DNA of 64,000 bases from Myxococcales bacterium (GTDB lineage: Bacteria > Myxococcota_A > Polyangia > Polyangiales > DASUME01): contig JASGJH010000001.1 of NCBI GenBank assembly GCA_047601445.1, positions 3,424,001-3,488,000 on the forward strand. Direction: 5' to 3'. This document shows, piece after piece, positions 1-64,000 of this stretch (its first letter is position 1; every line of letters begins with the position of its first letter). The notes below the pieces were generated by a model that was not told where the DNA came from, did not search any database, and saw only the letters and a list, made by a program, of their open reading frames with translations. The position numbers and the translations under genes were made by a program.

Positions 1-2
1 GG

Positions 3-3000
3 GCCGACTGGCTGGTGGGGATGAACCTGTCGCGGGCCTACACCTTGAAGGCGCAGAGCCAAACCGCGTTCGGTGAGAAGAGCCAAGTGTTCTCGGTGGG
101 GCGCGTGCAGACGCCTACCCTGGCGATGATCGTGGAGCGCGATCGCAGCATTCGGAGCTTCGTTCCCGAGGAGTATCTGGAGGTCGTGCTGTCGCTCTCG
201 CCGATCCCCGAGGGCCAGCTGTTCGAGGCGCGCTACGTGCGCTCCCCGGAGGATCGCGAGCCCAGTCGATTGCCGGTGAAGCCCAAGCTCGAGGGACAGC
301 TTGGCGGACGCGAAGAAGCCGAGGCGCTGTGCGCTCGCGCCCGCACGGGCGAGATCGCGGTGCAGGCGGTGGAGCGTGAGGAAAAGCGCGCTCGCCCCCA
401 GCTCTTGTACGACCTCACGGAGCTCCAGCGGCACGCGGCGCGTCTCTATGGCTTCTCGGCCAGCCGCACGCTGGAGATCGCCCAGCGTTTGTACGAGGAG
501 CACAAGCTACTCAGCTACCCGCGTACGGACAGTCGTCACCTCACGAGCGATGTGGCGCGCACGCTGCCGGAGATCGTGGCGGCCGTCCGCGCTCCCTACG
601 AGGCCTTGTTCGTGGTGGACCCGGCGCAGGGCTCACTCGGCAGGCGCTTCGTGGACGACGCCCAGGTACGCGACCACCACGCCATCATTCCCACGGGTAA
701 GCCGTGTCGCCTGGGCCAGAGTACCGACGAGTTCAAACTCTACGACCTGGTCGTGCGGCGACTGTTGGCTGCGTTCCAACCGGACTACGTCTGGGCAGTC
801 ACGTCGGTGCGCGTCGAGGTTAGCGCGAACGCGAGTTCCAGCGACGGTGCCGCCAAGTCGGGCTCCGCGCTCTCCGAGGCCACGGTCGATCACTACCTGG
901 CGCGCGGGACCACGGTGCTGGCCGAGGGCCACCGCCAGCTCGACGTGAAGCTACGGGGGCGCTTCGACTCAAACGCAGTCGAGACGGAGTTGCCGCCGCT
1001 TGCCGAGGGAGAAGCGTTGCGGCTCGAGCAAGCGCGCGGCGACGAAAAGCAGACTCGTCCGCCACCGCCCTTCAGCGAGGCCAGCCTGCTGACAGCCATG
1101 GAGACCGCGGGTCGGGCCCTGGACGACAAGGAACTCTCCGAAGTCATGCGTGAGCGTGGGCTCGGTACGCCAGCAACCCGCGCGGCCATCATCGAGACCT
1201 TGTTGGCCCGCAACTTCGTGGTGCGCGATCAAAAGAGCCTGCGCAGCACGGAACGCGGCGAGGCGCTGATCGAGGCGGTGCATCCGCACGTAAAGAGCGC
1301 CCAGATGACGGGCGAGTGGGAGCACAAGCTACGGCAAATCGAGCGCGGAAGCCTGCAGCTCGAGCGGTTCATGGACGAGATCGCGGACTACGTTCGCGAG
1401 GTGGTGGGCAGCGTGGGCCAGGGCATGCCTCCCACCAGCACCAGGTCGTCGAGCGCCGCGTCGCACGCGTCGGCCATGCCGCTCGCCGCACGCCCCGAAG
1501 GTCGTCCGGCTCGGGCGCGCGACGCCGATGCGGAGCCCTATCAAGCGCGGGCCCCAGGCAGCGAGCCGTACCAGGCGCGAGCGCATGGCGGCGAGTCTCC
1601 CGCAACTCGGGCACCGAGCGCAGCAGCCAGACCGCGCGCGCCCGTGGTGCCGGGCACTCCGCTCGTCGAAGTGCTCGAGCAGCGCTTTGGCTTCTCGTCT
1701 TTCCGCCCCCATCAACGCGAGATCTGCGAGCTACTGGTGGCCGGCAACGACGCGCTGTTGGTGATGCCCACGGGAGCGGGCAAGTCCCTGTGCTACCAGC
1801 TGCCGGGCGTGGCGCGCGGAGGCACCACGCTGGTGGTGAGCCCGCTCATCGCGCTGATCGAAGATCAGGTGAGCAAGTTGCGCGCTCAGGGCTTGGTGGC
1901 GGAGCGCATTCATTCGGGGTTGCCACGCGACGCCGCGCGTGAGGTTTGTCGCAACTACCTGCGGGGTGACCTGGACTTCCTCTTCATCGCGCCGGAGCGC
2001 CTGCGCGTTCCCGGCTTCACCGAATTACTCGAGAAGCGTCCGCCGGCGCTGATCGCGGTCGACGAGGCCCACTGCATCTCGCAATGGGGCCACGATTTCC
2101 GGCCAGACTATCGCATGCTGCGCGATCGCCTGCCGAGGCGCGGCGCAGGCCCGGTGGTCGCACTCACAGCCACAGCCACACCCGAAGTCCAGCGGGACAT
2201 CGTCGACCAGCTGGGCATCCCCGGCGCCGCGCGCTCCATCCATGGCTTCCGCCGGCACAACCTGGAGGTGCAGGTCGTGGAAGCATTGCCGCGGCTGCGC
2301 GAGGACCTCGCGCGCAGCGTGCTCGGGCAAGCGGGACGACTCCCCGCCATCGTGTACGCACCCACTCGGAGTCGGGCCGATGAGGTCGCCGCGGCCCTCG
2401 GACAACGCTTCCGCTGCGCCGCCTATCACGCGGGCATGGATGGCAGCGCCCGTGAGCGCGTGCTGAGTGCGTTTCTTTCGGGACAGCTGGACGTGGTCGT
2501 GGCCACCATCGCCTTCGGCATGGGCGTCGACAAGGCCGACGTGCGCACCGTGCTGCACATGTCGAGTCCGGGCAGCGTCGAGGGTTACTACCAGGAAATC
2601 GGCCGGGCGGGGCGCGATGGCAAGCCCTCGTTGGCATTGCTGCTCACCTCGGCCGGCGACCGCCGCACCCACGAGTTCTTTTTCGAGCGCGACTACCCGG
2701 ACACGAGTGAACTCGAGCGGGTGTACTCCAAGCTCTCGGAGTCCCCCGTCTTCAAGGGCTCCTTGGCGCGCGTGCTCAAGCTCGAGGACGAAGTGCTCGA
2801 CCGCATCCTCGACAAGCTGTGGGTGCACGGGGGCGCGCGCATCGATCACGACGACCAAATCGTGCGGGGTCATGCCGAATTCCGCCGCACCTACCCCAAG
2901 CACCGTGCGAGCCGCGCCGCCCAGATCGCGCACATGGCCCGGTACATTCACACCGAAGAGTGCCGCATGCTGGCCCTGATCCGGCACTTCGGCGACGACG

Positions 3001-3392
3001 AAGATCTGGGCAAGCCGTGCGGCAACTGCGATCGCTGCCGACCCGAGCGGCGCCTGTTCGCGGGCCAGGCAGCGGAGCCCCAACCGCGCCCGCGCGCGGC
3101 CCGCACCCGCGGCTCGGAGCGGCGCACGCGAGCACGCCCCAACTACGACGACGTGGCCTCGGTGGAGGCCCCCGCCAAGCTCGTGGAGGCCCTGCGCACC
3201 TTCCGGCGTGAGGAAGCTCGGGCGCGGTCCATTCCGGCCTTTCGGGTGCTCACCGATCGCGTGCTCTTTGCCCTGGCCGAGGGCTGTCCGGCGAGCGAAG
3301 CGGAGCTGTTGGAGATCCAGGGCGTGGGACCGGCCCTGGCCAAGAAGTACGGCCCACGGTTGATCGCCATCGTGCGCGAGTGCACCCGCTGA
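3..3392 (+). CDS. topB: DNA topoisomerase III - RecQ helicase fusion protein (5' partial; TOPRIM domain lies upstream of the window)
   Basis: Frame is open from base 3 ([14 protein letters not shown]). Topo IA motifs: [18 protein letters not shown] (catalytic Tyr), [22 protein letters not shown]. After a low-complexity linker come RecQ motifs: [61 protein letters not shown], Zn-binding CRM...CGNCDRC, and a C-terminal HRDC-like segment. Confidence 0.95.
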
Positions 3393-3445
3393 GAGCTCCG
3401 CTTCGAGGTTGGCAGTCGCGAAAAATTCGCCATGCTGGGCGCGCC

Positions 3446-5182
3446 ATGTCGGGCCCATCCACCTCAGGTTTCCGTGCCGCACTCTGGCTGTGTTCGTGCC
3501 TGAGCCTCATGGTCTACAAGGCCGTGACGGTGCTGCCCGTGTCCCCCGGGGGAGCCGCGAGTTCGCTGTTCGTCGAGGCCGCCTTCATGGGGCTGATCTT
3601 GGGCTCGTTTCAGCTCTTGGCCCACCTGTTACCGCGTGCCGATCGGCTCCTGGGCTGGGTCTTCGGAGTGCTGATGCTGGTGTGTCTCACCTTCTTCACC
3701 TCGCACGCCTACTTCTTCGCGTCAGCGGCCGAACGTCGCTTCTCGCCTCTCGACGTCGATCTCGCGGCCATTGGGTATTTCTTCAGTCACGTGTTGCCGC
3801 TCGACGGACTCGCCGCGTTACTCGCGACGGCACTGGTGAGCTTTGGCGGCGCCACCTGGATTTCGCGCCGGACCGACCTCAGCGCGTCACGGGCCTTCCG
3901 TGCAACGCTCGCGGTTCCGCTTCTGGCATCCATGGCACTCGTGGGGTGGGCGCCGCGCGTGCCCTCCCCCGTGATGGACATGGCCTACGGCGTCGTCGAG
4001 GATCTGCGCACGCCCAGGCTCGACCTCTCCGGCGTGCGAGCGCTCCCGGGTTCGCCCGCCGAGCTGGACCTCTCGGCACACTTGCTCGACACTCCTGCCC
4101 GCGACGAGCTCGGCTTCGCCCGCGTCTTGGTGTTCGTCATGGAGACGATGACCGCCGAGAACTTCGAGCGCGAACGCAAGGCACTGCCGAGCGCGAGCTT
4201 CGTGAACGCCATGCGCAGCCACAGTCGGCGCTACACCCGCTACTTCCCGAGCAATCAAGACAGTCGCACGGGCATGCTCGGCATGCTGTCCTCGAGGCTC
4301 ATCCCCTACGAGGCCTATACGGAAGTGGGGCGCGATCACTATCTCTACCTGGCGAAGCGCCCCTCCTTGGTGGACGCCATGCGCGCACGCGGCTACCAGA
4401 CCGCCTTCGCGGTATCCCAGGATGAGATCGAGCTGGTGGTGGGAGACATGCCCTGGCAGCGCGTGCTCCATCTCGACCAGGCCGCTCTCGAACGAGCGCG
4501 CAAGGCAGGCCAGCTGTGCTTCGTGCCCTACGAGTTCGAGCACAGCTGCGAGGACTTGGCCCTGTTGCCGCAGGTGCTCGAGCTCATCGACCAGCACCCC
4601 AGGTTGTTCCTCTACCAAGAGTTCGTGTGGGGCCACGCCTCGGAGTACAACGAAGCTTCCGGCAAGACCAACACCGCCTACTACTCCCAGTACCTCGACG
4701 CCGTCGTCGCGCACCTGTCCGCGAAGGGGTTGCTCGAGGACACCTTGATCGTGCTCACCTCGGATCACGGCTTTCGCGACACGAGTTTACAGGGCGATCC
4801 CGAGGTGGTGCGCATCCCCCTGCTGTTCCACGCGCCTCGCTTCGCAGAGCACGAGGACGAGCGGCTATTCGCTCACATGGACTTCGCTCAACTGCTCTTC
4901 CACGCGCTGGCTGCTCAGCAGCCCGAGCCGCGCGAGCGCCCCTTCACGCTGGTGGTGGGACCCACGGGCTCGTCCTTCGTGCTGGGACTGACGCGAGAGC
5001 GCGAACTGATGTGGTTCAAGACGAGCGCCGACAAGCAGCTCCTTCTGCGCCACGTGATGCTCGACCGCCAGGGCAAGCCCGTGCGCGCGCTCGAAGACAC
5101 CACGCGCCCGGCGGGCTTCCTCAAGCTCTTCTACGACTATCGCGCCCACTTCGATGCCCAGGGCATCCCGGCCACGCCCTGA
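3446..5182 (+). CDS. Membrane-anchored sulfatase/alkaline-phosphatase superfamily protein (LTA-synthase-like architecture)
   Basis: About 5 N-terminal hydrophobic helices, then VLVFVMET and DTLIVLTSDHG metal-site motifs. ATG 3446 preferred as start. Confidence 0.75.
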   Translation: MSGPSTSGFRAALWLCSCLSLMVYKAVTVLPVSPGGAASSLFVEAAFMGLILGSFQLLAHLLPRADRLLGWVFGVLMLVCLTFFTSHAYFFASAAERRFSPLDVDLAAIGYFFSHVLPLDGLAALLATALVSFGGATWISRRTDLSASRAFRATLAVPLLASMALVGWAPRVPSPVMDMAYGVVEDLRTPRLDLSGVRALPGSPAELDLSAHLLDTPARDELGFARVLVFVMETMTAENFERERKALPSASFVNAMRSHSRRYTRYFPSNQDSRTGMLGMLSSRLIPYEAYTEVGRDHYLYLAKRPSLVDAMRARGYQTAFAVSQDEIELVVGDMPWQRVLHLDQAALERARKAGQLCFVPYEFEHSCEDLALLPQVLELIDQHPRLFLYQEFVWGHASEYNEASGKTNTAYYSQYLDAVVAHLSAKGLLEDTLIVLTSDHGFRDTSLQGDPEVVRIPLLFHAPRFAEHEDERLFAHMDFAQLLFHALAAQQPEPRERPFTLVVGPTGSSFVLGLTRERELMWFKTSADKQLLLRHVMLDRQGKPVRALEDTTRPAGFLKLFYDYRAHFDAQGIPATP

Positions 5183-5220
5183 GTTGACCAGTTGCACGTG
5201 CTCGGCCACGCTGCTCGGCC

Positions 5221-6399
5221 ATGTCGTCTCGCCCGCTCGTGGGTCTCGCCGCCCTGTTCACCATCATGCTGGTGATCTCCGTCGTCCGGCTGTCGGCGCG
5301 CGTGGAGGAGCTCGAGTCCCAATATCACGGGCCCAATACGGCTGCGCAGACGCCCGCACCGTCGCAGCCGCAGCTGCCACGCCCGGCCCCGGCCGTGCCT
5401 CAGCCGGTGATCCCGCGCGGGGATCTCTCGGAGCTGGAGAAGTCCACCATCGGGTTGTTCTCCGCGCGCTCGGCCAACGTCGTGCACATCACCACGGTGC
5501 AGGTGCGCACCGATCCGTTCCGTCGCAACGCGCTCGAGGTTCCGCGCGGCACCGGTTCCGGCTTCATCTGGGACGTCGCGGGCCACGTGGTCACCAACTT
5601 CCACGTCATCCAGGGCGCCGACGGAGCGCGCGTCACACTTCACGACCGCAGCGTATGGCCCGCGAAGCCCGTGGGGGTCTCACCGCGCAACGACATCGCG
5701 GTGTTGCGCATCGAGACCTCGGGGGCCGCTCTCACTCCGATTCAGCTCGGCAGCTCCCATGACCTGTCCGTGGGCCAACAAGTGTTCGCCATCGGCAGCC
5801 CCTTCGGGCTCGATTACACGCTCTCCACCGGTATCATCAGCGGACTCGGCCGTGAGATCGAGGGCATCACCGGCATCCCCATCACCGGCGCCATCCAGAC
5901 CGACGCCGCCATCAATCCGGGTAACTCGGGTGGCCCCCTGCTCGACTCGAGCGGCCGCCTGATCGGCATGAACACCTCCATCCTGAGCCCTTCCGGCGCC
6001 TCCGCTGGCATCGGCTTCGCAGTGCCCGCCGACACCATCGGGCGCGTGGTGCCCCAGCTTATCCAGTACGGACGCGAGATTCGCCCCAGCATCGGCGTCG
6101 AGCTCGCGGAGGACGCCATCGTGCAACGCTTCGGCCTCCAAGGCGCGCTCGTGCTCAACGTGGTCCCGAACAGCCCCGCCGCGAAGGCAGGTCTCAAGCC
6201 CACCGTTCAAGACGCTTCGGGGCGCATCAGCCTGGGGGATCTGATCATCGCCGTCGACGGAGGGCCCGTGACCAAGAACGCGGACCTGTTCCTGGCCCTC
6301 GAGAAGCACAAGGAAGGCGAGCGCGCCAAGCTCAGCCTGCAGCGCGGCAACTCCATGGTCGAGGTGGAAGTCGAACTCGTGCTGAACGTGGGGAACTAG
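5221..6399 (+). CDS. HtrA/DegP-family trypsin-like serine protease with PDZ domain
   Basis: GTGSGFIWD, VVTNFHVI, IQTDAAINPGNSGGPLLD; C-terminal PDZ (PNSPAAKAGL...GDLIIAVDG); N-terminal membrane anchor. Confidence 0.93.
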   Translation: MSSRPLVGLAALFTIMLVISVVRLSARVEELESQYHGPNTAAQTPAPSQPQLPRPAPAVPQPVIPRGDLSELEKSTIGLFSARSANVVHITTVQVRTDPFRRNALEVPRGTGSGFIWDVAGHVVTNFHVIQGADGARVTLHDRSVWPAKPVGVSPRNDIAVLRIETSGAALTPIQLGSSHDLSVGQQVFAIGSPFGLDYTLSTGIISGLGREIEGITGIPITGAIQTDAAINPGNSGGPLLDSSGRLIGMNTSILSPSGASAGIGFAVPADTIGRVVPQLIQYGREIRPSIGVELAEDAIVQRFGLQGALVLNVVPNSPAAKAGLKPTVQDASGRISLGDLIIAVDGGPVTKNADLFLALEKHKEGERAKLSLQRGNSMVEVEVELVLNVGN

Positions 6400-6445
6400 T
6401 TCGACGGAAGGTGACCGCGCAGCGGAGGGGACCCCAGCGCTGCTG

Positions 6446-8101
6446 TCAGACTCCGAAGCGCTGCGCGATGGGGTAGCGTCGGCCCGAGCCGAAAGCCTTG
6501 CGGGTCAGGATCAAGCCCGGCGCCATTTGCCTGCGCTTGTACTCGTTGAGGCGCACCAGACGCACGATACGCTTCACCGTGTCCGCGTCGTAGCCACGCG
6601 CGATGATCTCGTCGGCCGACTCGTGATCTTCCACGTGCAGCTCGAGGATGGCATCGAGTACGTCGTAGGGCGGCAGCGAGTCCTGATCTGTCTGGTTGGG
6701 GCGTAGCTCCGCACTGGGCGCCTTGGTCAAGGTGCTCTCGGGGATCACGCTGCGCCCCGCCTGGCGGTTGAATTCGCGCGACATCGCGTAGACGAAGGTC
6801 TTGGGGGCGTCGGCGATCACCGCGAGTGCGCCCGCCATGTCGCCGTACAGCGTGCAGTAGCCCACCGCCACTTCGCTCTTGTTGCCCGTGGTGAGCAGCA
6901 AAGAGCCGAGCCGGTTGGAGAGTGCCATCAAGACGTTGCCGCGGATGCGCGCCTGAATGTTTTCGTAGGTGACGTCGCCGGGCTTCGCTTCTCCGAGCGC
7001 GTCGAGGTGTGGCGGGAGCTCTGCGAGATAGCTCTGGAACAGGGCCTCGATGGAGATCTCTCGAAAGCGAATGCCGAGCTGGCTCGCGAGCTCGGCGGCA
7101 TCCTCGCGGCTGTGCTCCGACGAGTAGCGCGTGGGCAGCGCGACGCCGAGCACATGCTCCGGTCCCAGGGCACGCACGGCGATGGCTGCGGTGAGCGCGC
7201 TGTCGATGCCACCGGAAAGGCCGAGCAACACGCTCGAGAAACCGGTCTTGTGGACGTAGTCGCGGGTGCCCATGGCGAGCGCCTCGAGGGCCGCGGCTTC
7301 GTCACTCTCGGGCACCTCGGCGATGGGCCCTCCGCTCTCCACCGAAGCCACCAGGAAGTCTTCCTCGAAGGCCCGCGCGCGCGCGATGAGCCTGCCGCTC
7401 GGATGAAAGACCGCGGACTGCCCATCGAACAGCACGTCATCGTTGGCGCCCACCTGGTTGACGAACACCACCGGCAGCTGATGCGCGCGCGCCACCTCGC
7501 TCAGCATCTGGGCACGCCCCTCGCGCTTGTGCAGCGTGAACGGAGAGGCCGAGACGTTGATCAGCAGGTCGGCGCCCTCCGTGACCAGATCCGACACAGG
7601 ATTCACCGCGTAGCGCGGCACGCGCAGGGCGCTGCGGTCGGCCCAGATGTCCTCGCAGATGGGCACCCCCACGCGGGACTTCCCCAGCGTGAACAGCAGC
7701 GAGCGCTCGCCCTCCGCGAAGAAGCGCTGGTCATCGAATACGTCGTACGTGGGCAGCAGACGCTTGCGCCCCACCGCTTCGATGCACCCGCCGCGCACCA
7801 GCGCCACCGCGTTGAATAGGCCCGGTCGATCGCTGGCCGGTGCGCTCTCCACGAACCCCACCAGGCACGCGAGCTCGCGCGGCAGCCGGCCCACGAGCTC
7901 GTGCAGGCTGGCCGTCACGGCGCGCAGGAACGCCGGGCGATCCAGCAGGTCACGCGGCGGATAACCCACCAGGGCGAGCTCGGGAAACACCGCCAGGTCG
8001 GCGCCTTCCGCACGGGCACGCTCGGCTCCCTGCAGGATTTTCAGGCTGTTGCCCGCGAGGTCGCCCACGGTCGGGTTGATTTGACAGAGTGCCACACGCA
8101 T
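6446..8101 (-). CDS. nadE: Glutamine-dependent NAD+ synthetase
   Basis: Nitrilase-like N-domain (VFPEL, ICEDIW); synthetase motifs LGLSGGIDSA, ENIQARIRG, TTGNKSE, GYCTLYGDM, PSAELRPNQ, EYKRRQ. Confidence 0.96.
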   Translation of the reverse strand: MRVALCQINPTVGDLAGNSLKILQGAERARAEGADLAVFPELALVGYPPRDLLDRPAFLRAVTASLHELVGRLPRELACLVGFVESAPASDRPGLFNAVALVRGGCIEAVGRKRLLPTYDVFDDQRFFAEGERSLLFTLGKSRVGVPICEDIWADRSALRVPRYAVNPVSDLVTEGADLLINVSASPFTLHKREGRAQMLSEVARAHQLPVVFVNQVGANDDVLFDGQSAVFHPSGRLIARARAFEEDFLVASVESGGPIAEVPESDEAAALEALAMGTRDYVHKTGFSSVLLGLSGGIDSALTAAIAVRALGPEHVLGVALPTRYSSEHSREDAAELASQLGIRFREISIEALFQSYLAELPPHLDALGEAKPGDVTYENIQARIRGNVLMALSNRLGSLLLTTGNKSEVAVGYCTLYGDMAGALAVIADAPKTFVYAMSREFNRQAGRSVIPESTLTKAPSAELRPNQTDQDSLPPYDVLDAILELHVEDHESADEIIARGYDADTVKRIVRLVRLNEYKRRQMAPGLILTRKAFGSGRRYPIAQRFGV

Positions 8102-8152
8102 TGCCCAGGCAGTGTGCGAGTGAACCGTGACTCCGACAAGCGAGCATGCTTC

Positions 8153-8331
8153 TGCACGGGGAGGTCACGCGACCTCCCCGCCCGTCGCGGTTGTTGCACG
8201 GGGAGGTCACGCGACCTCCCCGCCCGTCGCGGCTGTTGCACGGGGAGGTCACGCGACCTCCCCGCCCGTCGCGGCTGTTGCACGGGGAGGTCACGCGACC
8301 TCCCCGCCCGTCGCGGCAAAGCCGCGACGGG
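8153..8331. repeat. Tandem array, 4 x 42 bp palindromic unit, ending in an 11-bp hairpin
   Basis: Unit TGCACGGGGAGGTCACGCGACCTCCCCGCCCGTCGCGGYTGT starts at 8153, 8195, 8237 and 8279. Each unit holds a 10-bp stem CGGGGAGGTC/GACCTCCCCG. The last copy runs into CCCGTCGCGGC-AAA-GCCGCGACGGG. Confidence 0.95.
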
Positions 8332-8332
8332 A

Positions 8333-8525
8333 CCCACCCCACCGCGAGGTTCGCTTCGCTCACTGCGACGCGACCCACCCCACCGCGAGGTTCGCTTCGC
8401 TCACTGCGACGCGACCCACCCCACCGCGAGGTTCGCTTCGCTCACTGCGACGCGACCATCCCACCGCGAGGTTCGCTTCGCTCACTGCGACGCGATCCGC
8501 TCCACCGCGGGTTCGCTTCGTTCAC
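8333..8525. repeat. Tandem array, about 5 x 41 bp unit
   Basis: CCCACCCCACCGCGAGGTTCGCTTCGCTCACTGCGACGCGA at 8333, 8374 and 8415 (exact), 8456 (40-bp variant) and 8496 (degenerate, partial). Confidence 0.95.
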
Positions 8526-8549
8526 GAGGCGTCCTGTTTCGCGCGAACC

Positions 8550-10295
8550 TCACTGGGCGCGCGCTGCACCGTGCTTGGCGTCGCCCGGCGTGACCACGAC
8601 CAGCGCGTAGTCGGAGGGATTGAGGTTGGGCGGAACCGCGAACGAGCCGTGGAACTTTCCCTCGGCGTCCGAGACCACCACGCCCAGGAGCACCGCGTGG
8701 GTGCCCATCGGTTGAGCCAGGGACACCTCTACGCGCAGCCCGGGCACCGCACTGCCCGCCGGGGTCTGCGAGCTGCCCTCCACCTCGAACACGCTGCCGC
8801 GCATGACCTCGGGGATGAAGCGGCTCACGCGCAGCACGATGGGCTCGCGGTTGTCGGAGAGCGGTGTCTCGGAGCTCACGCTCTGGCCCTGAGCCAGCGT
8901 GGGCTTGAGCCGCATGTCCCCGGGGCGTCGCACCTCGTCGCCCTTCTCGAGCTGACCGGTGCCTGCCCCCGCCTGGGCCATCAGCTCTGCCGCGCGTGAG
9001 TAGCTCTCTTCGTAGGCCAGCGGGCGCGGCCACGGGTCCGAGACGGCAGGACGATAGTGCTCGCGGTCACGCACCGAGCGTGGATCGAGCCCCGCCGCGG
9101 CGCCGCCCAGGTCGAGCCGCAGCCAGCCGACTTCGGGCAGCTTCAGCTCCGCCCAGGCGTGGGCCTCGTTCTGCACGAAGCGACACGGAATGCCGAGCGC
9201 CTGGGCCGTGATCACGAAGGCATAGGTGCGGTGGCGGCAGACTCCGCGCTTGTTGCGCGCGAGATCCAGGTAAATGTTGCCGGTATCGCGCGGCGGTTCC
9301 CGGGACTCCTCGAAGGCCCGAAAGTGCTCGACCAGGGTCTTGAGCACGGCGTTGGCCGGCATGTCCGGTCGCAGCTTCAGCTCACGCAGGACGCGCCCTG
9401 CGTCGCCGCGCACGCTCTCCGGAAGGGGCGGGACTTCGCGCGCGAGGCTGTCGGCGCGACTGTCGGGCAACGCAGCCCCGAAATAGCTGCGAGGTGCGTC
9501 GAGCACGTAGGTGACGCGTACCTGGCTGGCGGGCGTGCCCTGGGCGATGATCACGAAGTTGTCGGCGGCGTCGCGCTCCACGCGCAGCGAGGTCAGTGGC
9601 TCGCTCGAGAGGGTGAGGATGCGCGACTCGGGCGAGACCGTGGGTAGGGGCAGCACGTTGCCCTCGGTGAAGTCGAGCACCACGCTGCCCCAGAAGCGAT
9701 CACGCTCCCGGGAGTCGGGCGGTTCCGCGCCGAGGCCCTCGATGCGCACCGGCACGCGCGAGGCATCGCTCACGAGCAACACCGGCGTGGTGCCGTCGAG
9801 AGCCACCGAGTCGAGCGCCGTCACGCGCTTGAAGGGCGTGATGGCGGGGGTGAACACCTCGTAGTAGCCCAGGGTGCCCTCGAGCTCCGTGATGCGATCG
9901 GGCCGAAACCCCACCGAACGTCGACCGGGCTGCTCCGCGCCCATCCCGTCGCCCGAGCCCGCCAGCATCGGCTTCTCTTCCCCTTCGCGCAGGGGACCTC
10001 CGGCCGGCGGCAGCACGGACTTGCCGCCCGAGGTCACGGCGTCGTCGAGGCCCGCCCCAAAGGCATCGAGCTCACGTGGGTCATAGCGAGGGATGTAGGT
10101 GTGCGGCGCCGCGGAATCACAGGCCCCCACCAACAAGAACGCCACAAAAACCAGCCGACCGCGGAAAAGCTCGGCGCAAGCAAGCCAGCCACGGGCGGGT
10201 GACCGTGGATGTTCATCGCGACTCACCCACCGCGCACCTGCGTCGCTCGGGGTTCGGCTGTATGCTGGTCGAGGGGACCAAACCGGGTCCATCAA
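8550..10295 (-). CDS. Transglutaminase-like (Cys-His-Asp) domain protein, probably a lipoprotein; start uncertain
   Basis: GVCRHR...NEAHAWAE...WLRLD triad; lipobox-like LLVGAC near residue 58. Confidence 0.8.
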   Translation of the reverse strand: MMDPVWSPRPAYSRTPSDAGARWVSRDEHPRSPARGWLACAELFRGRLVFVAFLLVGACDSAAPHTYIPRYDPRELDAFGAGLDDAVTSGGKSVLPPAGGPLREGEEKPMLAGSGDGMGAEQPGRRSVGFRPDRITELEGTLGYYEVFTPAITPFKRVTALDSVALDGTTPVLLVSDASRVPVRIEGLGAEPPDSRERDRFWGSVVLDFTEGNVLPLPTVSPESRILTLSSEPLTSLRVERDAADNFVIIAQGTPASQVRVTYVLDAPRSYFGAALPDSRADSLAREVPPLPESVRGDAGRVLRELKLRPDMPANAVLKTLVEHFRAFEESREPPRDTGNIYLDLARNKRGVCRHRTYAFVITAQALGIPCRFVQNEAHAWAELKLPEVGWLRLDLGGAAAGLDPRSVRDREHYRPAVSDPWPRPLAYEESYSRAAELMAQAGAGTGQLEKGDEVRRPGDMRLKPTLAQGQSVSSETPLSDNREPIVLRVSRFIPEVMRGSVFEVEGSSQTPAGSAVPGLRVEVSLAQPMGTHAVLLGVVVSDAEGKFHGSFAVPPNLNPSDYALVVVTPGDAKHGAARAQ

Positions 10296-10298
10296 GGC

Positions 10299-11327
10299 AT
10301 GAGCATACTACTCGCGGTCCTCGGTATTTCAGTTCTCGTGATCGTGCACGAAGCCGGTCACTACCTCGCGGCCCGCGCCTTCGGCATGCGGGTCCTGCGT
10401 TTCAGCGTGGGCTTCGGCCCCACCATCGCGAAGTTCCAGCCCCAGGGGAGCAGCACGGTGTTCCAAATCGGCCTGGTGCCGTTTTTGGCGTACGTGCAGA
10501 TCGCCGGCATGAACCCGGCCGAAGAGAACGACCCGAACGACCCCGAGCTCTACTCGAACAAGGGCGTCCTCGCGCGTTTCCTGACCATCTTCGCCGGTCC
10601 CTTCGCCAACTACCTGATCGCGTCGGCCCTGGTGTTCAGCCTCGCCTTGATGGGTCACCACGGCGAGAATCCCCCGCACGAGCCCATGGTGGTGGACAGC
10701 GTCCAGCCGGGGTCCCCCGCCGAGAAGGCCGGCGTGCGCACCGGTGACATCATCGTGCAGGCGGACCAAAAGCCGGTGAAACACGTGGGCGACCTGATCG
10801 AGATCACCGCCCCCCGCGCGAAGAAGCCCACCCTCTACCTGGTGGAGCGCGGCGGCAAGCAGCTGGCTCCCCTCACCATCGTCCCGATGGACGATCACGG
10901 GCGCGGCATCATCGGCATCATCCCGAAGGTCCGCAACGACCCGATGCCGGTGGGCAAGGCGCTGGCTTACTCGGTGCTCTACCCGTTCGAGCTCACGCTC
11001 CACCAGCTCGAGGGCTTCGCCCACATGTTCAAGCAGGGCAGTACCGAGGGGGTCGTCGGTCCGGTCGGCATGGTGAAGATCGTGGCCACCCGCACGGGGA
11101 ACTTCGTGCAGCTGGCCAACATCCTGATCCTCATCAGCGTGGCGCTCGGCATGTTCAACCTGATGCCGCTGCCTGCCCTCGACGGTGGCCGCCTGGTCTT
11201 CCTCGGTTACGAGATCATCACGCGCAAGCGCGCCAACGAGCGCGTCGAGAACCTCGTGCATACGGTGGGTCTGGTGCTCTTGCTGTGTCTGATCGCCCTG
11301 GTCACCTTGCGCGACGTGGCCGGCTGA
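10299..11327 (+). CDS. rseP: RIP metalloprotease RseP (M50 family, PDZ)
   Basis: IVHEAGH, FSVGFGP, AGPFANY, PDZ domain, GVVGPVG, FNLMPLPALDGG. Confidence 0.92.
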   Translation: MSILLAVLGISVLVIVHEAGHYLAARAFGMRVLRFSVGFGPTIAKFQPQGSSTVFQIGLVPFLAYVQIAGMNPAEENDPNDPELYSNKGVLARFLTIFAGPFANYLIASALVFSLALMGHHGENPPHEPMVVDSVQPGSPAEKAGVRTGDIIVQADQKPVKHVGDLIEITAPRAKKPTLYLVERGGKQLAPLTIVPMDDHGRGIIGIIPKVRNDPMPVGKALAYSVLYPFELTLHQLEGFAHMFKQGSTEGVVGPVGMVKIVATRTGNFVQLANILILISVALGMFNLMPLPALDGGRLVFLGYEIITRKRANERVENLVHTVGLVLLLCLIALVTLRDVAG

Positions 11328-11620
11328 CGGGTCGTCCCAAGCACCTTCTCCGACCCGCCACCGGCACTTCTCCGGCCCTCCCCGGCAATGCTCAGATCGC
11401 CTCGACAGGGGACCTCGGGTGCGCTGGCGTCTGCTGCCCCCCGACCGGAACTACGTTCGCGAGCCTACGCTGGGTAAACAGCGCTCCAAGACGCATTGGC
11501 CGCCGACGCGTAAGAGGGTTTTCCCGCTGGCTATGGGAAGCCGCTGTCCATACACTCGCGTCCGAGGTTTGGCTCGCGCACCGACCGCCGGACGGCGACC
11601 TTACCTGAGGAGGGCTCCGT

Positions 11621-12565
11621 ATGGTGCGCAGTTGGTGTTTCCTGATGGCCGCGGCATGTCTAGCTGGCTCGCTCACGGCCGGTGTCGCCCGCGCCCAGGA
11701 CAAGGGCGACGGGTTCTCCCTGGACGACCCGGACCAGCAGCCGGCTGCCAAGAAAGCCCCCGCCCCGGAAGAGGTTCCGCTGCCTCCCGAGGAAGAAGAG
11801 AGCGGCCTGCTGAGCGACGAGCAAGCGTTGCAGGAAGAGCGAGCGCCCAAGGAGGAGTTCCGCGAGTCCACGGACCCCTACGAGGATCCCAGCAAGGCCT
11901 ACTACTTCGTGGGCGTGGGTTGGCGCTACATCCGAATGTCCGACTATTTCTTGAACCCCTTCCTGGATGCGGCCCCCTCGGTGGGCACGGCGGGCAGCTT
12001 TTTCGGCGAGTTCGCCTACCGCAAGGACGGCTTCTCGGTCGGCGCGAACGTCGGTTGGGTCAAGTGGAACTTCCACGGTCCCTTCCAGATCGCCGGTGAC
12101 CCCACCACGGACACGGAGTGGCTCGACACCAACTGGAACCTGCTCATGCTCACCTCGACCATCACCTGGTCCACGCAGTTCACCGAGTGGATGTCACTCG
12201 AGTACGGTCTCGAGGCCGGTGTGGCCTTCATCTTCGGCAACATGATCCGCACCGAGGCCTATCCGGGAGCCAACGGGAACTACGCCAAGTGCGATGGCCC
12301 CGGCTTGAACGACCCCACCTACTGCGCGCTCCCCATCAACGGCGCCGTCCGGACCAACGCCGCCAATGAAGACGGCGAGCACTACGGCGTGAAGGCCGAG
12401 CGCGGTATCGCCAACGGCGGCGTGCCCTACGCGGTGCCGGTACTGGGGCCCAAGCTCTCGCTGCGCTTCAAGCCTATCCACCAGATCGCCCTGCGCATCG
12501 ACGTGCCGCTACCCGCCCTGCCGGTCGGCTGGATGGGCGGACTTTCCGCGCAGTACGGCTTCTGA
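11621..12565 (+). CDS. Exported protein, probable outer-membrane beta-barrel, function unknown
   Basis: GAGGAGG RBS, signal peptide (ARA-Q), alternating aromatic beta-strand pattern, C-terminal Phe. Confidence 0.65.
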   Translation: MVRSWCFLMAAACLAGSLTAGVARAQDKGDGFSLDDPDQQPAAKKAPAPEEVPLPPEEEESGLLSDEQALQEERAPKEEFRESTDPYEDPSKAYYFVGVGWRYIRMSDYFLNPFLDAAPSVGTAGSFFGEFAYRKDGFSVGANVGWVKWNFHGPFQIAGDPTTDTEWLDTNWNLLMLTSTITWSTQFTEWMSLEYGLEAGVAFIFGNMIRTEAYPGANGNYAKCDGPGLNDPTYCALPINGAVRTNAANEDGEHYGVKAERGIANGGVPYAVPVLGPKLSLRFKPIHQIALRIDVPLPALPVGWMGGLSAQYGF

Positions 12566-12775
12566 CCCGCCAGCGGGTGCTCCTCGCCCGCTCGTTCATG
12601 TTCTTTCCTTCCAGCGCGCGCCCGCCGCTCTCCCCGAGCGCACCAGGCACGTGCTCCAGCTCCCCGAGTGAGCCGGGCGCAGGCTCGGCGCCCCCTCGAG
12701 GGCGCGAGAATTGCCGAGAATTGGGTAGAGGACAGGGGCTTGCCGCCGAAACGCTCCTATGGGAAAACGGCGGGC

Positions 12776-13831
12776 ATGTCGCGTTTGTCTCGGGTCCTTT
12801 GTGCGCTTCTCTTGGCCGTCGCTGCGGCCGGCTCGCTTCACTCCTCCGCCAGTTCGCAGGCTCTCCCCCCAGCCGCGCAGCCCGCGGTCGAGCGCACACC
12901 CGAGGACATCGCGCGGCGCAAGCAGGCCATCGTGAAGGCCGATGGTGAAGAGGTCACGGTGGGTGAGCTCGAGGACTTCCTCAACTCCCAACCTCCCATG
13001 ATGCGCGAGCGCTATCGCAACCCCGACGAGCAGAAGAAGCTCATCGAGAGCATGTTGCGCGTGGACTTGTTGGCGACCGAGGCGGCGCGCAAGGGCTACG
13101 ACAAGAACCCCACCGTGGTGCGCACGGTGAAAGACAGCTCGGTGCAGGCGCTGCTACGCGCCGAGATCGACGCCAAGTACTCGCCGCAAACCGTGTCGGC
13201 GGAGGCCGTGAAGGCCTATTACGACGAGCACTCGGCGGAGTTCCATCGGCCCGCCATGCGGCGTGCGAGCATGATCGTGCTGGGCACCGAGGCCGAAGCC
13301 AAGCAGCTCTTGGCGGAAGCCCAGAAGGCCGACGTGCGCAAGTTTGCGGAGCTCGCCAAGCAGCACAGCACCGACAACGAGAGCAAGCTACGGGCGGGCG
13401 ACCTGGGTTACTTCGGCAAGGACGAGGGCGTGGGAGCCAACGAGCATGTGCCGAAGGCCGTGCGCGCCGCGACCTTCACGCTGAAGACCACGGGCGACGT
13501 TTCGCCCAAGCCGGTGCAGCTGGACGCGGGTGGCTTCGCCATCGTGCGGCTCACGGGCGAGCGACCCGAGCGCAATACCGAGCTCTCGGAGGCCGACCTC
13601 ACCATCCGCACCAAGCTGTGGCGTGAACAGCGGCAGCAGGCCCTCACGTCCTTGGTCGACGGGCTGCGAACCAAGGAAAAGCCCCAGGTGTTTGCCGAGC
13701 GCGCCGACTGGATCAAGTTCGACGATATGGACAAGCGCCCCGCCGGCTTCTCGCCAGATCGCCCCGGCCCGGCGGCACCAGGTGCCGGCCACCCGGTCGA
13801 TCCGCACGCTGCCCCCGGAGCTGCGCCCTGA
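12776..13831 (+). CDS. Parvulin/PpiC-type peptidyl-prolyl isomerase (SurA/PrsA-like)
   Basis: Signal peptide; FAELAKQHSTD...RAGDLGYF; VSPKPVQLDAGGFAIVRL. Confidence 0.85.
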   Translation: MSRLSRVLCALLLAVAAAGSLHSSASSQALPPAAQPAVERTPEDIARRKQAIVKADGEEVTVGELEDFLNSQPPMMRERYRNPDEQKKLIESMLRVDLLATEAARKGYDKNPTVVRTVKDSSVQALLRAEIDAKYSPQTVSAEAVKAYYDEHSAEFHRPAMRRASMIVLGTEAEAKQLLAEAQKADVRKFAELAKQHSTDNESKLRAGDLGYFGKDEGVGANEHVPKAVRAATFTLKTTGDVSPKPVQLDAGGFAIVRLTGERPERNTELSEADLTIRTKLWREQRQQALTSLVDGLRTKEKPQVFAERADWIKFDDMDKRPAGFSPDRPGPAAPGAGHPVDPHAAPGAAP

Positions 13832-13836
13832 GCGAG

Positions 13837-14886
13837 GTGAGCACTCAGGAGCGGGCTCTCCTGCGTGAGCTCGTGGCCGCTTATCAGCGGATCAACGAGA
13901 GCTTGTTCAAGTCTGCCCTGCGCTCTCCCCAGTTCGCGCTGAGCGACGCCGACTCGTTTCTGGGACGCTGGTTCCCGAGTTCGCGCACGCTCGAGCTATC
14001 GCGTAAGTTCGTCCTGAGCCACGACTGGACCGTGGTACTCGAGGTACTCAAGCACGAGATGGCGCACCAGTTCGTGCACGAGGTGTTGCGGGAGCACGAG
14101 ACGCCCCACGGCCCGGCCTTTCGCGATGTGTGCGCGCGCCTCGGCATCGACGAGCGCTCGGGCGGGGTGCCGCAGGCGGCTCAATCGACCGAGCAGAAAC
14201 GCCTGCTCGAGCGCGTGCACAAGTTGCTCGCTCTCGCCCAGAGCGACAATCAACACGAGGCCGAAGCAGCAGCCGCAGCGGCGCAGCGCCTGATGCTGCG
14301 CCACAACCTGGACCTTGCCGAGAGCAGCACCCCCACGCAGTACTCGTTTCGCCAGCTCGGACGCGTGACCGGCCGGGTCAGCGAGTGGGAGCGTCGGCTC
14401 GGCAACGTGCTGCGGGATCACTTCTTCGTGGAGATCATCTGGGTGCCGGCCTATGTGCCCGAGCAAGCCAAGCGCGGCAGCGTGATGGAAGCCATCGGCA
14501 GCCCAGAAAACCTCGAGCTAGCTGCCTATGTGTACGACTTTCTGAAGCACACCGCGGAGCGTCTCTGGCTTGCCCACCAACGCGACAACGAGATCGCGAA
14601 CAATCGTGATCGGCAGCCCTACTATGCCGGCGTCATGAGCGGGTTCGCGCAGAAGCTGGCGCAGGAGGCCAAGCGGCATCGGGCCGAAGGGCTCATCTGG
14701 GTGCCTCAAACCAAGCTCGGTGAGTACACACGCAAGCGGCACCCCTACCTGCGCACGATCCATCATCAGGGGCACCGGCGCCGCGACGCCTTCGCCGAAG
14801 GTCAGCGGGCGGGACGCGACGTGGTGCTCCACCGGGGCATCACGGGCCAGAACAGCCGCGGCGAACGTCGTCTCTTGCGCGGCTGA
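13837..14886 (+). CDS. SprT-like zinc metalloprotease domain plus DUF2786 domain protein
   Basis: LKHEMAHQ...HGPAF zincin motif; KLLALAQSDNQHEAEAAAAAAQRLM is typical of DUF2786. Confidence 0.85.
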   Translation: MSTQERALLRELVAAYQRINESLFKSALRSPQFALSDADSFLGRWFPSSRTLELSRKFVLSHDWTVVLEVLKHEMAHQFVHEVLREHETPHGPAFRDVCARLGIDERSGGVPQAAQSTEQKRLLERVHKLLALAQSDNQHEAEAAAAAAQRLMLRHNLDLAESSTPTQYSFRQLGRVTGRVSEWERRLGNVLRDHFFVEIIWVPAYVPEQAKRGSVMEAIGSPENLELAAYVYDFLKHTAERLWLAHQRDNEIANNRDRQPYYAGVMSGFAQKLAQEAKRHRAEGLIWVPQTKLGEYTRKRHPYLRTIHHQGHRRRDAFAEGQRAGRDVVLHRGITGQNSRGERRLLRG

Positions 14887-14981
14887 CGTCTGCGCGGGGA
14901 CATCGCTGCGCGAACAGATGAGAGCGGCAGATGAGAGCGGGCACCGGCACGGACGGCGCCTTGCTGCGGCACTTGGTCAGC

Positions 14982-16004
14982 TCACTGCCGGGGCTTTTGA
15001 GCCAGGAAGAACGCCATCGGCGTGAACACGCCGGCTTCGCCCGAGGCCACCAACGCATCGGCGCCACGATTGAGGAAGTCGCTGATCTCGGCCGTGCCCT
15101 TGGGCGCGATGCGCGCTGTCTCCAGGGTACGCGTGAGGGCCTTCACCATGACCTTGCCGGCCGACGTGCGGCGCAGGCCGGTGTTGGAGAGCTCCTTGCC
15201 AGCCAGGCTCAGGTACCAGGGCACCTCGGGATCACCTTCGATGGCCTTGTCTTGAGCATCGAGCACGTCGAAGCCAGCCGCGCGGAAGCAGTTTCCGGTC
15301 TCCTCGAGCGTCCAGATGTCGGGCAAGCCATTGCCCTCTTCGATGTCACCCTTCATGCGCACGTGGGCCGGGTTGTTGGCGTCGTAGCTGCCGGTGAGGC
15401 ACCACTCGTAGACCGCGATCCTGCCGCCGGGCTTGAGCACGCGGAAGAGCTCCCGGAACAACGCGGTCTTGTCGGGCGCGTGGCAGGTCGCCTCGAAGGC
15501 GTAGACGTGGTCGAACGAAGCGTCGGGCTCCGGGATCTGCATGAAGTCTGCTTCGAGCAGCGAGCACTGGCCATCGAGACGCGCGGTCACGTTGTACTGA
15601 CGGGCCTTCTTCACCTGGTAGGCGTTGTTGTTCACGCCCACGACGGAGGCGCCGCTGAAGCGGGCCATCTCGCGCATGGGACCGCCGACACCGCAGCCCA
15701 CGTCGAGCGCGCGCTGGCCGGCCCCGAGGCCCAGACGCAGCGCGACGTAGTGCTGGTGGCGCTTGATGGAGGCCTCGAAGGGCTCGCCGCGGTAGCGCGG
15801 GGCGAAGTGGAAGGACTCGCCCCAACCGCGCTCGTAGATGTCGGTGACGAGATCGTAGTAGCCGCGCACCATGTCCGTGTAGCTATGCTTGCGAGCGTCC
15901 ACGCTGCCTCCACCGTTGTCGTGGAAAGCGCGGTATTGCCGGACGTCGTCGCGAATATCGCCGCGCGCGTGCCCCGCACGGGTCTCAACCGATGCTGCTG
16001 CCAT
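14982..16004 (-). CDS. smt: Sterol C-24 methyltransferase (ERG6/SMT family)
   Basis: YYDLVTDIYERGWGESFHFAP, LDVGCGVGGPMRE, GVNNNAYQ, YAFEATCHAP, LKPGG...YEW, IEEGNGLP, and Sterol_MT_C-like tail LVASGEAGVFTPM. Confidence 0.9.
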   Translation of the reverse strand: MAAASVETRAGHARGDIRDDVRQYRAFHDNGGGSVDARKHSYTDMVRGYYDLVTDIYERGWGESFHFAPRYRGEPFEASIKRHQHYVALRLGLGAGQRALDVGCGVGGPMREMARFSGASVVGVNNNAYQVKKARQYNVTARLDGQCSLLEADFMQIPEPDASFDHVYAFEATCHAPDKTALFRELFRVLKPGGRIAVYEWCLTGSYDANNPAHVRMKGDIEEGNGLPDIWTLEETGNCFRAAGFDVLDAQDKAIEGDPEVPWYLSLAGKELSNTGLRRTSAGKVMVKALTRTLETARIAPKGTAEISDFLNRGADALVASGEAGVFTPMAFFLAQKPRQ

Positions 16005-16308
16005 GGCGTGTTGTCCTCCGGTTCACGGTGTACTTGCTCGAACTGGGTCAAACAAGCGCCAACTCTCGGGAATTTGGACGATACGGAGCTCTGTATCAGC
16101 GTCGGATTTGCGTCGATCCTGGAGTGATCGCATGAATCCGTCTTCGACGCCTTGGAGCACAAAATCGTGACACGTAGTAACGATGCAGCGACCGACGCGA
16201 GCGAGCCTGAGCGATAAGAGGATCGAAGCAAGAGATGGAAATCTCGCAGCAACAAGGACCTGCTCCGCAGCTGGTGCACCCCCGGATGGGAACGCAGCGA
16301 GCTGAGCC

Positions 16309-16647
16309 ATGACGCTGAGGCAGGTCGCGCTCCTAGTCGCACTGGGCGTCTTCTTGTGGATCGTGTTTCGCGCCGGACGCGAGCGTGAGCTGTTCGTGCT
16401 GGCCGTGCGCTCGGGCAAGACCCGCTTGGTGCGCGGCAAGCTGCCGCCTTCGCTGTTCGCGACCCTCAGCGATGTGATGCAAGCGGCCAAGGTCGAGCGC
16501 GCGACCGTACGCGTGTGGCGAGAACAGGACCACGCGCGGCTCGAGGCGAGTGGGCTCAACGAGTGGGTGCTGCAACGCGCACGCAACGTCCTCGGAACCT
16601 ATCCGCTGGCCAAGCTACTCAGCGCCCAGACACTGCGTGCGAAATGA
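16309..16647 (+). CDS. Small membrane protein, DUF3634-like
   Basis: N-terminal TM helix, LFVLAVRSGK...RG.LP, C-terminal QRARNV. Confidence 0.65.
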   Translation: MTLRQVALLVALGVFLWIVFRAGRERELFVLAVRSGKTRLVRGKLPPSLFATLSDVMQAAKVERATVRVWREQDHARLEASGLNEWVLQRARNVLGTYPLAKLLSAQTLRAK

Positions 16648-16650
16648 CTT

Positions 16651-16672
16651 CACGGCGAGGTCACGCGACCTC
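16651..16672. repeat. Solitary partial copy of the 42-bp palindromic unit
   Basis: CACGGCGAGGTCACGCGACCTC matches the array unit CACGGGGAGGTCACGCGACCTC at 21 of 22 positions; lies between convergent genes. Confidence 0.75.
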
Positions 16673-17039
16673 AACGCTCGTCCTCGCTCGGCGCCCCGCA
16701 GGCGAGCCACTCGGCCAGGTCCTCGCGCTGGGAAAGCGGTGGGTCGTCGGGCCCCGGGGGCATGGAGTCGTTGTCGAGGGCGGCGCGCGCGAAGATGCGA
16801 TCGGCGTGCAAGCGGATGCCGCGCAAGCTGTCGAAGTTGAACTCGCCGGGCGCACCGTGACGATTGGCCGCATAGGGCTGGTGGCAGCGAGTACACCAGC
16901 GGGCCATGAACTCCTCCCCGAAGTTCTCGTAGCTCAGCGAGGTCCCGTTCGGTGGGCACTCGGCGTCGTCGAGCTGCGCAATGGAGCAACCAGCGGCCAG
17001 CAGCATGCCCGCAGTCAACGCGAAGCGATGCGCGCTCAC
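16671..17039 (-). CDS. Small lipoprotein with one c-type heme motif
   Basis: Lipobox LAAGC; CTRCH; distal Met motif SMPPG; LAEWLACGAP. Confidence 0.8.
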   Translation of the reverse strand: MSAHRFALTAGMLLAAGCSIAQLDDAECPPNGTSLSYENFGEEFMARWCTRCHQPYAANRHGAPGEFNFDSLRGIRLHADRIFARAALDNDSMPPGPDDPPLSQREDLAEWLACGAPSEDER

Positions 17040-17746
17040 AGCGCCACCTCCGCGCCGATCAGGGCGAGCACCCCAAAATACAAAGCCGGGCCGCGGTCGT
17101 CGGGCGACATGAACGCGAAAGCTTCGCCGCCGGCGCTGAGCTTGACCTTGCCGAGTTCGAGGATCTGATAGCGAGCCCCCACGTCGAGCTCACCACCCAT
17201 GCGATGACGGATCCCGGTACCGACACCGAAGGGCACGAGCCAGGGCTTCTCACGGGCCACCGCCACCGATTCCTCGTGCTGGTGCACGCCGGAGATGCGC
17301 GCAGTCAAGCGAGTGCGCTCACCGATCCGGGGCGCGATGCCTGCGCCGAAAGCCAAGGTGGTGACCAGGCGCTCGTCCACGTTGGCGTATCCCTCGCGGA
17401 GCTGCGCGCTCAGTGTGATCCAGTCGAACAGTCGCGTGCCGAGCAAGACGCTGCCGCAGCCGAGGTAATCGCCACGCCAACTCGAAGCCCCCCCGCCCAC
17501 GCCGAGGTCCGCGAGTAGTACGTAGCGCGCGGCTTCTTCGGCGAAGACGGGCGAGCTCCAGCCGAGGGCCAGCCAGAACAGCGCGGCGGCCACGGCGCGG
17601 ACGCCGAGCACGCGTTGCGCACGTCCGAACACACGCAACTCCAGCGGCAGGACGCAGAGCGTCCTCCAGAGTCCCGAAAGGCTCATTTCGCAAGCTCCCC
17701 GCGAGGGCATGTCGATTCGCAGTCGCGCGCCGGCGTCGCCTCGCAT
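17036..17746 (-). CDS. Exported probable outer-membrane beta-barrel protein
   Basis: Signal-like segment, amphipathic strands, 4-nt overlap with the cytochrome gene; start supported by the upstream promoter motif. Confidence 0.6.
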   Translation of the reverse strand: MRGDAGARLRIDMPSRGACEMSLSGLWRTLCVLPLELRVFGRAQRVLGVRAVAAALFWLALGWSSPVFAEEAARYVLLADLGVGGGASSWRGDYLGCGSVLLGTRLFDWITLSAQLREGYANVDERLVTTLAFGAGIAPRIGERTRLTARISGVHQHEESVAVAREKPWLVPFGVGTGIRHRMGGELDVGARYQILELGKVKLSAGGEAFAFMSPDDRGPALYFGVLALIGAEVAL

Positions 17747-17752
17747 GGCTTA

Positions 17753-17779
17753 TTGCCCGCTGCGTGCAGGACCGTTCAA
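17753..17779 (-). promoter_or_regulatory. Putative ECF promoter TTGAAC-N15-GGGCAA
   Basis: Minus strand TTGAAC-GGTCCTGCACGCAGC-GGGCAA-TAAGCC-ATG(17746); same motif and spacing as three sites in the ECF/TonB locus. Confidence 0.7.
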
Positions 17780-17997
17780 CGGTCCGCGCGTTTTCGGGTC
17801 GGAGGCTCGCAGTCAGACACTCGAGATGGGTCATGAACGCGAGCCGACGTCGTGATGTGGGCGTCGACCGCTGCGTGTAAGCGCGGGCTCCGCTGGTGAT
17901 CACACGCCCGCAGATCGAAAAAATCAGGGCAGCCCGAGAAAGCGTCGGAACAGTGTTGTCGATCACATGAAGTGCGGAAGCGTGCAGCGTTACAATC

Positions 17998-20679
17998 ATG
18001 GGCGGCGTGGGAGTGACGACCGCAGATTCAAAGGGTGCCGAGCGCACCGTAAGCCAGGGCGGAAAGGCCGTGTTGTGGCTCGGTGCATCCGAAGCCCCCC
18101 TCGCCTTGGTCACGCACCTGCGCAGTCGCGGTATCGCGCTGGCCACCCTGTCCACGCAGGAGCCCCCGGTGGCGCGCCTGATGTTGGTGGAGCCTGCAGT
18201 CTCGCCGGCCGCGCGCACCGCCAACCTGAAAGGCCGCCGCGTGGCGGTGATTCACCCGGACCCGGGCAGCGCCGACGCGCTCGCCCAGGCGCTGCGCGGA
18301 CGCGGCGCGCAGGTGGTGGCGCTGAGCCTCAACCCGGAGTCCCTGCAGCGCGTGGAGGCGCTCGATCCGGACGCGGTCCTGATGGAGGTCACGGACTTCT
18401 ACGGGGCCTGCTGGGAAATCGTGCGCGCGCTGTGGCAGCACCCGCGGCTGAAGTACGCGCCGGTGTTGCTGGCCACTCCGGAGGGCGTGGCGAGCTATGC
18501 CCAGGGAACGCCGGACGTGCCGAGCCTGTGCCTGGCCGTGCAGACGGTGAGCGAAGACTACGCGCGCATCGAGCGAGCCTCCCAGGGCGAGAGTCCGTTC
18601 GAGCTCGAGCTGGCGCAGCTCGGGCCCGCCAAGCTGCTGCGCGTGCTGACGGAGTCCGGTCGAGGGCTACGGGCGACCCTGCAATGCCCCACGGCGGATT
18701 TCGAGCTCGACGTGGCCGAAGGCATCATCGTGGGCGCCCAGGGCAACGCCAAGGGCGCGGCGAACGATCTGTATCTCGGTGTGCACGCACTGGCCTTGCT
18801 GATGAGCCAGGAGCGCGGACAGGTGCAGGTGCGGGTGGCGAACCATCCGGCGGCCACCAACGTGATGGCTCCCCTCGATGCGGCACTGGATGCCGCCCGC
18901 GAGGCCAAGGCGGCGGCTCCGGTCGACGTGGCGGCCACGCGCGAGGTGGCGTCGCGCATGTCGCTGCCCGGTACGCCGGCAGGGAGCCCCGGCCCAGGCG
19001 TGGTGATCAAGCCGAACCCGGCGGCCGCCAAGCCGTTGGCTGCCAAGGCGGTCGGCGCGTTCGAGCCGGCACGGCCGCCGAAGCGCGCGGAGGCCGCGAA
19101 GCCAGCGACGCCCGCGACGCCCGCGAGGACGAACGAAGCGACCAAGCCCGCTGAGCCGGCCAAGGCGCTCGAGCCCAGCAAGCCGGCACCTATCGTCAAC
19201 GCGGCGCCCAAGGTAGACGCCGTCGTGACGGTGCCCGCGCCCGCCCCCAGCGCCGAGCCAGAGCGCCCAAGCGAGCCGGCGCAGGCCGCGGAGGAGCCCG
19301 GGCCGAACGATCACAAGACGGTCGAGTTCGCGGCGGTCGATGAAGAACCGAAGCGTGCGCCCCCCGAGCCAGTGAACCTCGCGCAACCGAAGAAGACGTT
19401 GCACGGCTTGCCCCCACCGCGGCGCACCACGAGCACCGGTCGGATCATGGCGGTGGTGCCGCGCGAAGGGGAGAGCCTCGACGCAGTCGCCCCGAGCCCC
19501 ATGGCGGGCGGGGCGCGTATGACGCCGCAGCAAACCGCGCTAGCCCAGGTGCGCGCGACCCTCAAGGCTCAGGCAGATGGCAACGTGCTCAACGGCGAAG
19601 CCAATGGCCTCTCGACCCAGAGCGCGGCCGCGCCGCGACTCGACGCGCTCGCTTCCGAGCTTCCGCTCGAGGATTCGCGGGTCACCTCGTCCCGCAACGT
19701 GGGCCGCGCTGCCCAGGACAGCGAGGCGCTGACCGCGAGCCTCGCCTCGGGCGTGAGCCGCGTGAGCGAGCTGGAAGCGCCGGACGCGGACGACGTCATG
19801 GAGCTCGGCGCGATGAAGCGCCCGCTGGGAATCAACCTGCAGCGCTGGCACGTGTGGGCAGCCCTCGGAGTCCTGGGCTTGACGCTGGCAGGCGCAGTCG
19901 GCCTCTCGCTGCTGCGTTCCGAAGCCGGTGCGCCCGCAGCGGTCAGCGCTCCGCCCGCATTGCCCGCGACCACGGCCAAGCTTGCGCCGAGCGAACTCGC
20001 CGGAGCTCCCAAAGCTGACGACCTCTCCGCGGCGCAACCGGCGCCTACGGCGGCGCCCGCTCAGCTGGGTTCGAGCGCGCAGGCGCAGGCCGAGGATCCT
20101 CAAGCCGCCGATGGTGCCGAAGAAGAAGACGAGGATGGATCCGCGACGGGCTCGGCGCTGGCGCCCAATCGCCAAGCGAGCGCCCTGGTCAGTCAGGGTC
20201 ACAACTTCCGCAAGCGCAAGCACTACGCGCAAGCCAAGGCTCGCTATCAGGCAGCGCTCTCGCTCTTGCCCGGCTACCCGCGTGCGTTGGCGGGGCTCGC
20301 GCAGCTCGCCATCGCGCAAAACCGCGGCAAAGAGGCCGTGGGCTTCGCGCAAAAGCTCGTTCAAGCGCGCCCTGGCCAGGGCGCCTATCAGCTGATGTTG
20401 GGCGACGCGTACCGAAGCGCCGGCATGATGAAGGAAGCCCAGCAAGCCTGGCAGGCCGCCGTGCGCGCGGGCAGCTCGGATGCCAAGGCGCGACTCAAGG
20501 CGACGCCCGCGCCGACGCCCGCCACGGCCAAGGCCGGCACGGCAGCCAAGCCCGCTGCAGCAACGGCGCCTGCCACTGCCAAGCCTACGACGGCTGCGCC
20601 CGCCGCTGCCAAGCCTGCAACGGCTGCTGCCAAGCCGGCGACCACGCCGACGACCAAGGGCCCTGCGTCAGCTCGGTGA
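17998..20679 (+). CDS. Pseudo-receiver + DUF4388-like + Pro/Ala linker + TM + periplasmic TPR protein
   Basis: Receiver-like segment (RVAVIHPD...DPDAVLME...HPRLKYAPVLL); TM WHVWAALGVLGLTLAGAVGLSLL; TPR helices; PAAAK-rich tail. Confidence 0.7.
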   Translation: MGGVGVTTADSKGAERTVSQGGKAVLWLGASEAPLALVTHLRSRGIALATLSTQEPPVARLMLVEPAVSPAARTANLKGRRVAVIHPDPGSADALAQALRGRGAQVVALSLNPESLQRVEALDPDAVLMEVTDFYGACWEIVRALWQHPRLKYAPVLLATPEGVASYAQGTPDVPSLCLAVQTVSEDYARIERASQGESPFELELAQLGPAKLLRVLTESGRGLRATLQCPTADFELDVAEGIIVGAQGNAKGAANDLYLGVHALALLMSQERGQVQVRVANHPAATNVMAPLDAALDAAREAKAAAPVDVAATREVASRMSLPGTPAGSPGPGVVIKPNPAAAKPLAAKAVGAFEPARPPKRAEAAKPATPATPARTNEATKPAEPAKALEPSKPAPIVNAAPKVDAVVTVPAPAPSAEPERPSEPAQAAEEPGPNDHKTVEFAAVDEEPKRAPPEPVNLAQPKKTLHGLPPPRRTTSTGRIMAVVPREGESLDAVAPSPMAGGARMTPQQTALAQVRATLKAQADGNVLNGEANGLSTQSAAAPRLDALASELPLEDSRVTSSRNVGRAAQDSEALTASLASGVSRVSELEAPDADDVMELGAMKRPLGINLQRWHVWAALGVLGLTLAGAVGLSLLRSEAGAPAAVSAPPALPATTAKLAPSELAGAPKADDLSAAQPAPTAAPAQLGSSAQAQAEDPQAADGAEEEDEDGSATGSALAPNRQASALVSQGHNFRKRKHYAQAKARYQAALSLLPGYPRALAGLAQLAIAQNRGKEAVGFAQKLVQARPGQGAYQLMLGDAYRSAGMMKEAQQAWQAAVRAGSSDAKARLKATPAPTPATAKAGTAAKPAAATAPATAKPTTAAPAAAKPATAAAKPATTPTTKGPASAR

Positions 20680-21144
20680 GGACTTGTGGTCGCCACCGGC
20701 CCAGCTAGACGGTGGGTCGCTGGCCGGGAACGACTCCCAACTCGCCTCATCGACAGCATCCCAGTCGTAGCGCCGGCCGATGCTGGCAGCGCGAACAGCG
20801 AACCCCTCCTCGCGCTCGGTCACGCGCTGAGCCTGCTCTCGGACACGGCGACGTTTGTGCCATGCGCTGGCCAGTGCATGCTCCACGAGCTCGGTCCGAT
20901 GGGCCAGGCGCAGCAGGAACCCCGGAACAGTCTCGGCGGCCTTGCGCAGCCCCCTGCTGATCGGTGCGTGGCTCGCGCCGCCGGACTCGAGACTACGATG
21001 CAACTTCTGTTCGCTGACGGTACGCATGATCCCTGGCTCGTGCATATCGCGCGCCGCCTCACGCACGGAGGCTGCGCGTACAGCGAACGCGTGGACCTCC
21101 GAGAGCAGCGGAAAGCCGAGCTGCAGGCTTGCCCCACGATGCAC
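20668..21144 (-). CDS. Hypothetical protein with C-terminal VDEASWESFPASDPPSSW motif; start uncertain
   Basis: The ESFPASDPP motif is recurrent in small bacterial hypothetical proteins; lies directly downstream of the QueA-like gene. Confidence 0.5.
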   Translation of the reverse strand: MHRGASLQLGFPLLSEVHAFAVRAASVREAARDMHEPGIMRTVSEQKLHRSLESGGASHAPISRGLRKAAETVPGFLLRLAHRTELVEHALASAWHKRRRVREQAQRVTEREEGFAVRAASIGRRYDWDAVDEASWESFPASDPPSSWAGGDHKSSPS

Positions 21145-22229
21145 TAATGACGCAGCTCATGGCGCCACACGATCATCGAGTCGCCGAATTCGTGGCTACG
21201 CAGGCCGCTGGCCGCGGCAAGCGTCAGCGCACGCTCGAGCTGGGGGCGCTCCACGAAGGCTGACAGCAGCTCGAAATGGCTCTCGCCCGGCGCATGGAGA
21301 CCCGTGAGAAGTTCGTCGACCAGGGCCAGCGAGTGCTCCCCGCCGATGCGTAAGCTGGTGATGCCTTCTCCTGGCAGACACGCCCCACTGGCGCGGAAGC
21401 TGCCCTCGAGCGCGCGTACGACGCTGGTGCCCACCGCGAGCACGCGGCTGCCAGCGCGTCGCGCCTCGCTGATCTTGTCGACGGTGGCAGCCGGAATGCG
21501 ATAGCGCTCCGGCAGCGGAAGCGCACGATCGAGCACGGGATCACCGCTTGCGCTCAGCCCCGCGGCATGGGTGACGGCAGCCAGTTGCACCCCGCGACGG
21601 CGCAGCTCGCGGAGCACCCTGAAACTCAATGGGCGCCCGGCCGAGGGCATTTCCACCGCCCACGGCTCCGCTGCATACAGCGTCTGCACCGACCACAACT
21701 CGAGCAGCTCGCTCTGATGGCTGTACTGCACCGGCCTTGCGCTCGCATAGAGCGCCGCCCACAGCGCGCTCCCCTCGCGATCGAAGCGCAGCTCGACCAG
21801 GCGGTCGAAGCGCGGCGACACCCGCACGACCTCGGCCGTCAACGCGCCGAGCCGTAGCCGATCACCAGACTCCACGACGGGTGGCAGCGCGCGCAGCTCG
21901 GTGCGTGTGCGGTGATCCCCCGCGCCGAACAGCACGGCCTGGAAACGCGTCTCGTCGAGTCGCGCCAGCAGTCGCACTTCCAGTTCTGCACCGTCATGCT
22001 CGCCGCGCAGCGATGCCGGCATGGTCGCCGCATCGTTGACCACCAACAGATCGCCCGCCTCGAGGGCGCTCGGCAGCTCGCGGAACGGCACGATGGTGGT
22101 GCCACGGCGCGGATCCACTTGCACCAACCGCCCCACGTCCCTGGCCGTGCTGGGCCCCGCGGCTGGCCTCAACTCGAGGTGCGGCTGGGTCCCGGGCCAT
22201 GCTCCAGCATAGGTCTCCACGTATGCCAT
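21144..22229 (-). CDS. QueA-like S-adenosylmethionine:tRNA ribosyltransferase-isomerase family protein (divergent clade)
   Basis: GDLLVVND, QTLYA...AVEMPSAG, VLAVGTSVVRALE, LLTGLH, HEFGDSM. Confidence 0.85.
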   Translation of the reverse strand: MAYVETYAGAWPGTQPHLELRPAAGPSTARDVGRLVQVDPRRGTTIVPFRELPSALEAGDLLVVNDAATMPASLRGEHDGAELEVRLLARLDETRFQAVLFGAGDHRTRTELRALPPVVESGDRLRLGALTAEVVRVSPRFDRLVELRFDREGSALWAALYASARPVQYSHQSELLELWSVQTLYAAEPWAVEMPSAGRPLSFRVLRELRRRGVQLAAVTHAAGLSASGDPVLDRALPLPERYRIPAATVDKISEARRAGSRVLAVGTSVVRALEGSFRASGACLPGEGITSLRIGGEHSLALVDELLTGLHAPGESHFELLSAFVERPQLERALTLAAASGLRSHEFGDSMIVWRHELRH

Positions 22230-22230
22230 C

Positions 22231-22953
22231 TCAGACCTCCTGTGCCTGTACCTTCAGGCGTGTGCCCGAAGCGATGTGCTCGCTACGCTCCAAGTAGCCT
22301 GCGATGCGGCACGCCACGTGTTCGGGCCGCGCCAGCGTTTCACGGTCCGCGTCGGGCATGGCGTCGCTATGCATGCGGGTGTCCATCTCGCCGGGATCGA
22401 CGCTCCACAACCGGACCCCGGTCCCCTCGAGCTCCACAGCGAAGGAGCGCGTGAGGTGATCGAGCGCGGCCTTGGAGATCCCGTAGGCGCCCCAGGTCGG
22501 GTAAGCCTCTTGTGCGGCATCCGAGCTGATGTGCACCACCAGGCCCGAACCGCGCAGCAGCATCGAGCCCAGCAGGGCCTTGCTCAGCCGGAACGGTCCC
22601 ATCAGGTTCGCCTGCAGGACCGCCTCGAAGTCCTCGCACTCCGTGTCGAGCAAGTAGCCGAGTGGCAGCGGACCGAGCGTGCTGGCGTTGTGGATCACGA
22701 CGTCGATGGGGCCGACCAGCGCCGCCGCTTGCCCCACCAACGGATGAATGGCGCGCTTGTCTGCGATGTCCGAGACCACGCCGTGCACCTCACCACCCGT
22801 CTCACGCAGCGCCTCCACGGCTCGCGACAACTCCTGGCCGTCACGCGCCGTGACCACCACGCGACTGCCACGTTGGAGCAATTCCGAAGCCAGCGCCCGG
22901 CCCAGGCCGCGGCTGCCTCCCGTGATCAAGACCGCCTTGTTTCGCAGTTCCAT
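22231..22953 (-). CDS. Short-chain dehydrogenase/reductase
   Basis: ITGGSRGLG, HNAS, ISS, YGISK (YxxxK), DPGEMDT. Confidence 0.93.
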   Translation of the reverse strand: MELRNKAVLITGGSRGLGRALASELLQRGSRVVVTARDGQELSRAVEALRETGGEVHGVVSDIADKRAIHPLVGQAAALVGPIDVVIHNASTLGPLPLGYLLDTECEDFEAVLQANLMGPFRLSKALLGSMLLRGSGLVVHISSDAAQEAYPTWGAYGISKAALDHLTRSFAVELEGTGVRLWSVDPGEMDTRMHSDAMPDADRETLARPEHVACRIAGYLERSEHIASGTRLKVQAQEV

Positions 22954-23040
22954 GGAACCTCCTGGACTCGAACCTACGGAGCCTCCGACATCCTGTCGTC
23001 GAACTTGCTAATCCATTGGCAGACGGCCATTGTGTCGACC

Positions 23041-23598
<558 letters not shown>

Positions 23599-23669
23599 AG
23601 ACGAGCGCCCCAGGAACGACCAGCTGAAAGCGAGCGCCATCCAACGACGAGCCAGGAGCCACTTCTCCC

Positions 23670-24071
23670 TCAGAAGCGGTACACCACCCCTGGACCGAGC
23701 GAGACCCGCGGCGCCCGACAGCGCCGCCTGCGCCGCGCGACCGCCAGATCGATGCCCCAGGCGAGCGCCGTGCCCGAGAGACTACCCAGCAAATCCCAGG
23801 TGAAGTCGCGCCAAGATGGATCACCATGCCCCGCCGCATCCCAGGCTTCCTTGGCGATGCCCGCGGCGAGCGCCACTGAGAAGCCCGAGAGCGCTCGATA
23901 GGGGCGGCGCTCGAGCCACACGCTCGAGACCCCATAGCCGGCCGCCGCGATGCCCAAGCTGACACCGAAATGCAGCCCCTTGTCCGGGGCGACCCAGGCG
24001 TCCTCCGCGCGCGCCGTGCCGTTCGGCGAAAGACAAAGACTCGCGAGCAACAGGAGAGCGACGAACCTCAA
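23670..24071 (-). CDS. YfiM-like exported membrane protein
   Basis: Signal peptide; DKGLHFGVS, GIAKEAWD, SWRDFTWD motifs. Confidence 0.7.
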   Translation of the reverse strand: MRFVALLLLASLCLSPNGTARAEDAWVAPDKGLHFGVSLGIAAAGYGVSSVWLERRPYRALSGFSVALAAGIAKEAWDAAGHGDPSWRDFTWDLLGSLSGTALAWGIDLAVARRRRRCRAPRVSLGPGVVYRF

Positions 24072-24074
24072 GGT

Positions 24075-26033
24075 TTAGCTCCGTCGGCCATCCGACAACG
24101 CGGCTGCGCTGTCGAGGCGGGAGGCGCGCTGGCGTGCGCGCTCGAGGGCCCCGTAGACCTTGTTGAGTAGCTCGTCGGTGGTGAATGGCTTGCGCAAGAG
24201 CTCCACATGCTCGCGCAACACACCGCGCGGAGCCAGCACCTCGTCGGCGTGGCCCGTCATGAACACGGGGACCGCGGAGGGAAACTGCCTGCTCACCACA
24301 CGCTGCACCTCGTTGCCGTCCATGTCGGGGAGCATGACGTCGGTGAGCACGAGGTCGATGGGCGGCAGCTCGTGAGAGAGGAGCTCCAGGAGCTCGACCT
24401 GCGACCCCGCCGAACAAACCTGGTAGCCGTACTGCTCGAGTAACTCCACCGTCAGGCGCAACACGGCCTCGTCGTCGTCCACCACCAGAATGCGCTCCTC
24501 GCCGTGGAGGTCGCGGTCCACCGGGCGGGTCGAGCGCGGACGCAGCTCGCTCACTTTGTCCGTGGCCGGAAAGAACAGCTGCACGGTGGTGCCCCGACCC
24601 AGCGCGCTCTTGAGCGAGATGCGACCGCCGTGCTGCTCCACGATGCCGTGTACGATCGAGAGTCCGAGGCCGGTACCCTTGCCGCGAGCCTTGGTGGAAA
24701 AGAAGGGATTGAAGGCGCGCTCGACCACGCTGCTGCTCATGCCGGCGCCCGTGTCGCGCACCGTGACGAACACGCCGGGCACGGCGTTGCGCTCGAGTTC
24801 CGAGCGGGTGATTTCGAAACTCAGACTGCCCCCGTTCGGCATGGCGTCGCGCGCGTTGGCAGCCAGGTTCATCCATACCTGTTCGAGTTGGGCCCGGTCG
24901 GCCTCGATGTGCGGCACTTCGGAGTCGCACCAGATCTCGAGGCGGATGTTCTCTGGCAACAAGCGGCGCAAGAGTGGCTCGAGTTGCAAGAGGCTCTGGC
25001 CCAGGTCGATTGGCCGCACTTCCAGCACTTGCTTGCGTGCGAAGGCCAAGAGGTGACGCGTCAGGGCCGCGGCGCGCTCGGCAGCGCTCACCAAATGATC
25101 CATGTACGTGCGCTGACGCGAGCCCGGCTCGGCCAAGGTCTGCGCCAGCTGCGCGTAGCCGATTACCGGTGTCAGCATGTTGTTGAGGTCATGGGCCACG
25201 CCGCCCGCGAGCTTGCCCACCGACTCCAGGCGCTCGGCGTGCGCCAGGCGCACCTTCCCCTCGGCCAAAGCTTGCTTCGACATCGCCGCCGACAGCAGCT
25301 CGTTCGAGAGCGCGTATCCGCCCAACACCAAGATCGCGGTCCACGAGTACTCGACCAAGTAGAGCGACTCGATGACCCCCTCGCTGATGAGGGCATCGTT
25401 GAAGGCGCCGACGGCGAACACCACGATGGCCCAGGTGATGTTGCGCGAGCGGCGTCGGTCCCCGGCGCGGCGCACCTGAATGGCGACCCACAGGGCGTAG
25501 ACCGTGACGTAAACCATGCCGAGTGCCAGCACGTCGTAGAGGGGCCCCATCTTCGCTTCGTAGTAGGTCACGTGTCCGAAGACGGGCAGATCGAAGTTCT
25601 TGATGGCGGGCTCGGGGCGGAACATCCAGCCATCCCGCTCGACCAGGGTGATCAGCGCCAGCAGTGGGAAGGCCCAGGCCAGGCGGCGCGCGACCTTCGG
25701 CCCCGGATGCTCCGCATAGGCTTCGACGAAGTAGAGGAAGCTCAGCCCCGCGCTCGAGATGATCGTCATCTGCGCGCGCTGCCAGAACATACCCTGCTCC
25801 ACGCTCGTGCTGATGTAGAGCCCCATGCTGGCCATGTCGTACAGGGCGATCAACACGGCCGTAATGCCGAAATGGAGATCGGCACGCAGGCGCGCACTGC
25901 TCCTGAGGTACAGCAGCAGATGAAAGACGCCAGCGTGCAGGGTGATTCCGGAGAGCACTGCGACTGGCAGTGCCGTGGCAGTCATGACCCCCACTCGGGG
26001 CATCCTATCCGATCGCCCGCGGCCGGCAAACAC
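24075..26033 (-). CDS. Hybrid sensor histidine kinase/response regulator with 7TM input domain (start may be 25985)
   Basis: About 7 TM helices; GVAHDLNNML H-box, NARDAM, DTGAGM, PFFSTK, GTGLGL; receiver ILVVDDD...LTDVMLP...RKPF. Confidence 0.93.
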   Translation of the reverse strand: MFAGRGRSDRMPRVGVMTATALPVAVLSGITLHAGVFHLLLYLRSSARLRADLHFGITAVLIALYDMASMGLYISTSVEQGMFWQRAQMTIISSAGLSFLYFVEAYAEHPGPKVARRLAWAFPLLALITLVERDGWMFRPEPAIKNFDLPVFGHVTYYEAKMGPLYDVLALGMVYVTVYALWVAIQVRRAGDRRRSRNITWAIVVFAVGAFNDALISEGVIESLYLVEYSWTAILVLGGYALSNELLSAAMSKQALAEGKVRLAHAERLESVGKLAGGVAHDLNNMLTPVIGYAQLAQTLAEPGSRQRTYMDHLVSAAERAAALTRHLLAFARKQVLEVRPIDLGQSLLQLEPLLRRLLPENIRLEIWCDSEVPHIEADRAQLEQVWMNLAANARDAMPNGGSLSFEITRSELERNAVPGVFVTVRDTGAGMSSSVVERAFNPFFSTKARGKGTGLGLSIVHGIVEQHGGRISLKSALGRGTTVQLFFPATDKVSELRPRSTRPVDRDLHGEERILVVDDDEAVLRLTVELLEQYGYQVCSAGSQVELLELLSHELPPIDLVLTDVMLPDMDGNEVQRVVSRQFPSAVPVFMTGHADEVLAPRGVLREHVELLRKPFTTDELLNKVYGALERARQRASRLDSAAALSDGRRS

Positions 26034-26058
26034 GCTGTTTTGGATGATGAGGCGGGGT

Positions 26059-26652
26059 TCACCAGCGAATCACGTGGCGCCCCCGGAAGGGCCCGCGCAG
26101 CTCGGCGTCGACCTGGGCGGGGAGCTCGATGGCTTCGAAGGTCCCGCGGGCGGCGCCCAGCAGGTACGACTCGATGTAGTTGAACTCGTCGGAGAACTCC
26201 ATGCAGGCGGTGCGCTCGTCCGGGAAGCTCAGCGTCCAGGTCGCATGGTTGCTGCCCTGGCGGTGCCCGATGATCGCCTGGCGGAGCAGGTCCCTGGGCT
26301 CCCGCGAGAGCACGCGCACCAGGAGCTTGCCGAGCACGCTCTCGGCGAACACGCGCGCGTTGACGCGTCCGATCTCCAGCATGCCCTCGTGGACCCGCGA
26401 AGGCTCCGTGAGCAAAGCGGCTCCCACCACCAGCTGCTCGAGGAACTCGCTGTTGGGGTACCAAAGTACTGTGGCGCGACGCGTGGGAAACAGGTCGCGA
26501 TAGCGGTCGAGCAGGCCGGCGCGCTCCAGCACGACCTCGATGCTGCGGAAGTACACCCCGCGCATCCTGGCGGTGGCGGGCAGCAGCTCGAGCCGCGCCT
26601 GCAAGTGGCAGTAGGCGTCGACTTCGGTCAGCAGTCTCGAGACCTCGCTCAT
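26059..26652 (-). CDS. DUF2378 (myxobacterial TIGR02265-like) family protein
   Basis: RMRGVYF, WYPNSEFL, FAESVLGKLL pattern; about 200 aa. Confidence 0.7.
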   Translation of the reverse strand: MSEVSRLLTEVDAYCHLQARLELLPATARMRGVYFRSIEVVLERAGLLDRYRDLFPTRRATVLWYPNSEFLEQLVVGAALLTEPSRVHEGMLEIGRVNARVFAESVLGKLLVRVLSREPRDLLRQAIIGHRQGSNHATWTLSFPDERTACMEFSDEFNYIESYLLGAARGTFEAIELPAQVDAELRGPFRGRHVIRW

Positions 26653-26745
26653 GCGGGTATCCTACCCGAGCATGCGCGCGCGGATTGAATCCCTCACCCT
26701 AATGAGAACGATACTGCGCGCTCCACGTGCGTTTTCCCACGCGGT

Positions 26746-28374
26746 TCATTCCGCGCGCGCGGAGCGAGAAGGAAGCTCGAATCGAAGCCCCGCAGCCAGG
26801 CCCGGAAAGGCCTCGATGCGTGGATTGTCGTGACTAAGCACGACGCGTCCGAAGGGCGCCTGTGAGCGTTCCTGGGAATCGCTGCTGAAGTAAAACTGGT
26901 AGCTCGGCGCCACCATCAAGCCGAGCCCGGGCGTGACGATGAAGGTGAAGGGCACGCGAATTCCCTGCTGGAAAGTGGGTTCGCGCGCGCCGTCCCGATA
27001 GATGTATTCGGAGATGGCATCGACATCGAGGCGGAAGAACCGATACTCCACCGCACGCACGCCGATGCCGAGCGCGGTCACGAAGCGCTGGCCCGCGGAG
27101 CCCGTGCGCACGCCGACGTAGTAGAAGTTATGCACGAGCTCTCCGCCGTGCATGGCGCCGACCAGGATGCTGCCACTCTCGCTGGGGCCCCAGAGATCGA
27201 GATCGGTGCGTCCGTTCTTCACGATGCTCACGATGCCGATGGGGGCGCGATTCTTCTCGGCGTAGTTGAAGAGCCCGAGCTGCAGGCCGTGGGCTTCCTT
27301 GCCGACGATGTTGCCGAGTCCGATCTGCACACCGTGCATGCTGCCCAGCGCGACATTGCCCAGGCTCGCCTGGACGCCCTTCAGGTTGCCGCCCGAGATA
27401 TTGCCCATGCCGCCCTGGAAGCCGCTCACGTCGGAAGTGGCGAAGTTGAGTAGTCCCCCCGAGTAACCGGTGAAGGTTCCGACGTTGAAATTGAGCAAGC
27501 CCGCGCTGGCCCCCGAGCGGTTGTGGAACACCAGGTTGACCAGGCCCACGGTTGCGCCAGCTTGCGCGCCACGAACAACATTGACTAGGCCCGCCAGCAC
27601 ACCGCCCGACGAACGTCCCACCACGTTGACCAATGAAACAAGCACGCCTTGCTGGGAGCCGTACACCGCATTCACGGCGCCGCCAACTTGCACGCCGCAC
27701 ATGAACTCTTGCTGCATGTTGACGAGACCCGAGATCGAGAGGCCTCTCACGCCACGCGAATAACTGCCGAACGCGCCGAAGGAGAGCGCCCGCACCGCCC
27801 GCCGACCGCCCGGCGCAGAGGAGAAGCCGACGTAGGGCAAGAAATCGATGCCCACCGGGATGGTGGCGCGCGGCAGGCAGGCGTTGAAGACCGTCAGCGG
27901 ATCGCGCGCGAGGGGCTCGGGCTCCGCGCTGGCCAGCCGGACCGGCGGGGGTTTCTCGGTGTCGCGCGGTGCAAGGTCGAGCTCCGAGAGCAAGCCTGCG
28001 GCCTCGTTGCGCAGCATGTTCGAGGCCAGGAAGGTCACCGTCTCGATGCCTTCGAGATCGTGGTCGAGCAGCGGAGCGTCGCGCTCTACGCGGAGGCCGT
28101 CGCCACCCTCGAGGACAATGCGCACGCCGTCGGCCCCCAGGGCCTCCACGCGCAGCATGGGTTGATCGGGCGCTGGCTGCGCCAAGCTCGTAAAGCCGAA
28201 ACCGAGCTCAGCCTCGAGCGAGACGCGCAGCGCCTCGGGCGAGAGCACCGCGGGGTCCACATACAAGCCGAGGGCTGAACCGGATTGTGCGCGGGCTCGC
28301 ATCCAAGGAGCGAGACCGAGAACCATCAAGGCCGTCAGCAACAGCCAGGCGCGAACAGGGGCTGAGTTCGACAT
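26746..28374 (-). CDS. Exported protein with LA_2272-like G-x-Q-x-G-x-x-N repeats and probable C-terminal OM barrel
   Basis: Signal peptide; about 11 repeats of ~15 aa (GVQVGGAVN, GVLAGLVN, GFQGGMGN, GVQIGLGN, GLQLGLFN). Confidence 0.75.
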   Translation of the reverse strand: MSNSAPVRAWLLLTALMVLGLAPWMRARAQSGSALGLYVDPAVLSPEALRVSLEAELGFGFTSLAQPAPDQPMLRVEALGADGVRIVLEGGDGLRVERDAPLLDHDLEGIETVTFLASNMLRNEAAGLLSELDLAPRDTEKPPPVRLASAEPEPLARDPLTVFNACLPRATIPVGIDFLPYVGFSSAPGGRRAVRALSFGAFGSYSRGVRGLSISGLVNMQQEFMCGVQVGGAVNAVYGSQQGVLVSLVNVVGRSSGGVLAGLVNVVRGAQAGATVGLVNLVFHNRSGASAGLLNFNVGTFTGYSGGLLNFATSDVSGFQGGMGNISGGNLKGVQASLGNVALGSMHGVQIGLGNIVGKEAHGLQLGLFNYAEKNRAPIGIVSIVKNGRTDLDLWGPSESGSILVGAMHGGELVHNFYYVGVRTGSAGQRFVTALGIGVRAVEYRFFRLDVDAISEYIYRDGAREPTFQQGIRVPFTFIVTPGLGLMVAPSYQFYFSSDSQERSQAPFGRVVLSHDNPRIEAFPGLAAGLRFELPSRSARAE

Positions 28375-29223
28375 TCAGGGCTTCTTGCCGAGGACGTCGA
28401 GCAGGGCTCGCGCTTCGTCGCGACGATAGCCGCCCTTGACCTGCCCCTCTGCGAACGGGCGCAGCGCGCTCGTGGCTTCGGCCTTGCGGCCCAGACGCAC
28501 CAGGCAGATGGCGCGGTTGTAGGCGGCGTCGATGGCGAAGATGCCGTTGGGGAAGCTCTTCGAGTAGCGCTCCCAGAGCGTGAGCGCGGTGGCGTAGTCG
28601 CGCGCCGTGAAGTGCGCGCGGTGGGCTTCGCGGTAGAGCGCGAGATCCGCGCTCGGCGGCCGTGGTGCAGGCGACGCGGGCTCGGCACTGGGCTCGGCGG
28701 GCGCGGGGTCGGCACTGGGCGCTTCGCTGACGGTGGGCACCCGGCTCGGAGCTTCCTGCACCACGCGCGGCTTCTCACGCGAACGCGCGGGACGCTCGGA
28801 AGGCACGCTGGGTACGGAGGCCACGGATTGGGCCGGCTCCGACGCTTCGGGCGTGGGCGCGACGATCGGCTCGGGCGGCGCGACCGGTTGGGGCTCGGGC
28901 GCTGGCACGGCCAACACTTCGGGCTTGGACTGTGGCTTGCGCGCGCGCTTCTCGGCCGGGGCCTCGGGCGCTTGCGTTTCCGCGAGCCACGTCTGAACGG
29001 CGCGCACGGCGCGTTCGATGCCGCCGTTGGTGGCCGCGAAGGCGGAGCCGGCCACGAAGGCAGCGGCCAGCGGTAGCACCCAGCGCAGGGCGCTCGCGCG
29101 GCGCGCGCGCTTGGTGCTGGAGCTCGCCATCAGACGCGCGCGGGTCTCAGCCAAGTCGTCGTCGGACGGCAGGCTCTCCTCACGCAGCGCGCGCGTGGCG
29201 CGTTGGAGCAGGTCGTCATTCAT
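28375..29223 (-). CDS. Putative anti-sigma factor (short cytoplasmic domain, TM, Pro-rich linker, TPR)
   Basis: ATG 29223 overlaps the sigma stop (ATGA); TM WVLPLAAAFVAGSAFAA; TPR YREAHRAHF...FPNGIFAIDAAYNRAICL. Confidence 0.75.
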   Translation of the reverse strand: MNDDLLQRATRALREESLPSDDDLAETRARLMASSSTKRARRASALRWVLPLAAAFVAGSAFAATNGGIERAVRAVQTWLAETQAPEAPAEKRARKPQSKPEVLAVPAPEPQPVAPPEPIVAPTPEASEPAQSVASVPSVPSERPARSREKPRVVQEAPSRVPTVSEAPSADPAPAEPSAEPASPAPRPPSADLALYREAHRAHFTARDYATALTLWERYSKSFPNGIFAIDAAYNRAICLVRLGRKAEATSALRPFAEGQVKGGYRRDEARALLDVLGKKP

Positions 29224-29840
29224 CGCACGCCCCTCCTTTCCAGTTCCTCGCGCAGCTTCTTCTTCGCGTGGAAGAGTCGCGTACGCATCGTGGCCTCGGG
29301 GGCCCCCACGATCTCGCCGGCCTCGCGCGACGTGCGCTCCTCGACCTCGCACAGCACGAAGGCCACGCGCTGATCGAGCGGTAAGGCGTCGAGCGCAGAG
29401 CTCAGGGCCTGCGCCAGGCGCTCTCGGTTGAGGTGGTGTTCGGGAGTGCCAGCTGCCGAGGGCTCGGGTTCACGCGCCAGTCGCTCACCCGCCGCGCGCC
29501 GCCGCGCGGCCGAGCGCACGTGGTGCCGCGCGTGATTGACGGCGATGGAGATCAAGAAGGTCCGCAACGATGCGTTGCCCTCGAAGCGCTGAATCGCCGT
29601 GGGCACCGTCATGAACACTTCGTGCACCAAGTCCTTGGCCGCGTCCGCGTCGCCGACGAGTCGTCGTGCGAAAGCGAGCAACGCCGCAGCATGCTGATCA
29701 TACAGCTCGCCGAGAGCCGCAGCGTCGCCTTCCTGCAGGCGCTCGACGAGCATGCCCTGGGCCGCGACACGGCTGGTATCGGCGACCACCCTCACGGGCG
29801 CGACCATAGCACTGCTGGGCTCGAGGCTCATGACGTCCAT
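29220..29840 (-). CDS. ECF (sigma-70 group 4) RNA polymerase sigma factor
   Basis: Region 2 AKDLVHEVF...SLRTFLISIAVN; region 4 LPLDQRVAFVL...TMRTRLFHAKKKL. Confidence 0.95.
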   Translation of the reverse strand: MDVMSLEPSSAMVAPVRVVADTSRVAAQGMLVERLQEGDAAALGELYDQHAAALLAFARRLVGDADAAKDLVHEVFMTVPTAIQRFEGNASLRTFLISIAVNHARHHVRSAARRRAAGERLAREPEPSAAGTPEHHLNRERLAQALSSALDALPLDQRVAFVLCEVEERTSREAGEIVGAPEATMRTRLFHAKKKLREELERRGVR

Positions 29841-29845
29841 GATTG

Positions 29846-29872
29846 GTGCCCGCTCCGTTCGGGAGTGTTCAA
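29846..29872 (-). promoter_or_regulatory. Putative autoregulatory ECF promoter TTGAAC-N15-GGGCAC
   Basis: Minus strand TTGAAC-ACTCCCGAACGGAGC-GGGCAC-CAATC-ATG(29840). Confidence 0.75.
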
Positions 29873-29894
29873 CCGAATTGGTAAGTGCCCGGGA

Positions 29895-30722
29895 TTACCG
29901 CGAAAACTTGACCGTGATCGGGGCTACGGCGACCACCGCCCGCCCGCTCGTATCGAGGGCCGGTTCGAAGCGCGCGGCCAGCAAGCAGGCGCGCGCAGCG
30001 GGGCCGAAGCCCTGGGACAGCGGGCGCTCGGCGAGCACCGAAACGGCCCTCACCGAGCCGTCGGCGGCCACCGTCACGCGCACGGCCGCGTCGCCGCGAT
30101 CGCTCTGGGCTCGCTCCGGGAAAAAGCCGCGACAAGGATCGAACATGGTCAGCTTCGGGGCTCGCCCCAGCTCGCCGCGAAAGGGCGCGTTGGGGTCCAC
30201 CACGGGCGCAGCTACCGGCGCAGGCTTGGCGGTGCTAGCACCGAGCCCTTCCTTGGCGGTCCCGCCGCGCGCGACCACACCGTATCCGAAGGCACTTCCG
30301 TTGGGGTCGGTCACGAAGCGCACGGGCTCCTGGCTGTCGGGCGTTTCTTCCGGGGCCGTGAGCAGCGGAGCGGCGCTCGCCGCCTTGGGCTCCTCTTTGG
30401 GTGCGCTCGGCGCGCGCGCGCGCACTGGCCTCGGTTCGGGTGCCACGGGCTTGGGCTCTTCGAGCTTGGGTGGAGGCTCAGGGGCCGGAGGTGGCGGTGG
30501 CGCGGGCGGCAACAGCGAAACCTCGGTGACCACCATGGGTCCCTGCTTCGGGGACACCTCAGCGTGGAGCGCGAGCCACGCGAGGCCGGCGTGACACAGC
30601 ACGGCCACCACGACCGATCCGCCGTGGCGCAGCTTGGTCGCAGCGCGCTCTCGAGCATGCGAGCGAAGCGTGGAAGCCGCCTCGGGCACCTGATCGTGTG
30701 TCAAACCCAGGGGGGTGCTCAC
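29895..30722 (-). CDS. tonB: Energy transducer TonB
   Basis: TM with conserved His (VAVLCHA), Pro-rich linker, TonB_C (FPERA...VTVAADGSV...FEPA); downstream of exbBD. Confidence 0.85.
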   Translation of the reverse strand: MSTPLGLTHDQVPEAASTLRSHARERAATKLRHGGSVVVAVLCHAGLAWLALHAEVSPKQGPMVVTEVSLLPPAPPPPPAPEPPPKLEEPKPVAPEPRPVRARAPSAPKEEPKAASAAPLLTAPEETPDSQEPVRFVTDPNGSAFGYGVVARGGTAKEGLGASTAKPAPVAAPVVDPNAPFRGELGRAPKLTMFDPCRGFFPERAQSDRGDAAVRVTVAADGSVRAVSVLAERPLSQGFGPAARACLLAARFEPALDTSGRAVVAVAPITVKFSR

Positions 30723-31126
30723 GGCTGCTTCTCCGCGCCAAAGGCCACCTTGGTGATGCCCACACCGCGCAGCAGGTCGAGCACGTGCATGACCTGTCCG
30801 TGCTCCACCTTGGAAGAAGCGGACAGCACCGCGCGTAGATCCGGAGTGCGCGCGAGCTCGCTGGCCGCCAACCCACGCAGCTGCACGTCCTGCGTGATCA
30901 CCTGGTCGTTGGCGCGCAGCGTGCCGCTCGCATCGATGGTGACCGTGAACATGGTCTGCGTCTCACCGGCGCTGGCGGCCTTGGGAAGATCGAGCGGCAT
31001 GGCCTGGGAGACCACGAGCTTGGCGGTGACCATGAAGATGATCAGCAGCACCAGCGTGATATCGACCAGGGGCGTCACGTTGATGCCCGTAATGTCTTCG
31101 CCTTGATCGGAGGAAGAGGCAGCCAT
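30719..31126 (-). CDS. exbD: Biopolymer transporter ExbD/TolR
   Basis: INVTPLVDITLVLLIIFMVTA. Confidence 0.93.
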   Translation of the reverse strand: MAASSSDQGEDITGINVTPLVDITLVLLIIFMVTAKLVVSQAMPLDLPKAASAGETQTMFTVTIDASGTLRANDQVITQDVQLRGLAASELARTPDLRAVLSASSKVEHGQVMHVLDLLRGVGITKVAFGAEKQP

Positions 31127-31129
31127 GGT

Positions 31130-31844
31130 TCAAGCTCCTTCGCGTGCCACGGAGAACAGACGCAGATCGTGGCCAGACGTGCCCTCCAGGCGGAACACCG
31201 GGGCCTGGTTCGTGTTGGCCTCGAGGTGCACCAAGAGCACGTGCGAGAGCGCGTCCGTGTTGGCGCCGATGCCGCGAATTTTGCGCTGAAAAGCGTTGTA
31301 AGCGGCGACCGCGGGGATGGCCACCAAGAGGCCGATGGCGGTGGCCACGAGGGCCTCTGCGATGCTGTCCATGACGGCGGTGGTGGCCGCCGCGGTGGCG
31401 CCCACGTGACTCGAATTCTTCGAAGGCCAGGATGATGCCCACCACGGTGCCGAACAGCCCCACGAAGGGCGCGTTGTTGCCGAGCGTGCCGAGGAAGCCA
31501 AGCCGTCGATCGAGGCGCGTGCGCTGCACCGCAACGGCGCCGGCCATGGCCTCGCGAGCCGCGTTCACGCCGCGCGCTCCTTCGTCGAGTCCGGCCAGCA
31601 CCACCTGCGCTTCACTGCTGTGCGAAGCCAGGAGCACACCGCGTGCACTCGGCAGGTCGTCGGCGCGCAGATGTCGGGTGAAGTCGCGGGCGAGTAGCTC
31701 GAAGTTTCCCGAGATGGAGAGGAAGAACCAGGCTCGTTCCACGATGATCGTGAAGCTCACGAGCGAGAGCCCGATCAAGAGCCACATCACGGGCGCGGCG
31801 CCCAGGTTCAACATCAAGAGTTTGGTTTGAGTGACGATGTCCAT
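31130..31844 (-). pseudogene. exbB: ExbB/TolQ/MotA proton channel, split by a +1 frameshift near 31412 (possibly a sequencing indel)
   Basis: Frame A reads ...LGTLGNNAPFVGLFGTVVGIILAFEE; frame B continues SHVGATAAATTAVMDSIAEALVATAIGLLVAIPAV. Removing one base in GAATTCGAGT joins them. Confidence 0.88.
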
Positions 31845-31852
31845 GGCGCTGT

Positions 31853-31879
31853 GTGCCCAACGCTAGGCCGAGCGTTCAA
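31853..31879 (-). promoter_or_regulatory. Putative ECF promoter for exbB-exbD-tonB
   Basis: Minus strand TTGAAC-GCTCGGCCTAGCGTT-GGGCAC-ACAGCGCC-ATG(31844). Confidence 0.75.
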
Positions 31880-31901
31880 ATAAAAATCGGCTCCGATTCC
31901 T

Positions 31902-31928
31902 TTGAACGTCCTCACCGTTGGCGGGCAC
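31902..31928 (+). promoter_or_regulatory. Putative ECF promoter for the TonB-dependent receptor
   Basis: TTGAAC-GTCCTCACCGTTGGC-GGGCAC-TAGAGCGCGTC-ATG(31940); back-to-back with the exbB copy, with the palindrome AATCGG-CT-CCGATT between them. Confidence 0.75.
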
Positions 31929-31939
31929 TAGAGCGCGTC

Positions 31940-34378
31940 ATGTCGAATTCAACCCTCGTTCGCCCGCCCTCGCGGGTGAAGCGGCGCTCTCTTGCCCGCG
32001 CCTTGTTCTCTCTGGGTTCCGTGTGGCTGCTGCCAGTGCTGGGGCATGCCCAAGCCGAACCCGAACCCCCCGCCTTGCAAACCCCGGCCGCTCCGAGCTT
32101 GCTGCCTCCGCGGCTGGTGAGCGCTGCTGCTCCGGCGTGGCCGGCCGACGTGGCCCCCACCGAAAGTCCGGTGGTGGTGCTCATCGAGCTCACGGTCGAT
32201 CAAGCGGGCCTGCCGCAGGATCCCGCGGTGATCGAATCGGCGGGCCCAGCGTTCGACGAAGCCGCACTGGGCGCGGTGTCGGGCTTGCGCTTCGAGCCCG
32301 CCACCAAGGACGGCGTCGCGATCTTGGCGCGCATCCCCTTTCGATTCGAGTTCGCGCCACCGCTTCCTCCGGCGCCCGAAATGGAGCTCCCGCCTGCAGC
32401 GGTGGGCCCTGTCGAGGAGTCGCCCGAGCCGCCGGCCGCAGAGGAACCGTTGCTGGCCGACGGTCTGACGCTCGAAGTGCGCGGCGAAAAGCCGCCGCGT
32501 GAGACCACCGTGCATCAGCTCAAGTCCGAAGAGATCCGCGTGATCCCCGGCACCAACGGCGACCCTCTGCGCGCCGTGGAGACCATGCCCGGCGTGGCGC
32601 GTCCGCCCGGCATCGACGGACAGCTCGTGGTGCGCGGCTCGGCGCCCCAGGACACCGCAATCTTCATCGACGGCATCAGCGTGCCCATCGCCTATCACTT
32701 CGGCGGCCTGGTCTCCGTGATCCCGTCGGATGCGCTCACACGCCTCGACTTTCGACCCGGCAACTTCGGCCCCGAGTTCGGCCGCGCGATGGGTGGCGTG
32801 ATCGACATCGGCCTGCGCGGACCGCGCCGTGATCGCTTCGGCGGCGTGTTCCAGCTCGACGTGATCGACGGCCGCGTGATGCTCGAGGGTCCGCTGGGCA
32901 AGCGCACGCGTATGATGTTGGCGGGTCGCCGCTCGTGGGTGGACACCTGGATCGGGCACACCACCGACAGCATCAAGTCTGCACCTGTCTATTACGACAG
33001 CCAGGCCATGATCGAGCACGACTTCAACTCGAAGACCACGGGCCGCGTCATGTTCTTCAGCTCGGACGACCGCATCGCGGTGTTCGCGGATCCTGGCGCG
33101 AGTGATCCCGTGGGTGGCCGCCTGTCCGCGCATCAGGGCTTCACGCGCTTGGCCTTGCGCGTGGATTCGCAGCTCACCGACAAGCTGCGCCTGGCGCAGA
33201 CCTTGAGCTGGGGCACCGAGCGCTACACGTTCAAGTTCGCGGGCGAGAACTCCAATGCGTGGCTCGGCACCTGGCAATCACGCACCGAGCTGCGCCTGCG
33301 CTTGAACGAGTGGTTCTCCGCGGTGATCGGCGCCGACGTGCAGGTGCTCCAGTACGAGACCACCATGCGCATCAAGCCCTACCCGGCCACCGACGAAGTC
33401 GATGGTCCCTACTTCGCGCGCCCGAGCCGCCTGTTCAAGGCCGATGGTTGGGTCACGCGTCCGGCGGGCTACGCGCTGCTCGAGCTCATGCCCACGCGCA
33501 ACTGGCGCATCGTCCCCGGCGTACGCGCCGACTACGGCACCGATACCGGGTTCTTCACCTTCGATCCGCGCGTCACCTCACGCCTCGACGTCCACCCGGG
33601 CTACCCGCGCACCACGCTCAAGGGCGGAGCGGGTCTGTTCCATCAGCCGCCGCAGTACCAGGAGAGCGTGGAACCCTGGGGCACCGCGGGCGTGAAGAGC
33701 AACCGCGCGCTGCACACGAGCTTCGGCATCGAGCAGGAGATCCTGCCGGCCTTCGACGTCACGCTCGAGGGCTTCTACAAGCAGCTCACCAACCTGGTGG
33801 TGGGCTTCGCCAACGAGGACGAAGCCAACAGCTTCGGCGCGCGCTTCGCCAACACCGGCCGCGGCCGAGTCTACGGCGGTGAGTTCATGCTGCGCTATCG
33901 ACCCGACGACAGCCGCTTCTTCGGCTGGATCGCCTACACGCTGTCGCGCAGCGAGCGCGCCAACACCAAGGACGAGCCCTTTCACACCTTCCAATACGAT
34001 CAGACTCACATCTTGAGCGCGCTCGGCAGCTACAAGGTGGGCCGCGGCTGGACCATCGGCGCGCGCTTCCGCTACGTCACGGGCGCACCGTACACGCCCT
34101 ACGTCGGCGGTGTGCTCGACCTCGACGCCGGCGCCTACTCGCCGATCCCGAGCAACACGCCGTACAGCGCGCGGCTCCCGGCCTTCCATCAGCTCGACCT
34201 GCGCGTGGACAAGACGTGGCAACTCCAGCACGCCAAGTTGATCGCCTACCTCGAGCTGCGCAACGCCTACAACCGCCAAAACGCCGAGGCCAAGACCTAC
34301 TCCTACGACTACGCGAACGTCAGCAACCAGAGTGGACTGCCCATCCTGCCGGTGATCGGCCTGCGAGGTGAACTGTGA
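31940..34378 (+). CDS. TonB-dependent receptor with N-terminal TonB_C-like domain
   Basis: Signal peptide; TonB_C-like segment (LTVDQAG...FDEAALGAV...FEPA); plug (DPLRAVETMPGVA, VVRGS, FIDGI); barrel ending RLPAFHQLDLRVDK...GLRGEL. Confidence 0.92.
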   Translation: MSNSTLVRPPSRVKRRSLARALFSLGSVWLLPVLGHAQAEPEPPALQTPAAPSLLPPRLVSAAAPAWPADVAPTESPVVVLIELTVDQAGLPQDPAVIESAGPAFDEAALGAVSGLRFEPATKDGVAILARIPFRFEFAPPLPPAPEMELPPAAVGPVEESPEPPAAEEPLLADGLTLEVRGEKPPRETTVHQLKSEEIRVIPGTNGDPLRAVETMPGVARPPGIDGQLVVRGSAPQDTAIFIDGISVPIAYHFGGLVSVIPSDALTRLDFRPGNFGPEFGRAMGGVIDIGLRGPRRDRFGGVFQLDVIDGRVMLEGPLGKRTRMMLAGRRSWVDTWIGHTTDSIKSAPVYYDSQAMIEHDFNSKTTGRVMFFSSDDRIAVFADPGASDPVGGRLSAHQGFTRLALRVDSQLTDKLRLAQTLSWGTERYTFKFAGENSNAWLGTWQSRTELRLRLNEWFSAVIGADVQVLQYETTMRIKPYPATDEVDGPYFARPSRLFKADGWVTRPAGYALLELMPTRNWRIVPGVRADYGTDTGFFTFDPRVTSRLDVHPGYPRTTLKGGAGLFHQPPQYQESVEPWGTAGVKSNRALHTSFGIEQEILPAFDVTLEGFYKQLTNLVVGFANEDEANSFGARFANTGRGRVYGGEFMLRYRPDDSRFFGWIAYTLSRSERANTKDEPFHTFQYDQTHILSALGSYKVGRGWTIGARFRYVTGAPYTPYVGGVLDLDAGAYSPIPSNTPYSARLPAFHQLDLRVDKTWQLQHAKLIAYLELRNAYNRQNAEAKTYSYDYANVSNQSGLPILPVIGLRGEL

Positions 34379-35247
34379 ACCCCTACAAGAACATGGTCGT
34401 CGGCTTCGTGTTGGCCTTGAACGCCCTCGCTTGCCACGGCTGCAGCGATGACTTCGATCCTTCGTCGCGCGTGGTGAACCTGCGCGTGATCGCGGTGCAG
34501 GCGGATCGCCCCTCGGCGGCCCCCGGTCAACAGGTGCGACTCGACGCGCTCTACTTCGATCCCGAGGGCCGCGCGCTCAGCTGGGCCTGGGGTCTCTGCG
34601 GCAGTGAGGCGTCCTCCTCGGCGCTGTCCTGCGCGCAGACCCTCGACCTGCGGGCGATGAGCATCGGCCAGGCGTCGTCCTTCGAGTTCACCGTCCCCGC
34701 GGCGCCGGCCGGCAGCACGGCCTATGACTCGGTGGGCATCGCCGTGATCGCTTGTCCTGGCACGCTCCAGCCGGGCGACACCGTGGGCATCCCTGTCTCG
34801 TGCGTGGACGCCTCCGGGCTCGCCCTGGATATCAACGCCTTCGAGGTGGGCATGAAGCGGGTCTTCGTGCGCGACCACGATGAGAACCACAACCCGCAGA
34901 TCGAGATGGTGCTGTGGGATGGTGAGCGCTGGCCGGAGGGCGAGCTGCGCGAGGCCGGCTGTGACGCCGACGGCAAGAAGTGCAAGAAGCACAAGCTCGA
35001 GGTGCGCGCCCCGGACGCCCAGGAGCGAGCCACCGATGTCGACGGGCGCTCGATCCAGGAGCAGGCCGTGACGCAGTTCTACGCCACCGGCGGGACCTTC
35101 GAGGACGACGTGCGAGTCGTCGACGAGGCGGACACCACCTGGCAGCCGCGGGCGGAGGACCGGGGCCAGGTGTTGACCCTGTGGTTCGTGGTGCGAGACG
35201 ACCGCGGAGGCGTTACCTGGACCGAACGCCAGGTGCGTGTTCCGTAA
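34375..35247 (+). CDS. Lipoprotein associated with the TonB-dependent receptor
   Basis: GTGA overlap with the receptor stop; lipobox-like ACHGC; LWFVVRDDRGGVTW C-terminus. Confidence 0.75.
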   Translation: MNPYKNMVVGFVLALNALACHGCSDDFDPSSRVVNLRVIAVQADRPSAAPGQQVRLDALYFDPEGRALSWAWGLCGSEASSSALSCAQTLDLRAMSIGQASSFEFTVPAAPAGSTAYDSVGIAVIACPGTLQPGDTVGIPVSCVDASGLALDINAFEVGMKRVFVRDHDENHNPQIEMVLWDGERWPEGELREAGCDADGKKCKKHKLEVRAPDAQERATDVDGRSIQEQAVTQFYATGGTFEDDVRVVDEADTTWQPRAEDRGQVLTLWFVVRDDRGGVTWTERQVRVP

Positions 35248-35440
35248 GTGGCACAGCATCCAGTTCGATCGCATGCGCAGTGTAGGTCTTTACGACACAT
35301 ACGACCGAAGACGCCGCCGGGAGTTGGGGTCCCACCGAAATCAAGATGTCATTCTGGAGCCTTGGAGTCTTACAATCGGATCAGCCGAGCACGCCGGGCG
35401 ACGCGGCGGAGCGGGTAGGTTAGAGGCGGCACTCTCGATC

Positions 35441-37009
35441 GTGGGCATACGTTCTGGTTCGCACATCGCTGCGCGCTTCCCCGTCTTGCGCACCATCAAA
35501 CGGGCGAGCACATGGCTCCTGCTCGGAGCCATGCTGGCCCTGTTGTGCTGCTCGCCTGCCGTGGCCCAGTCGACAGAGGCGCCGCCGCCGAACCGTGAGC
35601 TCGGAGCATCCGGAAATGCGCTCTGCGGATTGATCCTCACCGCCATGCCCACGTGCCCAGTCAAGCGCGTGACGCTCGCACTCACCACGGGCTACGGCTA
35701 CACGGAGAGCATCGGTCCGGTGGAAGGATCCCACAGCCGCCTGTCGGGCGTGCTCGCAGCCTCCTACGTGCCGCTCGACTGGTTGGCCTTGGCGCTCACG
35801 CTCGACGGACGCGTCGATCTGCACCCGGACGACATGCTCGGGAAGAATCGGACGGCCACCGGCGAGCCGAGCCTGACCGTCCGCGCAGGTCGCATGTTGC
35901 CCAAGGGCATGTCCGCGGGCGGCGAGCTCGTGCTGTGGTTCCCCGGCAACGACGCACCGTCGTTCGAGCCCTCCGCGATCTCGGCCGACATGAAGGCGCT
36001 CTTCGCGTGGGCCCCGAGCAAGAAGCGCTACAGCCTGCTGGCCAACCTCGGCTTCCGCTTCGACAACAGTGCCAACAGCGCCCCCGATCTACGCCGGGTA
36101 CGCCCCGGTGACCGCATCGCGCTCGGGCTGAGCGACTCTCACGCCTTCCTGGTCGCGCTCGGCGGGGCCTACCGCGTGGGCGACAAGACCCAGGTCTTCG
36201 GCGAAGTGAGCGCCGATCTCCTGTTCGGCTCCGACGCCCCCTCGCTGTTCAAGTCGCCCTGGCGAGTCAGCGCAGGCTCGCGCTACTTCCTGCCGAACAG
36301 GAAGTTCGTGGCCGAGGCCAATCTGACCGTGGGCTTGAGCGGGCGGCCGGGTGTCGCGCCCACGGATCCGCTGGTGCCCATCGAGCCGCGCATCTCGTTC
36401 AACGTCGGCATTCGCTACAACGCCTGGGAGCCGCCGCCACCGCCGGTTGCAGCGGTCGTGGAGCAGGAGAAGCCGAACGTACTCAAGACCACCGACACCA
36501 TCACGGGCGTGGTGCTCGACGATACCGGTGCGCCGCTGCCCGAGGCCGCGGTGAAGATCGTGGGCACCGACCCGGAGCAGACCGAGAGATCGGCCGTGAC
36601 CAACGCCAGCGGACGCTACCTGCTTACCGACGTTCCCTTCGGACACGTCCAGCTGGAGGCCACCGCCGTGGGCTTCCAGCCGCAGACCTGGGAGACCGAC
36701 GTGTACGCGGGCATGCCCGAGCAGACAGCGCGCACGCTGGTGCAGGAGACCCACGAGGGCGGTCTGCTGCGCGGTCTCATCCGCAGCTTCGGCAGCACAC
36801 CGCTCAACGCGCAGATCACCGTCCTCAACAAGCGCGGCAAGCAGGTCGCGCAAGTGAACACCGACTCGCAGGGCCGCTTCGAGGTTTCGCTGCAGGAAGG
36901 CAAATACCGCGTTGTGGTAAAGGCCACAGGCTACAAGCAGCACCGCGGCGAGATCCAAATCTCGAGCAGCGGCGTGGCGATTCTCAACGTCGACATGCGT
37001 CAGGAGTGA
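35441..37009 (+). CDS. OM beta-barrel with C-terminal carboxypeptidase-regulatory-like (prealbumin-fold) domains; start uncertain
   Basis: Signal peptide AVA-Q; ITGVVLDDTGAPLPEAAV...TNASGRY and TDSQGRFEVSLQEGKY repeats; paralog of 51964-53389. Confidence 0.75.
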   Translation: MGIRSGSHIAARFPVLRTIKRASTWLLLGAMLALLCCSPAVAQSTEAPPPNRELGASGNALCGLILTAMPTCPVKRVTLALTTGYGYTESIGPVEGSHSRLSGVLAASYVPLDWLALALTLDGRVDLHPDDMLGKNRTATGEPSLTVRAGRMLPKGMSAGGELVLWFPGNDAPSFEPSAISADMKALFAWAPSKKRYSLLANLGFRFDNSANSAPDLRRVRPGDRIALGLSDSHAFLVALGGAYRVGDKTQVFGEVSADLLFGSDAPSLFKSPWRVSAGSRYFLPNRKFVAEANLTVGLSGRPGVAPTDPLVPIEPRISFNVGIRYNAWEPPPPPVAAVVEQEKPNVLKTTDTITGVVLDDTGAPLPEAAVKIVGTDPEQTERSAVTNASGRYLLTDVPFGHVQLEATAVGFQPQTWETDVYAGMPEQTARTLVQETHEGGLLRGLIRSFGSTPLNAQITVLNKRGKQVAQVNTDSQGRFEVSLQEGKYRVVVKATGYKQHRGEIQISSSGVAILNVDMRQE

Positions 37010-37082
37010 TGTCGGTTTTTTGTTGACCCGGGGGCCCGGAACGCGGGATGCGAGCATCGGCAACGAGAAGGTGAGGCCGACG

Positions 37083-38213
37083 ATGCTTGGTGGAAGATTG
37101 GGTCAACGCTGGACCCCCCTCAGTCAATCTGCATTGGGTTTGCTCGGACTGGCGCTGGTCAGTGCGGTCGCTGCGTGCGGCGATAGTCCCGACTCCGATG
37201 GCGACACGATGGGCGAAGAGCAGCCCTTCGATCGCAAGTGGGACACGATGCAGTTCCCCGACGCGTTCTGCCGCGATGGGTCCAATGCGAGCATCCTCAT
37301 CAGCAAGAATCCGAACTCGAAGAACCTGATGATCTTCCTCGAGGGCGGCGGTGCTTGCTACGACGACCTGACCTGCCTGGCGAACCCGCCCTCCACCCTC
37401 GTTCTGCCCATGACCGACGGTATCTGGGACGAAACGAAGAAGAACAATCCAGTCAAGGGCTGGAACATGGTCTACGTGCCCTACTGCACCGGCGACTCGC
37501 ACTCGGGCACCAACCCGGCCGGCGTGGTGCCCAAGGTGGCCGGCACCCAGAAGTTCGTGGGCTACACGAACATGGGCATCTTCCTCAAGGCCATCGTGCC
37601 GATGTTCCCGGACATCGAGAAGGTGCTGCTCACGGGCATCAGCGCAGGCGGCTTCGGCGCGTCGGCCAACACGGTGCAGGTGATGAACGCCTTCCCGAGC
37701 AACGTGAAGGGCGTGCTGCTGGACGACTCCGGCCCCGCCATGTCGAGCAAGTACCTGGCGCCCTGTCTGCAGGAGCGCTGGCGCAACCTGTGGGGCCTCG
37801 ACAACTCGATGCTCAAGGACTGCGGCACGGACTGTCCGAACCAGAACGACTTCGTGCTCGACTTCAGCAAGCACCTGGCCAAGACCTATGGCGACCGCAA
37901 GTCGGGCATCATCGAGGCGAGCGAAGACGGAGTGATCACGCGCTTCTTCGGCGTCGGTCAGAACGAGTGCACGGGATCCTTCGTCGGCGCCGGCATCCCC
38001 GGCCCGACCTTCACCGAAGGCCTGCTCGACTTCCGCGCGCAGCTCGCGCCGTACCCCAACTTCTACACCTATTTCCCGTCGGGCGACAAAGCCCAGCAGC
38101 ACACCTGGCTGACCAGCAACTCGCTCTACGAGTACAAGGTCGGCGATGTGGCGATGATCGACTGGGTCACGGCCATCATCAATGGCGAAGCCACGGTCAA
38201 CGCGGGCCCCTGA
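37083..38213 (+). CDS. Pectinacetylesterase/Notum-family hydrolase, lipoprotein
   Basis: Lipobox VAAC; IFLEGGGAC, VYVPYCTGDSH, LLTGISAGG (GxSxG), QHTWL. Confidence 0.88.
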   Translation: MLGGRLGQRWTPLSQSALGLLGLALVSAVAACGDSPDSDGDTMGEEQPFDRKWDTMQFPDAFCRDGSNASILISKNPNSKNLMIFLEGGGACYDDLTCLANPPSTLVLPMTDGIWDETKKNNPVKGWNMVYVPYCTGDSHSGTNPAGVVPKVAGTQKFVGYTNMGIFLKAIVPMFPDIEKVLLTGISAGGFGASANTVQVMNAFPSNVKGVLLDDSGPAMSSKYLAPCLQERWRNLWGLDNSMLKDCGTDCPNQNDFVLDFSKHLAKTYGDRKSGIIEASEDGVITRFFGVGQNECTGSFVGAGIPGPTFTEGLLDFRAQLAPYPNFYTYFPSGDKAQQHTWLTSNSLYEYKVGDVAMIDWVTAIINGEATVNAGP

Positions 38214-38230
38214 AGAGATAGAGCAGCACC

Positions 38231-39817
38231 ATGACCTTGATTCGTGCGCGTGACGCGCGGCAGCGCGGCCGGGCACTCGCGCTGTCGTTGTTCGGACTCC
38301 TCGGTCTGCAAGCCAGCGCGGCCCACGCTGCGGGCTTCGAGCTCAACCCGCCCGGCACGCGCGCCCTCGGCCGTGCCGGCACCGGCGTGGCCGGTGCGGA
38401 CGACGCGCTCGGAGTGTTCCTGAACCCCGCCACCATCCTGGCCAACCAGTCGCGCTTGGAGGCGGCGCTGTCGCTGCAGGCAAACCTGAGCGACACGTGC
38501 ATGACGCGCGTGACGGTCAACGCCACCATCGGTGCCGACGGCCAGGTCGACGGGCCTCAGACGGCAGGGCCGCGTTTGCCCAAGGCCTGCGATGACGGTG
38601 GGTTCGCGCTGATCCCAGAGCTCGCCAACACGTTGCGCCTCGGTGATCGCTTCGCCGTGAGCCTCGGCCTGTTCGCGCCCACCGCACCGAGCATGCAGAG
38701 CAAGTTCGGCAACCCCAAGACGGGTACCCTCGACGGCAAGTCGGGCGAGGACCGCCCCGATCAGCGTACGGGCACGCGCTACCTGATGATGGAGCAAAAG
38801 GCCTTCCAGGTCTTTCCGACGCTGGGTGCTGCCTACGAGCCATTCAAGCAGCTGCGCCTGGGTGCCTCCTTCGGCTGGGGTGTCACCAAGGTCGACTTCA
38901 CGAACGCCGTCTTCTCGCACGCCTTCGTGAACACCACGGCCTATAGCGACATCTCCAATCGCCTCACGGGCACCGACGCCTTCGTGCCTCGCGTGCAAGT
39001 GGGCGCCTGGACCCAGCCGAGCCTGGAGCTGCCGCTCGAGTTCGGTGCCAACTTCACCTGGACCCAGGATGTGCAGCTGCACAACGCCCATATGCGGTTG
39101 CGCGGGCTCAACACGGACATCGTGCCGCCCGAGTTCGCGGCGCTCTCGGACAAGCCCAAGGTCGCGGGCGACTTCGACCACATCGACATGAAGGTGCCGT
39201 CCGTCTCGCAGCTCTCGCTGGGCGCCCGCTACGCCAAGCGCCTGGACACTCCCGTGGACGCTGTGGGCGACCGACTCTCGCGCGAGCGCTTCGACCTGGA
39301 GTTCAACCTCCAGACCACGTTCGGCAAGAACATGGACAGCGTGACCGTGGATGCACCCGCTGGCTATCTGGTCAGGGTGGCGTCTCCGCCGCCCGGCGTC
39401 CTCGCGCCCTTCTCGGTGCCGATCCCCGAGCACGTCGCCATCCCGCACCGCTGGAAGACCCAGTACAGCCTGCGGCTTGGCGGCGACTACAACCCGATCC
39501 CTGGCTTGCTCGGCCTGCGCGCGGGCGTCAGCTACGAGACCAACGGGGTCACCCAGGGGTACCAGAACATCGACTTCACCCCATTTGAGAACGTGGGCAT
39601 CCACCTGGGTGCCACGCTGCGCTTGGCCAAGAAGTTCGATATTTCGCTGGCCTTCGCCCATTTCATGTTCCCTGACGTCAAGGTCGCCGCGGCTGAGGCA
39701 CGGGTGCGCCGGGTCACCAGCGGCCTCAACTCGGTCCAGGACGCGGCCATCGTCAACGCCGGCACGTACACGCGGAGCACCACCAGCTTCGCGCTCCAGC
39801 TCGGCGCGCACTTCTAG
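38231..39817 (+). CDS. FadL/TodX/OmpP1-family outer-membrane transporter
   Basis: Mature N-terminus AGFELNPPGTRALGRAGTGVAGADDA...NPA; C-terminal LGAHF. Confidence 0.85.
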   Translation: MTLIRARDARQRGRALALSLFGLLGLQASAAHAAGFELNPPGTRALGRAGTGVAGADDALGVFLNPATILANQSRLEAALSLQANLSDTCMTRVTVNATIGADGQVDGPQTAGPRLPKACDDGGFALIPELANTLRLGDRFAVSLGLFAPTAPSMQSKFGNPKTGTLDGKSGEDRPDQRTGTRYLMMEQKAFQVFPTLGAAYEPFKQLRLGASFGWGVTKVDFTNAVFSHAFVNTTAYSDISNRLTGTDAFVPRVQVGAWTQPSLELPLEFGANFTWTQDVQLHNAHMRLRGLNTDIVPPEFAALSDKPKVAGDFDHIDMKVPSVSQLSLGARYAKRLDTPVDAVGDRLSRERFDLEFNLQTTFGKNMDSVTVDAPAGYLVRVASPPPGVLAPFSVPIPEHVAIPHRWKTQYSLRLGGDYNPIPGLLGLRAGVSYETNGVTQGYQNIDFTPFENVGIHLGATLRLAKKFDISLAFAHFMFPDVKVAAAEARVRRVTSGLNSVQDAAIVNAGTYTRSTTSFALQLGAHF

Positions 39818-39871
39818 ACCACCCGCGGGTCACCTGCCGGTGGACCGTCCTCGGTGTTACGCTTGCTCTGA

Positions 39872-41992
39872 GTGAGCGTGGAGCCCGAACGAAGGTCCCT
39901 GCGTGCGCCTTCCGCCTTGGCGAGGGCTTGGCAGGCGCTCACCGTGGCCTCCCCACTCATCGAAGACCTGGCCACGCGCCGCAAGTCCCAGCTGCTCTCG
40001 GCCGGTCTGCTGATCATGACCAGCGTGTTCATGGTCGTGGACACGACCTACCTGCTCACCAGCCCGAACTACACGCCGCCTTACTACGGCTACGTGTTCT
40101 TGCTGGGAAGCTACGCCCTGAACTTGATGGGGCGCTACCGCGCTGCCGTCACCACCGTGTTCGCGATGTTGACCATCGTCCCCGTCGCGCACGTGTCGGG
40201 CCTGGGGGCCGCCTACCCTCAGATGTCGTTGAGCTACCTCGCGCTCGGTCCATGCCTGGGCGCGACGTTGCTCTCGGTGCGCGGGGTGGCCTTGCTGTGC
40301 GGCATCAACCTGGCGGCCCTCTGGCTGACTCCCCACCTCGGGCAAGGCACCATCACGACTGCCCTCCTGGTGGGCCCCATGTCGCTCACGGCGGTGGCAG
40401 GTCTGCTCGCGCTGCTCAGCATGTTGCATCGCGGGCACCTCGAGCGCGATCGCCTGCACGAGCTCGCCGAGAGCGAGCAGCGCCTGCGTATGGCCCTCGA
40501 AGCCGCGCGCATGGGCATCTTCGACGTCGACGCGCGCTCCGGCAAGGCGATCACCACGCCGGGTGTGGCGCGCATGTTGGGGCTCGGTCCAGGCGCCGCG
40601 ATGGACCACTATCAGCGCTATCGAAAATCGATTCACCCGGAGGACTTGGCTGGACTCGAAGCAGCCCTCGAACAGCCCACGGGCCCCGAGGGTCAAGTGC
40701 TCTCGCTGTCCCATCGCGTGATCTGGCCCGATGGCTCGGTGCACTGGCTCGATGCCAGTGGACGCGCGATCTTCGACGCGCAAGGCCGCGTGGTGCGGCG
40801 CATGGGGACCCTGGTGGACGTCACCGACAAGAAGCTGCTGGAGGAGCAGCTGCGTCAGGTGCAGAAGCTGGAGGCGGTGGGCAGGCTGGCAGGCGGCGTG
40901 GCCCACGACTTCAACAACCTGCTAACGGTGATCCTGGGCAACATCGAGCTGCTCAAGCTGCACAAGCACACCAACGCGCTGCACGACATCGAGCAGGCCG
41001 CGCTATCGGCCGCCACCCTGACCCAGCAGCTGTTGGCGTTCAGCCGGCGCGCGATGATCAACCCGCAGGTCGTGATGCTGGACGAGGCCTTGAAGAAGAC
41101 CACCAAGATGCTCGAGCGCATCATCGGCGAGGACGTGCGCACCCAGCTCGTGCTGTGCGAGAGCCCGTGGAGCACGCGGGTGGACGAGGGCCAGATCCAG
41201 CAAATCGTGCTGAACCTGGCGACCAACGCGCGCGACGCCATGCCCCAGGGCGGCCTGCTGACCATCTCCACCGAGAACGCCTCGCTCTCCGCCGAGGAGG
41301 CGCGACGCTTCGATGGCGCGCGTGCCGGCGACTACGTGTTGTTGAGCGTGAAGGACACCGGCGCGGGCATGTCTGCGGAGACCATCACGCGCGTGTTCGA
41401 ACCGTTCTTCACCACCAAGCCCGCGGGCAAGGGCACGGGACTCGGTCTCGCCATGGTGTTCGGGCTCGTCGCGCAGAGCGAGGGCTTCATCGCGGTGGAC
41501 TCGGTGGTGGGCATGGGCACGACCTTCAAGTTGTTCTTCCCGCGGGCACCGGTGCGCGAGAGCCGCCCGCCCAAGCACCTCGAACGAGCGCCTGACACGG
41601 GCTCGGAGACCTTGCTCCTGGTCGAAGACGAAGCGGGCGTGCGCGACGTGACCAAGAGCCTGCTCGAGCTCGCGGGTTACAGCGTGCTCGCGGCGCAGTC
41701 CCCGGATGCAGCCAAGCGTGTATGGAGCGAATACAAGCATCGCATCGCGCTGGTGATCACCGACGTGGTGATGCCCGAAGGGTCCGGCCACGAGCTGGCC
41801 GCCGCACTGCGTGCGCAGCGACCGGACCTGCCCGTGCTGTTCATCACCGGGTACGACCCTACCTCCGGTGACGAGGACGCCGACGGCCCCACCTTGCCCA
41901 AGCCTTTCACGCGCGAAGAGCTCCTCGCGCAGGTGCGGCGAATGCTCGATCAACACGCGATAAAGCGCTCCGCAGCGGGCGCGCGCAGCTGA
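39872..41992 (+). CDS. PAS-domain hybrid sensor histidine kinase/response regulator
   Basis: TM region; PAS (IHPED...PDGSVHWL); GVAHDFNNLL; NARDAMP; GTGLGL; receiver LLVEDE...TDVVMP. Confidence 0.95.
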   Translation: MSVEPERRSLRAPSALARAWQALTVASPLIEDLATRRKSQLLSAGLLIMTSVFMVVDTTYLLTSPNYTPPYYGYVFLLGSYALNLMGRYRAAVTTVFAMLTIVPVAHVSGLGAAYPQMSLSYLALGPCLGATLLSVRGVALLCGINLAALWLTPHLGQGTITTALLVGPMSLTAVAGLLALLSMLHRGHLERDRLHELAESEQRLRMALEAARMGIFDVDARSGKAITTPGVARMLGLGPGAAMDHYQRYRKSIHPEDLAGLEAALEQPTGPEGQVLSLSHRVIWPDGSVHWLDASGRAIFDAQGRVVRRMGTLVDVTDKKLLEEQLRQVQKLEAVGRLAGGVAHDFNNLLTVILGNIELLKLHKHTNALHDIEQAALSAATLTQQLLAFSRRAMINPQVVMLDEALKKTTKMLERIIGEDVRTQLVLCESPWSTRVDEGQIQQIVLNLATNARDAMPQGGLLTISTENASLSAEEARRFDGARAGDYVLLSVKDTGAGMSAETITRVFEPFFTTKPAGKGTGLGLAMVFGLVAQSEGFIAVDSVVGMGTTFKLFFPRAPVRESRPPKHLERAPDTGSETLLLVEDEAGVRDVTKSLLELAGYSVLAAQSPDAAKRVWSEYKHRIALVITDVVMPEGSGHELAAALRAQRPDLPVLFITGYDPTSGDEDADGPTLPKPFTREELLAQVRRMLDQHAIKRSAAGARS

Positions 41993-42289
41993 CCCGCACG
42001 TGTAGGACAAGACACGACTCGCCCCTTTGTTGACGTGCGTGACGGTCCGTGGGCGTGGCGTCGCTGCCCTCCTCAGCATCCCGCGTAGCCTCTCCGACTG
42101 GCACGGCTTAGCGGCGCACGAGACGCCGTGACCGAGCTGCGGTGAAAGCCCCGCAGAGGGCCATTTTCCAGCGTGACACGCGCGTTCGATTGCTAGACCG
42201 AAACCACCTCGCAGCGACCTGCGCGTCGCACCGAGCGAGCTGATTTCTCAGTGCAAACCAAACACCTACATCGGTATCAGGAGTGTGGA

Positions 42290-43681
42290 ATGAAGCGTGA
42301 CACCCGTCTCTTTACGGCCCTCAGCTTTCTTCTCTTGGGCGCGTGCGGCAGCGACGTCGGCAACACCAATACGGCAGATCAGGCGAGCGCGAGCGCTCCC
42401 GGAGCCACGTCCACGGACGTAGCCAGCGCCGAAGCCGAAGAGGTCGAAGCCCCCGCTGCACAGGCGAACGTGGAAGCTCCGGTGCCGGCGGCCGCTGCAG
42501 GTGCAGCGCCGAGTGACGCGGCTCCGCAGGCGAACACCTCTGCCCTTCACAACGGTGACACTTGGTCGGGCATGCGCATGGGGACCAACTTCTGGTTCCT
42601 CAACGATTGGGCCGAGCAGGCCTGGGCGCCGAACGTGAACTTCGCGACCACCGACAATCCGTGGAACCCCGCGTTCATCAAGGATCTCGAAGAGGCGAAC
42701 TACGCCGTGTACCGCTTCATGGACTTCGGCGGCACCAACAACTCGAAGATCAAGGATTGGTCGCAGCGAACGCAGCAGAACAGCCCCGACAACAAGCTCG
42801 GCGGCGACGTGGGCGGCAAGGGCATCGCCTACGAGTGGATGTTCGATCTCTGCAATCGCATGCAGAAGGACTGCTGGATCACGGTGCCTCACATGGCCAT
42901 CGAGAGCTACGAGAAGAACCCGGCGGACAACTACTTCACGCAGTTGGCCAAGCTCGCCCACGAGCAGCTCGACCCGGGCCTCGATCTCTACATCGAGTAC
43001 TCGAACGAGACCTGGAACTACGGCTTCGAACAGGCCATGTACTGCAAGACACGCGGTGAAGCGATGAAGCTCGACGCGGACCCCTACTCGAACCAGTGGA
43101 AGTTTCACGTGTATGCTTCGTCGCGCCTCAACGACGCCTTCGTGAAGGAGTACGGCGACGAGGTCGGCCGCGTGCACTGGGTGCTGCCCGGTCAGCTTAG
43201 CCAGGCGTTCGGAACTCAGAAGTCGGTCGAGGCCCTCAAGGATCCCAAGATCAACCTCGGCGGTCGCATGCCCAAGTACTACGCCATCTCCAACTACGTC
43301 GGCTCGGATGGCAAGATCGACGGCTCGTCCCCGACCGCAGAAGCCGACTTCCGCGCGGGCTTGCAGCAGACCCTCAAGTGGGCCGACGAGGCGCTCGCGC
43401 AAATCCAGGGCACCGGCATGAAGCTCGTGGCCTACGAGGGTGGTCAGCACTTGCTCAAGAACGCCGACGTGCTCTCGCGCAACCCCGCCATCTATCAGCT
43501 CTACATGGAGTGGGCGGATGCGGTCAGCAAGAAGTACGCCCTCACCGTGCACTACTGCAACAGCGGCACCTACGCGGCGGACGGCGCCTGGGGTTCCAAG
43601 GAGAAGACCGGCGCTCCGATCGAGAGTTCTCCCAAGGCGCGCGCCCTGCGCGACTGGATCAAGGCCCACCCCACCGAGTGA
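42290..43681 (+). CDS. Lipoprotein with putative glycoside-hydrolase (clan GH-A-like) domain
   Basis: Lipobox LLGAC, Ala/Pro linker, YRFMDF, WITVPH, YIEYSNETWN, AYEGGQH. Confidence 0.7.
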   Translation: MKRDTRLFTALSFLLLGACGSDVGNTNTADQASASAPGATSTDVASAEAEEVEAPAAQANVEAPVPAAAAGAAPSDAAPQANTSALHNGDTWSGMRMGTNFWFLNDWAEQAWAPNVNFATTDNPWNPAFIKDLEEANYAVYRFMDFGGTNNSKIKDWSQRTQQNSPDNKLGGDVGGKGIAYEWMFDLCNRMQKDCWITVPHMAIESYEKNPADNYFTQLAKLAHEQLDPGLDLYIEYSNETWNYGFEQAMYCKTRGEAMKLDADPYSNQWKFHVYASSRLNDAFVKEYGDEVGRVHWVLPGQLSQAFGTQKSVEALKDPKINLGGRMPKYYAISNYVGSDGKIDGSSPTAEADFRAGLQQTLKWADEALAQIQGTGMKLVAYEGGQHLLKNADVLSRNPAIYQLYMEWADAVSKKYALTVHYCNSGTYAADGAWGSKEKTGAPIESSPKARALRDWIKAHPTE

Positions 43682-43704
43682 TCACCTAGTCCACGACGAA
43701 GCGT

Positions 43705-43731
43705 GAGCCTCGACCCATCGGGTCGGGGCTC
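43705..43731 (+). terminator. Hairpin, possible terminator of the GH-like gene
   Basis: GAGCCTCGACCC-ATC-GGGTCGGGGCTC (one G-U pair) about 24 nt after the stop; weak U-tract. Confidence 0.45.
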
Positions 43732-43789
43732 TGCGCGTTTAAAGGCCAAGGGCACTCAAGACCTGTGGTGTGAGACGCCGGTTGCATTA

Positions 43790-44010
43790 CTTGGCCGTGG
43801 GCCTGGGCGTGGACGTAGTCCCGCCCGGGGGCGTGGCCGCGCTCGTGAGCGGGATCGATGCCGTGGCTTGGTCGACGCCCGCCGACGAGCGCACAACGGT
43901 CATCGCTCGCTGATCGGCGGGCGGCGTCGGGCACCTTCACGGTATCGTTCCAGTTCACGAGCGCGGCCACGATCACGGGAAGGCCAACGGCCAGGGCCAC
44001 GCTCAACGGA
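43790..44010. repeat. Hexamer-periodic palindromic intergenic element, copy 1
   Basis: Perfect 17-bp IR CGTGGCCGCGCTCGTGA (43832-43848) / TCACGAGCGCGGCCACG (43955-43971), extending imperfectly; its reverse strand matches about 61943-62017. Confidence 0.8.
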
Positions 44011-44022
44011 TCCCAAGCGCCG

Positions 44023-44787
44023 TCACCTGCGGCGCGCGCGAGTCAGACGGAAGGTGCGAGCCCAGGCGCGTGGCTCGGGCAAGGCCCGCAGGCGCTCGGC
44101 GAAGCGAGCGAAGCGTTCGGCGTTCATGGCGGGCCCGATGAAGGAGATGGAGCGCAGGATCTGCTCCAGGGTCTCCTGGTCGACCGGCGTCTCGTCCGAG
44201 AAGCTCAGCGCACTCCCCTCCTCCTCGGCCCTGACCATCTTGAGGAACTGCAGGGTGGCTCCCGCGATGTCGCGCGGACGCCGCGGGGCGCTCTCCTCCA
44301 TCAGATGCACCACGCTGCGCATGAAGGGAGTGTCTCCGAGTCCGCACGTGAGCAGCGCGAGTCCACCGCCCCGGGTCAACACCCGCGCGACCTCCGCCCC
44401 GGCCAGCTCGGCATCCAGGAAATGCAGCGCGTCGGCCACCACCACCAGGTCGAAGCTGGCCTCGGCGAGGGGCAAGGCTTCGGCGGTGGCGTGGAGCGCG
44501 CGGATCTGCAGGGCGCGCGCGGCGGCAGACTTTTGCAGGACCTCGAGCATGGCCTGCGCGGGCTCCACGGCGACCACCTCCAGTCCGCGTTCGGCCAGCG
44601 GCACCGCCAGGTGACCGATGCCGGCACCCAGGTCGAGCACCCTGCGCGCGCCCGTGGGCAAGAGCGCGACCACCGCATCGATGAGCGAGCGCGGATAGGC
44701 GGGGCGCGCTGGGTAGGCCTCGGCCATGCGGTTGAAGACCCAGGCTGCCTGGTCCTCGAGGCGAATCTTGCGGCGACCCAAGCCCAT
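44023..44787 (-). CDS. Class I SAM-dependent methyltransferase
   Basis: RPAYP, VLDLGAGIG, VVAVEP, AEALPLAEASFDLVV. Confidence 0.9.
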   Translation of the reverse strand: MGLGRRKIRLEDQAAWVFNRMAEAYPARPAYPRSLIDAVVALLPTGARRVLDLGAGIGHLAVPLAERGLEVVAVEPAQAMLEVLQKSAAARALQIRALHATAEALPLAEASFDLVVVADALHFLDAELAGAEVARVLTRGGGLALLTCGLGDTPFMRSVVHLMEESAPRRPRDIAGATLQFLKMVRAEEEGSALSFSDETPVDQETLEQILRSISFIGPAMNAERFARFAERLRALPEPRAWARTFRLTRARRR

Positions 44788-44804
44788 GGAACGTGCTCTT
44801 CCTA

Positions 44805-44962
44805 GTGCACCGTGCCCGAGATAGCGTCAAGGGATCGCGGTCGAGGCGGCTGCAACCGCAGGCGGCGCGACGAGGAATACAGGCAGTATTTTGAGAAGCG
44901 CCAACGCCGCGGATGCGCCCGCATCGGCCGCGAGGATTGACGCTATCTCGGGCACGGTGCAC
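44805..44962. mobile_element. MITE-like element with 26-bp perfect terminal inverted repeats
   Basis: GTGCACCGTGCCCGAGATAGCGTCAA (44805-44830) / TTGACGCTATCTCGGGCACGGTGCAC (44937-44962); imperfect pairing continues inward; central AATAC-AGGCA-GTATT; no transposase. Confidence 0.6.
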
Positions 44963-45035
44963 ACGCGTACCCCTGCGCGTCGCTCAAACCTGGTGCGCCG
45001 AGCCGCCGCCAGTGCACAATGCAGAGCATCCGTCC

Positions 45036-46287
45036 ATGCCCGAACGTCTGATCAGCGCGCTTGGCGCTTGCTTGCTGTTGCTCCTGGCCTGGCTGTGCTG
45101 TCCGCGCGCTTTGCGGCGGCGGGCGTCGCTGCGCACCGTGGGCACCGGCATGGCGATGCTGATCGTGCTGGCGGGGCTCTTGCTCAGGACACCTCTCCGA
45201 AACGTGTTCAGCTGGGCCAACCTGGCGGTCGACCGCATGCTCGGCTTCAGCCATCAGGGCGCGGCCTTCGTGTTCGGCCCCCTGGTGGACGACAAGGAGC
45301 GCTTTGGTTTCATCTTCGCGTTCCAGATCCTCCCCACCATCGTGTTCTTCGCGGCCGTGATGTCCGTGCTGTATTACCTCGGGATCATGCCGCGCATCGT
45401 GCGTTGGTTGGGCAAGGCCCTCTCCAGCACCCTGGGCACGAGCGGCGCAGAGAGCTTCTCCACCGTGGCCGACATCTTCGTGGGACAGACGGAGGCCCCG
45501 CTGGTGATCAGGCCGTATTTGCCCAGGCTCACGCTGTCGGAGCTAATGGCGTGCATGACCGCGGGCTTCGCCACCACCGCGGGCGGCGTGCTGGCGGCCT
45601 ACGTGTTGATGCTGCGCGAGCTGATCCCCGACATCGCCGGCCACTTGATCGCCTGCAGCGTGATGTGCGCTCCGGCGTCGCTGGTGATCGCCAAGTTGAT
45701 GCTGCCCGAGACCGAACCGCAGGCGGCTCAGGAGGCCGAAGCGCCGGAGAACCCGAGTGAGGCCACGGGCCTGCTCGACGCAGTGACCATGGGCACGCTG
45801 GATGGCTTGCAGCTCGCCATCAATGTGGGCGCCATGGTGGTGGCCTTCCTGGCCTTGACCGCCATGGTGGACGCGCTGTTGGTTTGGCTCACGGGGGCCT
45901 TCCTACCGTCTCCCATCAACTTGCAGAACTTGCTCGGTTGGTTGTTCACCCCTCTCGCCTGGCTGATGGGCGTGCCCAGCGCGGAAGTGCCCAAGGTGGC
46001 GAGCCTCTTGGGGCAGAAGACCGTGCTCAACGAGTGGGTCGCCTACGCCACGATGCGCGAGCAGTTGATGGTCGAATCCGGCCTGGCTGAGCGAACGCAG
46101 TCGCATCATCGCCTCCTACGCGCTGTGCGGCTTCGCCAACTTCGGCAGCATCGGCATTCAGATCGGCGGCTATGCGAGTCTCGCCCCGGAGCGTCGGCCA
46201 GATCTGGCCAAGCTCGGTCCGCGCGCGATGTTCGGCGGACTCCTCACGACCTGCCTTGTGGCCTGCGTGGCAGGCGTCTGGCTCTGA
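45036..46287 (+). pseudogene. nupC: NupC/CNT-family nucleoside transporter, +1 frameshift near 46075 (possibly a sequencing indel)
   Basis: FQILPTIVFF, GTSGAES, IFVGQTEAPL; second frame supplies WLSERSRIIASYALCGFANFGSIGIQIGG...AGVWL-stop 46287. Confidence 0.88.
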
Positions 46288-46489
46288 GCGTCCTCTGAGC
46301 CCCGAGTTCGCAGACGTGCGAGGCTCGAGCGACTGCGCATCCCGTAGGCCTTGCTCGAGATGTTTGCTCCTCACAACATGAAATCACGGAGGAAGCGCTA
46401 CCGAGGCAGGTGTTCGTGCGAGCGGCCGGGCATCTTCGTGCGCCAGAGTTGGCTCTGTCGCGCGCCCCTGGGCGGTAGCGCGCAACACC

Positions 46490-49400
46490 ATGGCACGAGC
46501 ACTCACAGAGTCGCGCGGGCGCGCGGGCGCACGCCAGCCTTCCGATGCAGCCCCGAGGCGCCGACTCGGGCTGCGACACTCGAGGCTCCTCTGGATCGCA
46601 ATCGGGCTTTCAGTCGCTGTGTCCATGTACGCACTGGTCGGCTTTGAGCTGATGCCCCGCGTGGTTCGCTACGCCGCCACCAAGTACGTGCATGACGAGT
46701 ACGGACGCCAGCTGAGCCTGGGCGAGATCAAGGTCCACCCTTTCAAGCTCACCCTGGAGATCAAGGACGTCGGCTTTCCGGACCGCGACCACAAGCGCCT
46801 GTTCTCGCTGGGACGCGTGTTCGTGAACTTTCAGGCGCTGCGCTCCATCGCCAAGCTGTCCTGGGTGTTCTACGAGGTAACGGTGGATCACCCGAGCGTG
46901 CGCGCCATCGTGCGGCACAACGGTGAGTTCAATCTGGCCGACCTCGCGGGCAAACACGATCCCAAGGCAAGCGACGAACACGACCTGCCGCGCCTGTGGA
47001 TCGAGTACCTCACCGTGGCCCACGGTCGACTCGAGTTCATCGATCGCGCGCGCAAGCGTCCCTTCGAGCAAAGGCTCGCGCCCCTCAGCTTCACGCTCGA
47101 GAACTTCCGCACCACGCCCCAGGGCGGCAACTTCGAGTTCGCGGCCACCGGCGCCGAGAACGCGCGGTTAGCCTGGGTGGGGAACGTCACGCTGGATCCG
47201 CAGGCTGGCTCACACGGCGAGTTCGCGATCACCGGCTTTCCGGTGAAGACGCTGGCGCAGTACCTGGGCGATGCCCTTCCCTTCGCGGTGCCCAAGGGCA
47301 AGCTGAACCTGCGCGCGTCCTATCGCGCCAGCTTGGGCAAACACTTGAGTGCCCAGCTGCACGTGAGCCGGCTCGACCTGCGCGCTCTGGTCCTGCGTGC
47401 GCGCAGTGAGCCGAACACGTCACTGGAACTTCCTGCCATCGAGGTCGAGGACGCCCAGGCCACGCTCGAGCATCACGAGGTGAAAGTCGCCAAGCTGATC
47501 GTGCGACAGCCCCATGCCGAGGCACGACTCGAGGCCGACGGCAGCATGAATCTGAGCAAGTTGTTCGCTGGCAAGAGTGTCAGTCCCAAAACGGTCGAGG
47601 CCCCTGCGGGGACCAAGCACGCGCGGGGCTCGCAGGCCGCCGGTGCCGAATGGTCGGTGCAACTCGCAGAGTTCGAGGTCGTCGATGGAGCCCTGCACCT
47701 GGAAGACGCCGCGGTCGCCCCGGGCACGCGCTTCGAGGTCGCCCCGATTCGCGTGAGCGCCAAGGGCTTGAGTACCGACCTCGAGCGCCCCGTGCACGTG
47801 CGGCTCGATGCTGCCATCAACGACGACGCGGACATCCACTTCACGGGCGAGGTCAAACCCGAGCCCTTCGGTGCCCAACTGGAGGTGGCCGTGGAGGATG
47901 CCGGGCTGGCTCTGCTTCAGCCCTACGTTTCGCAGCAGGCAGCGCTGACCATCCAGGACGGTTCCCTCGACGCCAAGGGCAAGCTCACGCTCAGCTCCAA
48001 TGCTGGCCCCGGCGAGGCAGAGGCGGAGCTCGTATTCCTCGGCGACGCCGCCATCAGGGACTTCAAGAGCGTCGACAACCTGCTGCGCCAGGACTTCGTG
48101 AACTTCAAGACCGTCGAGTTCAAGAAGATCAAGTTCACGCGCTCCCCGGACGCCCTCGAGATCGATCGCGTCGTGGCGAAGCAGCCCTACGCGCGCGTGG
48201 TGCTGAGCCAGAAGAAGGTGTTGAACGTGAGCGAAGTGCTGTCCCCGGAGACCGCCGCCGGCCCGAATGCGGCACCGCCCACGGAGGGATCGCACCACGG
48301 GCGCAAGAAAGCCCCGCGCGTCACCTCTGGACCACTGCAAGACGAGCTCGAAGCGCAGGTGCAGAAGCTGCCCGTCAAGGTCGGCACGGTGTTCGTGGAC
48401 GACATGCAACTCAACTTCTCCGACCTCTCCGTGCAGCCAAACTTTTCCGCCCAGATGCAGAACCTCACCGGCACCTTGAAAGGCCTGTCCACGGAGAGGA
48501 AATCGCGCGCCAACCTGCACCTCGAGGGGAATTTCGGGCGAGAACTCCCCGGTGCTGATCTCGGGGCAGACTCAGCCCTTCGCCTACGACAAGTTCAGCG
48601 ACCTCAGCATCCACACCGAGAACATCTCCCTGCCGGTGTTCAATCCCTACTCGGGTCGGTTCGCCGGCTACAACATCTCGCGCGGCAAGTTGAGCACCGA
48701 GATCCACTACCTGGTGAAGAATCGTCAGCTCGAAGCGCAGCATCAGATCCGCATCGATCAACTGACCTGGGGCGAGAAGACCGAGACCAAGGAGAAGGCC
48801 CCTTTCCCGGTGAGATTGGCCACCGCGTTGCTGCGCGACCGCGAAGGCGTGATCCGACTGGACCTCCCCCTGAGCGGCACACTCGACGATCCCACGTTCA
48901 AGGTTTGGCCCCTGGTATGGAAGGTGTTCAAGAACATCATGGTCAAGGCGGTCAGTGCGCCCTTCGATCTCCTGGGCTCGCTGTTCAAGGGCGCCGAGAA
49001 GGCGCGCTATGTGGACTTCACGGCCGGCAAGGCCGAGCTGGATCACGAGGCTCGCAGCGGCCTGGCTTCGCTCAGCAAGGCGCTCCGGGAGCGGCCCAAG
49101 CTCAAGCTGACGATCCCGGTGGGGACCCTGAGCGAGCTCGATCGCAAGGCGCTGGGCGATCAGAAGTTCGAGGAGGGACTGCAGCGCAGCGCGAGCGCCA
49201 CCCTGAGTCGACGCGAGAAGCGTTCCGGCGTGCCGCCTTACGCGAAGCTCGACGACGACCAAAAGCGCGACGCGCTCGAGAAGCTGTACAAGGACCTCAC
49301 GGGGTCGAAGCCCGATCTCGGCGCTGCCCCCAAGGCCCCCGAGGGCAGCTCACGAAAGGCCGCCAAAGAGAGCGCTGAAAAATTCGAGCTCGATCAGCTC

Positions 49401-49592
49401 ACCAAGCTCACGCGGAAGAAGGTCCAGGTGGAGGAGAGCGACCTCGTAACCCTCGGGCGCAAGCGCGGCCAGGCCATCGAGGCCGAGCTGCTCAAGAGCA
49501 AAGAGGTCGAATCCACCCGTGTGTTTCTCGACAAGGAGGGCAAGGTGAGCGGCGAGCACGGCAAGGTTCGCTACGAACTCGAGCTCCAGTAG
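46490..49592 (+). pseudogene. DUF748 domain protein (AsmA-like), +1 frameshift near 48535 (possibly a sequencing indel)
   Basis: N-terminal TM and repeated DUF748-like beta segments; second frame from about 48537 has PYSGRFAGY.I.RGKL, LATALLRDREGVIRLDLPLSGTLDDPTF. Confidence 0.85.
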
Positions 49593-49603
49593 CGTACGCG
49601 CGC

Positions 49604-50872
49604 TCAGCCGCCATCGCCGCCTGTCCCTTGCACGCTTCCGGCGTCGCCAGTGCCCGCGTCCACCTCGGGCAAGGATTCGATCCAGGCGCGCACGCTGGCC
49701 ATGCCGGCGTCGTCGAGGAACTCGGTAGCCACGGGGGGCATCTGCAGACTCCCGGGGCCGCGCTGGCTGATGCGCTTCCAGAGTTCGCTCGAGTCCGGCT
49801 TGCCGGGTTCGATGATGTGCAGGTCCGGTAGCACGGAGTTGGGTCGCCCCACGGTGCTCGCGTAGCCCTCCGTCGCTTCGACGCTCAGCAGCTGCAGCAC
49901 GTTCTCCCATAGACGCGGGCCGCCGGTCTTGGGGTTCGACTTCTTGAGCTGGGCATACACGGCCGAGCGTGGGTTGTGACAATGACCGCAGTTAGCGTGC
50001 AGATAGCCGAGTGCAGCCTGTGCCTTGGCGTCGCCGGGCAATACGTAGGCCTGCGGAGGCGCCTGCGTGAGGCGGCCTTCGTTGACCAGCGTGGTGATGT
50101 CGAGTCCGCCGAGTTGGTGCGTGAGCTGGATGGCACTCGGGCCCAACAGCTTGTCCGGCATGTTGTCGTGGCAGCGTGTGCAGGTGTAGATGTCAGGGAT
50201 GTCGTGGGGGGTCCCGTTGGCGTTGGACACGCCGCCGGGCACCGCGTCGGCGTCGCTGCGGTCGGCGCGCCATTGATAGGCGATCATGAGCCAGCTGTTC
50301 TCGGCCACCTTGTACAGAAGCCGGGTCTCCACGCGCACGTCGCCGACCGAGAACTCCTTCCAGGCCTTGGTGCCCACGGGATAGACCCAGTGGTCCATGT
50401 CGGACGTGTCGATCTGCGCGCCATCTGGCAGATAGAGCCAGCGACGCTTGTGGGCGCCGTCAGACCACAGCTTGTACTTCGGCTCGAAGGCTCGCACGCC
50501 GGGGGCCAGCGTCTCCTGCGCGAAGTCCGCGAACAGCCCGGTCCGAGAGAGCAGCGCCGGATAGGTGATGGGGCCCGCGTCGTGGGAGGCGTCCGGCTCA
50601 CCGGCCTCCTGCGGCGCCGCATCGAACGTCGCGTCGAGGGCAGCGTCCAAGGACGCATCGAAGAGCGGACCCGCATCGAGGCTCGCGTCGTGGTGCACCA
50701 GAGGCGCCGCATCGTGACCTGGGGGAGCTGCGTCGCGGGCGCTGGCGTCGTGCCCGACCTGCGCATCCATGTCCGACGCGTCCGGCAGCATGCTGGCGTG
50801 TTCTTCGAAGCAGCTCGCGAGCACGCTCCATACCAGGAACGAACATGCGAGCCGAAGGCTGCGGGTCACCAC
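49604..50872 (-). CDS. Diheme c-type cytochrome lipoprotein (SO2930-like)
   Basis: Lipobox VLASC; DAS/DAA linker; LWSDGAHKRRW, PVGT, VETRLL; CTRCH and CGHCH; QMPP. Confidence 0.82.
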   Translation of the reverse strand: MVTRSLRLACSFLVWSVLASCFEEHASMLPDASDMDAQVGHDASARDAAPPGHDAAPLVHHDASLDAGPLFDASLDAALDATFDAAPQEAGEPDASHDAGPITYPALLSRTGLFADFAQETLAPGVRAFEPKYKLWSDGAHKRRWLYLPDGAQIDTSDMDHWVYPVGTKAWKEFSVGDVRVETRLLYKVAENSWLMIAYQWRADRSDADAVPGGVSNANGTPHDIPDIYTCTRCHDNMPDKLLGPSAIQLTHQLGGLDITTLVNEGRLTQAPPQAYVLPGDAKAQAALGYLHANCGHCHNPRSAVYAQLKKSNPKTGGPRLWENVLQLLSVEATEGYASTVGRPNSVLPDLHIIEPGKPDSSELWKRISQRGPGSLQMPPVATEFLDDAGMASVRAWIESLPEVDAGTGDAGSVQGTGGDGG

Positions 50873-51660
50873 TTGGCGCCGTCCTCGATCCAGTCGTGGA
50901 TGAGCTCGATGCTCGCATCGTCCAGGGGACCACTGTTGTCGTCCGGCATGCGTACACCGCAGACCGGGGTTGCCTCGCTGACCTTGTGGATGATCAGGCT
51001 GTTGTCCGGATCACCGGGGATCACGCGCCGATAATCCTCGCCCGAGGCGGCCGGACTGCAGTGAACGCCCGCGGCCTGGACCCCGGCGTCATTGGGCCCC
51101 ACCAGGTTGTCGTAGGCAGCGTCGACACTGTGCATGTCGAGGTGGCCGAGCGACCAGCCGATCATGGCCCAGTCGGCGCCGCCGTCCCCGTCGCTATCGG
51201 GGTGATGGCAGTAGGCGCACCTTGTCCCGATCAGGTGCTCATACACATACCTGAACGTCACGATGCCCGCGTCGTGCGGCCCTGCATCGTGGGGGCCGGC
51301 GTCGCTCGGCCCTGCTTCGATGGGGCCAGCGTCGAAGGGCCCGGCGTCCTTGAGGGCCGCGTCCATGGTTTCGACACTGGCGTCCATATCGTCGCCTGCG
51401 TCGCGCTGCCCAGCATCCGAAGGCGGCGTCGTGGTCCCGGCGTCCGGCGGGTGACCGCCATCGTGATGGGCCACACCCGAGTCCTTGATTTTGCCCTGAT
51501 GGGGCGGGTTGCCCCCATCGCCGCACGCGAAGAGCAGCAGGGCCAACGATGTGTACCCCGCGCTCGCGCGCCCCACGGTCCGCACGCGCAGGCCTGCACC
51601 CGCGCCGTTAACAGCACCTGCGGGCGTGGTCGCCCGCTTCCACGTCGCACCCATCGCCAT
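50866..51660 (-). CDS. Monoheme c-type cytochrome lipoprotein (planctomycete cytochrome C-like); start probably downstream of 51660
   Basis: Lipobox LLFAC; DAG repeats; CAYCH; VIPGDPDNSLII...RMP...IHDWIEDGA. Confidence 0.78.
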   Translation of the reverse strand: MAMGATWKRATTPAGAVNGAGAGLRVRTVGRASAGYTSLALLLFACGDGGNPPHQGKIKDSGVAHHDGGHPPDAGTTTPPSDAGQRDAGDDMDASVETMDAALKDAGPFDAGPIEAGPSDAGPHDAGPHDAGIVTFRYVYEHLIGTRCAYCHHPDSDGDGGADWAMIGWSLGHLDMHSVDAAYDNLVGPNDAGVQAAGVHCSPAASGEDYRRVIPGDPDNSLIIHKVSEATPVCGVRMPDDNSGPLDDASIELIHDWIEDGAKW

Positions 51661-51963
51661 CCGCCGGCCTCGTCTTTCGTCGAGCTAAACGGTTGCGGCT
51701 CAAGCACTGCGATTGAGAGCCGAGAGCGATGTTGTCATGGCTCTGCACGACGGCTCAACGCTGCGCCAGGGGCGCAAAAAAGGTTGCTGTTCAGCTCGGA
51801 GTGCGTGTGCGCTGCCCCCGGCGGTGTGGGCCTGCGCGAGGATTTGATCGTTAAGCGTTCCGAGTCTTGGTGTGAGCTTTGATATGATTTTCGCCGGCCC
51901 CTCACAGGGCCGAAGTTGCCGGCACGATGGGGGATCGGTGTCTGTCGCAGGGCTTGGTGTTGA

Positions 51964-53389
51964 ATGAAGCGTGATCGAGGGGCCGCAGGGAGCTCGACGC
52001 CGGGTGCGCGGAGTCGAAGGCGTGTTCCTTTGCAGTGGCTGCACGTGCTCGGCGCTTCGCTTTTGGTGATCGCCGGATTCGGCATCCCCAAGCCCGAGCG
52101 CGCATGCGCGCAGGTCGGCCCGCGCGCCCTGCCCGCTCTCTTCACGACGCCACGCATCCTGCGACCGAAGCACACCTCCGGGACGATCCTCGGGGCCGCA
52201 GGCTACGGCTCGCGCGAGCAATTTTCCGGCTCCGACGAGACGCGAAGCACGGCGCTCGGCGCGCTGGCCGCGGCCGTGAACCACCGCTCGGGCATCGCTG
52301 GCGAGCTGCGCCTGGACGGTCGCCTCGAGGTGCCGCCCAACGGGAATGAGAAGCTGGCCTCGGTGGGCGAGGTGCGAGGCTTCGTGCGCGTCTCGCCGGG
52401 CCTCTACAAGAATTTCGATCTCAGGCATGGAATTGGGAGTGTGGATTCCCGGCGGTAAGGCGCCCTCGCTGCGCCTGGACGCGACCACGATCGATGCCTT
52501 GCTGGCCTTCGACGCCAGGCTCACCGACTCCTGGGCGTTGGTCGGTGCCGGCGGCTTCCGCCTCGATCACAGCAAGCAGGCCATGCCCGACGATCGCACG
52601 CTATCGCAGGCGGATTGGGTGGTGCTCGGACTCAGCTCCTGGAACGCGGCGCTGGCGCGCCTGGGTAGCGAGCTCAAGCTCGGACGCACGCGCAGCTTCG
52701 TGGAGTGGACCTGGGACGTGTTCGTGGGCAGCACCGCGCCTGCGATCATGAAGTCCCCGATGTACGCCGCCATCGGCACGCGCATCGATCTCGATCGCCG
52801 CGGGGCCTTGGTGCTGAACCTGTCGGCGCGCGCGCTCCTGAGCGAGCGCCCGCGCGTGGATGTGCAGGGGCCAGCGATCCCGTTCCCACCGCGCTACGAG
52901 GTGTGGACGGCTTTGAGCTATCAGTTCGGTGGCCACCCGAAGCCTGCGGCGCCGCCCCCCGGTACAGACGAGAATCAAACGGCGAAGACCGAGGTCACGC
53001 CGGAGCCGAGCGCCCAGGCCTCGGAAGGACAGCCCGAGGGGACGACCGCAGAGAGCACCCCGGCCTCCGGTGCGAGCACCGTGGCTGCCGCTGCCGCGAC
53101 GCCCGAGGTCCAGCAAGCGTCCGGTCAGCTGCGCTTCTTGGTGCGCGACCACGAAACCGGAGAGCCGCTCGAGGCCAACATCGTCGTGGTGCCCGTGGGA
53201 AGCGGCGCCACGCCCAGTGAGTACAAGTCCGGCGCCGACGGTCGCCTGGAGATCGACCTGCCGCCTGGCCGCTACGAGGTCACGGTCAAGCTGTACCGCT
53301 GGCGCAAGCAGGTAAAGACGGTCGAAATCGAGGACGAGAGCGTGACCCTCATCGACGCAGCGCTGCACGCGAGGTCGAAGAAGCGATGA
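51964..53389 (+). pseudogene. OM beta-barrel with carboxypeptidase-regulatory-like domain, +1 frameshift near 52423 (possibly a sequencing indel)
   Basis: Frame A ...LRLDGR...SPGLYKNFDL and frame B GMELGVWIPGGKAPS... together align with the intact paralog at 35441 (LTLDGR...GGELVLWFPGNDAPS; GFRLDHS vs GFRFDNS). Confidence 0.78.
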
Positions 53390-55434
53390 ACACACGCCGC
53401 ATCGCCATCGCGGTCACTCTGACCGCCTTGCTGACCATCCTGTTCATCTGGCTGTCGGGAGAATCGCCGTTGGCGCAGATCTCGAAGCTGGAGGGCGGAG
53501 TGGACCGCGATCGCAAGGGTTCCGAGGAGCAGTGGTTCACAGCGAACCTGGGGGACGAGCTGTCGCTCGGGGACGCGGTACGTACGGCCAAGCAGAGCCG
53601 CGCCAAACTCGTGATGTCCGAGGGCACCGTACTCGACGTGGCGCCGAGCACCATCGTGCGGCTGCTTTCGGATGCGCCCAAGCGCGAGCGCTTCCGCGTG
53701 GAGAGCGGCTCGGCGGAGGTCCAGGCCGGCGAGAATGCCGTGATCTTCGAAACCGCGCGCGGCACCGTGCAAGTCGAGCGCGGCGCCAAGGTAACCGTGC
53801 GCGAGGAAGAAGACGGAAGCACCTGGGTACGTGTCGACATGGGGCGCGCGCAGATCGGCTGGGAAGAGAGCCAAAAGGTGCTCATGGCCGGCCAGGAACT
53901 GCGCTCATCCAAGCCCAAACTGAAGACTCCCGCGACGTCGACGAGCTCCACTGCGCCGGCGCTCGACAAGGCCCGCGCAGCCGAGCAGGTGCCCACCCGC
54001 GAGCCCAAGCCGGCAAGCGACCCCAGCGCTGCGAGCGAGCCGAACAGCACGCGCGAACTCGGCGCGAACCCGACGCCCCGCAAGCCCGACGCGCCCTCCC
54101 CTGCCTCGCAGGGCATGGCGGCCCGCGTGCGCGGCAATCAGGTGAAGGTCCAGGCCAAAGGCGACAAGACCGCGCGTGGTATCGCCGAGGGCGATCACGT
54201 GCTCGCCGTGGGTACCCTCGTGACCGTCGACGGCACGAGCTCCCTCGAGCTCACCCAGGCGGAGGGCGGCAGCCTGGTGACCCAGGGCAAGACCTCCTTG
54301 GTGGTGGGCGACGGTAGCAAGGTGGCCACGCGTGTCCTCAACGGAAAGCTGCGTGCCGAGGCCGGTCGCGTGCCGCTCGAGGTCGAGGTGCCGGGCGGGC
54401 GCATCCTGCTCATGGTGGACGACAAGGGCGGCGCGGCAGGCTCGATCCAGACCGCCAAGACCGGCACGCAGGTGAGCGCCGAGCGGGGCAACCTGATGCT
54501 GCGCGGCAAGGACAAGGAAGAGCGCCTTTCGAAGGGATCCCAGGGCTCCTTGAGCACCCGCGGCCTAGCCGCTGTCGATTACCATCCCCCCAGCATGCGC
54601 GACATGATGCTCACTGCGGGCGTGTCCACGACGGTGCACGACCCGCAGCCGCCGACCGCAGTGGCTTTGCAGGTGGGGACCGCATGCGGAGGCGACGCCA
54701 CCCTGGTAGAGCAGCAGACCGCGCGGGGCTTCCAGGTGCGCGGCGAGACCCGCGACCAGCTGCTCCTGTGGTTCGGGCAAGGCACCACGGCCTATCGACT
54801 GCGCTGCCAGAGCGAGGGCGGCGCGCCGGGTAAGATCGTGGCCAATGGGCGCGTCCAGGTCCAACACGACGGCGCAGCGCGCCGCGTAACCAAGCGGGCG
54901 CCGGAGCTCGAGCTGGATCTCGATGGCCGCAAGTACACCGCGGTGTATCAGACCCTGCTGCCCAAGGTGCGCGTGCGCGCTCCGGCCGGCCTCGCGGGCG
55001 AGGCGAGCTTGCGCGTGGAGGGCTCGGGCCCGACCAAGACCTTCAAGCTGCTGGCGAGCGGGCTCACCCTCGAGTCCGGACAACTCGGCGAGGGAACCCA
55101 TAGCTTGAGCTTCGTCGGCAAGAGCGCTGCGCCTGCCAAGAAGCCCACCACGCTGGTGATTCGCTTCGATAATTCCGCGCCTGCGGCCTACCTGGAGGGC
55201 GAAGGCGCGCTGAAGCCGGCCGGCGACGGCAGCGTGGAGATCAGCGGCGCGGCCCTGGACGACAGCCAAATTACCGTGGACGGCAAGCCTGTCTCCCTCG
55301 ACCGCGCAGCGCGCTTCGACGCCCGCGTGGTGCCCGACCCCAAGGCGCGCGGTGTCGGTTTGTGGATTCGGCATCCCCGCCTGGGTTCCCATCACTACGT
55401 GCGGCGCATCCAAGGGCGGGATCAAACGCCATGA
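53386..55434 (+). CDS. Membrane-anchored FecR-domain protein
   Basis: N-terminal TM; LGDAVRTAKQSRAKLVMSEGTVLDVAPSTIVRL FecR pattern and a second FecR-like repeat; ATGA overlaps at both ends. Confidence 0.78.
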   Translation: MNTRRIAIAVTLTALLTILFIWLSGESPLAQISKLEGGVDRDRKGSEEQWFTANLGDELSLGDAVRTAKQSRAKLVMSEGTVLDVAPSTIVRLLSDAPKRERFRVESGSAEVQAGENAVIFETARGTVQVERGAKVTVREEEDGSTWVRVDMGRAQIGWEESQKVLMAGQELRSSKPKLKTPATSTSSTAPALDKARAAEQVPTREPKPASDPSAASEPNSTRELGANPTPRKPDAPSPASQGMAARVRGNQVKVQAKGDKTARGIAEGDHVLAVGTLVTVDGTSSLELTQAEGGSLVTQGKTSLVVGDGSKVATRVLNGKLRAEAGRVPLEVEVPGGRILLMVDDKGGAAGSIQTAKTGTQVSAERGNLMLRGKDKEERLSKGSQGSLSTRGLAAVDYHPPSMRDMMLTAGVSTTVHDPQPPTAVALQVGTACGGDATLVEQQTARGFQVRGETRDQLLLWFGQGTTAYRLRCQSEGGAPGKIVANGRVQVQHDGAARRVTKRAPELELDLDGRKYTAVYQTLLPKVRVRAPAGLAGEASLRVEGSGPTKTFKLLASGLTLESGQLGEGTHSLSFVGKSAAPAKKPTTLVIRFDNSAPAAYLEGEGALKPAGDGSVEISGAALDDSQITVDGKPVSLDRAARFDARVVPDPKARGVGLWIRHPRLGSHHYVRRIQGRDQTP

Positions 55435-57170
55435 ACAGGCTGGCCAACGACCAAGCGGGCAAGGTCGTCCTCGGTCGCTATCGACTGGTGATGCCGCTGG
55501 CGAAGGGCGGCCAGGGCATGGTGTACCTGGCGCGCGGCGAAGGCGCGGCGGGCTTCACGTTGCCCGTGGTGATCAAGCGCGTGCTCACGCCCATCGCCAC
55601 CGACCCGGAGTCCATCGAGCGCTTCGTGCGCGAGGCTCGGATCACCGCGCAGCTGCGCCATCCGGACATCGTGTCCATCCTGGATTTCGAGCAAGAGTCC
55701 GACGACTCCTATGTGATGGTGCTGGAGTACGTCCACGGCTACGACCTCGCCAAGTGGACCCGCTTCGTGCGCGCCGACTCGCGCCCCTTCCCCGCCGACC
55801 TGGGCGCCTATCTCACGATTCGCGTGCTCGAGGCGCTGCACCACTCGCACTCGCTGCGCGCTGCCGACGGCACACCCACGCCGGTGATCCACCGCGACGT
55901 CAGCCCCGGCAACGTGCTGATCGACGAAGACGGGCACGTGAAGCTCACCGACTTCGGCATCGCGCACTCCAAGTCCGACCGCAACGACGAGCAAAGTTCG
56001 GGGTCGGGCACCAAGCCAGGAATTCAGGGGAAAATCGCGTATATCTCGCCGGAGTTGTACCGCGGTGGACCGCCCTCGGCGCAGAGCGACCTCTACGCCT
56101 GCGCCGTGATGCTGCACCAGCTCCTGGTAGGCAAGAACGAGTTCCAGGCCAAGGATCTGGTGAGCACCGCCATGCGCGTCGTGCAACACGTGCCCACCAA
56201 GGTCTCCGAGCTGCGGCCCGACGTGAGCCCGGCCGCGGCCGCCGTGATCGCGCGCGCGCTCGCCAAGGATCCCAGCCAGCGCCACCAGAGCGCCCGCGAG
56301 CTCAGCGTCGACCTGCGGCGTGCCTTCCAGCTCGATCTTGGCGAGATGCCCGAAAAGCTGCTGCGCGCGGTGCGCCAGGACTTCTTCGATCCACGCTTCC
56401 CCAAGCTGGCGGAGGTGCTCGATCTCGCGACCATCGATCGCGCCTGGCGCGAGGTGCCCGCCGCGCGCCCACTCTCGAACTTCCCGCCCTCCACCGCATC
56501 TGCGAGCGGAGCCGCGCTCAAGCCCGTAGCACCCGCTGCGAGCGCCGGACTCGAGCTGAGCACGACCCTGGCCGAGGTCGACGCCGACGCCTTACCCAAG
56601 GACAGCGCGCAGGCTGCGCCCAAGCGGTCGGAGAGCCTGCCGTGGATGCTGGCCGCGGCCGTGGCCGTGGCGGCTGCCATCGCGTTCGTGGTGACGCGCC
56701 AGAGCGGCCGCGAGAACCGCGTGGTGTTCGTGGACGCCCGCGAGAACGCCGGACCGAGCGAACCCGCGGCAGCCGCGGAGGGACCGACTGAAACAGCGAG
56801 CGCCAAGCCTCCCACGCCGCCCCCCATCGTCGCGCCTGCCAAGGAGACGCCGGCCACGAAGCCGAGTGGCGAGACCAAGGCGCGTGCCGATGACGATGTG
56901 CAGGGCCTCACACGGGCCTTTGGCGCACGCCGCAAAGAAGTCGAGGCTTGTTTTACCCAGCACAGTGCAGCACTCGAGGGGGCCCCTCGCGTGCAGGTGG
57001 ACTTCGAGATCTCGGCCAAGGGCGTGGTCACCGGAGCAGGCCTCGATCCGAGCGCCATCGAGAACACCGAGCTCGGCCGCTGCATCCTGAAGGTGGCCTC
57101 GGCCACGCGCTTCCCGAAGCAGGCCGGCACGCTGCGCTTCCGCATCCCGCTCACGGCGCGCGGTCAGTGA
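55431..57170 (+). CDS. Hanks-type Ser/Thr protein kinase with TM and C-terminal AgmX/PglI (TonB_C-like) domain
   Basis: LAKGGQGMVY, VVIKR, HRDVSPGNVL, DFG, GKIAYISPE; TM WMLAAAVAVAAAIAFVV; C-terminal VEACF...VDFEISAKG...LGRCI...RFP. Confidence 0.93.
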   Translation: MNRLANDQAGKVVLGRYRLVMPLAKGGQGMVYLARGEGAAGFTLPVVIKRVLTPIATDPESIERFVREARITAQLRHPDIVSILDFEQESDDSYVMVLEYVHGYDLAKWTRFVRADSRPFPADLGAYLTIRVLEALHHSHSLRAADGTPTPVIHRDVSPGNVLIDEDGHVKLTDFGIAHSKSDRNDEQSSGSGTKPGIQGKIAYISPELYRGGPPSAQSDLYACAVMLHQLLVGKNEFQAKDLVSTAMRVVQHVPTKVSELRPDVSPAAAAVIARALAKDPSQRHQSARELSVDLRRAFQLDLGEMPEKLLRAVRQDFFDPRFPKLAEVLDLATIDRAWREVPAARPLSNFPPSTASASGAALKPVAPAASAGLELSTTLAEVDADALPKDSAQAAPKRSESLPWMLAAAVAVAAAIAFVVTRQSGRENRVVFVDARENAGPSEPAAAAEGPTETASAKPPTPPPIVAPAKETPATKPSGETKARADDDVQGLTRAFGARRKEVEACFTQHSAALEGAPRVQVDFEISAKGVVTGAGLDPSAIENTELGRCILKVASATRFPKQAGTLRFRIPLTARGQ

Positions 57171-57312
57171 GGCCGTGCCTGGGAGCGACACGCCGAGTCG
57201 CCTACATGGCCCCATGCGACGCCGGAGGGATCAGCCCCAAACTGCCCGAATTTTGGCGCATCAAGGCCTGCCCGAGAGTCGGAGCATGCATGATAGAGTT
57301 TCGATCGAACCC

Positions 57313-58386
57313 ATGATGTGCACACGCCCAGGGCGTACCGCGCGCGAACGCGCGTCACGAGCGAAGGACGGCGGGCCTCAGTCGCACGCCTCTCTCCTGC
57401 ACGCCCCGCGCGCCGAGCGAGCGCCAGCGCTTCGATACGCGCTCGGGGTGGCGAGCCTGGCTCTGTTGCCCGCGTGCGGCTTCATCGGCTTCGAAGGTCA
57501 CACTCCGGACGCCAGCACGACTCCCCCGGGAATGCCCGGACACGACGCCTCCACGAGCATGGACGCCGCCGTGCATGACGCTGCGCCCGAGCCCGGCATC
57601 GACTCCGCTGTGATCCCCGACACGGGAGTGCCCGTGGCAGACGCAGCACCCGACGCGTTCGTGGATCCCGATCCACCGGCGACCCGGGTCAACGACTACT
57701 GCGTGTCCATCCCGCGCTTGCAGCGCGATCCCGTGATCGACGGCAAGGTGGACTCGCACCTCAACATGGTGGACCTTCAGCCGAAGGGCTGGGCGGGCTA
57801 CAAGAGCGCGCCGCTGCCGACCCACACCACGGCCACCTTCGCCTTCGCCTGGCGTCCCAATGGGCTCTACGTGTTCATCCACGTGGTCGATCCCAACCGT
57901 TTGCCCCCACCCGCCGACGCCTTCATCTGGCAAGGCGACGGTGTGGAGGTCTACTTCGACACGGATGGCCAACATCCGAACGCGCCCGAGTACGAGAACC
58001 CGGGCACGATCCAGATCATCGTCGAGGCCCCGGCGGACAACACCACCCCCGCCACGCGCAGCGAGCGCTTCTCCAAGGGCGCCACCCAGGGCAACTGGGC
58101 CTCGTCCGACTACGCCACCTTCCCCACGGACGACGGCTACGTGTTCGAGGGCTTCGTGCAGGCCGATGCGGTGAACGCGTCGAGCCTGATGTTGCAGCGC
58201 GACAATACGGTGGGTGTCGATCTCAGCATCAACGTCTCGGTGCTCGACGATCAGGTCGACGCTGGCGTGGGCGACGTGCTGCGCCTGGGCCAGTACTTCC
58301 TGAGCACCAGCGCGTCCACGCCGAGCTGCGGCGGCCTGCCGTTCTGCGATTCGGCCGCGCTTTGCTCGCCCATGCTGGTGGACTGA
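57313..58386 (+). CDS. Lipoprotein with CBM9-like (DOMON-like) sugar-binding domain; start uncertain
   Basis: Lipobox LPAC; DAS/DAA linker; PVIDG, FAWRPNGLYVFIHVVD, WQGDGVEVYFD, DGYVFE. Confidence 0.75.
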   Translation: MMCTRPGRTARERASRAKDGGPQSHASLLHAPRAERAPALRYALGVASLALLPACGFIGFEGHTPDASTTPPGMPGHDASTSMDAAVHDAAPEPGIDSAVIPDTGVPVADAAPDAFVDPDPPATRVNDYCVSIPRLQRDPVIDGKVDSHLNMVDLQPKGWAGYKSAPLPTHTTATFAFAWRPNGLYVFIHVVDPNRLPPPADAFIWQGDGVEVYFDTDGQHPNAPEYENPGTIQIIVEAPADNTTPATRSERFSKGATQGNWASSDYATFPTDDGYVFEGFVQADAVNASSLMLQRDNTVGVDLSINVSVLDDQVDAGVGDVLRLGQYFLSTSASTPSCGGLPFCDSAALCSPMLVD

Positions 58387-58489
58387 CGCAGACGCGGGCC
58401 AAGGCCCGAATGGAGCGCAGCCATGCAGTCGCGCGTTCGGCTCGCGCGCCGGCCGAGGATTTCGGTCGAAACGGCGTCCGCTTGGACGC

Positions 58490-60097
58490 CTAGTCTTCGA
58501 GGCGCGCCTTGGCGGTGGTGCTGCCCTTGCGCGCCGCGCCTTGCCAGGCGTCCTTGGCGAGACCGGGCTTGCCGGCAGCCTTGTAGGCGTCGCCGAGCAG
58601 CACCTGGTAGCTCACCTGCGCAGGACGCAGCTTCACCAGCTGCTTGGCGAGGTTCACGGCCGCCTTCCCGTCGCGCTGCAAGATCGCGACCTGCACCAGG
58701 CCCGCCAGTGCGCGCGGGTAGCCCGGATACAGAGCCAGCGCATCGCGATACTTGGCACGCGCGGGGGCGAGCTTCTTCTTCCTGCGCAGCGCGTGGCCTT
58801 CGTTGACGAGCTTGTTGGCCTTCCCGGCCACGGCCTTGCGCGAAGCGTCGATCTCCACATCGGCGTCTTCCGCGTCGGGATCCGCTTCCGCCACGGCCCC
58901 GGATGCGCTGTCGGTGGCGGCTGGCGCAGCTGCCTCGCCCTCGGGGGTCGGTGCGTCCGCCGGGGGAGCAGGCGCCTCGGCCTGCGGGTCCACCGCGCCG
59001 GCTGCGGGCTCGGACGGCACGGGCTCGGCCGCTGCCGCAACCGCCGCCGCGCTTGCCTCAGCGCGGGGTGCTTCGAGTGCCGCGGGTGCGACCGGCTCGC
59101 TGGGCTGCACCGGAGCAGGCGCCGCCAGCTCGACCTTCTGCTCGGATTTGAGCGCCACCTCGGTCGCGTTGGGTAGAGTCGGCTCGCCCACCGGCAGACG
59201 CCACGTGAACCAGGCCGCTGCCAGCGCCACCGGGATGGCGGCTGCGAGGCCGTAGCCCAGTGCCGAGCGCGGGCGCGGAGCAGGCTCGGTGCTCGGCACG
59301 TGGCGGCGCTCCAGGGTCGCCGCCGGCAGGTCCTCGAGCTCGTTGGCAGCGCGCATGGCGGGCGCGACCGACGGCGCATCCGCATCGGCCGGCGACAGCT
59401 CGCCCAACGATACGTCCTGCGTGCGATCGCTCTCGGCCTCCCGGGAGTTGGCCCGAACCTGCACTTGGCTCTCGCGCTGGGTCACCGCTGCCTGTGGAGG
59501 CGGCGGCAGGGGTGAAGTCCGCGCCGGCGTATCGGCCGCGAAGATCCCCTGCGCCGGAGGCTTCTCTGCGGTCGCCACGCTGGGCAGCGAGGCACGGGGG
59601 CCTGGCGCGGGCAAACCAGCAGGTTGGACAGCTCCCGACGGGGCTGCGGCGCTTGCCGTCGGCGCACCGACGCTCGCGGTTGAGCTGGGCGCGGCGACCG
59701 CGGCAGGGGCTTCCTTCGGCTGCGACTTGGAGGTAACTGCCGGTTCCGGCTTGGAAGCAGCCGGCTCACCCGCCTTGGGCGCGGGCTTCTCCTGCCCCGG
59801 CATCGCCACCGTGGGCAGACCGAACAACGTCTTGCTCTGCGCGGCGCGAGGACGCGGAGCCGGTGCGCTCGCGCGGGCACTCGAGACCTGGACCCGCGCA
59901 GGTGTCTCGGCCAACGAAACCGTGGCGTCCGCGACGGGCTTTCGGAGGTTGAGCGTGGGCTTCAGGTCCGCAAACGACACGGTCGCGTCGGCGCTGGTTG
60001 ACGCCGGCTTCAAAATTGGCGAACCAGATGCCGACGGTTCATCTCGGAACTCCGCCGGTACGGTCCAGCCCTCGCGCGGTGTGGGTCGATGGGACAC
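58490..60097 (-). CDS. Pro/Ala-rich membrane protein with C-terminal TPR domain
   Basis: TM LGYGLAAAIPVALAAAWFTW; TPR domain closely similar to that of 17998-20679. Confidence 0.75.
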   Translation of the reverse strand: MSHRPTPREGWTVPAEFRDEPSASGSPILKPASTSADATVSFADLKPTLNLRKPVADATVSLAETPARVQVSSARASAPAPRPRAAQSKTLFGLPTVAMPGQEKPAPKAGEPAASKPEPAVTSKSQPKEAPAAVAAPSSTASVGAPTASAAAPSGAVQPAGLPAPGPRASLPSVATAEKPPAQGIFAADTPARTSPLPPPPQAAVTQRESQVQVRANSREAESDRTQDVSLGELSPADADAPSVAPAMRAANELEDLPAATLERRHVPSTEPAPRPRSALGYGLAAAIPVALAAAWFTWRLPVGEPTLPNATEVALKSEQKVELAAPAPVQPSEPVAPAALEAPRAEASAAAVAAAAEPVPSEPAAGAVDPQAEAPAPPADAPTPEGEAAAPAATDSASGAVAEADPDAEDADVEIDASRKAVAGKANKLVNEGHALRRKKKLAPARAKYRDALALYPGYPRALAGLVQVAILQRDGKAAVNLAKQLVKLRPAQVSYQVLLGDAYKAAGKPGLAKDAWQGAARKGSTTAKARLED

Positions 60098-60261
60098 TGC
60101 TACATTCCCCCAGTCGGGATCGATTGTACCGAAGGTCCACGGCGCGCTTCACGTGGATGTGCTCACCATTTGTTGGTTTTTCTGTTCGCCTGGGCGCCCA
60201 CCCATGCGCCTCATGTGCGATGCGAGCCCACGGGTCAGGACCCTCGCGCATGGCGATCCGC

Positions 60262-60687
60262 TCAGTTGGAGGCCAGTAGCGCGAGCAGATTGCGAACGGC
60301 GATCACCATCAAGAGGATGGAGCCCGAGGCAAACACCACGAACCTGACCGGCACGAAGTTGACCGTGCACTGGATCAGGGAGTGCAGCACGCGAGCCCCG
60401 ACGTAGGCCCAGGCCAGGGCCACATTGAGCCCGTCGGCCACGCCCACCAGGTGACTGTAGAGCAACAGCGCGTAGAAGAGCGTGGGCTGCTCGTGCAGGT
60501 GGTTGTAGTTGTCGGCGATCTGCTGCACGGGCACCGGCAGCACCTCGAGATCGGACTTGCGCTTGATCTTGGTGGCGTCGACCCCTGCCCTACTCATGGC
60601 CGGGAGACGCGTGGCGTACATCCAGAACCAGATCACGAATGTCCACAGGATGAGGGCCAACATCGGGGTCAGGATGGTCATGGGCAT
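60262..60687 (-). CDS. MAPEG family membrane protein
   Basis: WMYATRLPAM, ADNYNHLHEQPTLFY, YVGARVLHS, RF. Confidence 0.85.
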   Translation of the reverse strand: MPMTILTPMLALILWTFVIWFWMYATRLPAMSRAGVDATKIKRKSDLEVLPVPVQQIADNYNHLHEQPTLFYALLLYSHLVGVADGLNVALAWAYVGARVLHSLIQCTVNFVPVRFVVFASGSILLMVIAVRNLLALLASN

Positions 60688-60769
60688 GCTCCGCAGTCGG
60701 GGATAGCGAATCCGGCAGGCATAGTCGGGAGAGCACGGGAAGACTAGGATTTTGCGTGGGGGGAGCGGG

Positions 60770-60955
60770 ACGAGGAGGACGAACACGGCCACGAGGACGA
60801 GGACGCGCACGACGACGATCACGCGCACGATGACCTTCGATCACGTCCACGTCGCCGACGCCGTCACGGTCCACCACCACGTCCCCGTCCCCGTAGTCGT
60901 GCGCGTGCGCGTGCGCGTGCGCGTCCTCGTGTTCGTGTTCGTGTTCGTCCTCGTT
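60770..60955. repeat. Hexamer-periodic (CACGNN / NNCGTG) long imperfect inverted repeat
   Basis: IR pairs 60797-60811/60916-60930 and 60775-60787/60940-60952; (GTGCGC)n and (GTGTTC)n microrepeats. Confidence 0.8.
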
Positions 60956-61198
60956 TTCGCGCTTTTCCCCCGATTCGTCTCCCCCCTCTGCAACACGTGC
61001 CACGGGACTGCCTCAAGCGCGTGAAATGCTCGTGACGTGGGCACTCTGCACTCAACTCTCGCGCTACATCCCGGCCGATCGCGGTTACAACCGCGTGAGG
61101 AAGACTCAACCCAGCCTGCCATTTCGGCGCGCACACAACACACGGCAGACACGCAAGGTCTGCGCGGACCTTTGAGAGAACCCCAGCGGGAGGATCGC

Positions 61199-61837
61199 AT
61201 GAGCAGCTTCATGGAAGCTCTTGAAGAGCAGCGGTGGGACGACCACCGCTACTACCACCACAACCGGATCAATCAGTCCCTTCACTTCATCAGCTCCTGC
61301 AGCTTCGTCGTGATGTACGTGCTGTTCTTCACCCAGCCGGTGGCGGGTGTGCTGCTGGGGTGGCTGGTCGGCATGGTCACGCGCCAGAGTGGGCACTTCT
61401 TCTTCGAGCCCAAGGACTACGACGTCCACAACCAGGCAACCCACGAGTACAAGGAGCAGGTCAAGCTCGGCTACAACCTCAAGCGCAAGGTCTACCTGTT
61501 CATCGCGCTGGGTCTCGCCACGATCTGGTTCTTCGCGGATCCGACGCTGTTCGGCCTGTTCGAGATGTACACGGACCGCGACAGCATGATCAACAACCTG
61601 GCCAAGGTGTGGCTCGCCGTGGGCGTCGGCGGTCTCCTGTACCGCACCATCCACCTGTTCTTCCTCAAGGACATGCAGACGGGCGTGGTCTGGTTCGTGA
61701 AGATCCTCACGGACCCGTTCAATGACATCAAGCTCTACCACAAGGCGCCCATGCACTTGCTCCGCGGCGAGATGTACGACCCGAACGGTCCGCACCGTCA
61801 CCGCAACGCCTCCAGCACCAAGTCGCACGCAGCCTGA
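61199..61837 (+). CDS. Mpo1/DUF962-like membrane protein
   Basis: GGAGG RBS; HRYYHHNRINQSLH and RQSGHFFFE resemble Mpo1-family His motifs; about 4 TM. Confidence 0.7.
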   Translation: MSSFMEALEEQRWDDHRYYHHNRINQSLHFISSCSFVVMYVLFFTQPVAGVLLGWLVGMVTRQSGHFFFEPKDYDVHNQATHEYKEQVKLGYNLKRKVYLFIALGLATIWFFADPTLFGLFEMYTDRDSMINNLAKVWLAVGVGGLLYRTIHLFFLKDMQTGVVWFVKILTDPFNDIKLYHKAPMHLLRGEMYDPNGPHRHRNASSTKSHAA

Positions 61838-61873
61838 ACCGCGCCTCCGCGCAGGAAGCCTGCCCGACAGCAC

Positions 61874-61912
61874 GAAAGGTCGCGCCTGGAATCAGGCGCG
61901 ACCTTTCTTTGT
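61874..61912 (+). terminator. Intrinsic terminator
   Basis: Perfect 15-bp stem GAAAGGTCGCGCCTG-GAAT-CAGGCGCGACCTTTC followed by TTTGT. Confidence 0.85.
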
Positions 61913-61919
61913 CTTCGGA

Positions 61920-62135
61920 TCGTGGCTGTGAGCGTGGCCGCACCCTTGATGGTGGCCGCGCTCGTGAACGGGAACGATACGGTGAACGTGATCGACGCCG
62001 CGCGGCGATCAGAGAGAGGTAGAGCCGCTTGAGCGTGCAGCCTGGCTGCGATGTTTGGACGCCAGCAGCGGGGCTTGCAGGCTGGTTTACGGCCCGATCG
62101 ATCACGGCCAGGGGTGTTCCCGCTCACGGCCACGG
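61920..62135. repeat. Hexamer-periodic palindromic intergenic element, copy 2
   Basis: GTGGCCGCGCTCGTGAACGGGAACGATACGGTGAACGTGATCGACGCCGCGCGGCGATCAG matches the reverse strand of about 43910-43970; return arm GTTCCCGCTCACGGCCACG near 62116-62134. Confidence 0.75.
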
Positions 62136-62200
62136 GAGGGCACGCCGCAGGTCCTTGGGGCCGCGTTGCGAGCCCTCAGGCGTCCCCTGGCACCCGGCGT

Positions 62201-63904
62201 TCATTCCGCCGGTGCGGCCACGTCGCCACGCGTGAGCATGGGCTCGCGCTTGCGACCGAACGCCGCCGCCAACATCTCCTTGAGCACGCGACGCTTGATG
62301 GCCTTGTTCGTTAGCGCCGCGTCTTGCCACCACCAGCCGTCTTGCTGCATGGCCCGCGCGGCCGCGCAGAAGCGCTCCGCGAAGCGCGCGAAGTCTTGCT
62401 CGGAGTAGTTGAGGCTAAAGATCAGACGGCCCGTGCCGACCCAGCTCAGCGCCACGCCCTCGGCCCGCAGATAGTACTGGAACATCCAGTTGTAGCGAGA
62501 AGGCCGCGTGTAGCTCACGGTCCAGATGGTCGAGAGGTTTTGCACCTCCACGGGCAGGTCATCGGCCTTGAGCCGCGCGTTGAGCTGCGCCGCCCTTCCG
62601 TTCCACAACGCGTCCAAGTTCTCGTACATGCCGCTCAACGCGGGGTCCTCGAGCCGCGTCAGGAACTCGTGCATGGCCCCCATCACGTAGGGATGGGAGT
62701 TGAAGGTGCCACGGGCGAAGCAGATGTCGGCCGGGCGGTCGTCGCGGAAGCGCTTCATCAGCTCGTGCCGTCCGCATACCACGCCCACCGGGAAGCCCCC
62801 GCCCAGCGTCTTGCCGTAGGTCACCATGTCGGCCTTCACGCCGAAGTACTCCTGGGCTCCGCCCAGCGCGAGCCGGAAGCCCACGAAGACCTCGTCGAAG
62901 ATCAGCACGATGCCACGCTGCGTGCAGACCTCGCGCACCTCCTTGAGCCATGCCGTGTAGGCCTCGCGGTCGAAGTGCGCGCTGCGCCCGCTGTCGAGCA
63001 GCGCCGAGTCCCCCGGCGCGGCGCCGTTGGGGTGGAGGCCCTGCAAGGGGTTCACCAGCACGCACGCGATGTCCTTGCGCGTCCGCAGCACCCGCAGCGT
63101 GTCCTCGCTCATGTCCTTGAGCGTGTAGGTCTCGCGCGCGACCGTGGGGTTGCCAGGACCTGGCTGCACGTCGCCCCACCAACCGTGGTAGGCGCCGCAA
63201 AAGCGCACCAGGTGCGTGCGCTTGGTGTGATAGCGCGCGAGCCGCACGGCCTGCATCACGGCCTCCGTGCCCGACATGTGAAAAGACACTTCGTCGAGGC
63301 CCGAGATCTCCCGCAGGCGCTTGACGTTGTAGGCCATCACCGGGTGATACGAGCCGAGCACCGGACCCAGCTGCTGAGCCTTCTCGACGCCGCGCTGCAT
63401 GCACTCCTTGTAGAAGTCATAGCCGAACACGTTGACGCCGTAGGAGCCCGCCACGTCGAGGAGCTCGTTGCCGTCCAGGTCCTTCAGCGTGACCCCGGAA
63501 GAGGCCGCCAAGAAGGAACCCGCCTTGAGATGCTTGCGCACCAGACGACGATACTGAAAGGGAACGCGGTAATTGGCAGTGAACTGCATGTCCGAGACGC
63601 TGCCCTCGATCTCGGCCGTGGCTTCCACGGTGTCGGCGAAGCGCTCGCGGTACAGCACGCTCAGACGCTCGAAGCCCTCACGTCGTTGTTGGCCGACCGC
63701 CTCCGGTGCGCCGTCGGAGCGAAAGAACTCTTGTTCGTCGTACTCGTAGAAAGGCACGAGACGCGCGAAGCGGCTGGCCATCTTGGAGTGTCCGCGCAGC
63801 GATGGGTGCTTGGCCTTGGACAGCTGCAAACGCGTGCGCACCTTGGAGAGCCCCACGACCGAGGCCCCCCCGAGCAGAGCGTAGTAAAGAGCTAGCGATG
63901 TCAC
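62201..63904 (-). CDS. Class III PLP-dependent aminotransferase (GSA-aminomutase-like) with N-terminal extension
   Basis: SGTEAVMQAVRLAR, GAYHG, LIFDEV, TYGKTLGGGFPVG (PLP Lys), GTFNSHP; about 130-aa extra N-terminus beginning with a hydrophobic segment. Confidence 0.88.
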   Translation of the reverse strand: MTSLALYYALLGGASVVGLSKVRTRLQLSKAKHPSLRGHSKMASRFARLVPFYEYDEQEFFRSDGAPEAVGQQRREGFERLSVLYRERFADTVEATAEIEGSVSDMQFTANYRVPFQYRRLVRKHLKAGSFLAASSGVTLKDLDGNELLDVAGSYGVNVFGYDFYKECMQRGVEKAQQLGPVLGSYHPVMAYNVKRLREISGLDEVSFHMSGTEAVMQAVRLARYHTKRTHLVRFCGAYHGWWGDVQPGPGNPTVARETYTLKDMSEDTLRVLRTRKDIACVLVNPLQGLHPNGAAPGDSALLDSGRSAHFDREAYTAWLKEVREVCTQRGIVLIFDEVFVGFRLALGGAQEYFGVKADMVTYGKTLGGGFPVGVVCGRHELMKRFRDDRPADICFARGTFNSHPYVMGAMHEFLTRLEDPALSGMYENLDALWNGRAAQLNARLKADDLPVEVQNLSTIWTVSYTRPSRYNWMFQYYLRAEGVALSWVGTGRLIFSLNYSEQDFARFAERFCAAARAMQQDGWWWQDAALTNKAIKRRVLKEMLAAAFGRKREPMLTRGDVAAPAE

Positions 63905-64000
63905 GGAGTTCCTCCTAACGACCCGGCTGTCGAAGCGCGCCCTCGGGCGCGCGAGCGGAAAACAGAGGCATGCGCAGGAGCGGTTGGCCCATGCGGATAG

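Follow-up and report, generated by a model that had tools for sequence, protein, structure and literature searches.

The smt locus and its family membership

The window analysed here, a stretch of 64,000 nucleotides, lies on the single 9,502,601-base contig of genome G000 (98.7% complete, 5.4% contamination), whose host is a Polyangiales-type myxobacterium of uncultured type. On the minus strand, positions 14982–16004 hold smt, an open reading frame for a protein of 340 residues (P0001) with an ATG start and no internal stop. A Shine-Dalgarno-like GGAGG can be read on the same strand at 16015–16019, 10 bases 5' of the ATG, and neither a sigma-70-type promoter nor a terminator above chance was found in 14700–16400. 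The gene stands alone, both flanking genes being on the opposite strand: a convergent 3' neighbour encoding a SprT-like/DUF2786/DUF7168 protein (13837–14886, plus strand) and a divergent 5' neighbour encoding a DUF3634 protein (16309–16647, plus strand). Neither is a sterol gene, and both mark a conserved locus, the SprT-like gene being common to three of the seven SMT-bearing sister genomes of the genus (G004, G006 and G002) and the DUF3634 gene to two (G007 and G004); G001 differs downstream of smt, and several sister contigs end near it. GC at the three codon positions of smt is 0.66, 0.47 and 0.87, with third-position GC (GC3) of 0.80–0.89 in the five adjoining genes. The bacterial setting claimed by the first-pass annotation is thus borne out by the uninterrupted frame, the host-like codon GC and the neighbours common to sister genomes. 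The three closest named relatives of smt come from Myxococcales/Polyangiales MAGs (78–85% identity); two further close matches (71–74%) carry proteobacterial titles, one of them (L029) being the same locus as in sister genome G006. Elsewhere in the window, short tandem repeats at about 8130–8500, between NAD synthase and transglutaminase-like genes, give repeated peptides in several spurious open reading frames.

All SMT signature motifs quoted in the first-pass annotation are found in the translation of P0001. On the minus strand, the sterol-binding Region I spans residues 57–67 (yeast 81–91; 15804–15836) and includes Tyr81 and Arg83 in yeast numbering, the latter at 15828–15830. The SAM-binding Region II follows at residues 101–109 (yeast 125–133; 15678–15704), then Region III at residues 168–177 (15474–15503), where Glu171 corresponds to yeast Glu195, and Region IV at residues 191–201 (15402–15434), where Gly193 corresponds to yeast Gly217. 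Asn225, at 15330–15332, occupies yeast position 249. The Pfam check proposed earlier returned the C-terminal Sterol_MT_C domain (PF08498; residues 275–338, 14991–15182) at 75.9 bits against a cut-off of 21.7, beside Methyltransf_11 at 80.7 bits (cut-off 21.2). This is the only PF08498 match in the entire host genome, and the 14 control genomes have none.

Brown & Welander 2025 describe 25 residues conserved across all SMTs that were found active (bioRxiv 10.64898/2025.12.19.695621). P0001 keeps all 25, with 19 of them, from yeast position 74 to 268, at a single constant offset; the mapping uses the motifs and spacing given in the preprint, not the yeast sequence itself, and on these columns a fungal Erg6 has 25 and rice SMT1 has 24. 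Fifteen other methyltransferase open reading frames of G000, taken by BLASTP, have 5–12. P0001 is collinear with eukaryotic SMTs over 310–322 residues, at 45% identity over 310 residues with Cladosporium halotolerans Erg6 (285 BLAST bits) and 48% over 322 residues with the rice cycloartenol-C-24-methyltransferase 1-like protein (SMT1; 342 BLAST bits). Fungal Erg6 and plant SMT1 are of the EC 2.1.1.41 type; unlike them, P0001 has Arg for Tyr at position 83, is encoded by a bacterial gene and belongs to a separate bacterial group (SH-aLRT 99).

The closest structures could suggest a different enzyme, since the top PDB matches are of the RebM/MitM type, the best non-sterol methyltransferase reaching 90.7 HMMER bits, no true SMT was found among the PDB matches of P0001, and none of the 25 best NCBIfam models, out of 35, passed its cut-off. 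P0001 would then be a methyltransferase for tocopherol, phospholipid or a RebM/MitM-like natural product that merely resembles SMT. However, no SMT structure had been reported as of the preprint (bioRxiv 10.64898/2025.12.19.695621), which explains the PDB result, and Sterol_MT_C, the full set of 25 residues and 45–48% identity to eukaryotic SMTs speak against a non-sterol enzyme in a comparison whose tree left out tocopherol methyltransferases. A eukaryotic contaminant is excluded by the single 9.5-Mb contig, the host-like GC3 and the neighbours common to sister genomes. Taken together, we hold a non-sterol or contaminant origin to be very improbable; judged by its sequence, 14982–16004 on the minus strand is a genuine sterol C-24 methyltransferase gene, correctly named SMT.

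The phylogeny that had been asked of this gene places P0001 among bacterial SMTs, in a tree that includes named plant and fungal SMTs but leaves out tocopherol methyltransferases. It was a quick IQ-TREE run with SH-aLRT support only, rooted on a distant SMT-like clade, and its 113 rows comprise 13 homologues picked from 120, 34 locus-derived sequences, 59 near-full-length representatives picked from 150 and 7 outgroup rows. P0001 and its close relatives form a clade of 12 rows (SH-aLRT 100), which is part of a mostly myxobacterial group of 21 rows (97). This group also includes the SMT of an epoxidase-SdmA-cyclase-smt-smt cluster, 60% identical to P0001. That group lies within a 51-row group (99) whose named rows are all bacterial, and the plant and fungal rows stand apart; most rows from the representative library carry no taxon name, as a look-up of 20 of them yielded a taxon for 6 clusters, and deeper branches are weakly supported.

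G000 also encodes a second, distant SMT-like methyltransferase, P0121 (G000:C1:2963565-2964572, minus strand; L070:8565-9572), which is 28% identical to P0001, has 12 of the 25 residues, lacks Sterol_MT_C and a GWG Region I, and counts ascomycete and dinoflagellate proteins among its homologues. Its gene faces a Rieske/KshA_C oxygenase gene in convergent orientation, an arrangement that G007 repeats, making two of the ten genomes of the genus. In gene pairing only, this recalls the nematode pathway that combines a C4-methyltransferase with the DAF-36 Rieske enzyme (PMC6997595).

Region I, position 249 and the predicted product

The first-pass annotation had drawn attention to Arg in Region I where eukaryotic enzymes have an aromatic residue. 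The observation itself stands, as four of four named eukaryotic SMTs checked have Tyr at yeast position 83, and the position is aromatic (Tyr, Trp or Phe) in 92 of the 105 family-wide representatives, out of 150, with a readable Region I. Arg is not, however, peculiar to P0001, being the commonest residue among its 120 closest homologues (Arg 55, Phe 17, Tyr 13, Lys 10, His 10, Gln 8); for this reason the reading of Arg83 as a unique defect was rejected. Arg83 is, on these alignments, a trait of this SMT clade. It takes one aromatic residue out of Region I, which is thought to stabilise the carbocation (bioRxiv 10.64898/2025.12.19.695621). Position 83 is outside the preprint's list of 25 residues, and so we do not treat an aromatic side chain there as defining. 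We found no published test of Arg at this position in a search that was thin on subscription journals, and an assayed enzyme with Arg83 may be present in the preprint's supplementary alignment. The Arg83 clade offers a natural test of whether the Region I aromatic matters.

Bacteroidota SMT homologues (L048, L049, L051, L052, L057 and L058) also have Arg or Lys at position 83. Because their rows fall outside the myxobacterial clade and, with moderate support, close to plant and fungal rows, a basic residue at this position may have arisen twice.

Position 249 is informative on the length of the side chain. In the mutagenesis of the preprint, Gly249 was necessary for 24-isopropyl products, and the G249N variant of the propylating enzyme Chl_SMT lost C30 and kept C29 products (bioRxiv 10.64898/2025.12.19.695621). 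P0001, like rice SMT1, has Asn at 249. It has in common with the propylating Chl_SMT and Ap_sym_SMT (bioRxiv 10.64898/2025.12.19.695621) all 25 conserved residues, and differs from them in every feature linked to propylation, namely Gly249 and Phe at 81 and/or 83, where it has Asn249, Tyr81 and Arg83. Since Asn249 is combined with the lack of Phe at 81 and 83, the predicted product is a C28 sterol, possibly C29, and not C30, and P0001 is predicted not to be a candidate for the 24-isopropyl C30 chain known as the ‘sponge biomarker’.

A scattered sterol pathway in the host genome

The first-pass annotation had noted neither an oxidosqualene cyclase nor a squalene epoxidase in the window, and this is correct: the only epoxidase match and the true cyclase of the genome are about 1.36 Mb away. 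The genome-wide search that it had proposed found homologues of all three enzymes sought, squalene epoxidase, oxidosqualene cyclase and CYP51. A single 1206-residue protein (C1:4796598-4800218, plus strand; L007:6599-10219) joins a squalene epoxidase, a short cyclase-like piece and a squalene synthase. Such epoxidase-synthase fusions also occur in G051, G190 and G007, and a published MAG has a single gene id for both SQS and SQMO (PMC10070321, Supplementary Data 1). Directly after the fusion, at C1:4800236-4802260, lies the oxidosqualene cyclase, which scores 629 bits against human lanosterol synthase, has the DCTAE motif and carries Tyr381, Asn449 and Val453 in human numbering. G000 thereby has both marks of a de novo sterol producer, a squalene epoxidase and an oxidosqualene cyclase with DCTAE.

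The remaining genes are dispersed. At C1:9.105-9.113 Mb, a P450 with CYP51 as its top PDB matches (496 bits) has a Rieske oxygenase gene and a gene of the 3-beta-HSD family close by; we read these two as probable SdmA and SdmB, because the Rieske protein is 51–55% identical to Rieske genes within the sterol clusters of two other genomes. The sole ERG4/ERG24-family gene (C1:3.798 Mb) is closest to a methanotroph C-14 reductase (377 bits), two ERG2-like genes lie at C1:8.187 and 7.760 Mb, and an HMG-CoA reductase homologue lies at C1:6.19 Mb. A 536-residue FAD protein of the DHCR24/DWF1 family (C1:3089094-3090704) is a Delta24-sterol reductase homologue (Atlas 0.98–0.99; 46–51% identity to named eukaryotic homologues), and with this gene in G000 the idea that SMT replaces all C-24 reduction was dropped. 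Searches of G000 found no EBP-family isomerase and no second ERG4/ERG24-family gene as C-7 reductase; none of its eight fatty-acid-hydroxylase-family genes could be assigned as a C-5 desaturase, and a single query found no Bsr-like reductase in G000 or in nine sister genomes. None of the genes used in this reconstruction is split. A further P450 (C1:1589891-1591199) and a GGR-family flavoprotein gene (C1:2961298-2962234) are each split over two frames, reflecting sequencing frameshifts or pseudogenes. A 731-codon frame at G000:C1:7376818-7379013 (plus strand) combines an N-terminal nucleotide-binding part, isopentenyltransferase-like by eye, with a P450 domain.

The sterol genes of G000 thus occupy seven or more separate places. 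No sterol gene is clustered with smt in G000 or in the corresponding stretches of seven sister genomes, several of which end close to smt; because the pathway genes are all scattered, the isolation of smt is normal for this genome.

These genes outline a possible route. The cyclase would make lanosterol, the product that accompanied Val453 in every bacterium examined by Wei et al. (PMC4919349). Lanosterol would lose its C-14 methyl and one or two methyls at C-4, SdmAB homologues being known to differ in the number of methyls that they remove (PMC10202945). SMT, which methylates via a carbocation (bioRxiv 10.64898/2025.12.19.695621; PMC6997595), would transfer the SAM methyl to the 24(25) double bond and so form a 24-methylene sterol (C28), perhaps followed by a second methylation to C29 and not by a 24-isopropyl C30 chain. 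The reductase would either compete for the 24(25) bond, giving C27 products, or reduce the methylated product to 24-methyl sterols; within its family, DHCR24 and SSR2 act on the 24(25) bond and DWF1/SSR1 on the 24(28) bond (PMC6112714). As no separate C-7 reductase gene was found, end products unsaturated at ring position 7 or 8 seem more likely than cholesterol-like ones, and we predict C28 sterols of this ring-unsaturated kind, with C27 sterols possibly among the products.

Whether the SMT takes part in such a route depends on its activity, which is likely but not certain, because 4 of 11 inactive SMTs keep every conserved residue (bioRxiv 10.64898/2025.12.19.695621). With Arg at 83 in place of the usual aromatic, and with a DHCR24-like enzyme that could reduce the 24(25) bond before the SMT acts, P0001 might be a true SMT homologue that is inactive, silent or very weak, leaving only C27 sterols made through the reductase. 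We regard this as improbable, as the frame is intact and the SMT is retained at 70–84% identity, with all 25 residues, in seven of nine sister genomes, unlike a dead gene. An active, SAM-dependent sterol 24-C-methyltransferase acting on sterols that the bacterium itself makes is the reading that we consider probable.

Distribution and meaning of the SMT in Polyangiales

The nine sister genomes of the genus (72–99% complete) largely repeat this gene set, with SMT in 7, cyclase in 8, CYP51 in 8, an ERG4/ERG24-family gene in 9, an SdmA-like gene in 7, a DHCR24-like gene in 6 and a Bsr-like gene in none. With G000, all eight SMT-bearing genomes of the genus have a cyclase. A sample of 401 genomes of the order contains 81 with SMT, 129 with cyclase, 56 with a Bsr-like gene and 56 with a DHCR24-like gene; these tallies derive from single-protein queries with one to five candidates scored per genome, across many fragmented MAGs and kin that are not independent, and include an unpublished genome (G122), on which no conclusion depends by itself. 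Because smt occurs in seven of nine sister genomes and 81 of 401 in the order, it is inherited and not recently acquired, a stable trait of the whole genus. A recent eukaryotic origin by horizontal transfer was rejected on the host-like codon GC, the common neighbours and the bacterial clade. The cyclase of the genus is 30–40% identical to the cyclases of most genomes of families f8 and f22 and 44–58% identical to those of a different set, so that the histories of cyclase and SMT seem to differ.

Within the order sample, SMT occurs in 63 of 88 genomes of family f8, 1 of 32 of f22 and 6 of 191 of f17, and the Bsr-like reductase in 29 of 32 of f22 and 1 of 88 of f8. SMT is found in 56 of the 129 genomes with a cyclase and a Bsr-like gene in 53; the two occur together in 4, and 24 have neither. 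In this Polyangiales sample, therefore, the two are nearly mutually exclusive and the split follows families; the Bsr query was a GGR-family gene in the G051 sterol cluster, taken as Bsr from family and position alone. We found no literature report on this exclusion or on the genus, in a search that left subscription journals mostly outside, and the main text of the Bsr paper contains no mention of SMT (PMC12004948).

The first-pass annotation had left open whether the enzyme modifies self-made or scavenged sterols. The evidence favours the former, since G000 itself carries the pathway genes and a cyclase accompanies SMT in all eight SMT-bearing genomes of the genus; an active SMT that mainly remodels sterols from prey or surroundings is unlikely here, although some evidence does lean that way. 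In G000, smt is distant from the biosynthetic genes, a Chlamydiae MAG with an SMT and no pathway has been published (PMC10070321), and 25 of the 81 SMT-bearing genomes of the order have no cyclase match at E<=1e-80. These include G072 and G095, which are 97–98% complete in 5–6 contigs, so that in family f8 some SMT-bearing bacteria seem to lack sterol synthesis of their own. Against this, G000 and its seven SMT-bearing sisters all have a cyclase, and with the entire pathway scattered, a lone smt says nothing special.

A DHCR24-like gene is present in 42 of the 81 SMT-bearing genomes, and in 12 of these 42, all of genus g8, it lies within 1.3 kb of smt on the same contig; the g8 proteins share only about 40% identity with the reductase of G000. 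In these 12 genomes (for example G220:C402, G230:C96 and G095:C4), the distance between smt and the DHCR24-like gene is about 1.2 kb in 11 cases and 92 bases in the twelfth, and the gene between them is Rieske-like by eye in L124. Several of the 12 have no cyclase match, which suggests that the g8 pair is a module for remodelling scavenged sterols.

The earlier view of bacterial SMTs as rare is overstated, given homologues in 81 of 401 genomes of the order, 63 of 88 in one family, and myxobacterial SMTs already published and assayed: Brown, Olagunju, Giner & Welander 2023 report 20 of 24 bacterial SMTs working in vitro, two of them from a Sandaracinus MAG, name myxobacteria as the best candidates for de novo alkylated sterols, and state that side-chain alkylation is still to be confirmed in a myxobacterial isolate (PMC10070321). 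One of the two Sandaracinus enzymes ethylates and the other methylates (bioRxiv 10.64898/2025.12.19.695621). That marine Sandaracinus sp. MAG resembles G000 in its Polyangiales host, its SMT family and motifs, SQS and SQMO in one gene, and OSC, CYP51, ERG24, ERG2 and SdmAB (PMC10070321). It differs in having a tandem SMT pair, where G000 has a single SMT away from the cyclase, and G000 for its part has Arg83 and a DHCR24-like gene, no DHCR24 being listed for the MAG in Supplementary Data 1; one SMT cluster in those data also lists a DHCR24 homologue (PMC10070321). The tandem pair of G190, in a cluster of the same design and used here as a stand-in for the published sequences, is 60% and 50% identical to P0001. 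Myxococcales and Sandaracinus sequences also appear in the SMT tree of Hoshino & Gaucher 2021, and MYH95782.1 and OMH80093.1, both from the ingroup of that tree, are among the search matches of P0001 (PMC8237579). These authors provide a category for bacteria with pathway genes but without synteny, and SMT is sparse among myxobacteria in their account, whereas it is common in two families of the present GTDB sample (PMC8237579). The addition to this body of work is modest: the complete predicted route in a single-contig genome, the genus-wide conservation of SMT and the family-level near-exclusion of SMT and Bsr-like genes.

More tentatively, the genus may make saturated 24-methyl sterols de novo, of ergostane skeleton and perhaps 4-methyl or 24-ethyl, by SMT followed by 24(28) reduction through the DHCR24/DWF1-family enzyme, as plant DWF1/SSR1 does. 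The Polyangiales side chain might then have two family-level fates, Bsr reduction to the cholesterol type, as in the cultured strains examined to date, or alkylation by SMT in families f1, f8 and f11. We think this proposal possible rather than probable; the counts among the 129 cyclase genomes and the DHCR24-like gene in about half of the SMT-bearing ones, 12 times within 1.3 kb of smt, support it.

C-24 alkylated steranes are read as eukaryotic fossils. G000 is relevant here as a single-contig genome whose gene content predicts a full route to C28 sterols, and its genus is a target for enrichment and lipid analysis. It has no bearing on the sponge biomarker, since P0001 lacks the residue that a 24-isopropyl product requires. 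Should the 24-methyl route and the two fates prove true, free-living myxobacteria would be a broad, overlooked source of C28 steranes.

Follow-up and report, generated by a model that had tools for sequence, protein, structure and literature searches.

A predicted promoter, TTGAAC-N15-GGGCAC, for a clade of myxobacterial ECF sigma factors, and its covariation with a DNA-reading residue

The motif TTGAAC-N15-GGGCAC, present in a 64,000-nucleotide stretch of a Myxococcales genome (the window), is very probably the promoter of the ECF sigma factor encoded there and of its orthologues. TTGAAC is the predicted -35 element, GGGCAC is predicted to occupy positions -15 to -10, and the predicted transcription start lies 9-10 bases downstream of the hexamer, in many cases at the start codon itself. 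A myxobacterial ECF clade would thereby gain a promoter together with a regulon and its regulators; the candidate published groups are listed without a conserved motif.

The window contains exactly four matches to TTGAAC-N15-GGGCA, at the places reported in the initial annotation, and none was seen in 100 dinucleotide shuffles, for a pattern picked after the fact; a looser version with one mismatch has 4 matches compared to a mean of 1.0. The hexamer is GGGCAC in three sites and GGGCAA in one. Site 1 (29846..29872, minus strand; 26.5 bits against a matrix derived from sites of other genomes) is the predicted autoregulatory promoter of the sigma gene, with TTGAAC at -36 to -31, GGGCAC at -15 to -10 and a predicted +1 at 29837-29836. 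Site 2 (31853..31879, minus strand) is the predicted promoter of exbB-exbD-tonB, and lies back to back with site 3 (31902..31928, plus strand), that predicted for a TonB-dependent receptor operon. Site 4 (17753..17779, minus strand; 20.3 bits) is the GGGCAA variant, is non-coding, and is a candidate lineage-specific promoter. ATG codons are found 5, 8, 11 and 6 nt past the four sites without a Shine-Dalgarno-like word between, as previously described. The 15-nt spacer is likewise invariant, but it is not of wholly unrelated sequence as had been thought, and two of its positions are conserved among the orthologous sites, the first (directly after GAAC) being a purine in 99/99 and the last (directly before the hexamer) a C in 86/99. 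Sigma-70 promoter and terminator scans of positions 25500-42500 gave chance level only.

The proposed autoregulatory role is supported upstream of the orthologous genes, where 99/147 clade sigmas have the motif within two mismatches (52 exact, 33 with one mismatch, 14 with two), compared to 7/115 other ECFs (0, 1 and 6 respectively). A spacer of 15 is seen in 80/147 clade sigmas, and 6 or fewer for any other spacer within 10-21 or for the other strand. The motif is not found directly upstream of 48/147 clade sigmas; only 25/49 motif-less sigma genes lie directly behind another gene, as opposed to 21/99 motif-bearing ones. The bipartite form, the AAC in the -35 element, the rigid spacer and the position upstream of the sigma's own gene across orthologues are those of an ECF promoter, and the motif is predicted to be one. 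A metagenome scan yielded few clade members, with 4/80 above 45% identity. An orthologue exists in cultured Sorangium cellulosum So ce56 (NC_010162.1, about 6,361,200-6,361,800).

Across the whole genome the question of whether the motif is common at random positions has a divided answer: the raw count at spacer 15 is 13, which is not enriched (1-17 at spacers 8-23), but the non-coding share is, with 9/13 matches non-coding compared to 0-2 for each other spacer from 5 to 30. Raw counts by spacer say little unless coding sites are set aside, for which our own codon-usage gene calls were used. A scan with a matrix built from 74 sites of other genomes gives 12 matches of at least 20 bits, 11 of them non-coding, and ten shifted spacers give 0-1 non-coding matches. 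In ten other genomes the exact pattern was frequently no more numerous than its reversed control, and for this reason only sites tied to orthologous genes were used there. The lack of enrichment in the raw count, and the inverted pair formed by sites 2 and 3, are what would be expected if the motif were an operator bound by a different protein, or had arisen by chance in DNA rich in GC. We regard this as highly improbable, as the motif is directional and asymmetric, is tied to one sigma clade, covaries with the sigma's DNA-reading residue and sets the position of the start codon; moreover, no other regulator family was seen conserved beside it in an unsystematic look among the loci examined, and the window has no Fur-box-like match to the consensus with 3 mismatches allowed. 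Beyond the window's four, about seven further predicted motif sites are present, such that the regulon appears larger than the ten or so genes first suggested, with about 11 promoters; no Rfam match was found at the orphan sites 864190, 8309041 and 5041212.

The sigma factor itself (29220..29840, minus strand; likely true start 29831) matches TIGR02937 at 95.7 bits (cut-off 42.9) and has the Pfam domains Sigma70_r2 and r4_2 only, in about 200 aa typical of the ECF class, the protein ending after region 4. In region 4, its Arg186, Thr187 and Phe190 are equivalent to RpoE Arg171, Ser172 and Phe175, and His106 to Asn84. In Dataset S3 of Todor 2020 (PMC7776599) Arg171 is associated with -31C (0.88) and Thr172 with -34G (0.74), and the -35 residues of the sigma predict GAAC. 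For hexamer bases 3 and 4, no alignment column has higher mutual information than residue 106, and RpoE Asn84 is a tested reader of -13/-12, the positions assigned to it in Table S1 of Todor 2020 (PMC7776599). The third hexamer base is predicted by residue 106 in 99/99 own sites, G occurring with His, Arg or Lys (84/84) and A or T with Asn (15/15). These 99 sites come from kin sequences, and the number of independent switch events is four: on a FastTree sigma tree, residue 106 and the third base each switch 4 times, on the same branches. Among held-out sites 47/49 follow the rule (His 29/29, Lys 5/5, Asn 2/2, Arg 11/13). Arg106 also occurs with GGAGAC, in 2/13 held-out sites and in both paralogue operons of this genome, and thus the rule is not strict. 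The best dinucleotides in Dataset S3 of Todor 2020 (PMC7776599) are GC for Arg, GA/GG for Lys and CG/TG for Asn; those for His are AC (0.29) and CA (0.21), with GC only 0.07. With these exceptions, the predicted promoter agrees with the specificity residues of the sigma. The four joint switches of one residue and one promoter base make the clade a naturally occurring test of the ECF amino acid-base code, and the variants GGGCAC, GGAGAC, GGACAC, GGTGAC and GGGGAC form a compact and apparently orthogonal family that could serve in myxobacterial or synthetic circuits.

The genome encodes three clade sigmas with cognate anti-sigmas, and one of the two paralogues (at about 543,000 and 7,106,000) could be the main, or an equal, reader of the sites as ECF promoters, with a shared regulon. 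Both paralogues carry Arg106, which elsewhere goes with GGGCAC in 8/11 own sites. We nonetheless consider this quite unlikely, as both paralogue operons have a TGAAC-N15-GGAGAC site of their own (3 non-coding at spacer 15, 0 at 12-14 and 16-18), and His106 is paired with a third-base G in 64/64 own sites and in all the held-out His sites.

The register of the hexamer also bears on where transcription starts. The original proposal that GGGCAC acts as the -10 is sustained as regards its promoter role but not its placement: with the hexamer at -15 to -10, the core -10 element would be GCAC plus an A at -7, which is present in 71/99 sites. The AAC-containing -35, autoregulation and A at -7 are shared with ECF (group 4) promoters (Todor 2020, PMC7776599; Casas-Pastor 2021, PMC7826278), as is the spacing, in which C at -31 is followed by 17 nt and then -13, and +1 is at the -1/+1 position counted from the -10 base; the GGGCAC element, the invariant -11 A and the conserved GG at -15/-14 differ from ECF promoters generally. 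Todor 2020 (PMC7776599) ties -11A to an acidic residue at Lys56, yet the clade has Thr, Ser or Ala there. Alternatively, GGGCAC could span -14 to -9, GGCAC mimicking the common CGTA-type element and the -11 base being relaxed. GGGTAC, GGGAAC and GGGGAC do differ at base 4, which is what a relaxed -11 with small residues at Lys56 would produce, and the nominal +1 is then exactly the ninth base, but we find this unlikely: bases 3 and 4 covary best with the Asn84 equivalent, Thr78 comes no higher than eighth in the ranking for base 4, an A peak three bases past the hexamer fits -7, and Todor 2020 (PMC7776599) gives two start positions from the -10 base, i.e. the ninth and tenth.

The preferred -15 to -10 register places the predicted +1 at 9-10 nt past the hexamer, the point at which start codons cluster, and not at the 5-7 nt first proposed. 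A pyrimidine-purine step peaks at the ninth base (47/99), and in-frame sigma starts number 9 in total at positions 1-8, 19 at position 9 and 8 at position 10 (27/99 at 9-10), compared to 2 and 0 out-of-frame starts at positions 9 and 10. After thinning to 65% identity, 11/36 sigma starts are at position 9, and 18/28 partner genes start at positions 9-10. Some GTG starts at position 9, that of L036 among them, lengthen the protein considerably and may be spurious. The claim of leaderless or near-leaderless mRNAs is supported in part, and indirectly, by this peak of in-frame starts: exbB, with its ATG at the ninth base (31844; also the ninth in G004, G002 and G172), is predicted to be leaderless, and the receptor, with its ATG at the twelfth base (31940; tenth to eleventh in G004, G002, G172 and G018) and a predicted +1 at 31937-31938, to have a leader of 2-3 nt, but the ATGs 5 nt (sigma) and 6 nt (17746) past their hexamers are probably upstream of +1, as +1 is predicted at 9-10 nt, and the likely starts are 29831 and 17686. 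Start codons at the predicted +1 in 27% of sigma and 64% of partner genes compare with 0.2-5.2% leaderless in the 11 clades of Table S2 of Todor 2020 (PMC7776599), which has no deltaproteobacterial row and uses different definitions. Leaderless-type starts are also seen genome-wide, in about 6% of genes, which weakens the idea that they are special to this regulon. Frequent leaderless translation would be expected in this lineage of Gram-negative predators. No paper on the motif or on leaderless mRNA in myxobacteria was found in the open-licence literature.

The predicted conserved core of the system is the sigma, a TPR anti-sigma and an envelope partner. The putative anti-sigma (282 aa; 28375..29223, minus strand), whose start overlaps the sigma stop, has a short N-terminal domain, one hydrophobic helix, a Pro/Ala linker and a conserved C-terminal TPR (residues 186-282); we infer its role from position, coupling and topology, and a homologue is at +1 of 140/143 clade sigmas. 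The partner (542 aa; 26746..28374, minus strand; 17/17 versus 0/46) has a signal-peptide-like start, judged by eye, followed by a conserved alpha/beta domain (about 33-132), a Pro linker, LA_2272 repeats and a C-terminal all-beta domain, to which small outer-membrane barrels are the nearest, though weak, matches in fold. When the N-terminal domain was compared for a TolB_N/CsgG-like fold, the best matches were an unknown protein (Z 7.7), TolB (7.5) and CsgG (7.2), none with Z of 8 or more, with an rmsd of about 3.2 over 90-96 residues; Foldseek of the whole partner gave no match at E 0.001 or better. A plausible scenario is that the one-pass anti-sigma encoded beside the sigma holds it until an envelope signal, likely relayed by the partner's conserved periplasmic-type domain, frees it, and that the freed sigma would amplify itself and turn on secreted and envelope genes, probably for envelope maintenance. 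In this genome these genes would include the TonB system, a beta-lactamase-family lipoprotein, a Cys-rich lipoprotein and two Pro-rich membrane proteins. More tentatively, and with somewhat less than an even chance in our estimation, Polyangia/Kofleriaceae may possess three-protein trans-envelope signalling without FecR or a TonB-dependent receptor, in which the anti-sigma TPR, carried on a long Pro linker, contacts an exchangeable partner at the surface or in the membrane through that partner's conserved N-terminal domain, loss of contact frees the sigma to direct a largely leaderless envelope regulon, and four or more rewirings of the promoter's -13/-12 code insulate paralogues within one genome.

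FecI-FecR-FecA also consists of an ECF, a one-pass regulator and an outer-membrane protein, and a TonB system is nearby in this genome. The anti-sigma lacks a FecR domain, however, the receptor lacks an STN domain and adjoins the sigma in 1/17 wide loci, and the conserved neighbour is not a TonB-dependent receptor. ECF21 of Bacteroidetes, of which no member has been studied according to its excerpted description, is alike in pairing a one-pass anti-sigma at +1 with an outer-membrane beta-barrel that is either fused to it or encoded at +2, but belongs to another phylum, has the promoter GCAACC/CGTCT, and that excerpt describes no TPR plus separate periplasmic partner domain. DdvS-DdvA of Myxococcus xanthus, as excerpted from PMC11506125 and PMC6061681, similarly pairs an ECF with a transmembrane anti-sigma with periplasmic TPRs, but DdvA, which controls CBASS/CRISPR, carries CHCC zinc and TPR-CHAT domains; the anti-sigmas here are about 260-280 aa, with no Cys/His zinc motif in the N-terminal consensus and no CHAT match. 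ECF210, ECF216, ECF220 and ECF267 all have 'promoter motifs not conserved' (Casas-Pastor 2021, PMC7826278), and GGGCA has 0 occurrences in the excerpted ECF group descriptions of that paper. Compared by description and taxa, ECF210 is the best candidate, with compatible members (Sorangium, Sandaracinus, Chondromyces) and no context described (PMC7826278). ECF267 has a TPR-bearing +1 protein as here but differs in its FecR-like anti-sigmas and kinases, ECF216 has anti-sigmas with zinc fingers or an EF-hand/carboxypeptidase context, and ECF220 has C-terminal extensions (PMC7826278); the sigma here has no such extension, and the anti-sigma consensus has neither a zinc motif nor a FecR match.

Among the remaining genes, ExbB-ExbD-TonB and the receptor had been counted within the regulon; they adjoin the sigma in only 1/17 wide loci and are lineage-specific cargo, outside the core. 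Site 4 fares similarly, with no motif upstream in 29 other loci (0/29); behind it (16671..17686, minus strand) are a 216-aa beta-barrel-like gene, likely starting at 17686 after a GGGGAG word, and a c-type cytochrome lipoprotein. The receptor (31940..34378, plus strand) has an N-terminal TonB_C-like domain; its assignment as the MxcH myxochelin receptor was rejected (NF038079, 60.1 bits with a cut-off of 925). It is followed by closely packed genes (34375..39817, plus strand) for lipoprotein, carboxypeptidase-regulatory-domain, pectinacetylesterase-like and FadL-like proteins, which, judging from spacing alone, are probably in the same operon. A short palindrome between sites 2 and 3 is absent in G004 and G002. 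On the minus strand, tonB (29895..30722; Pfam TonB_C, TIGR01352) and exbD (30719..31126; Pfam ExbD) accompany exbB (31130..31844), which is split by a one-base frameshift near 31412 in the assembly and is intact in G004, G002 and G172.

The motif TTGAAC-N15-GGGCAC reported in the initial annotation is present at all four claimed sites, upstream of the ECF sigma gene (29220-29840, minus strand), exbB and the TonB-dependent receptor gene and, as a GGGCAA variant, at 17753-17779 (site 4); 100 shuffles gave no match. In the host genome (9.5 Mb, 66% GC) the raw count at spacer 15 is not enriched (13 matches versus 1-17 at other spacers), and nine of the 13 are non-coding, versus 0-2 at other spacers, with genes called by a purpose-written codon-usage script.

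Conservation was examined in 271 distinct full-length ECFs from 300 loci. Clade members (at least 200 bits against the clade profile, with 300 nt of upstream sequence available) number 147, and the comparison set (below 150 bits) 115; the clade was set by protein score and not by motif, yet many of its 22 seed proteins are motif-bearing. GAAC-N15-GGGCAC is found upstream of 52 clade sigmas exactly, of 33 with one mismatch and of 14 with two, versus none, one and six in the comparison set. Spacer 15 is seen in 80 of the 147 clade upstream regions, and any other spacer or the opposite strand in at most six. About one third of clade sigmas lack the motif directly upstream, and 25 of 49 such genes are placed right behind another gene, versus 21 of 99 motif-bearing ones; the paralogue operons indicate that the promoter can sit at the operon head. 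Among 301 genomes of the order, 103 have the clade. Named relatives belong to Polyangiales, Sandaracinaceae, Kofleriaceae and Sorangium cellulosum So ce56, which makes a Polyangiales myxobacterium the likely host. The So ce56 locus (L036) carries four motif copies (9490-9730 and 11415): a tandem pair before sigma, one divergent and one before the partner gene.

A relationship between motif and protein is seen on alignment to E. coli RpoE, in which Arg186, Thr187 and Phe190 of the sigma correspond to Arg171, Ser172 and Phe175, and His106 to Asn84. According to Dataset S3 of Todor 2020 (PMC7776599), Arg171 selects -31C and Thr172 selects -34G, which fits the GAAC -35 element. Among 99 own sites, each upstream of a clade sigma's own gene (locus L048 fitted poorly and was left out), no column shares more mutual information with hexamer bases 3 (0.56) and 4 (0.42) than residue 106. 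Base 3 is G with His (64/64), Arg (11/11) and Lys (9/9), and A or T with Asn (15/15); in a tree built without column 106, residue and base change four times each, on identical branches. Sites outside the set from which the rule was derived obey it with His (29/29), Lys (5/5, as GGGGAC), Asn (2/2) and Arg (11/13). Three points count against it, however: Arg106 is found also with GGAGAC, including in both paralogue operons of this genome; in the single background tested in the same Dataset S3, His favours AC/CA over GC; and -11A occurs without an acidic residue at the Lys56 equivalent. Together, the conservation upstream of orthologues, the rigid spacer and the residue-106 covariation support the proposal of an autoregulated ECF promoter. 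The feature is real and is well supported as an ECF promoter, a known kind of element; the motif is very probably the working promoter of this sigma, through which it would autoregulate. In the two paralogous sigma operons (L309 4453-4478 and L308, at about 544,950 and 7,107,530 in the genome) the promoters read TGAAC-N15-GGAGAC, followed by an ATG at the 8th or 11th base, and a third GGAGAC site lies at 3,966,492; the difference from GGGCAC possibly reflects promoter insulation among three paralogous sigmas.

With Asn84 assigned to -13 and -12 (Todor 2020, Table S1), GGGCAC would occupy -15 to -10 with standard spacing, and the A found three bases after the hexamer in 71 of 99 own sites would be -7. 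Counting from the -10 base, Todor 2020 has ECF transcripts begin at -1 or +1, which predicts a start at base 9 or 10 after GGGCAC. Pyrimidine-purine steps are commonest at the 9th base (47/99, versus 8-36 elsewhere). In-frame sigma start codons total nine at positions 1-8, with 19 at position 9 and eight at position 10, and out-of-frame ones number two and zero at positions 9 and 10; once the set is thinned to 65% identity, position 9 holds 11 of 36 sigma starts, versus a mean of 1.35 at positions 11-30. Partner genes carry the motif in 28 of 77 cases, with the start at 9-10 in 18 of these and at 8-13 in 25. The exbB start codon is at the 9th base in this genome and in three others (G004, G002 and G172). 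The earlier suggestion of leaderless or near-leaderless mRNAs thus holds in part: from the start-codon peak a leaderless exbB mRNA and a leader of 2-3 nt on the receptor mRNA are predicted, but the ATGs at the 6th base (sigma) and 7th base (17746) are probably upstream of +1. The true sigma start is likely 29831 (orthologues have ATGAG as their start, placed at the 15th-17th base), and that of the site-4 gene is likely 17686, after GGGGAG. Part of the regulon is probably translated leaderless. Leaderless ECF promoters amount to 0.2-5.2% in 11 clades (Todor 2020, Table S2). In this genome 447 TAnnnT words have their first base 12-15 nt ahead of an in-frame ATG, versus about 25 at each position elsewhere and 8-18 for ATGs out of frame, and this -10-like signal falls sharply at -11; it marks 445 of 6049 called genes, the calls being crude and many of the TA being those of TAA/TAG. 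Predicted leaderless-type starts are therefore not limited to this regulon, and many housekeeping mRNAs of this myxobacterium are likely leaderless or have 0-3 nt leaders.

A matrix of 74 His/Arg sites, all from other genomes, gives 12 genomic matches of at least 20 bits, the cut-off; 11 are non-coding, versus 0-1 at ten shifted spacers, four of them in the window and seven elsewhere. Four of the latter precede a beta-lactamase-family lipoprotein gene (ATG at 9, a link repeated in genome G002), a Cys-rich DUF7107-like lipoprotein gene (likewise in L048) and two genes whose products are Pro-rich membrane proteins, paralogues with 44% identity over 171 aa; the Cys-rich and both Pro-rich genes have leaders with a Shine-Dalgarno. 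The remaining three of the seven lack a clear gene, one near a Cu/Zn superoxide dismutase gene, one antisense to its neighbour and one upstream of a ruvA-like gene. From the types of target, envelope maintenance is an even bet as the purpose of the regulon. We note a second back-to-back motif pair (L302, at 864190-864298 in the genome), one site of which points antisense into the gene upstream, with no clear ORF there, and possibly drives an antisense or small RNA; an Rfam search of the pair gave no match. A Pro-rich family without Pfam assignment (L304, L305 and L309 2922-4445), whose members have two hydrophobic helices and end in an aromatic residue, recurs both as target and as neighbour of the clade.

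The three-promoter arrangement around exbB is also present in G004, G002 and G172; exbB/exbD/receptor homologues occur in only one of 17 wide clade loci. As assembled, exbB (31130-31844, minus strand) is interrupted near 31412 by a one-base frameshift that lies outside any homopolymer and may be either a real lesion or an assembly error; the gene is intact in three relatives. Site 4 finds no support elsewhere as a regulon promoter, the motif being absent within up to 1.5 kb in all 29 other loci; its gene pair, a beta-barrel-like gene and a monohaem c-type cytochrome lipoprotein gene (16671-17686, minus strand), recurs in 21 of them.

Of 143 clade sigma genes, 140 are followed by a homologue of 28375-29223 (minus strand), with a median length of 262 aa, a conserved N-terminus, a Pro/Ala linker, a C-terminal TPR and, in 111, a hydrophobic segment; it is very probably the anti-sigma. 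Its TPR is present in 13 of 251 genomes sampled from the phylum. A partner gene (here 26746-28374, minus strand), whose product has a conserved domain of some 100 residues, lies within 4 kb in 17/17 wide clade loci and 0/46 wide non-clade loci, although 11 such loci supplied the seed of the profile and the 17 are not fully independent. Both partner copies in this genome are next to clade sigma genes, the third clade operon having none, and the C-terminal part varies between loci. The window's copy is predicted (mean pLDDT 80.7) to fold into an alpha/beta domain, a disordered linker, a run of beta repeats and a C-terminus that is all beta, and it weakly matches small outer-membrane barrels; the conserved domain modelled alone (pLDDT 87) is similar to TolB-N/CsgG/PqiC (Z 7.0-7.5), short of a decisive level. 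The 30 Atlas feature neighbours of the window's copy share no Pfam family, the top ones being from Myxococcota, and in one structural neighbour cluster, from Bacteroidota, 28% of members have STN. Co-occurrence and topology suggest that the TPR binds the partner domain, and the partner might, tentatively, be the signalling input.

The nearest architectural analogue is ECF21 (Casas-Pastor 2021, PMC7826278); no GGGCA motif appeared in the passages of that paper and the supplement terms searched, and myxobacterial ECF210, 216, 220 and 267 are listed there with promoter motif not conserved. DdvS-DdvA, as far as its published descriptions extend here (PMC11506125, PMC6061681), differs in domains and targets. 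The GGGCAC -10 element, natural code switch, leaderless tendency and three-part core were not found described in the literature searched, which was mostly open-licence; it likewise yielded no paper dealing with this motif or with leaderless mRNA in myxobacteria. So ce56 sigmas are part of the Todor 2020 study, so the motif may be recorded in its ECF-promoter collection (Datasets S1/S2).

Among the other genes in the window are a topoisomerase-RecQ-HRDC fusion (15-3392, plus strand), SO2930-like dihaem cytochrome genes (49604-51660, minus strand) and a FecR-domain protein adjoining a CBM9-like protein and a Ser/Thr kinase that bears a myxobacterial C-terminal domain (52346-58386, plus strand). 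A sterol C24-methyltransferase-like gene (14982-16004, minus strand; Pfam Sterol_MT_C, E 2.6e-21) represents a eukaryote-type sterol enzyme in a bacterium.
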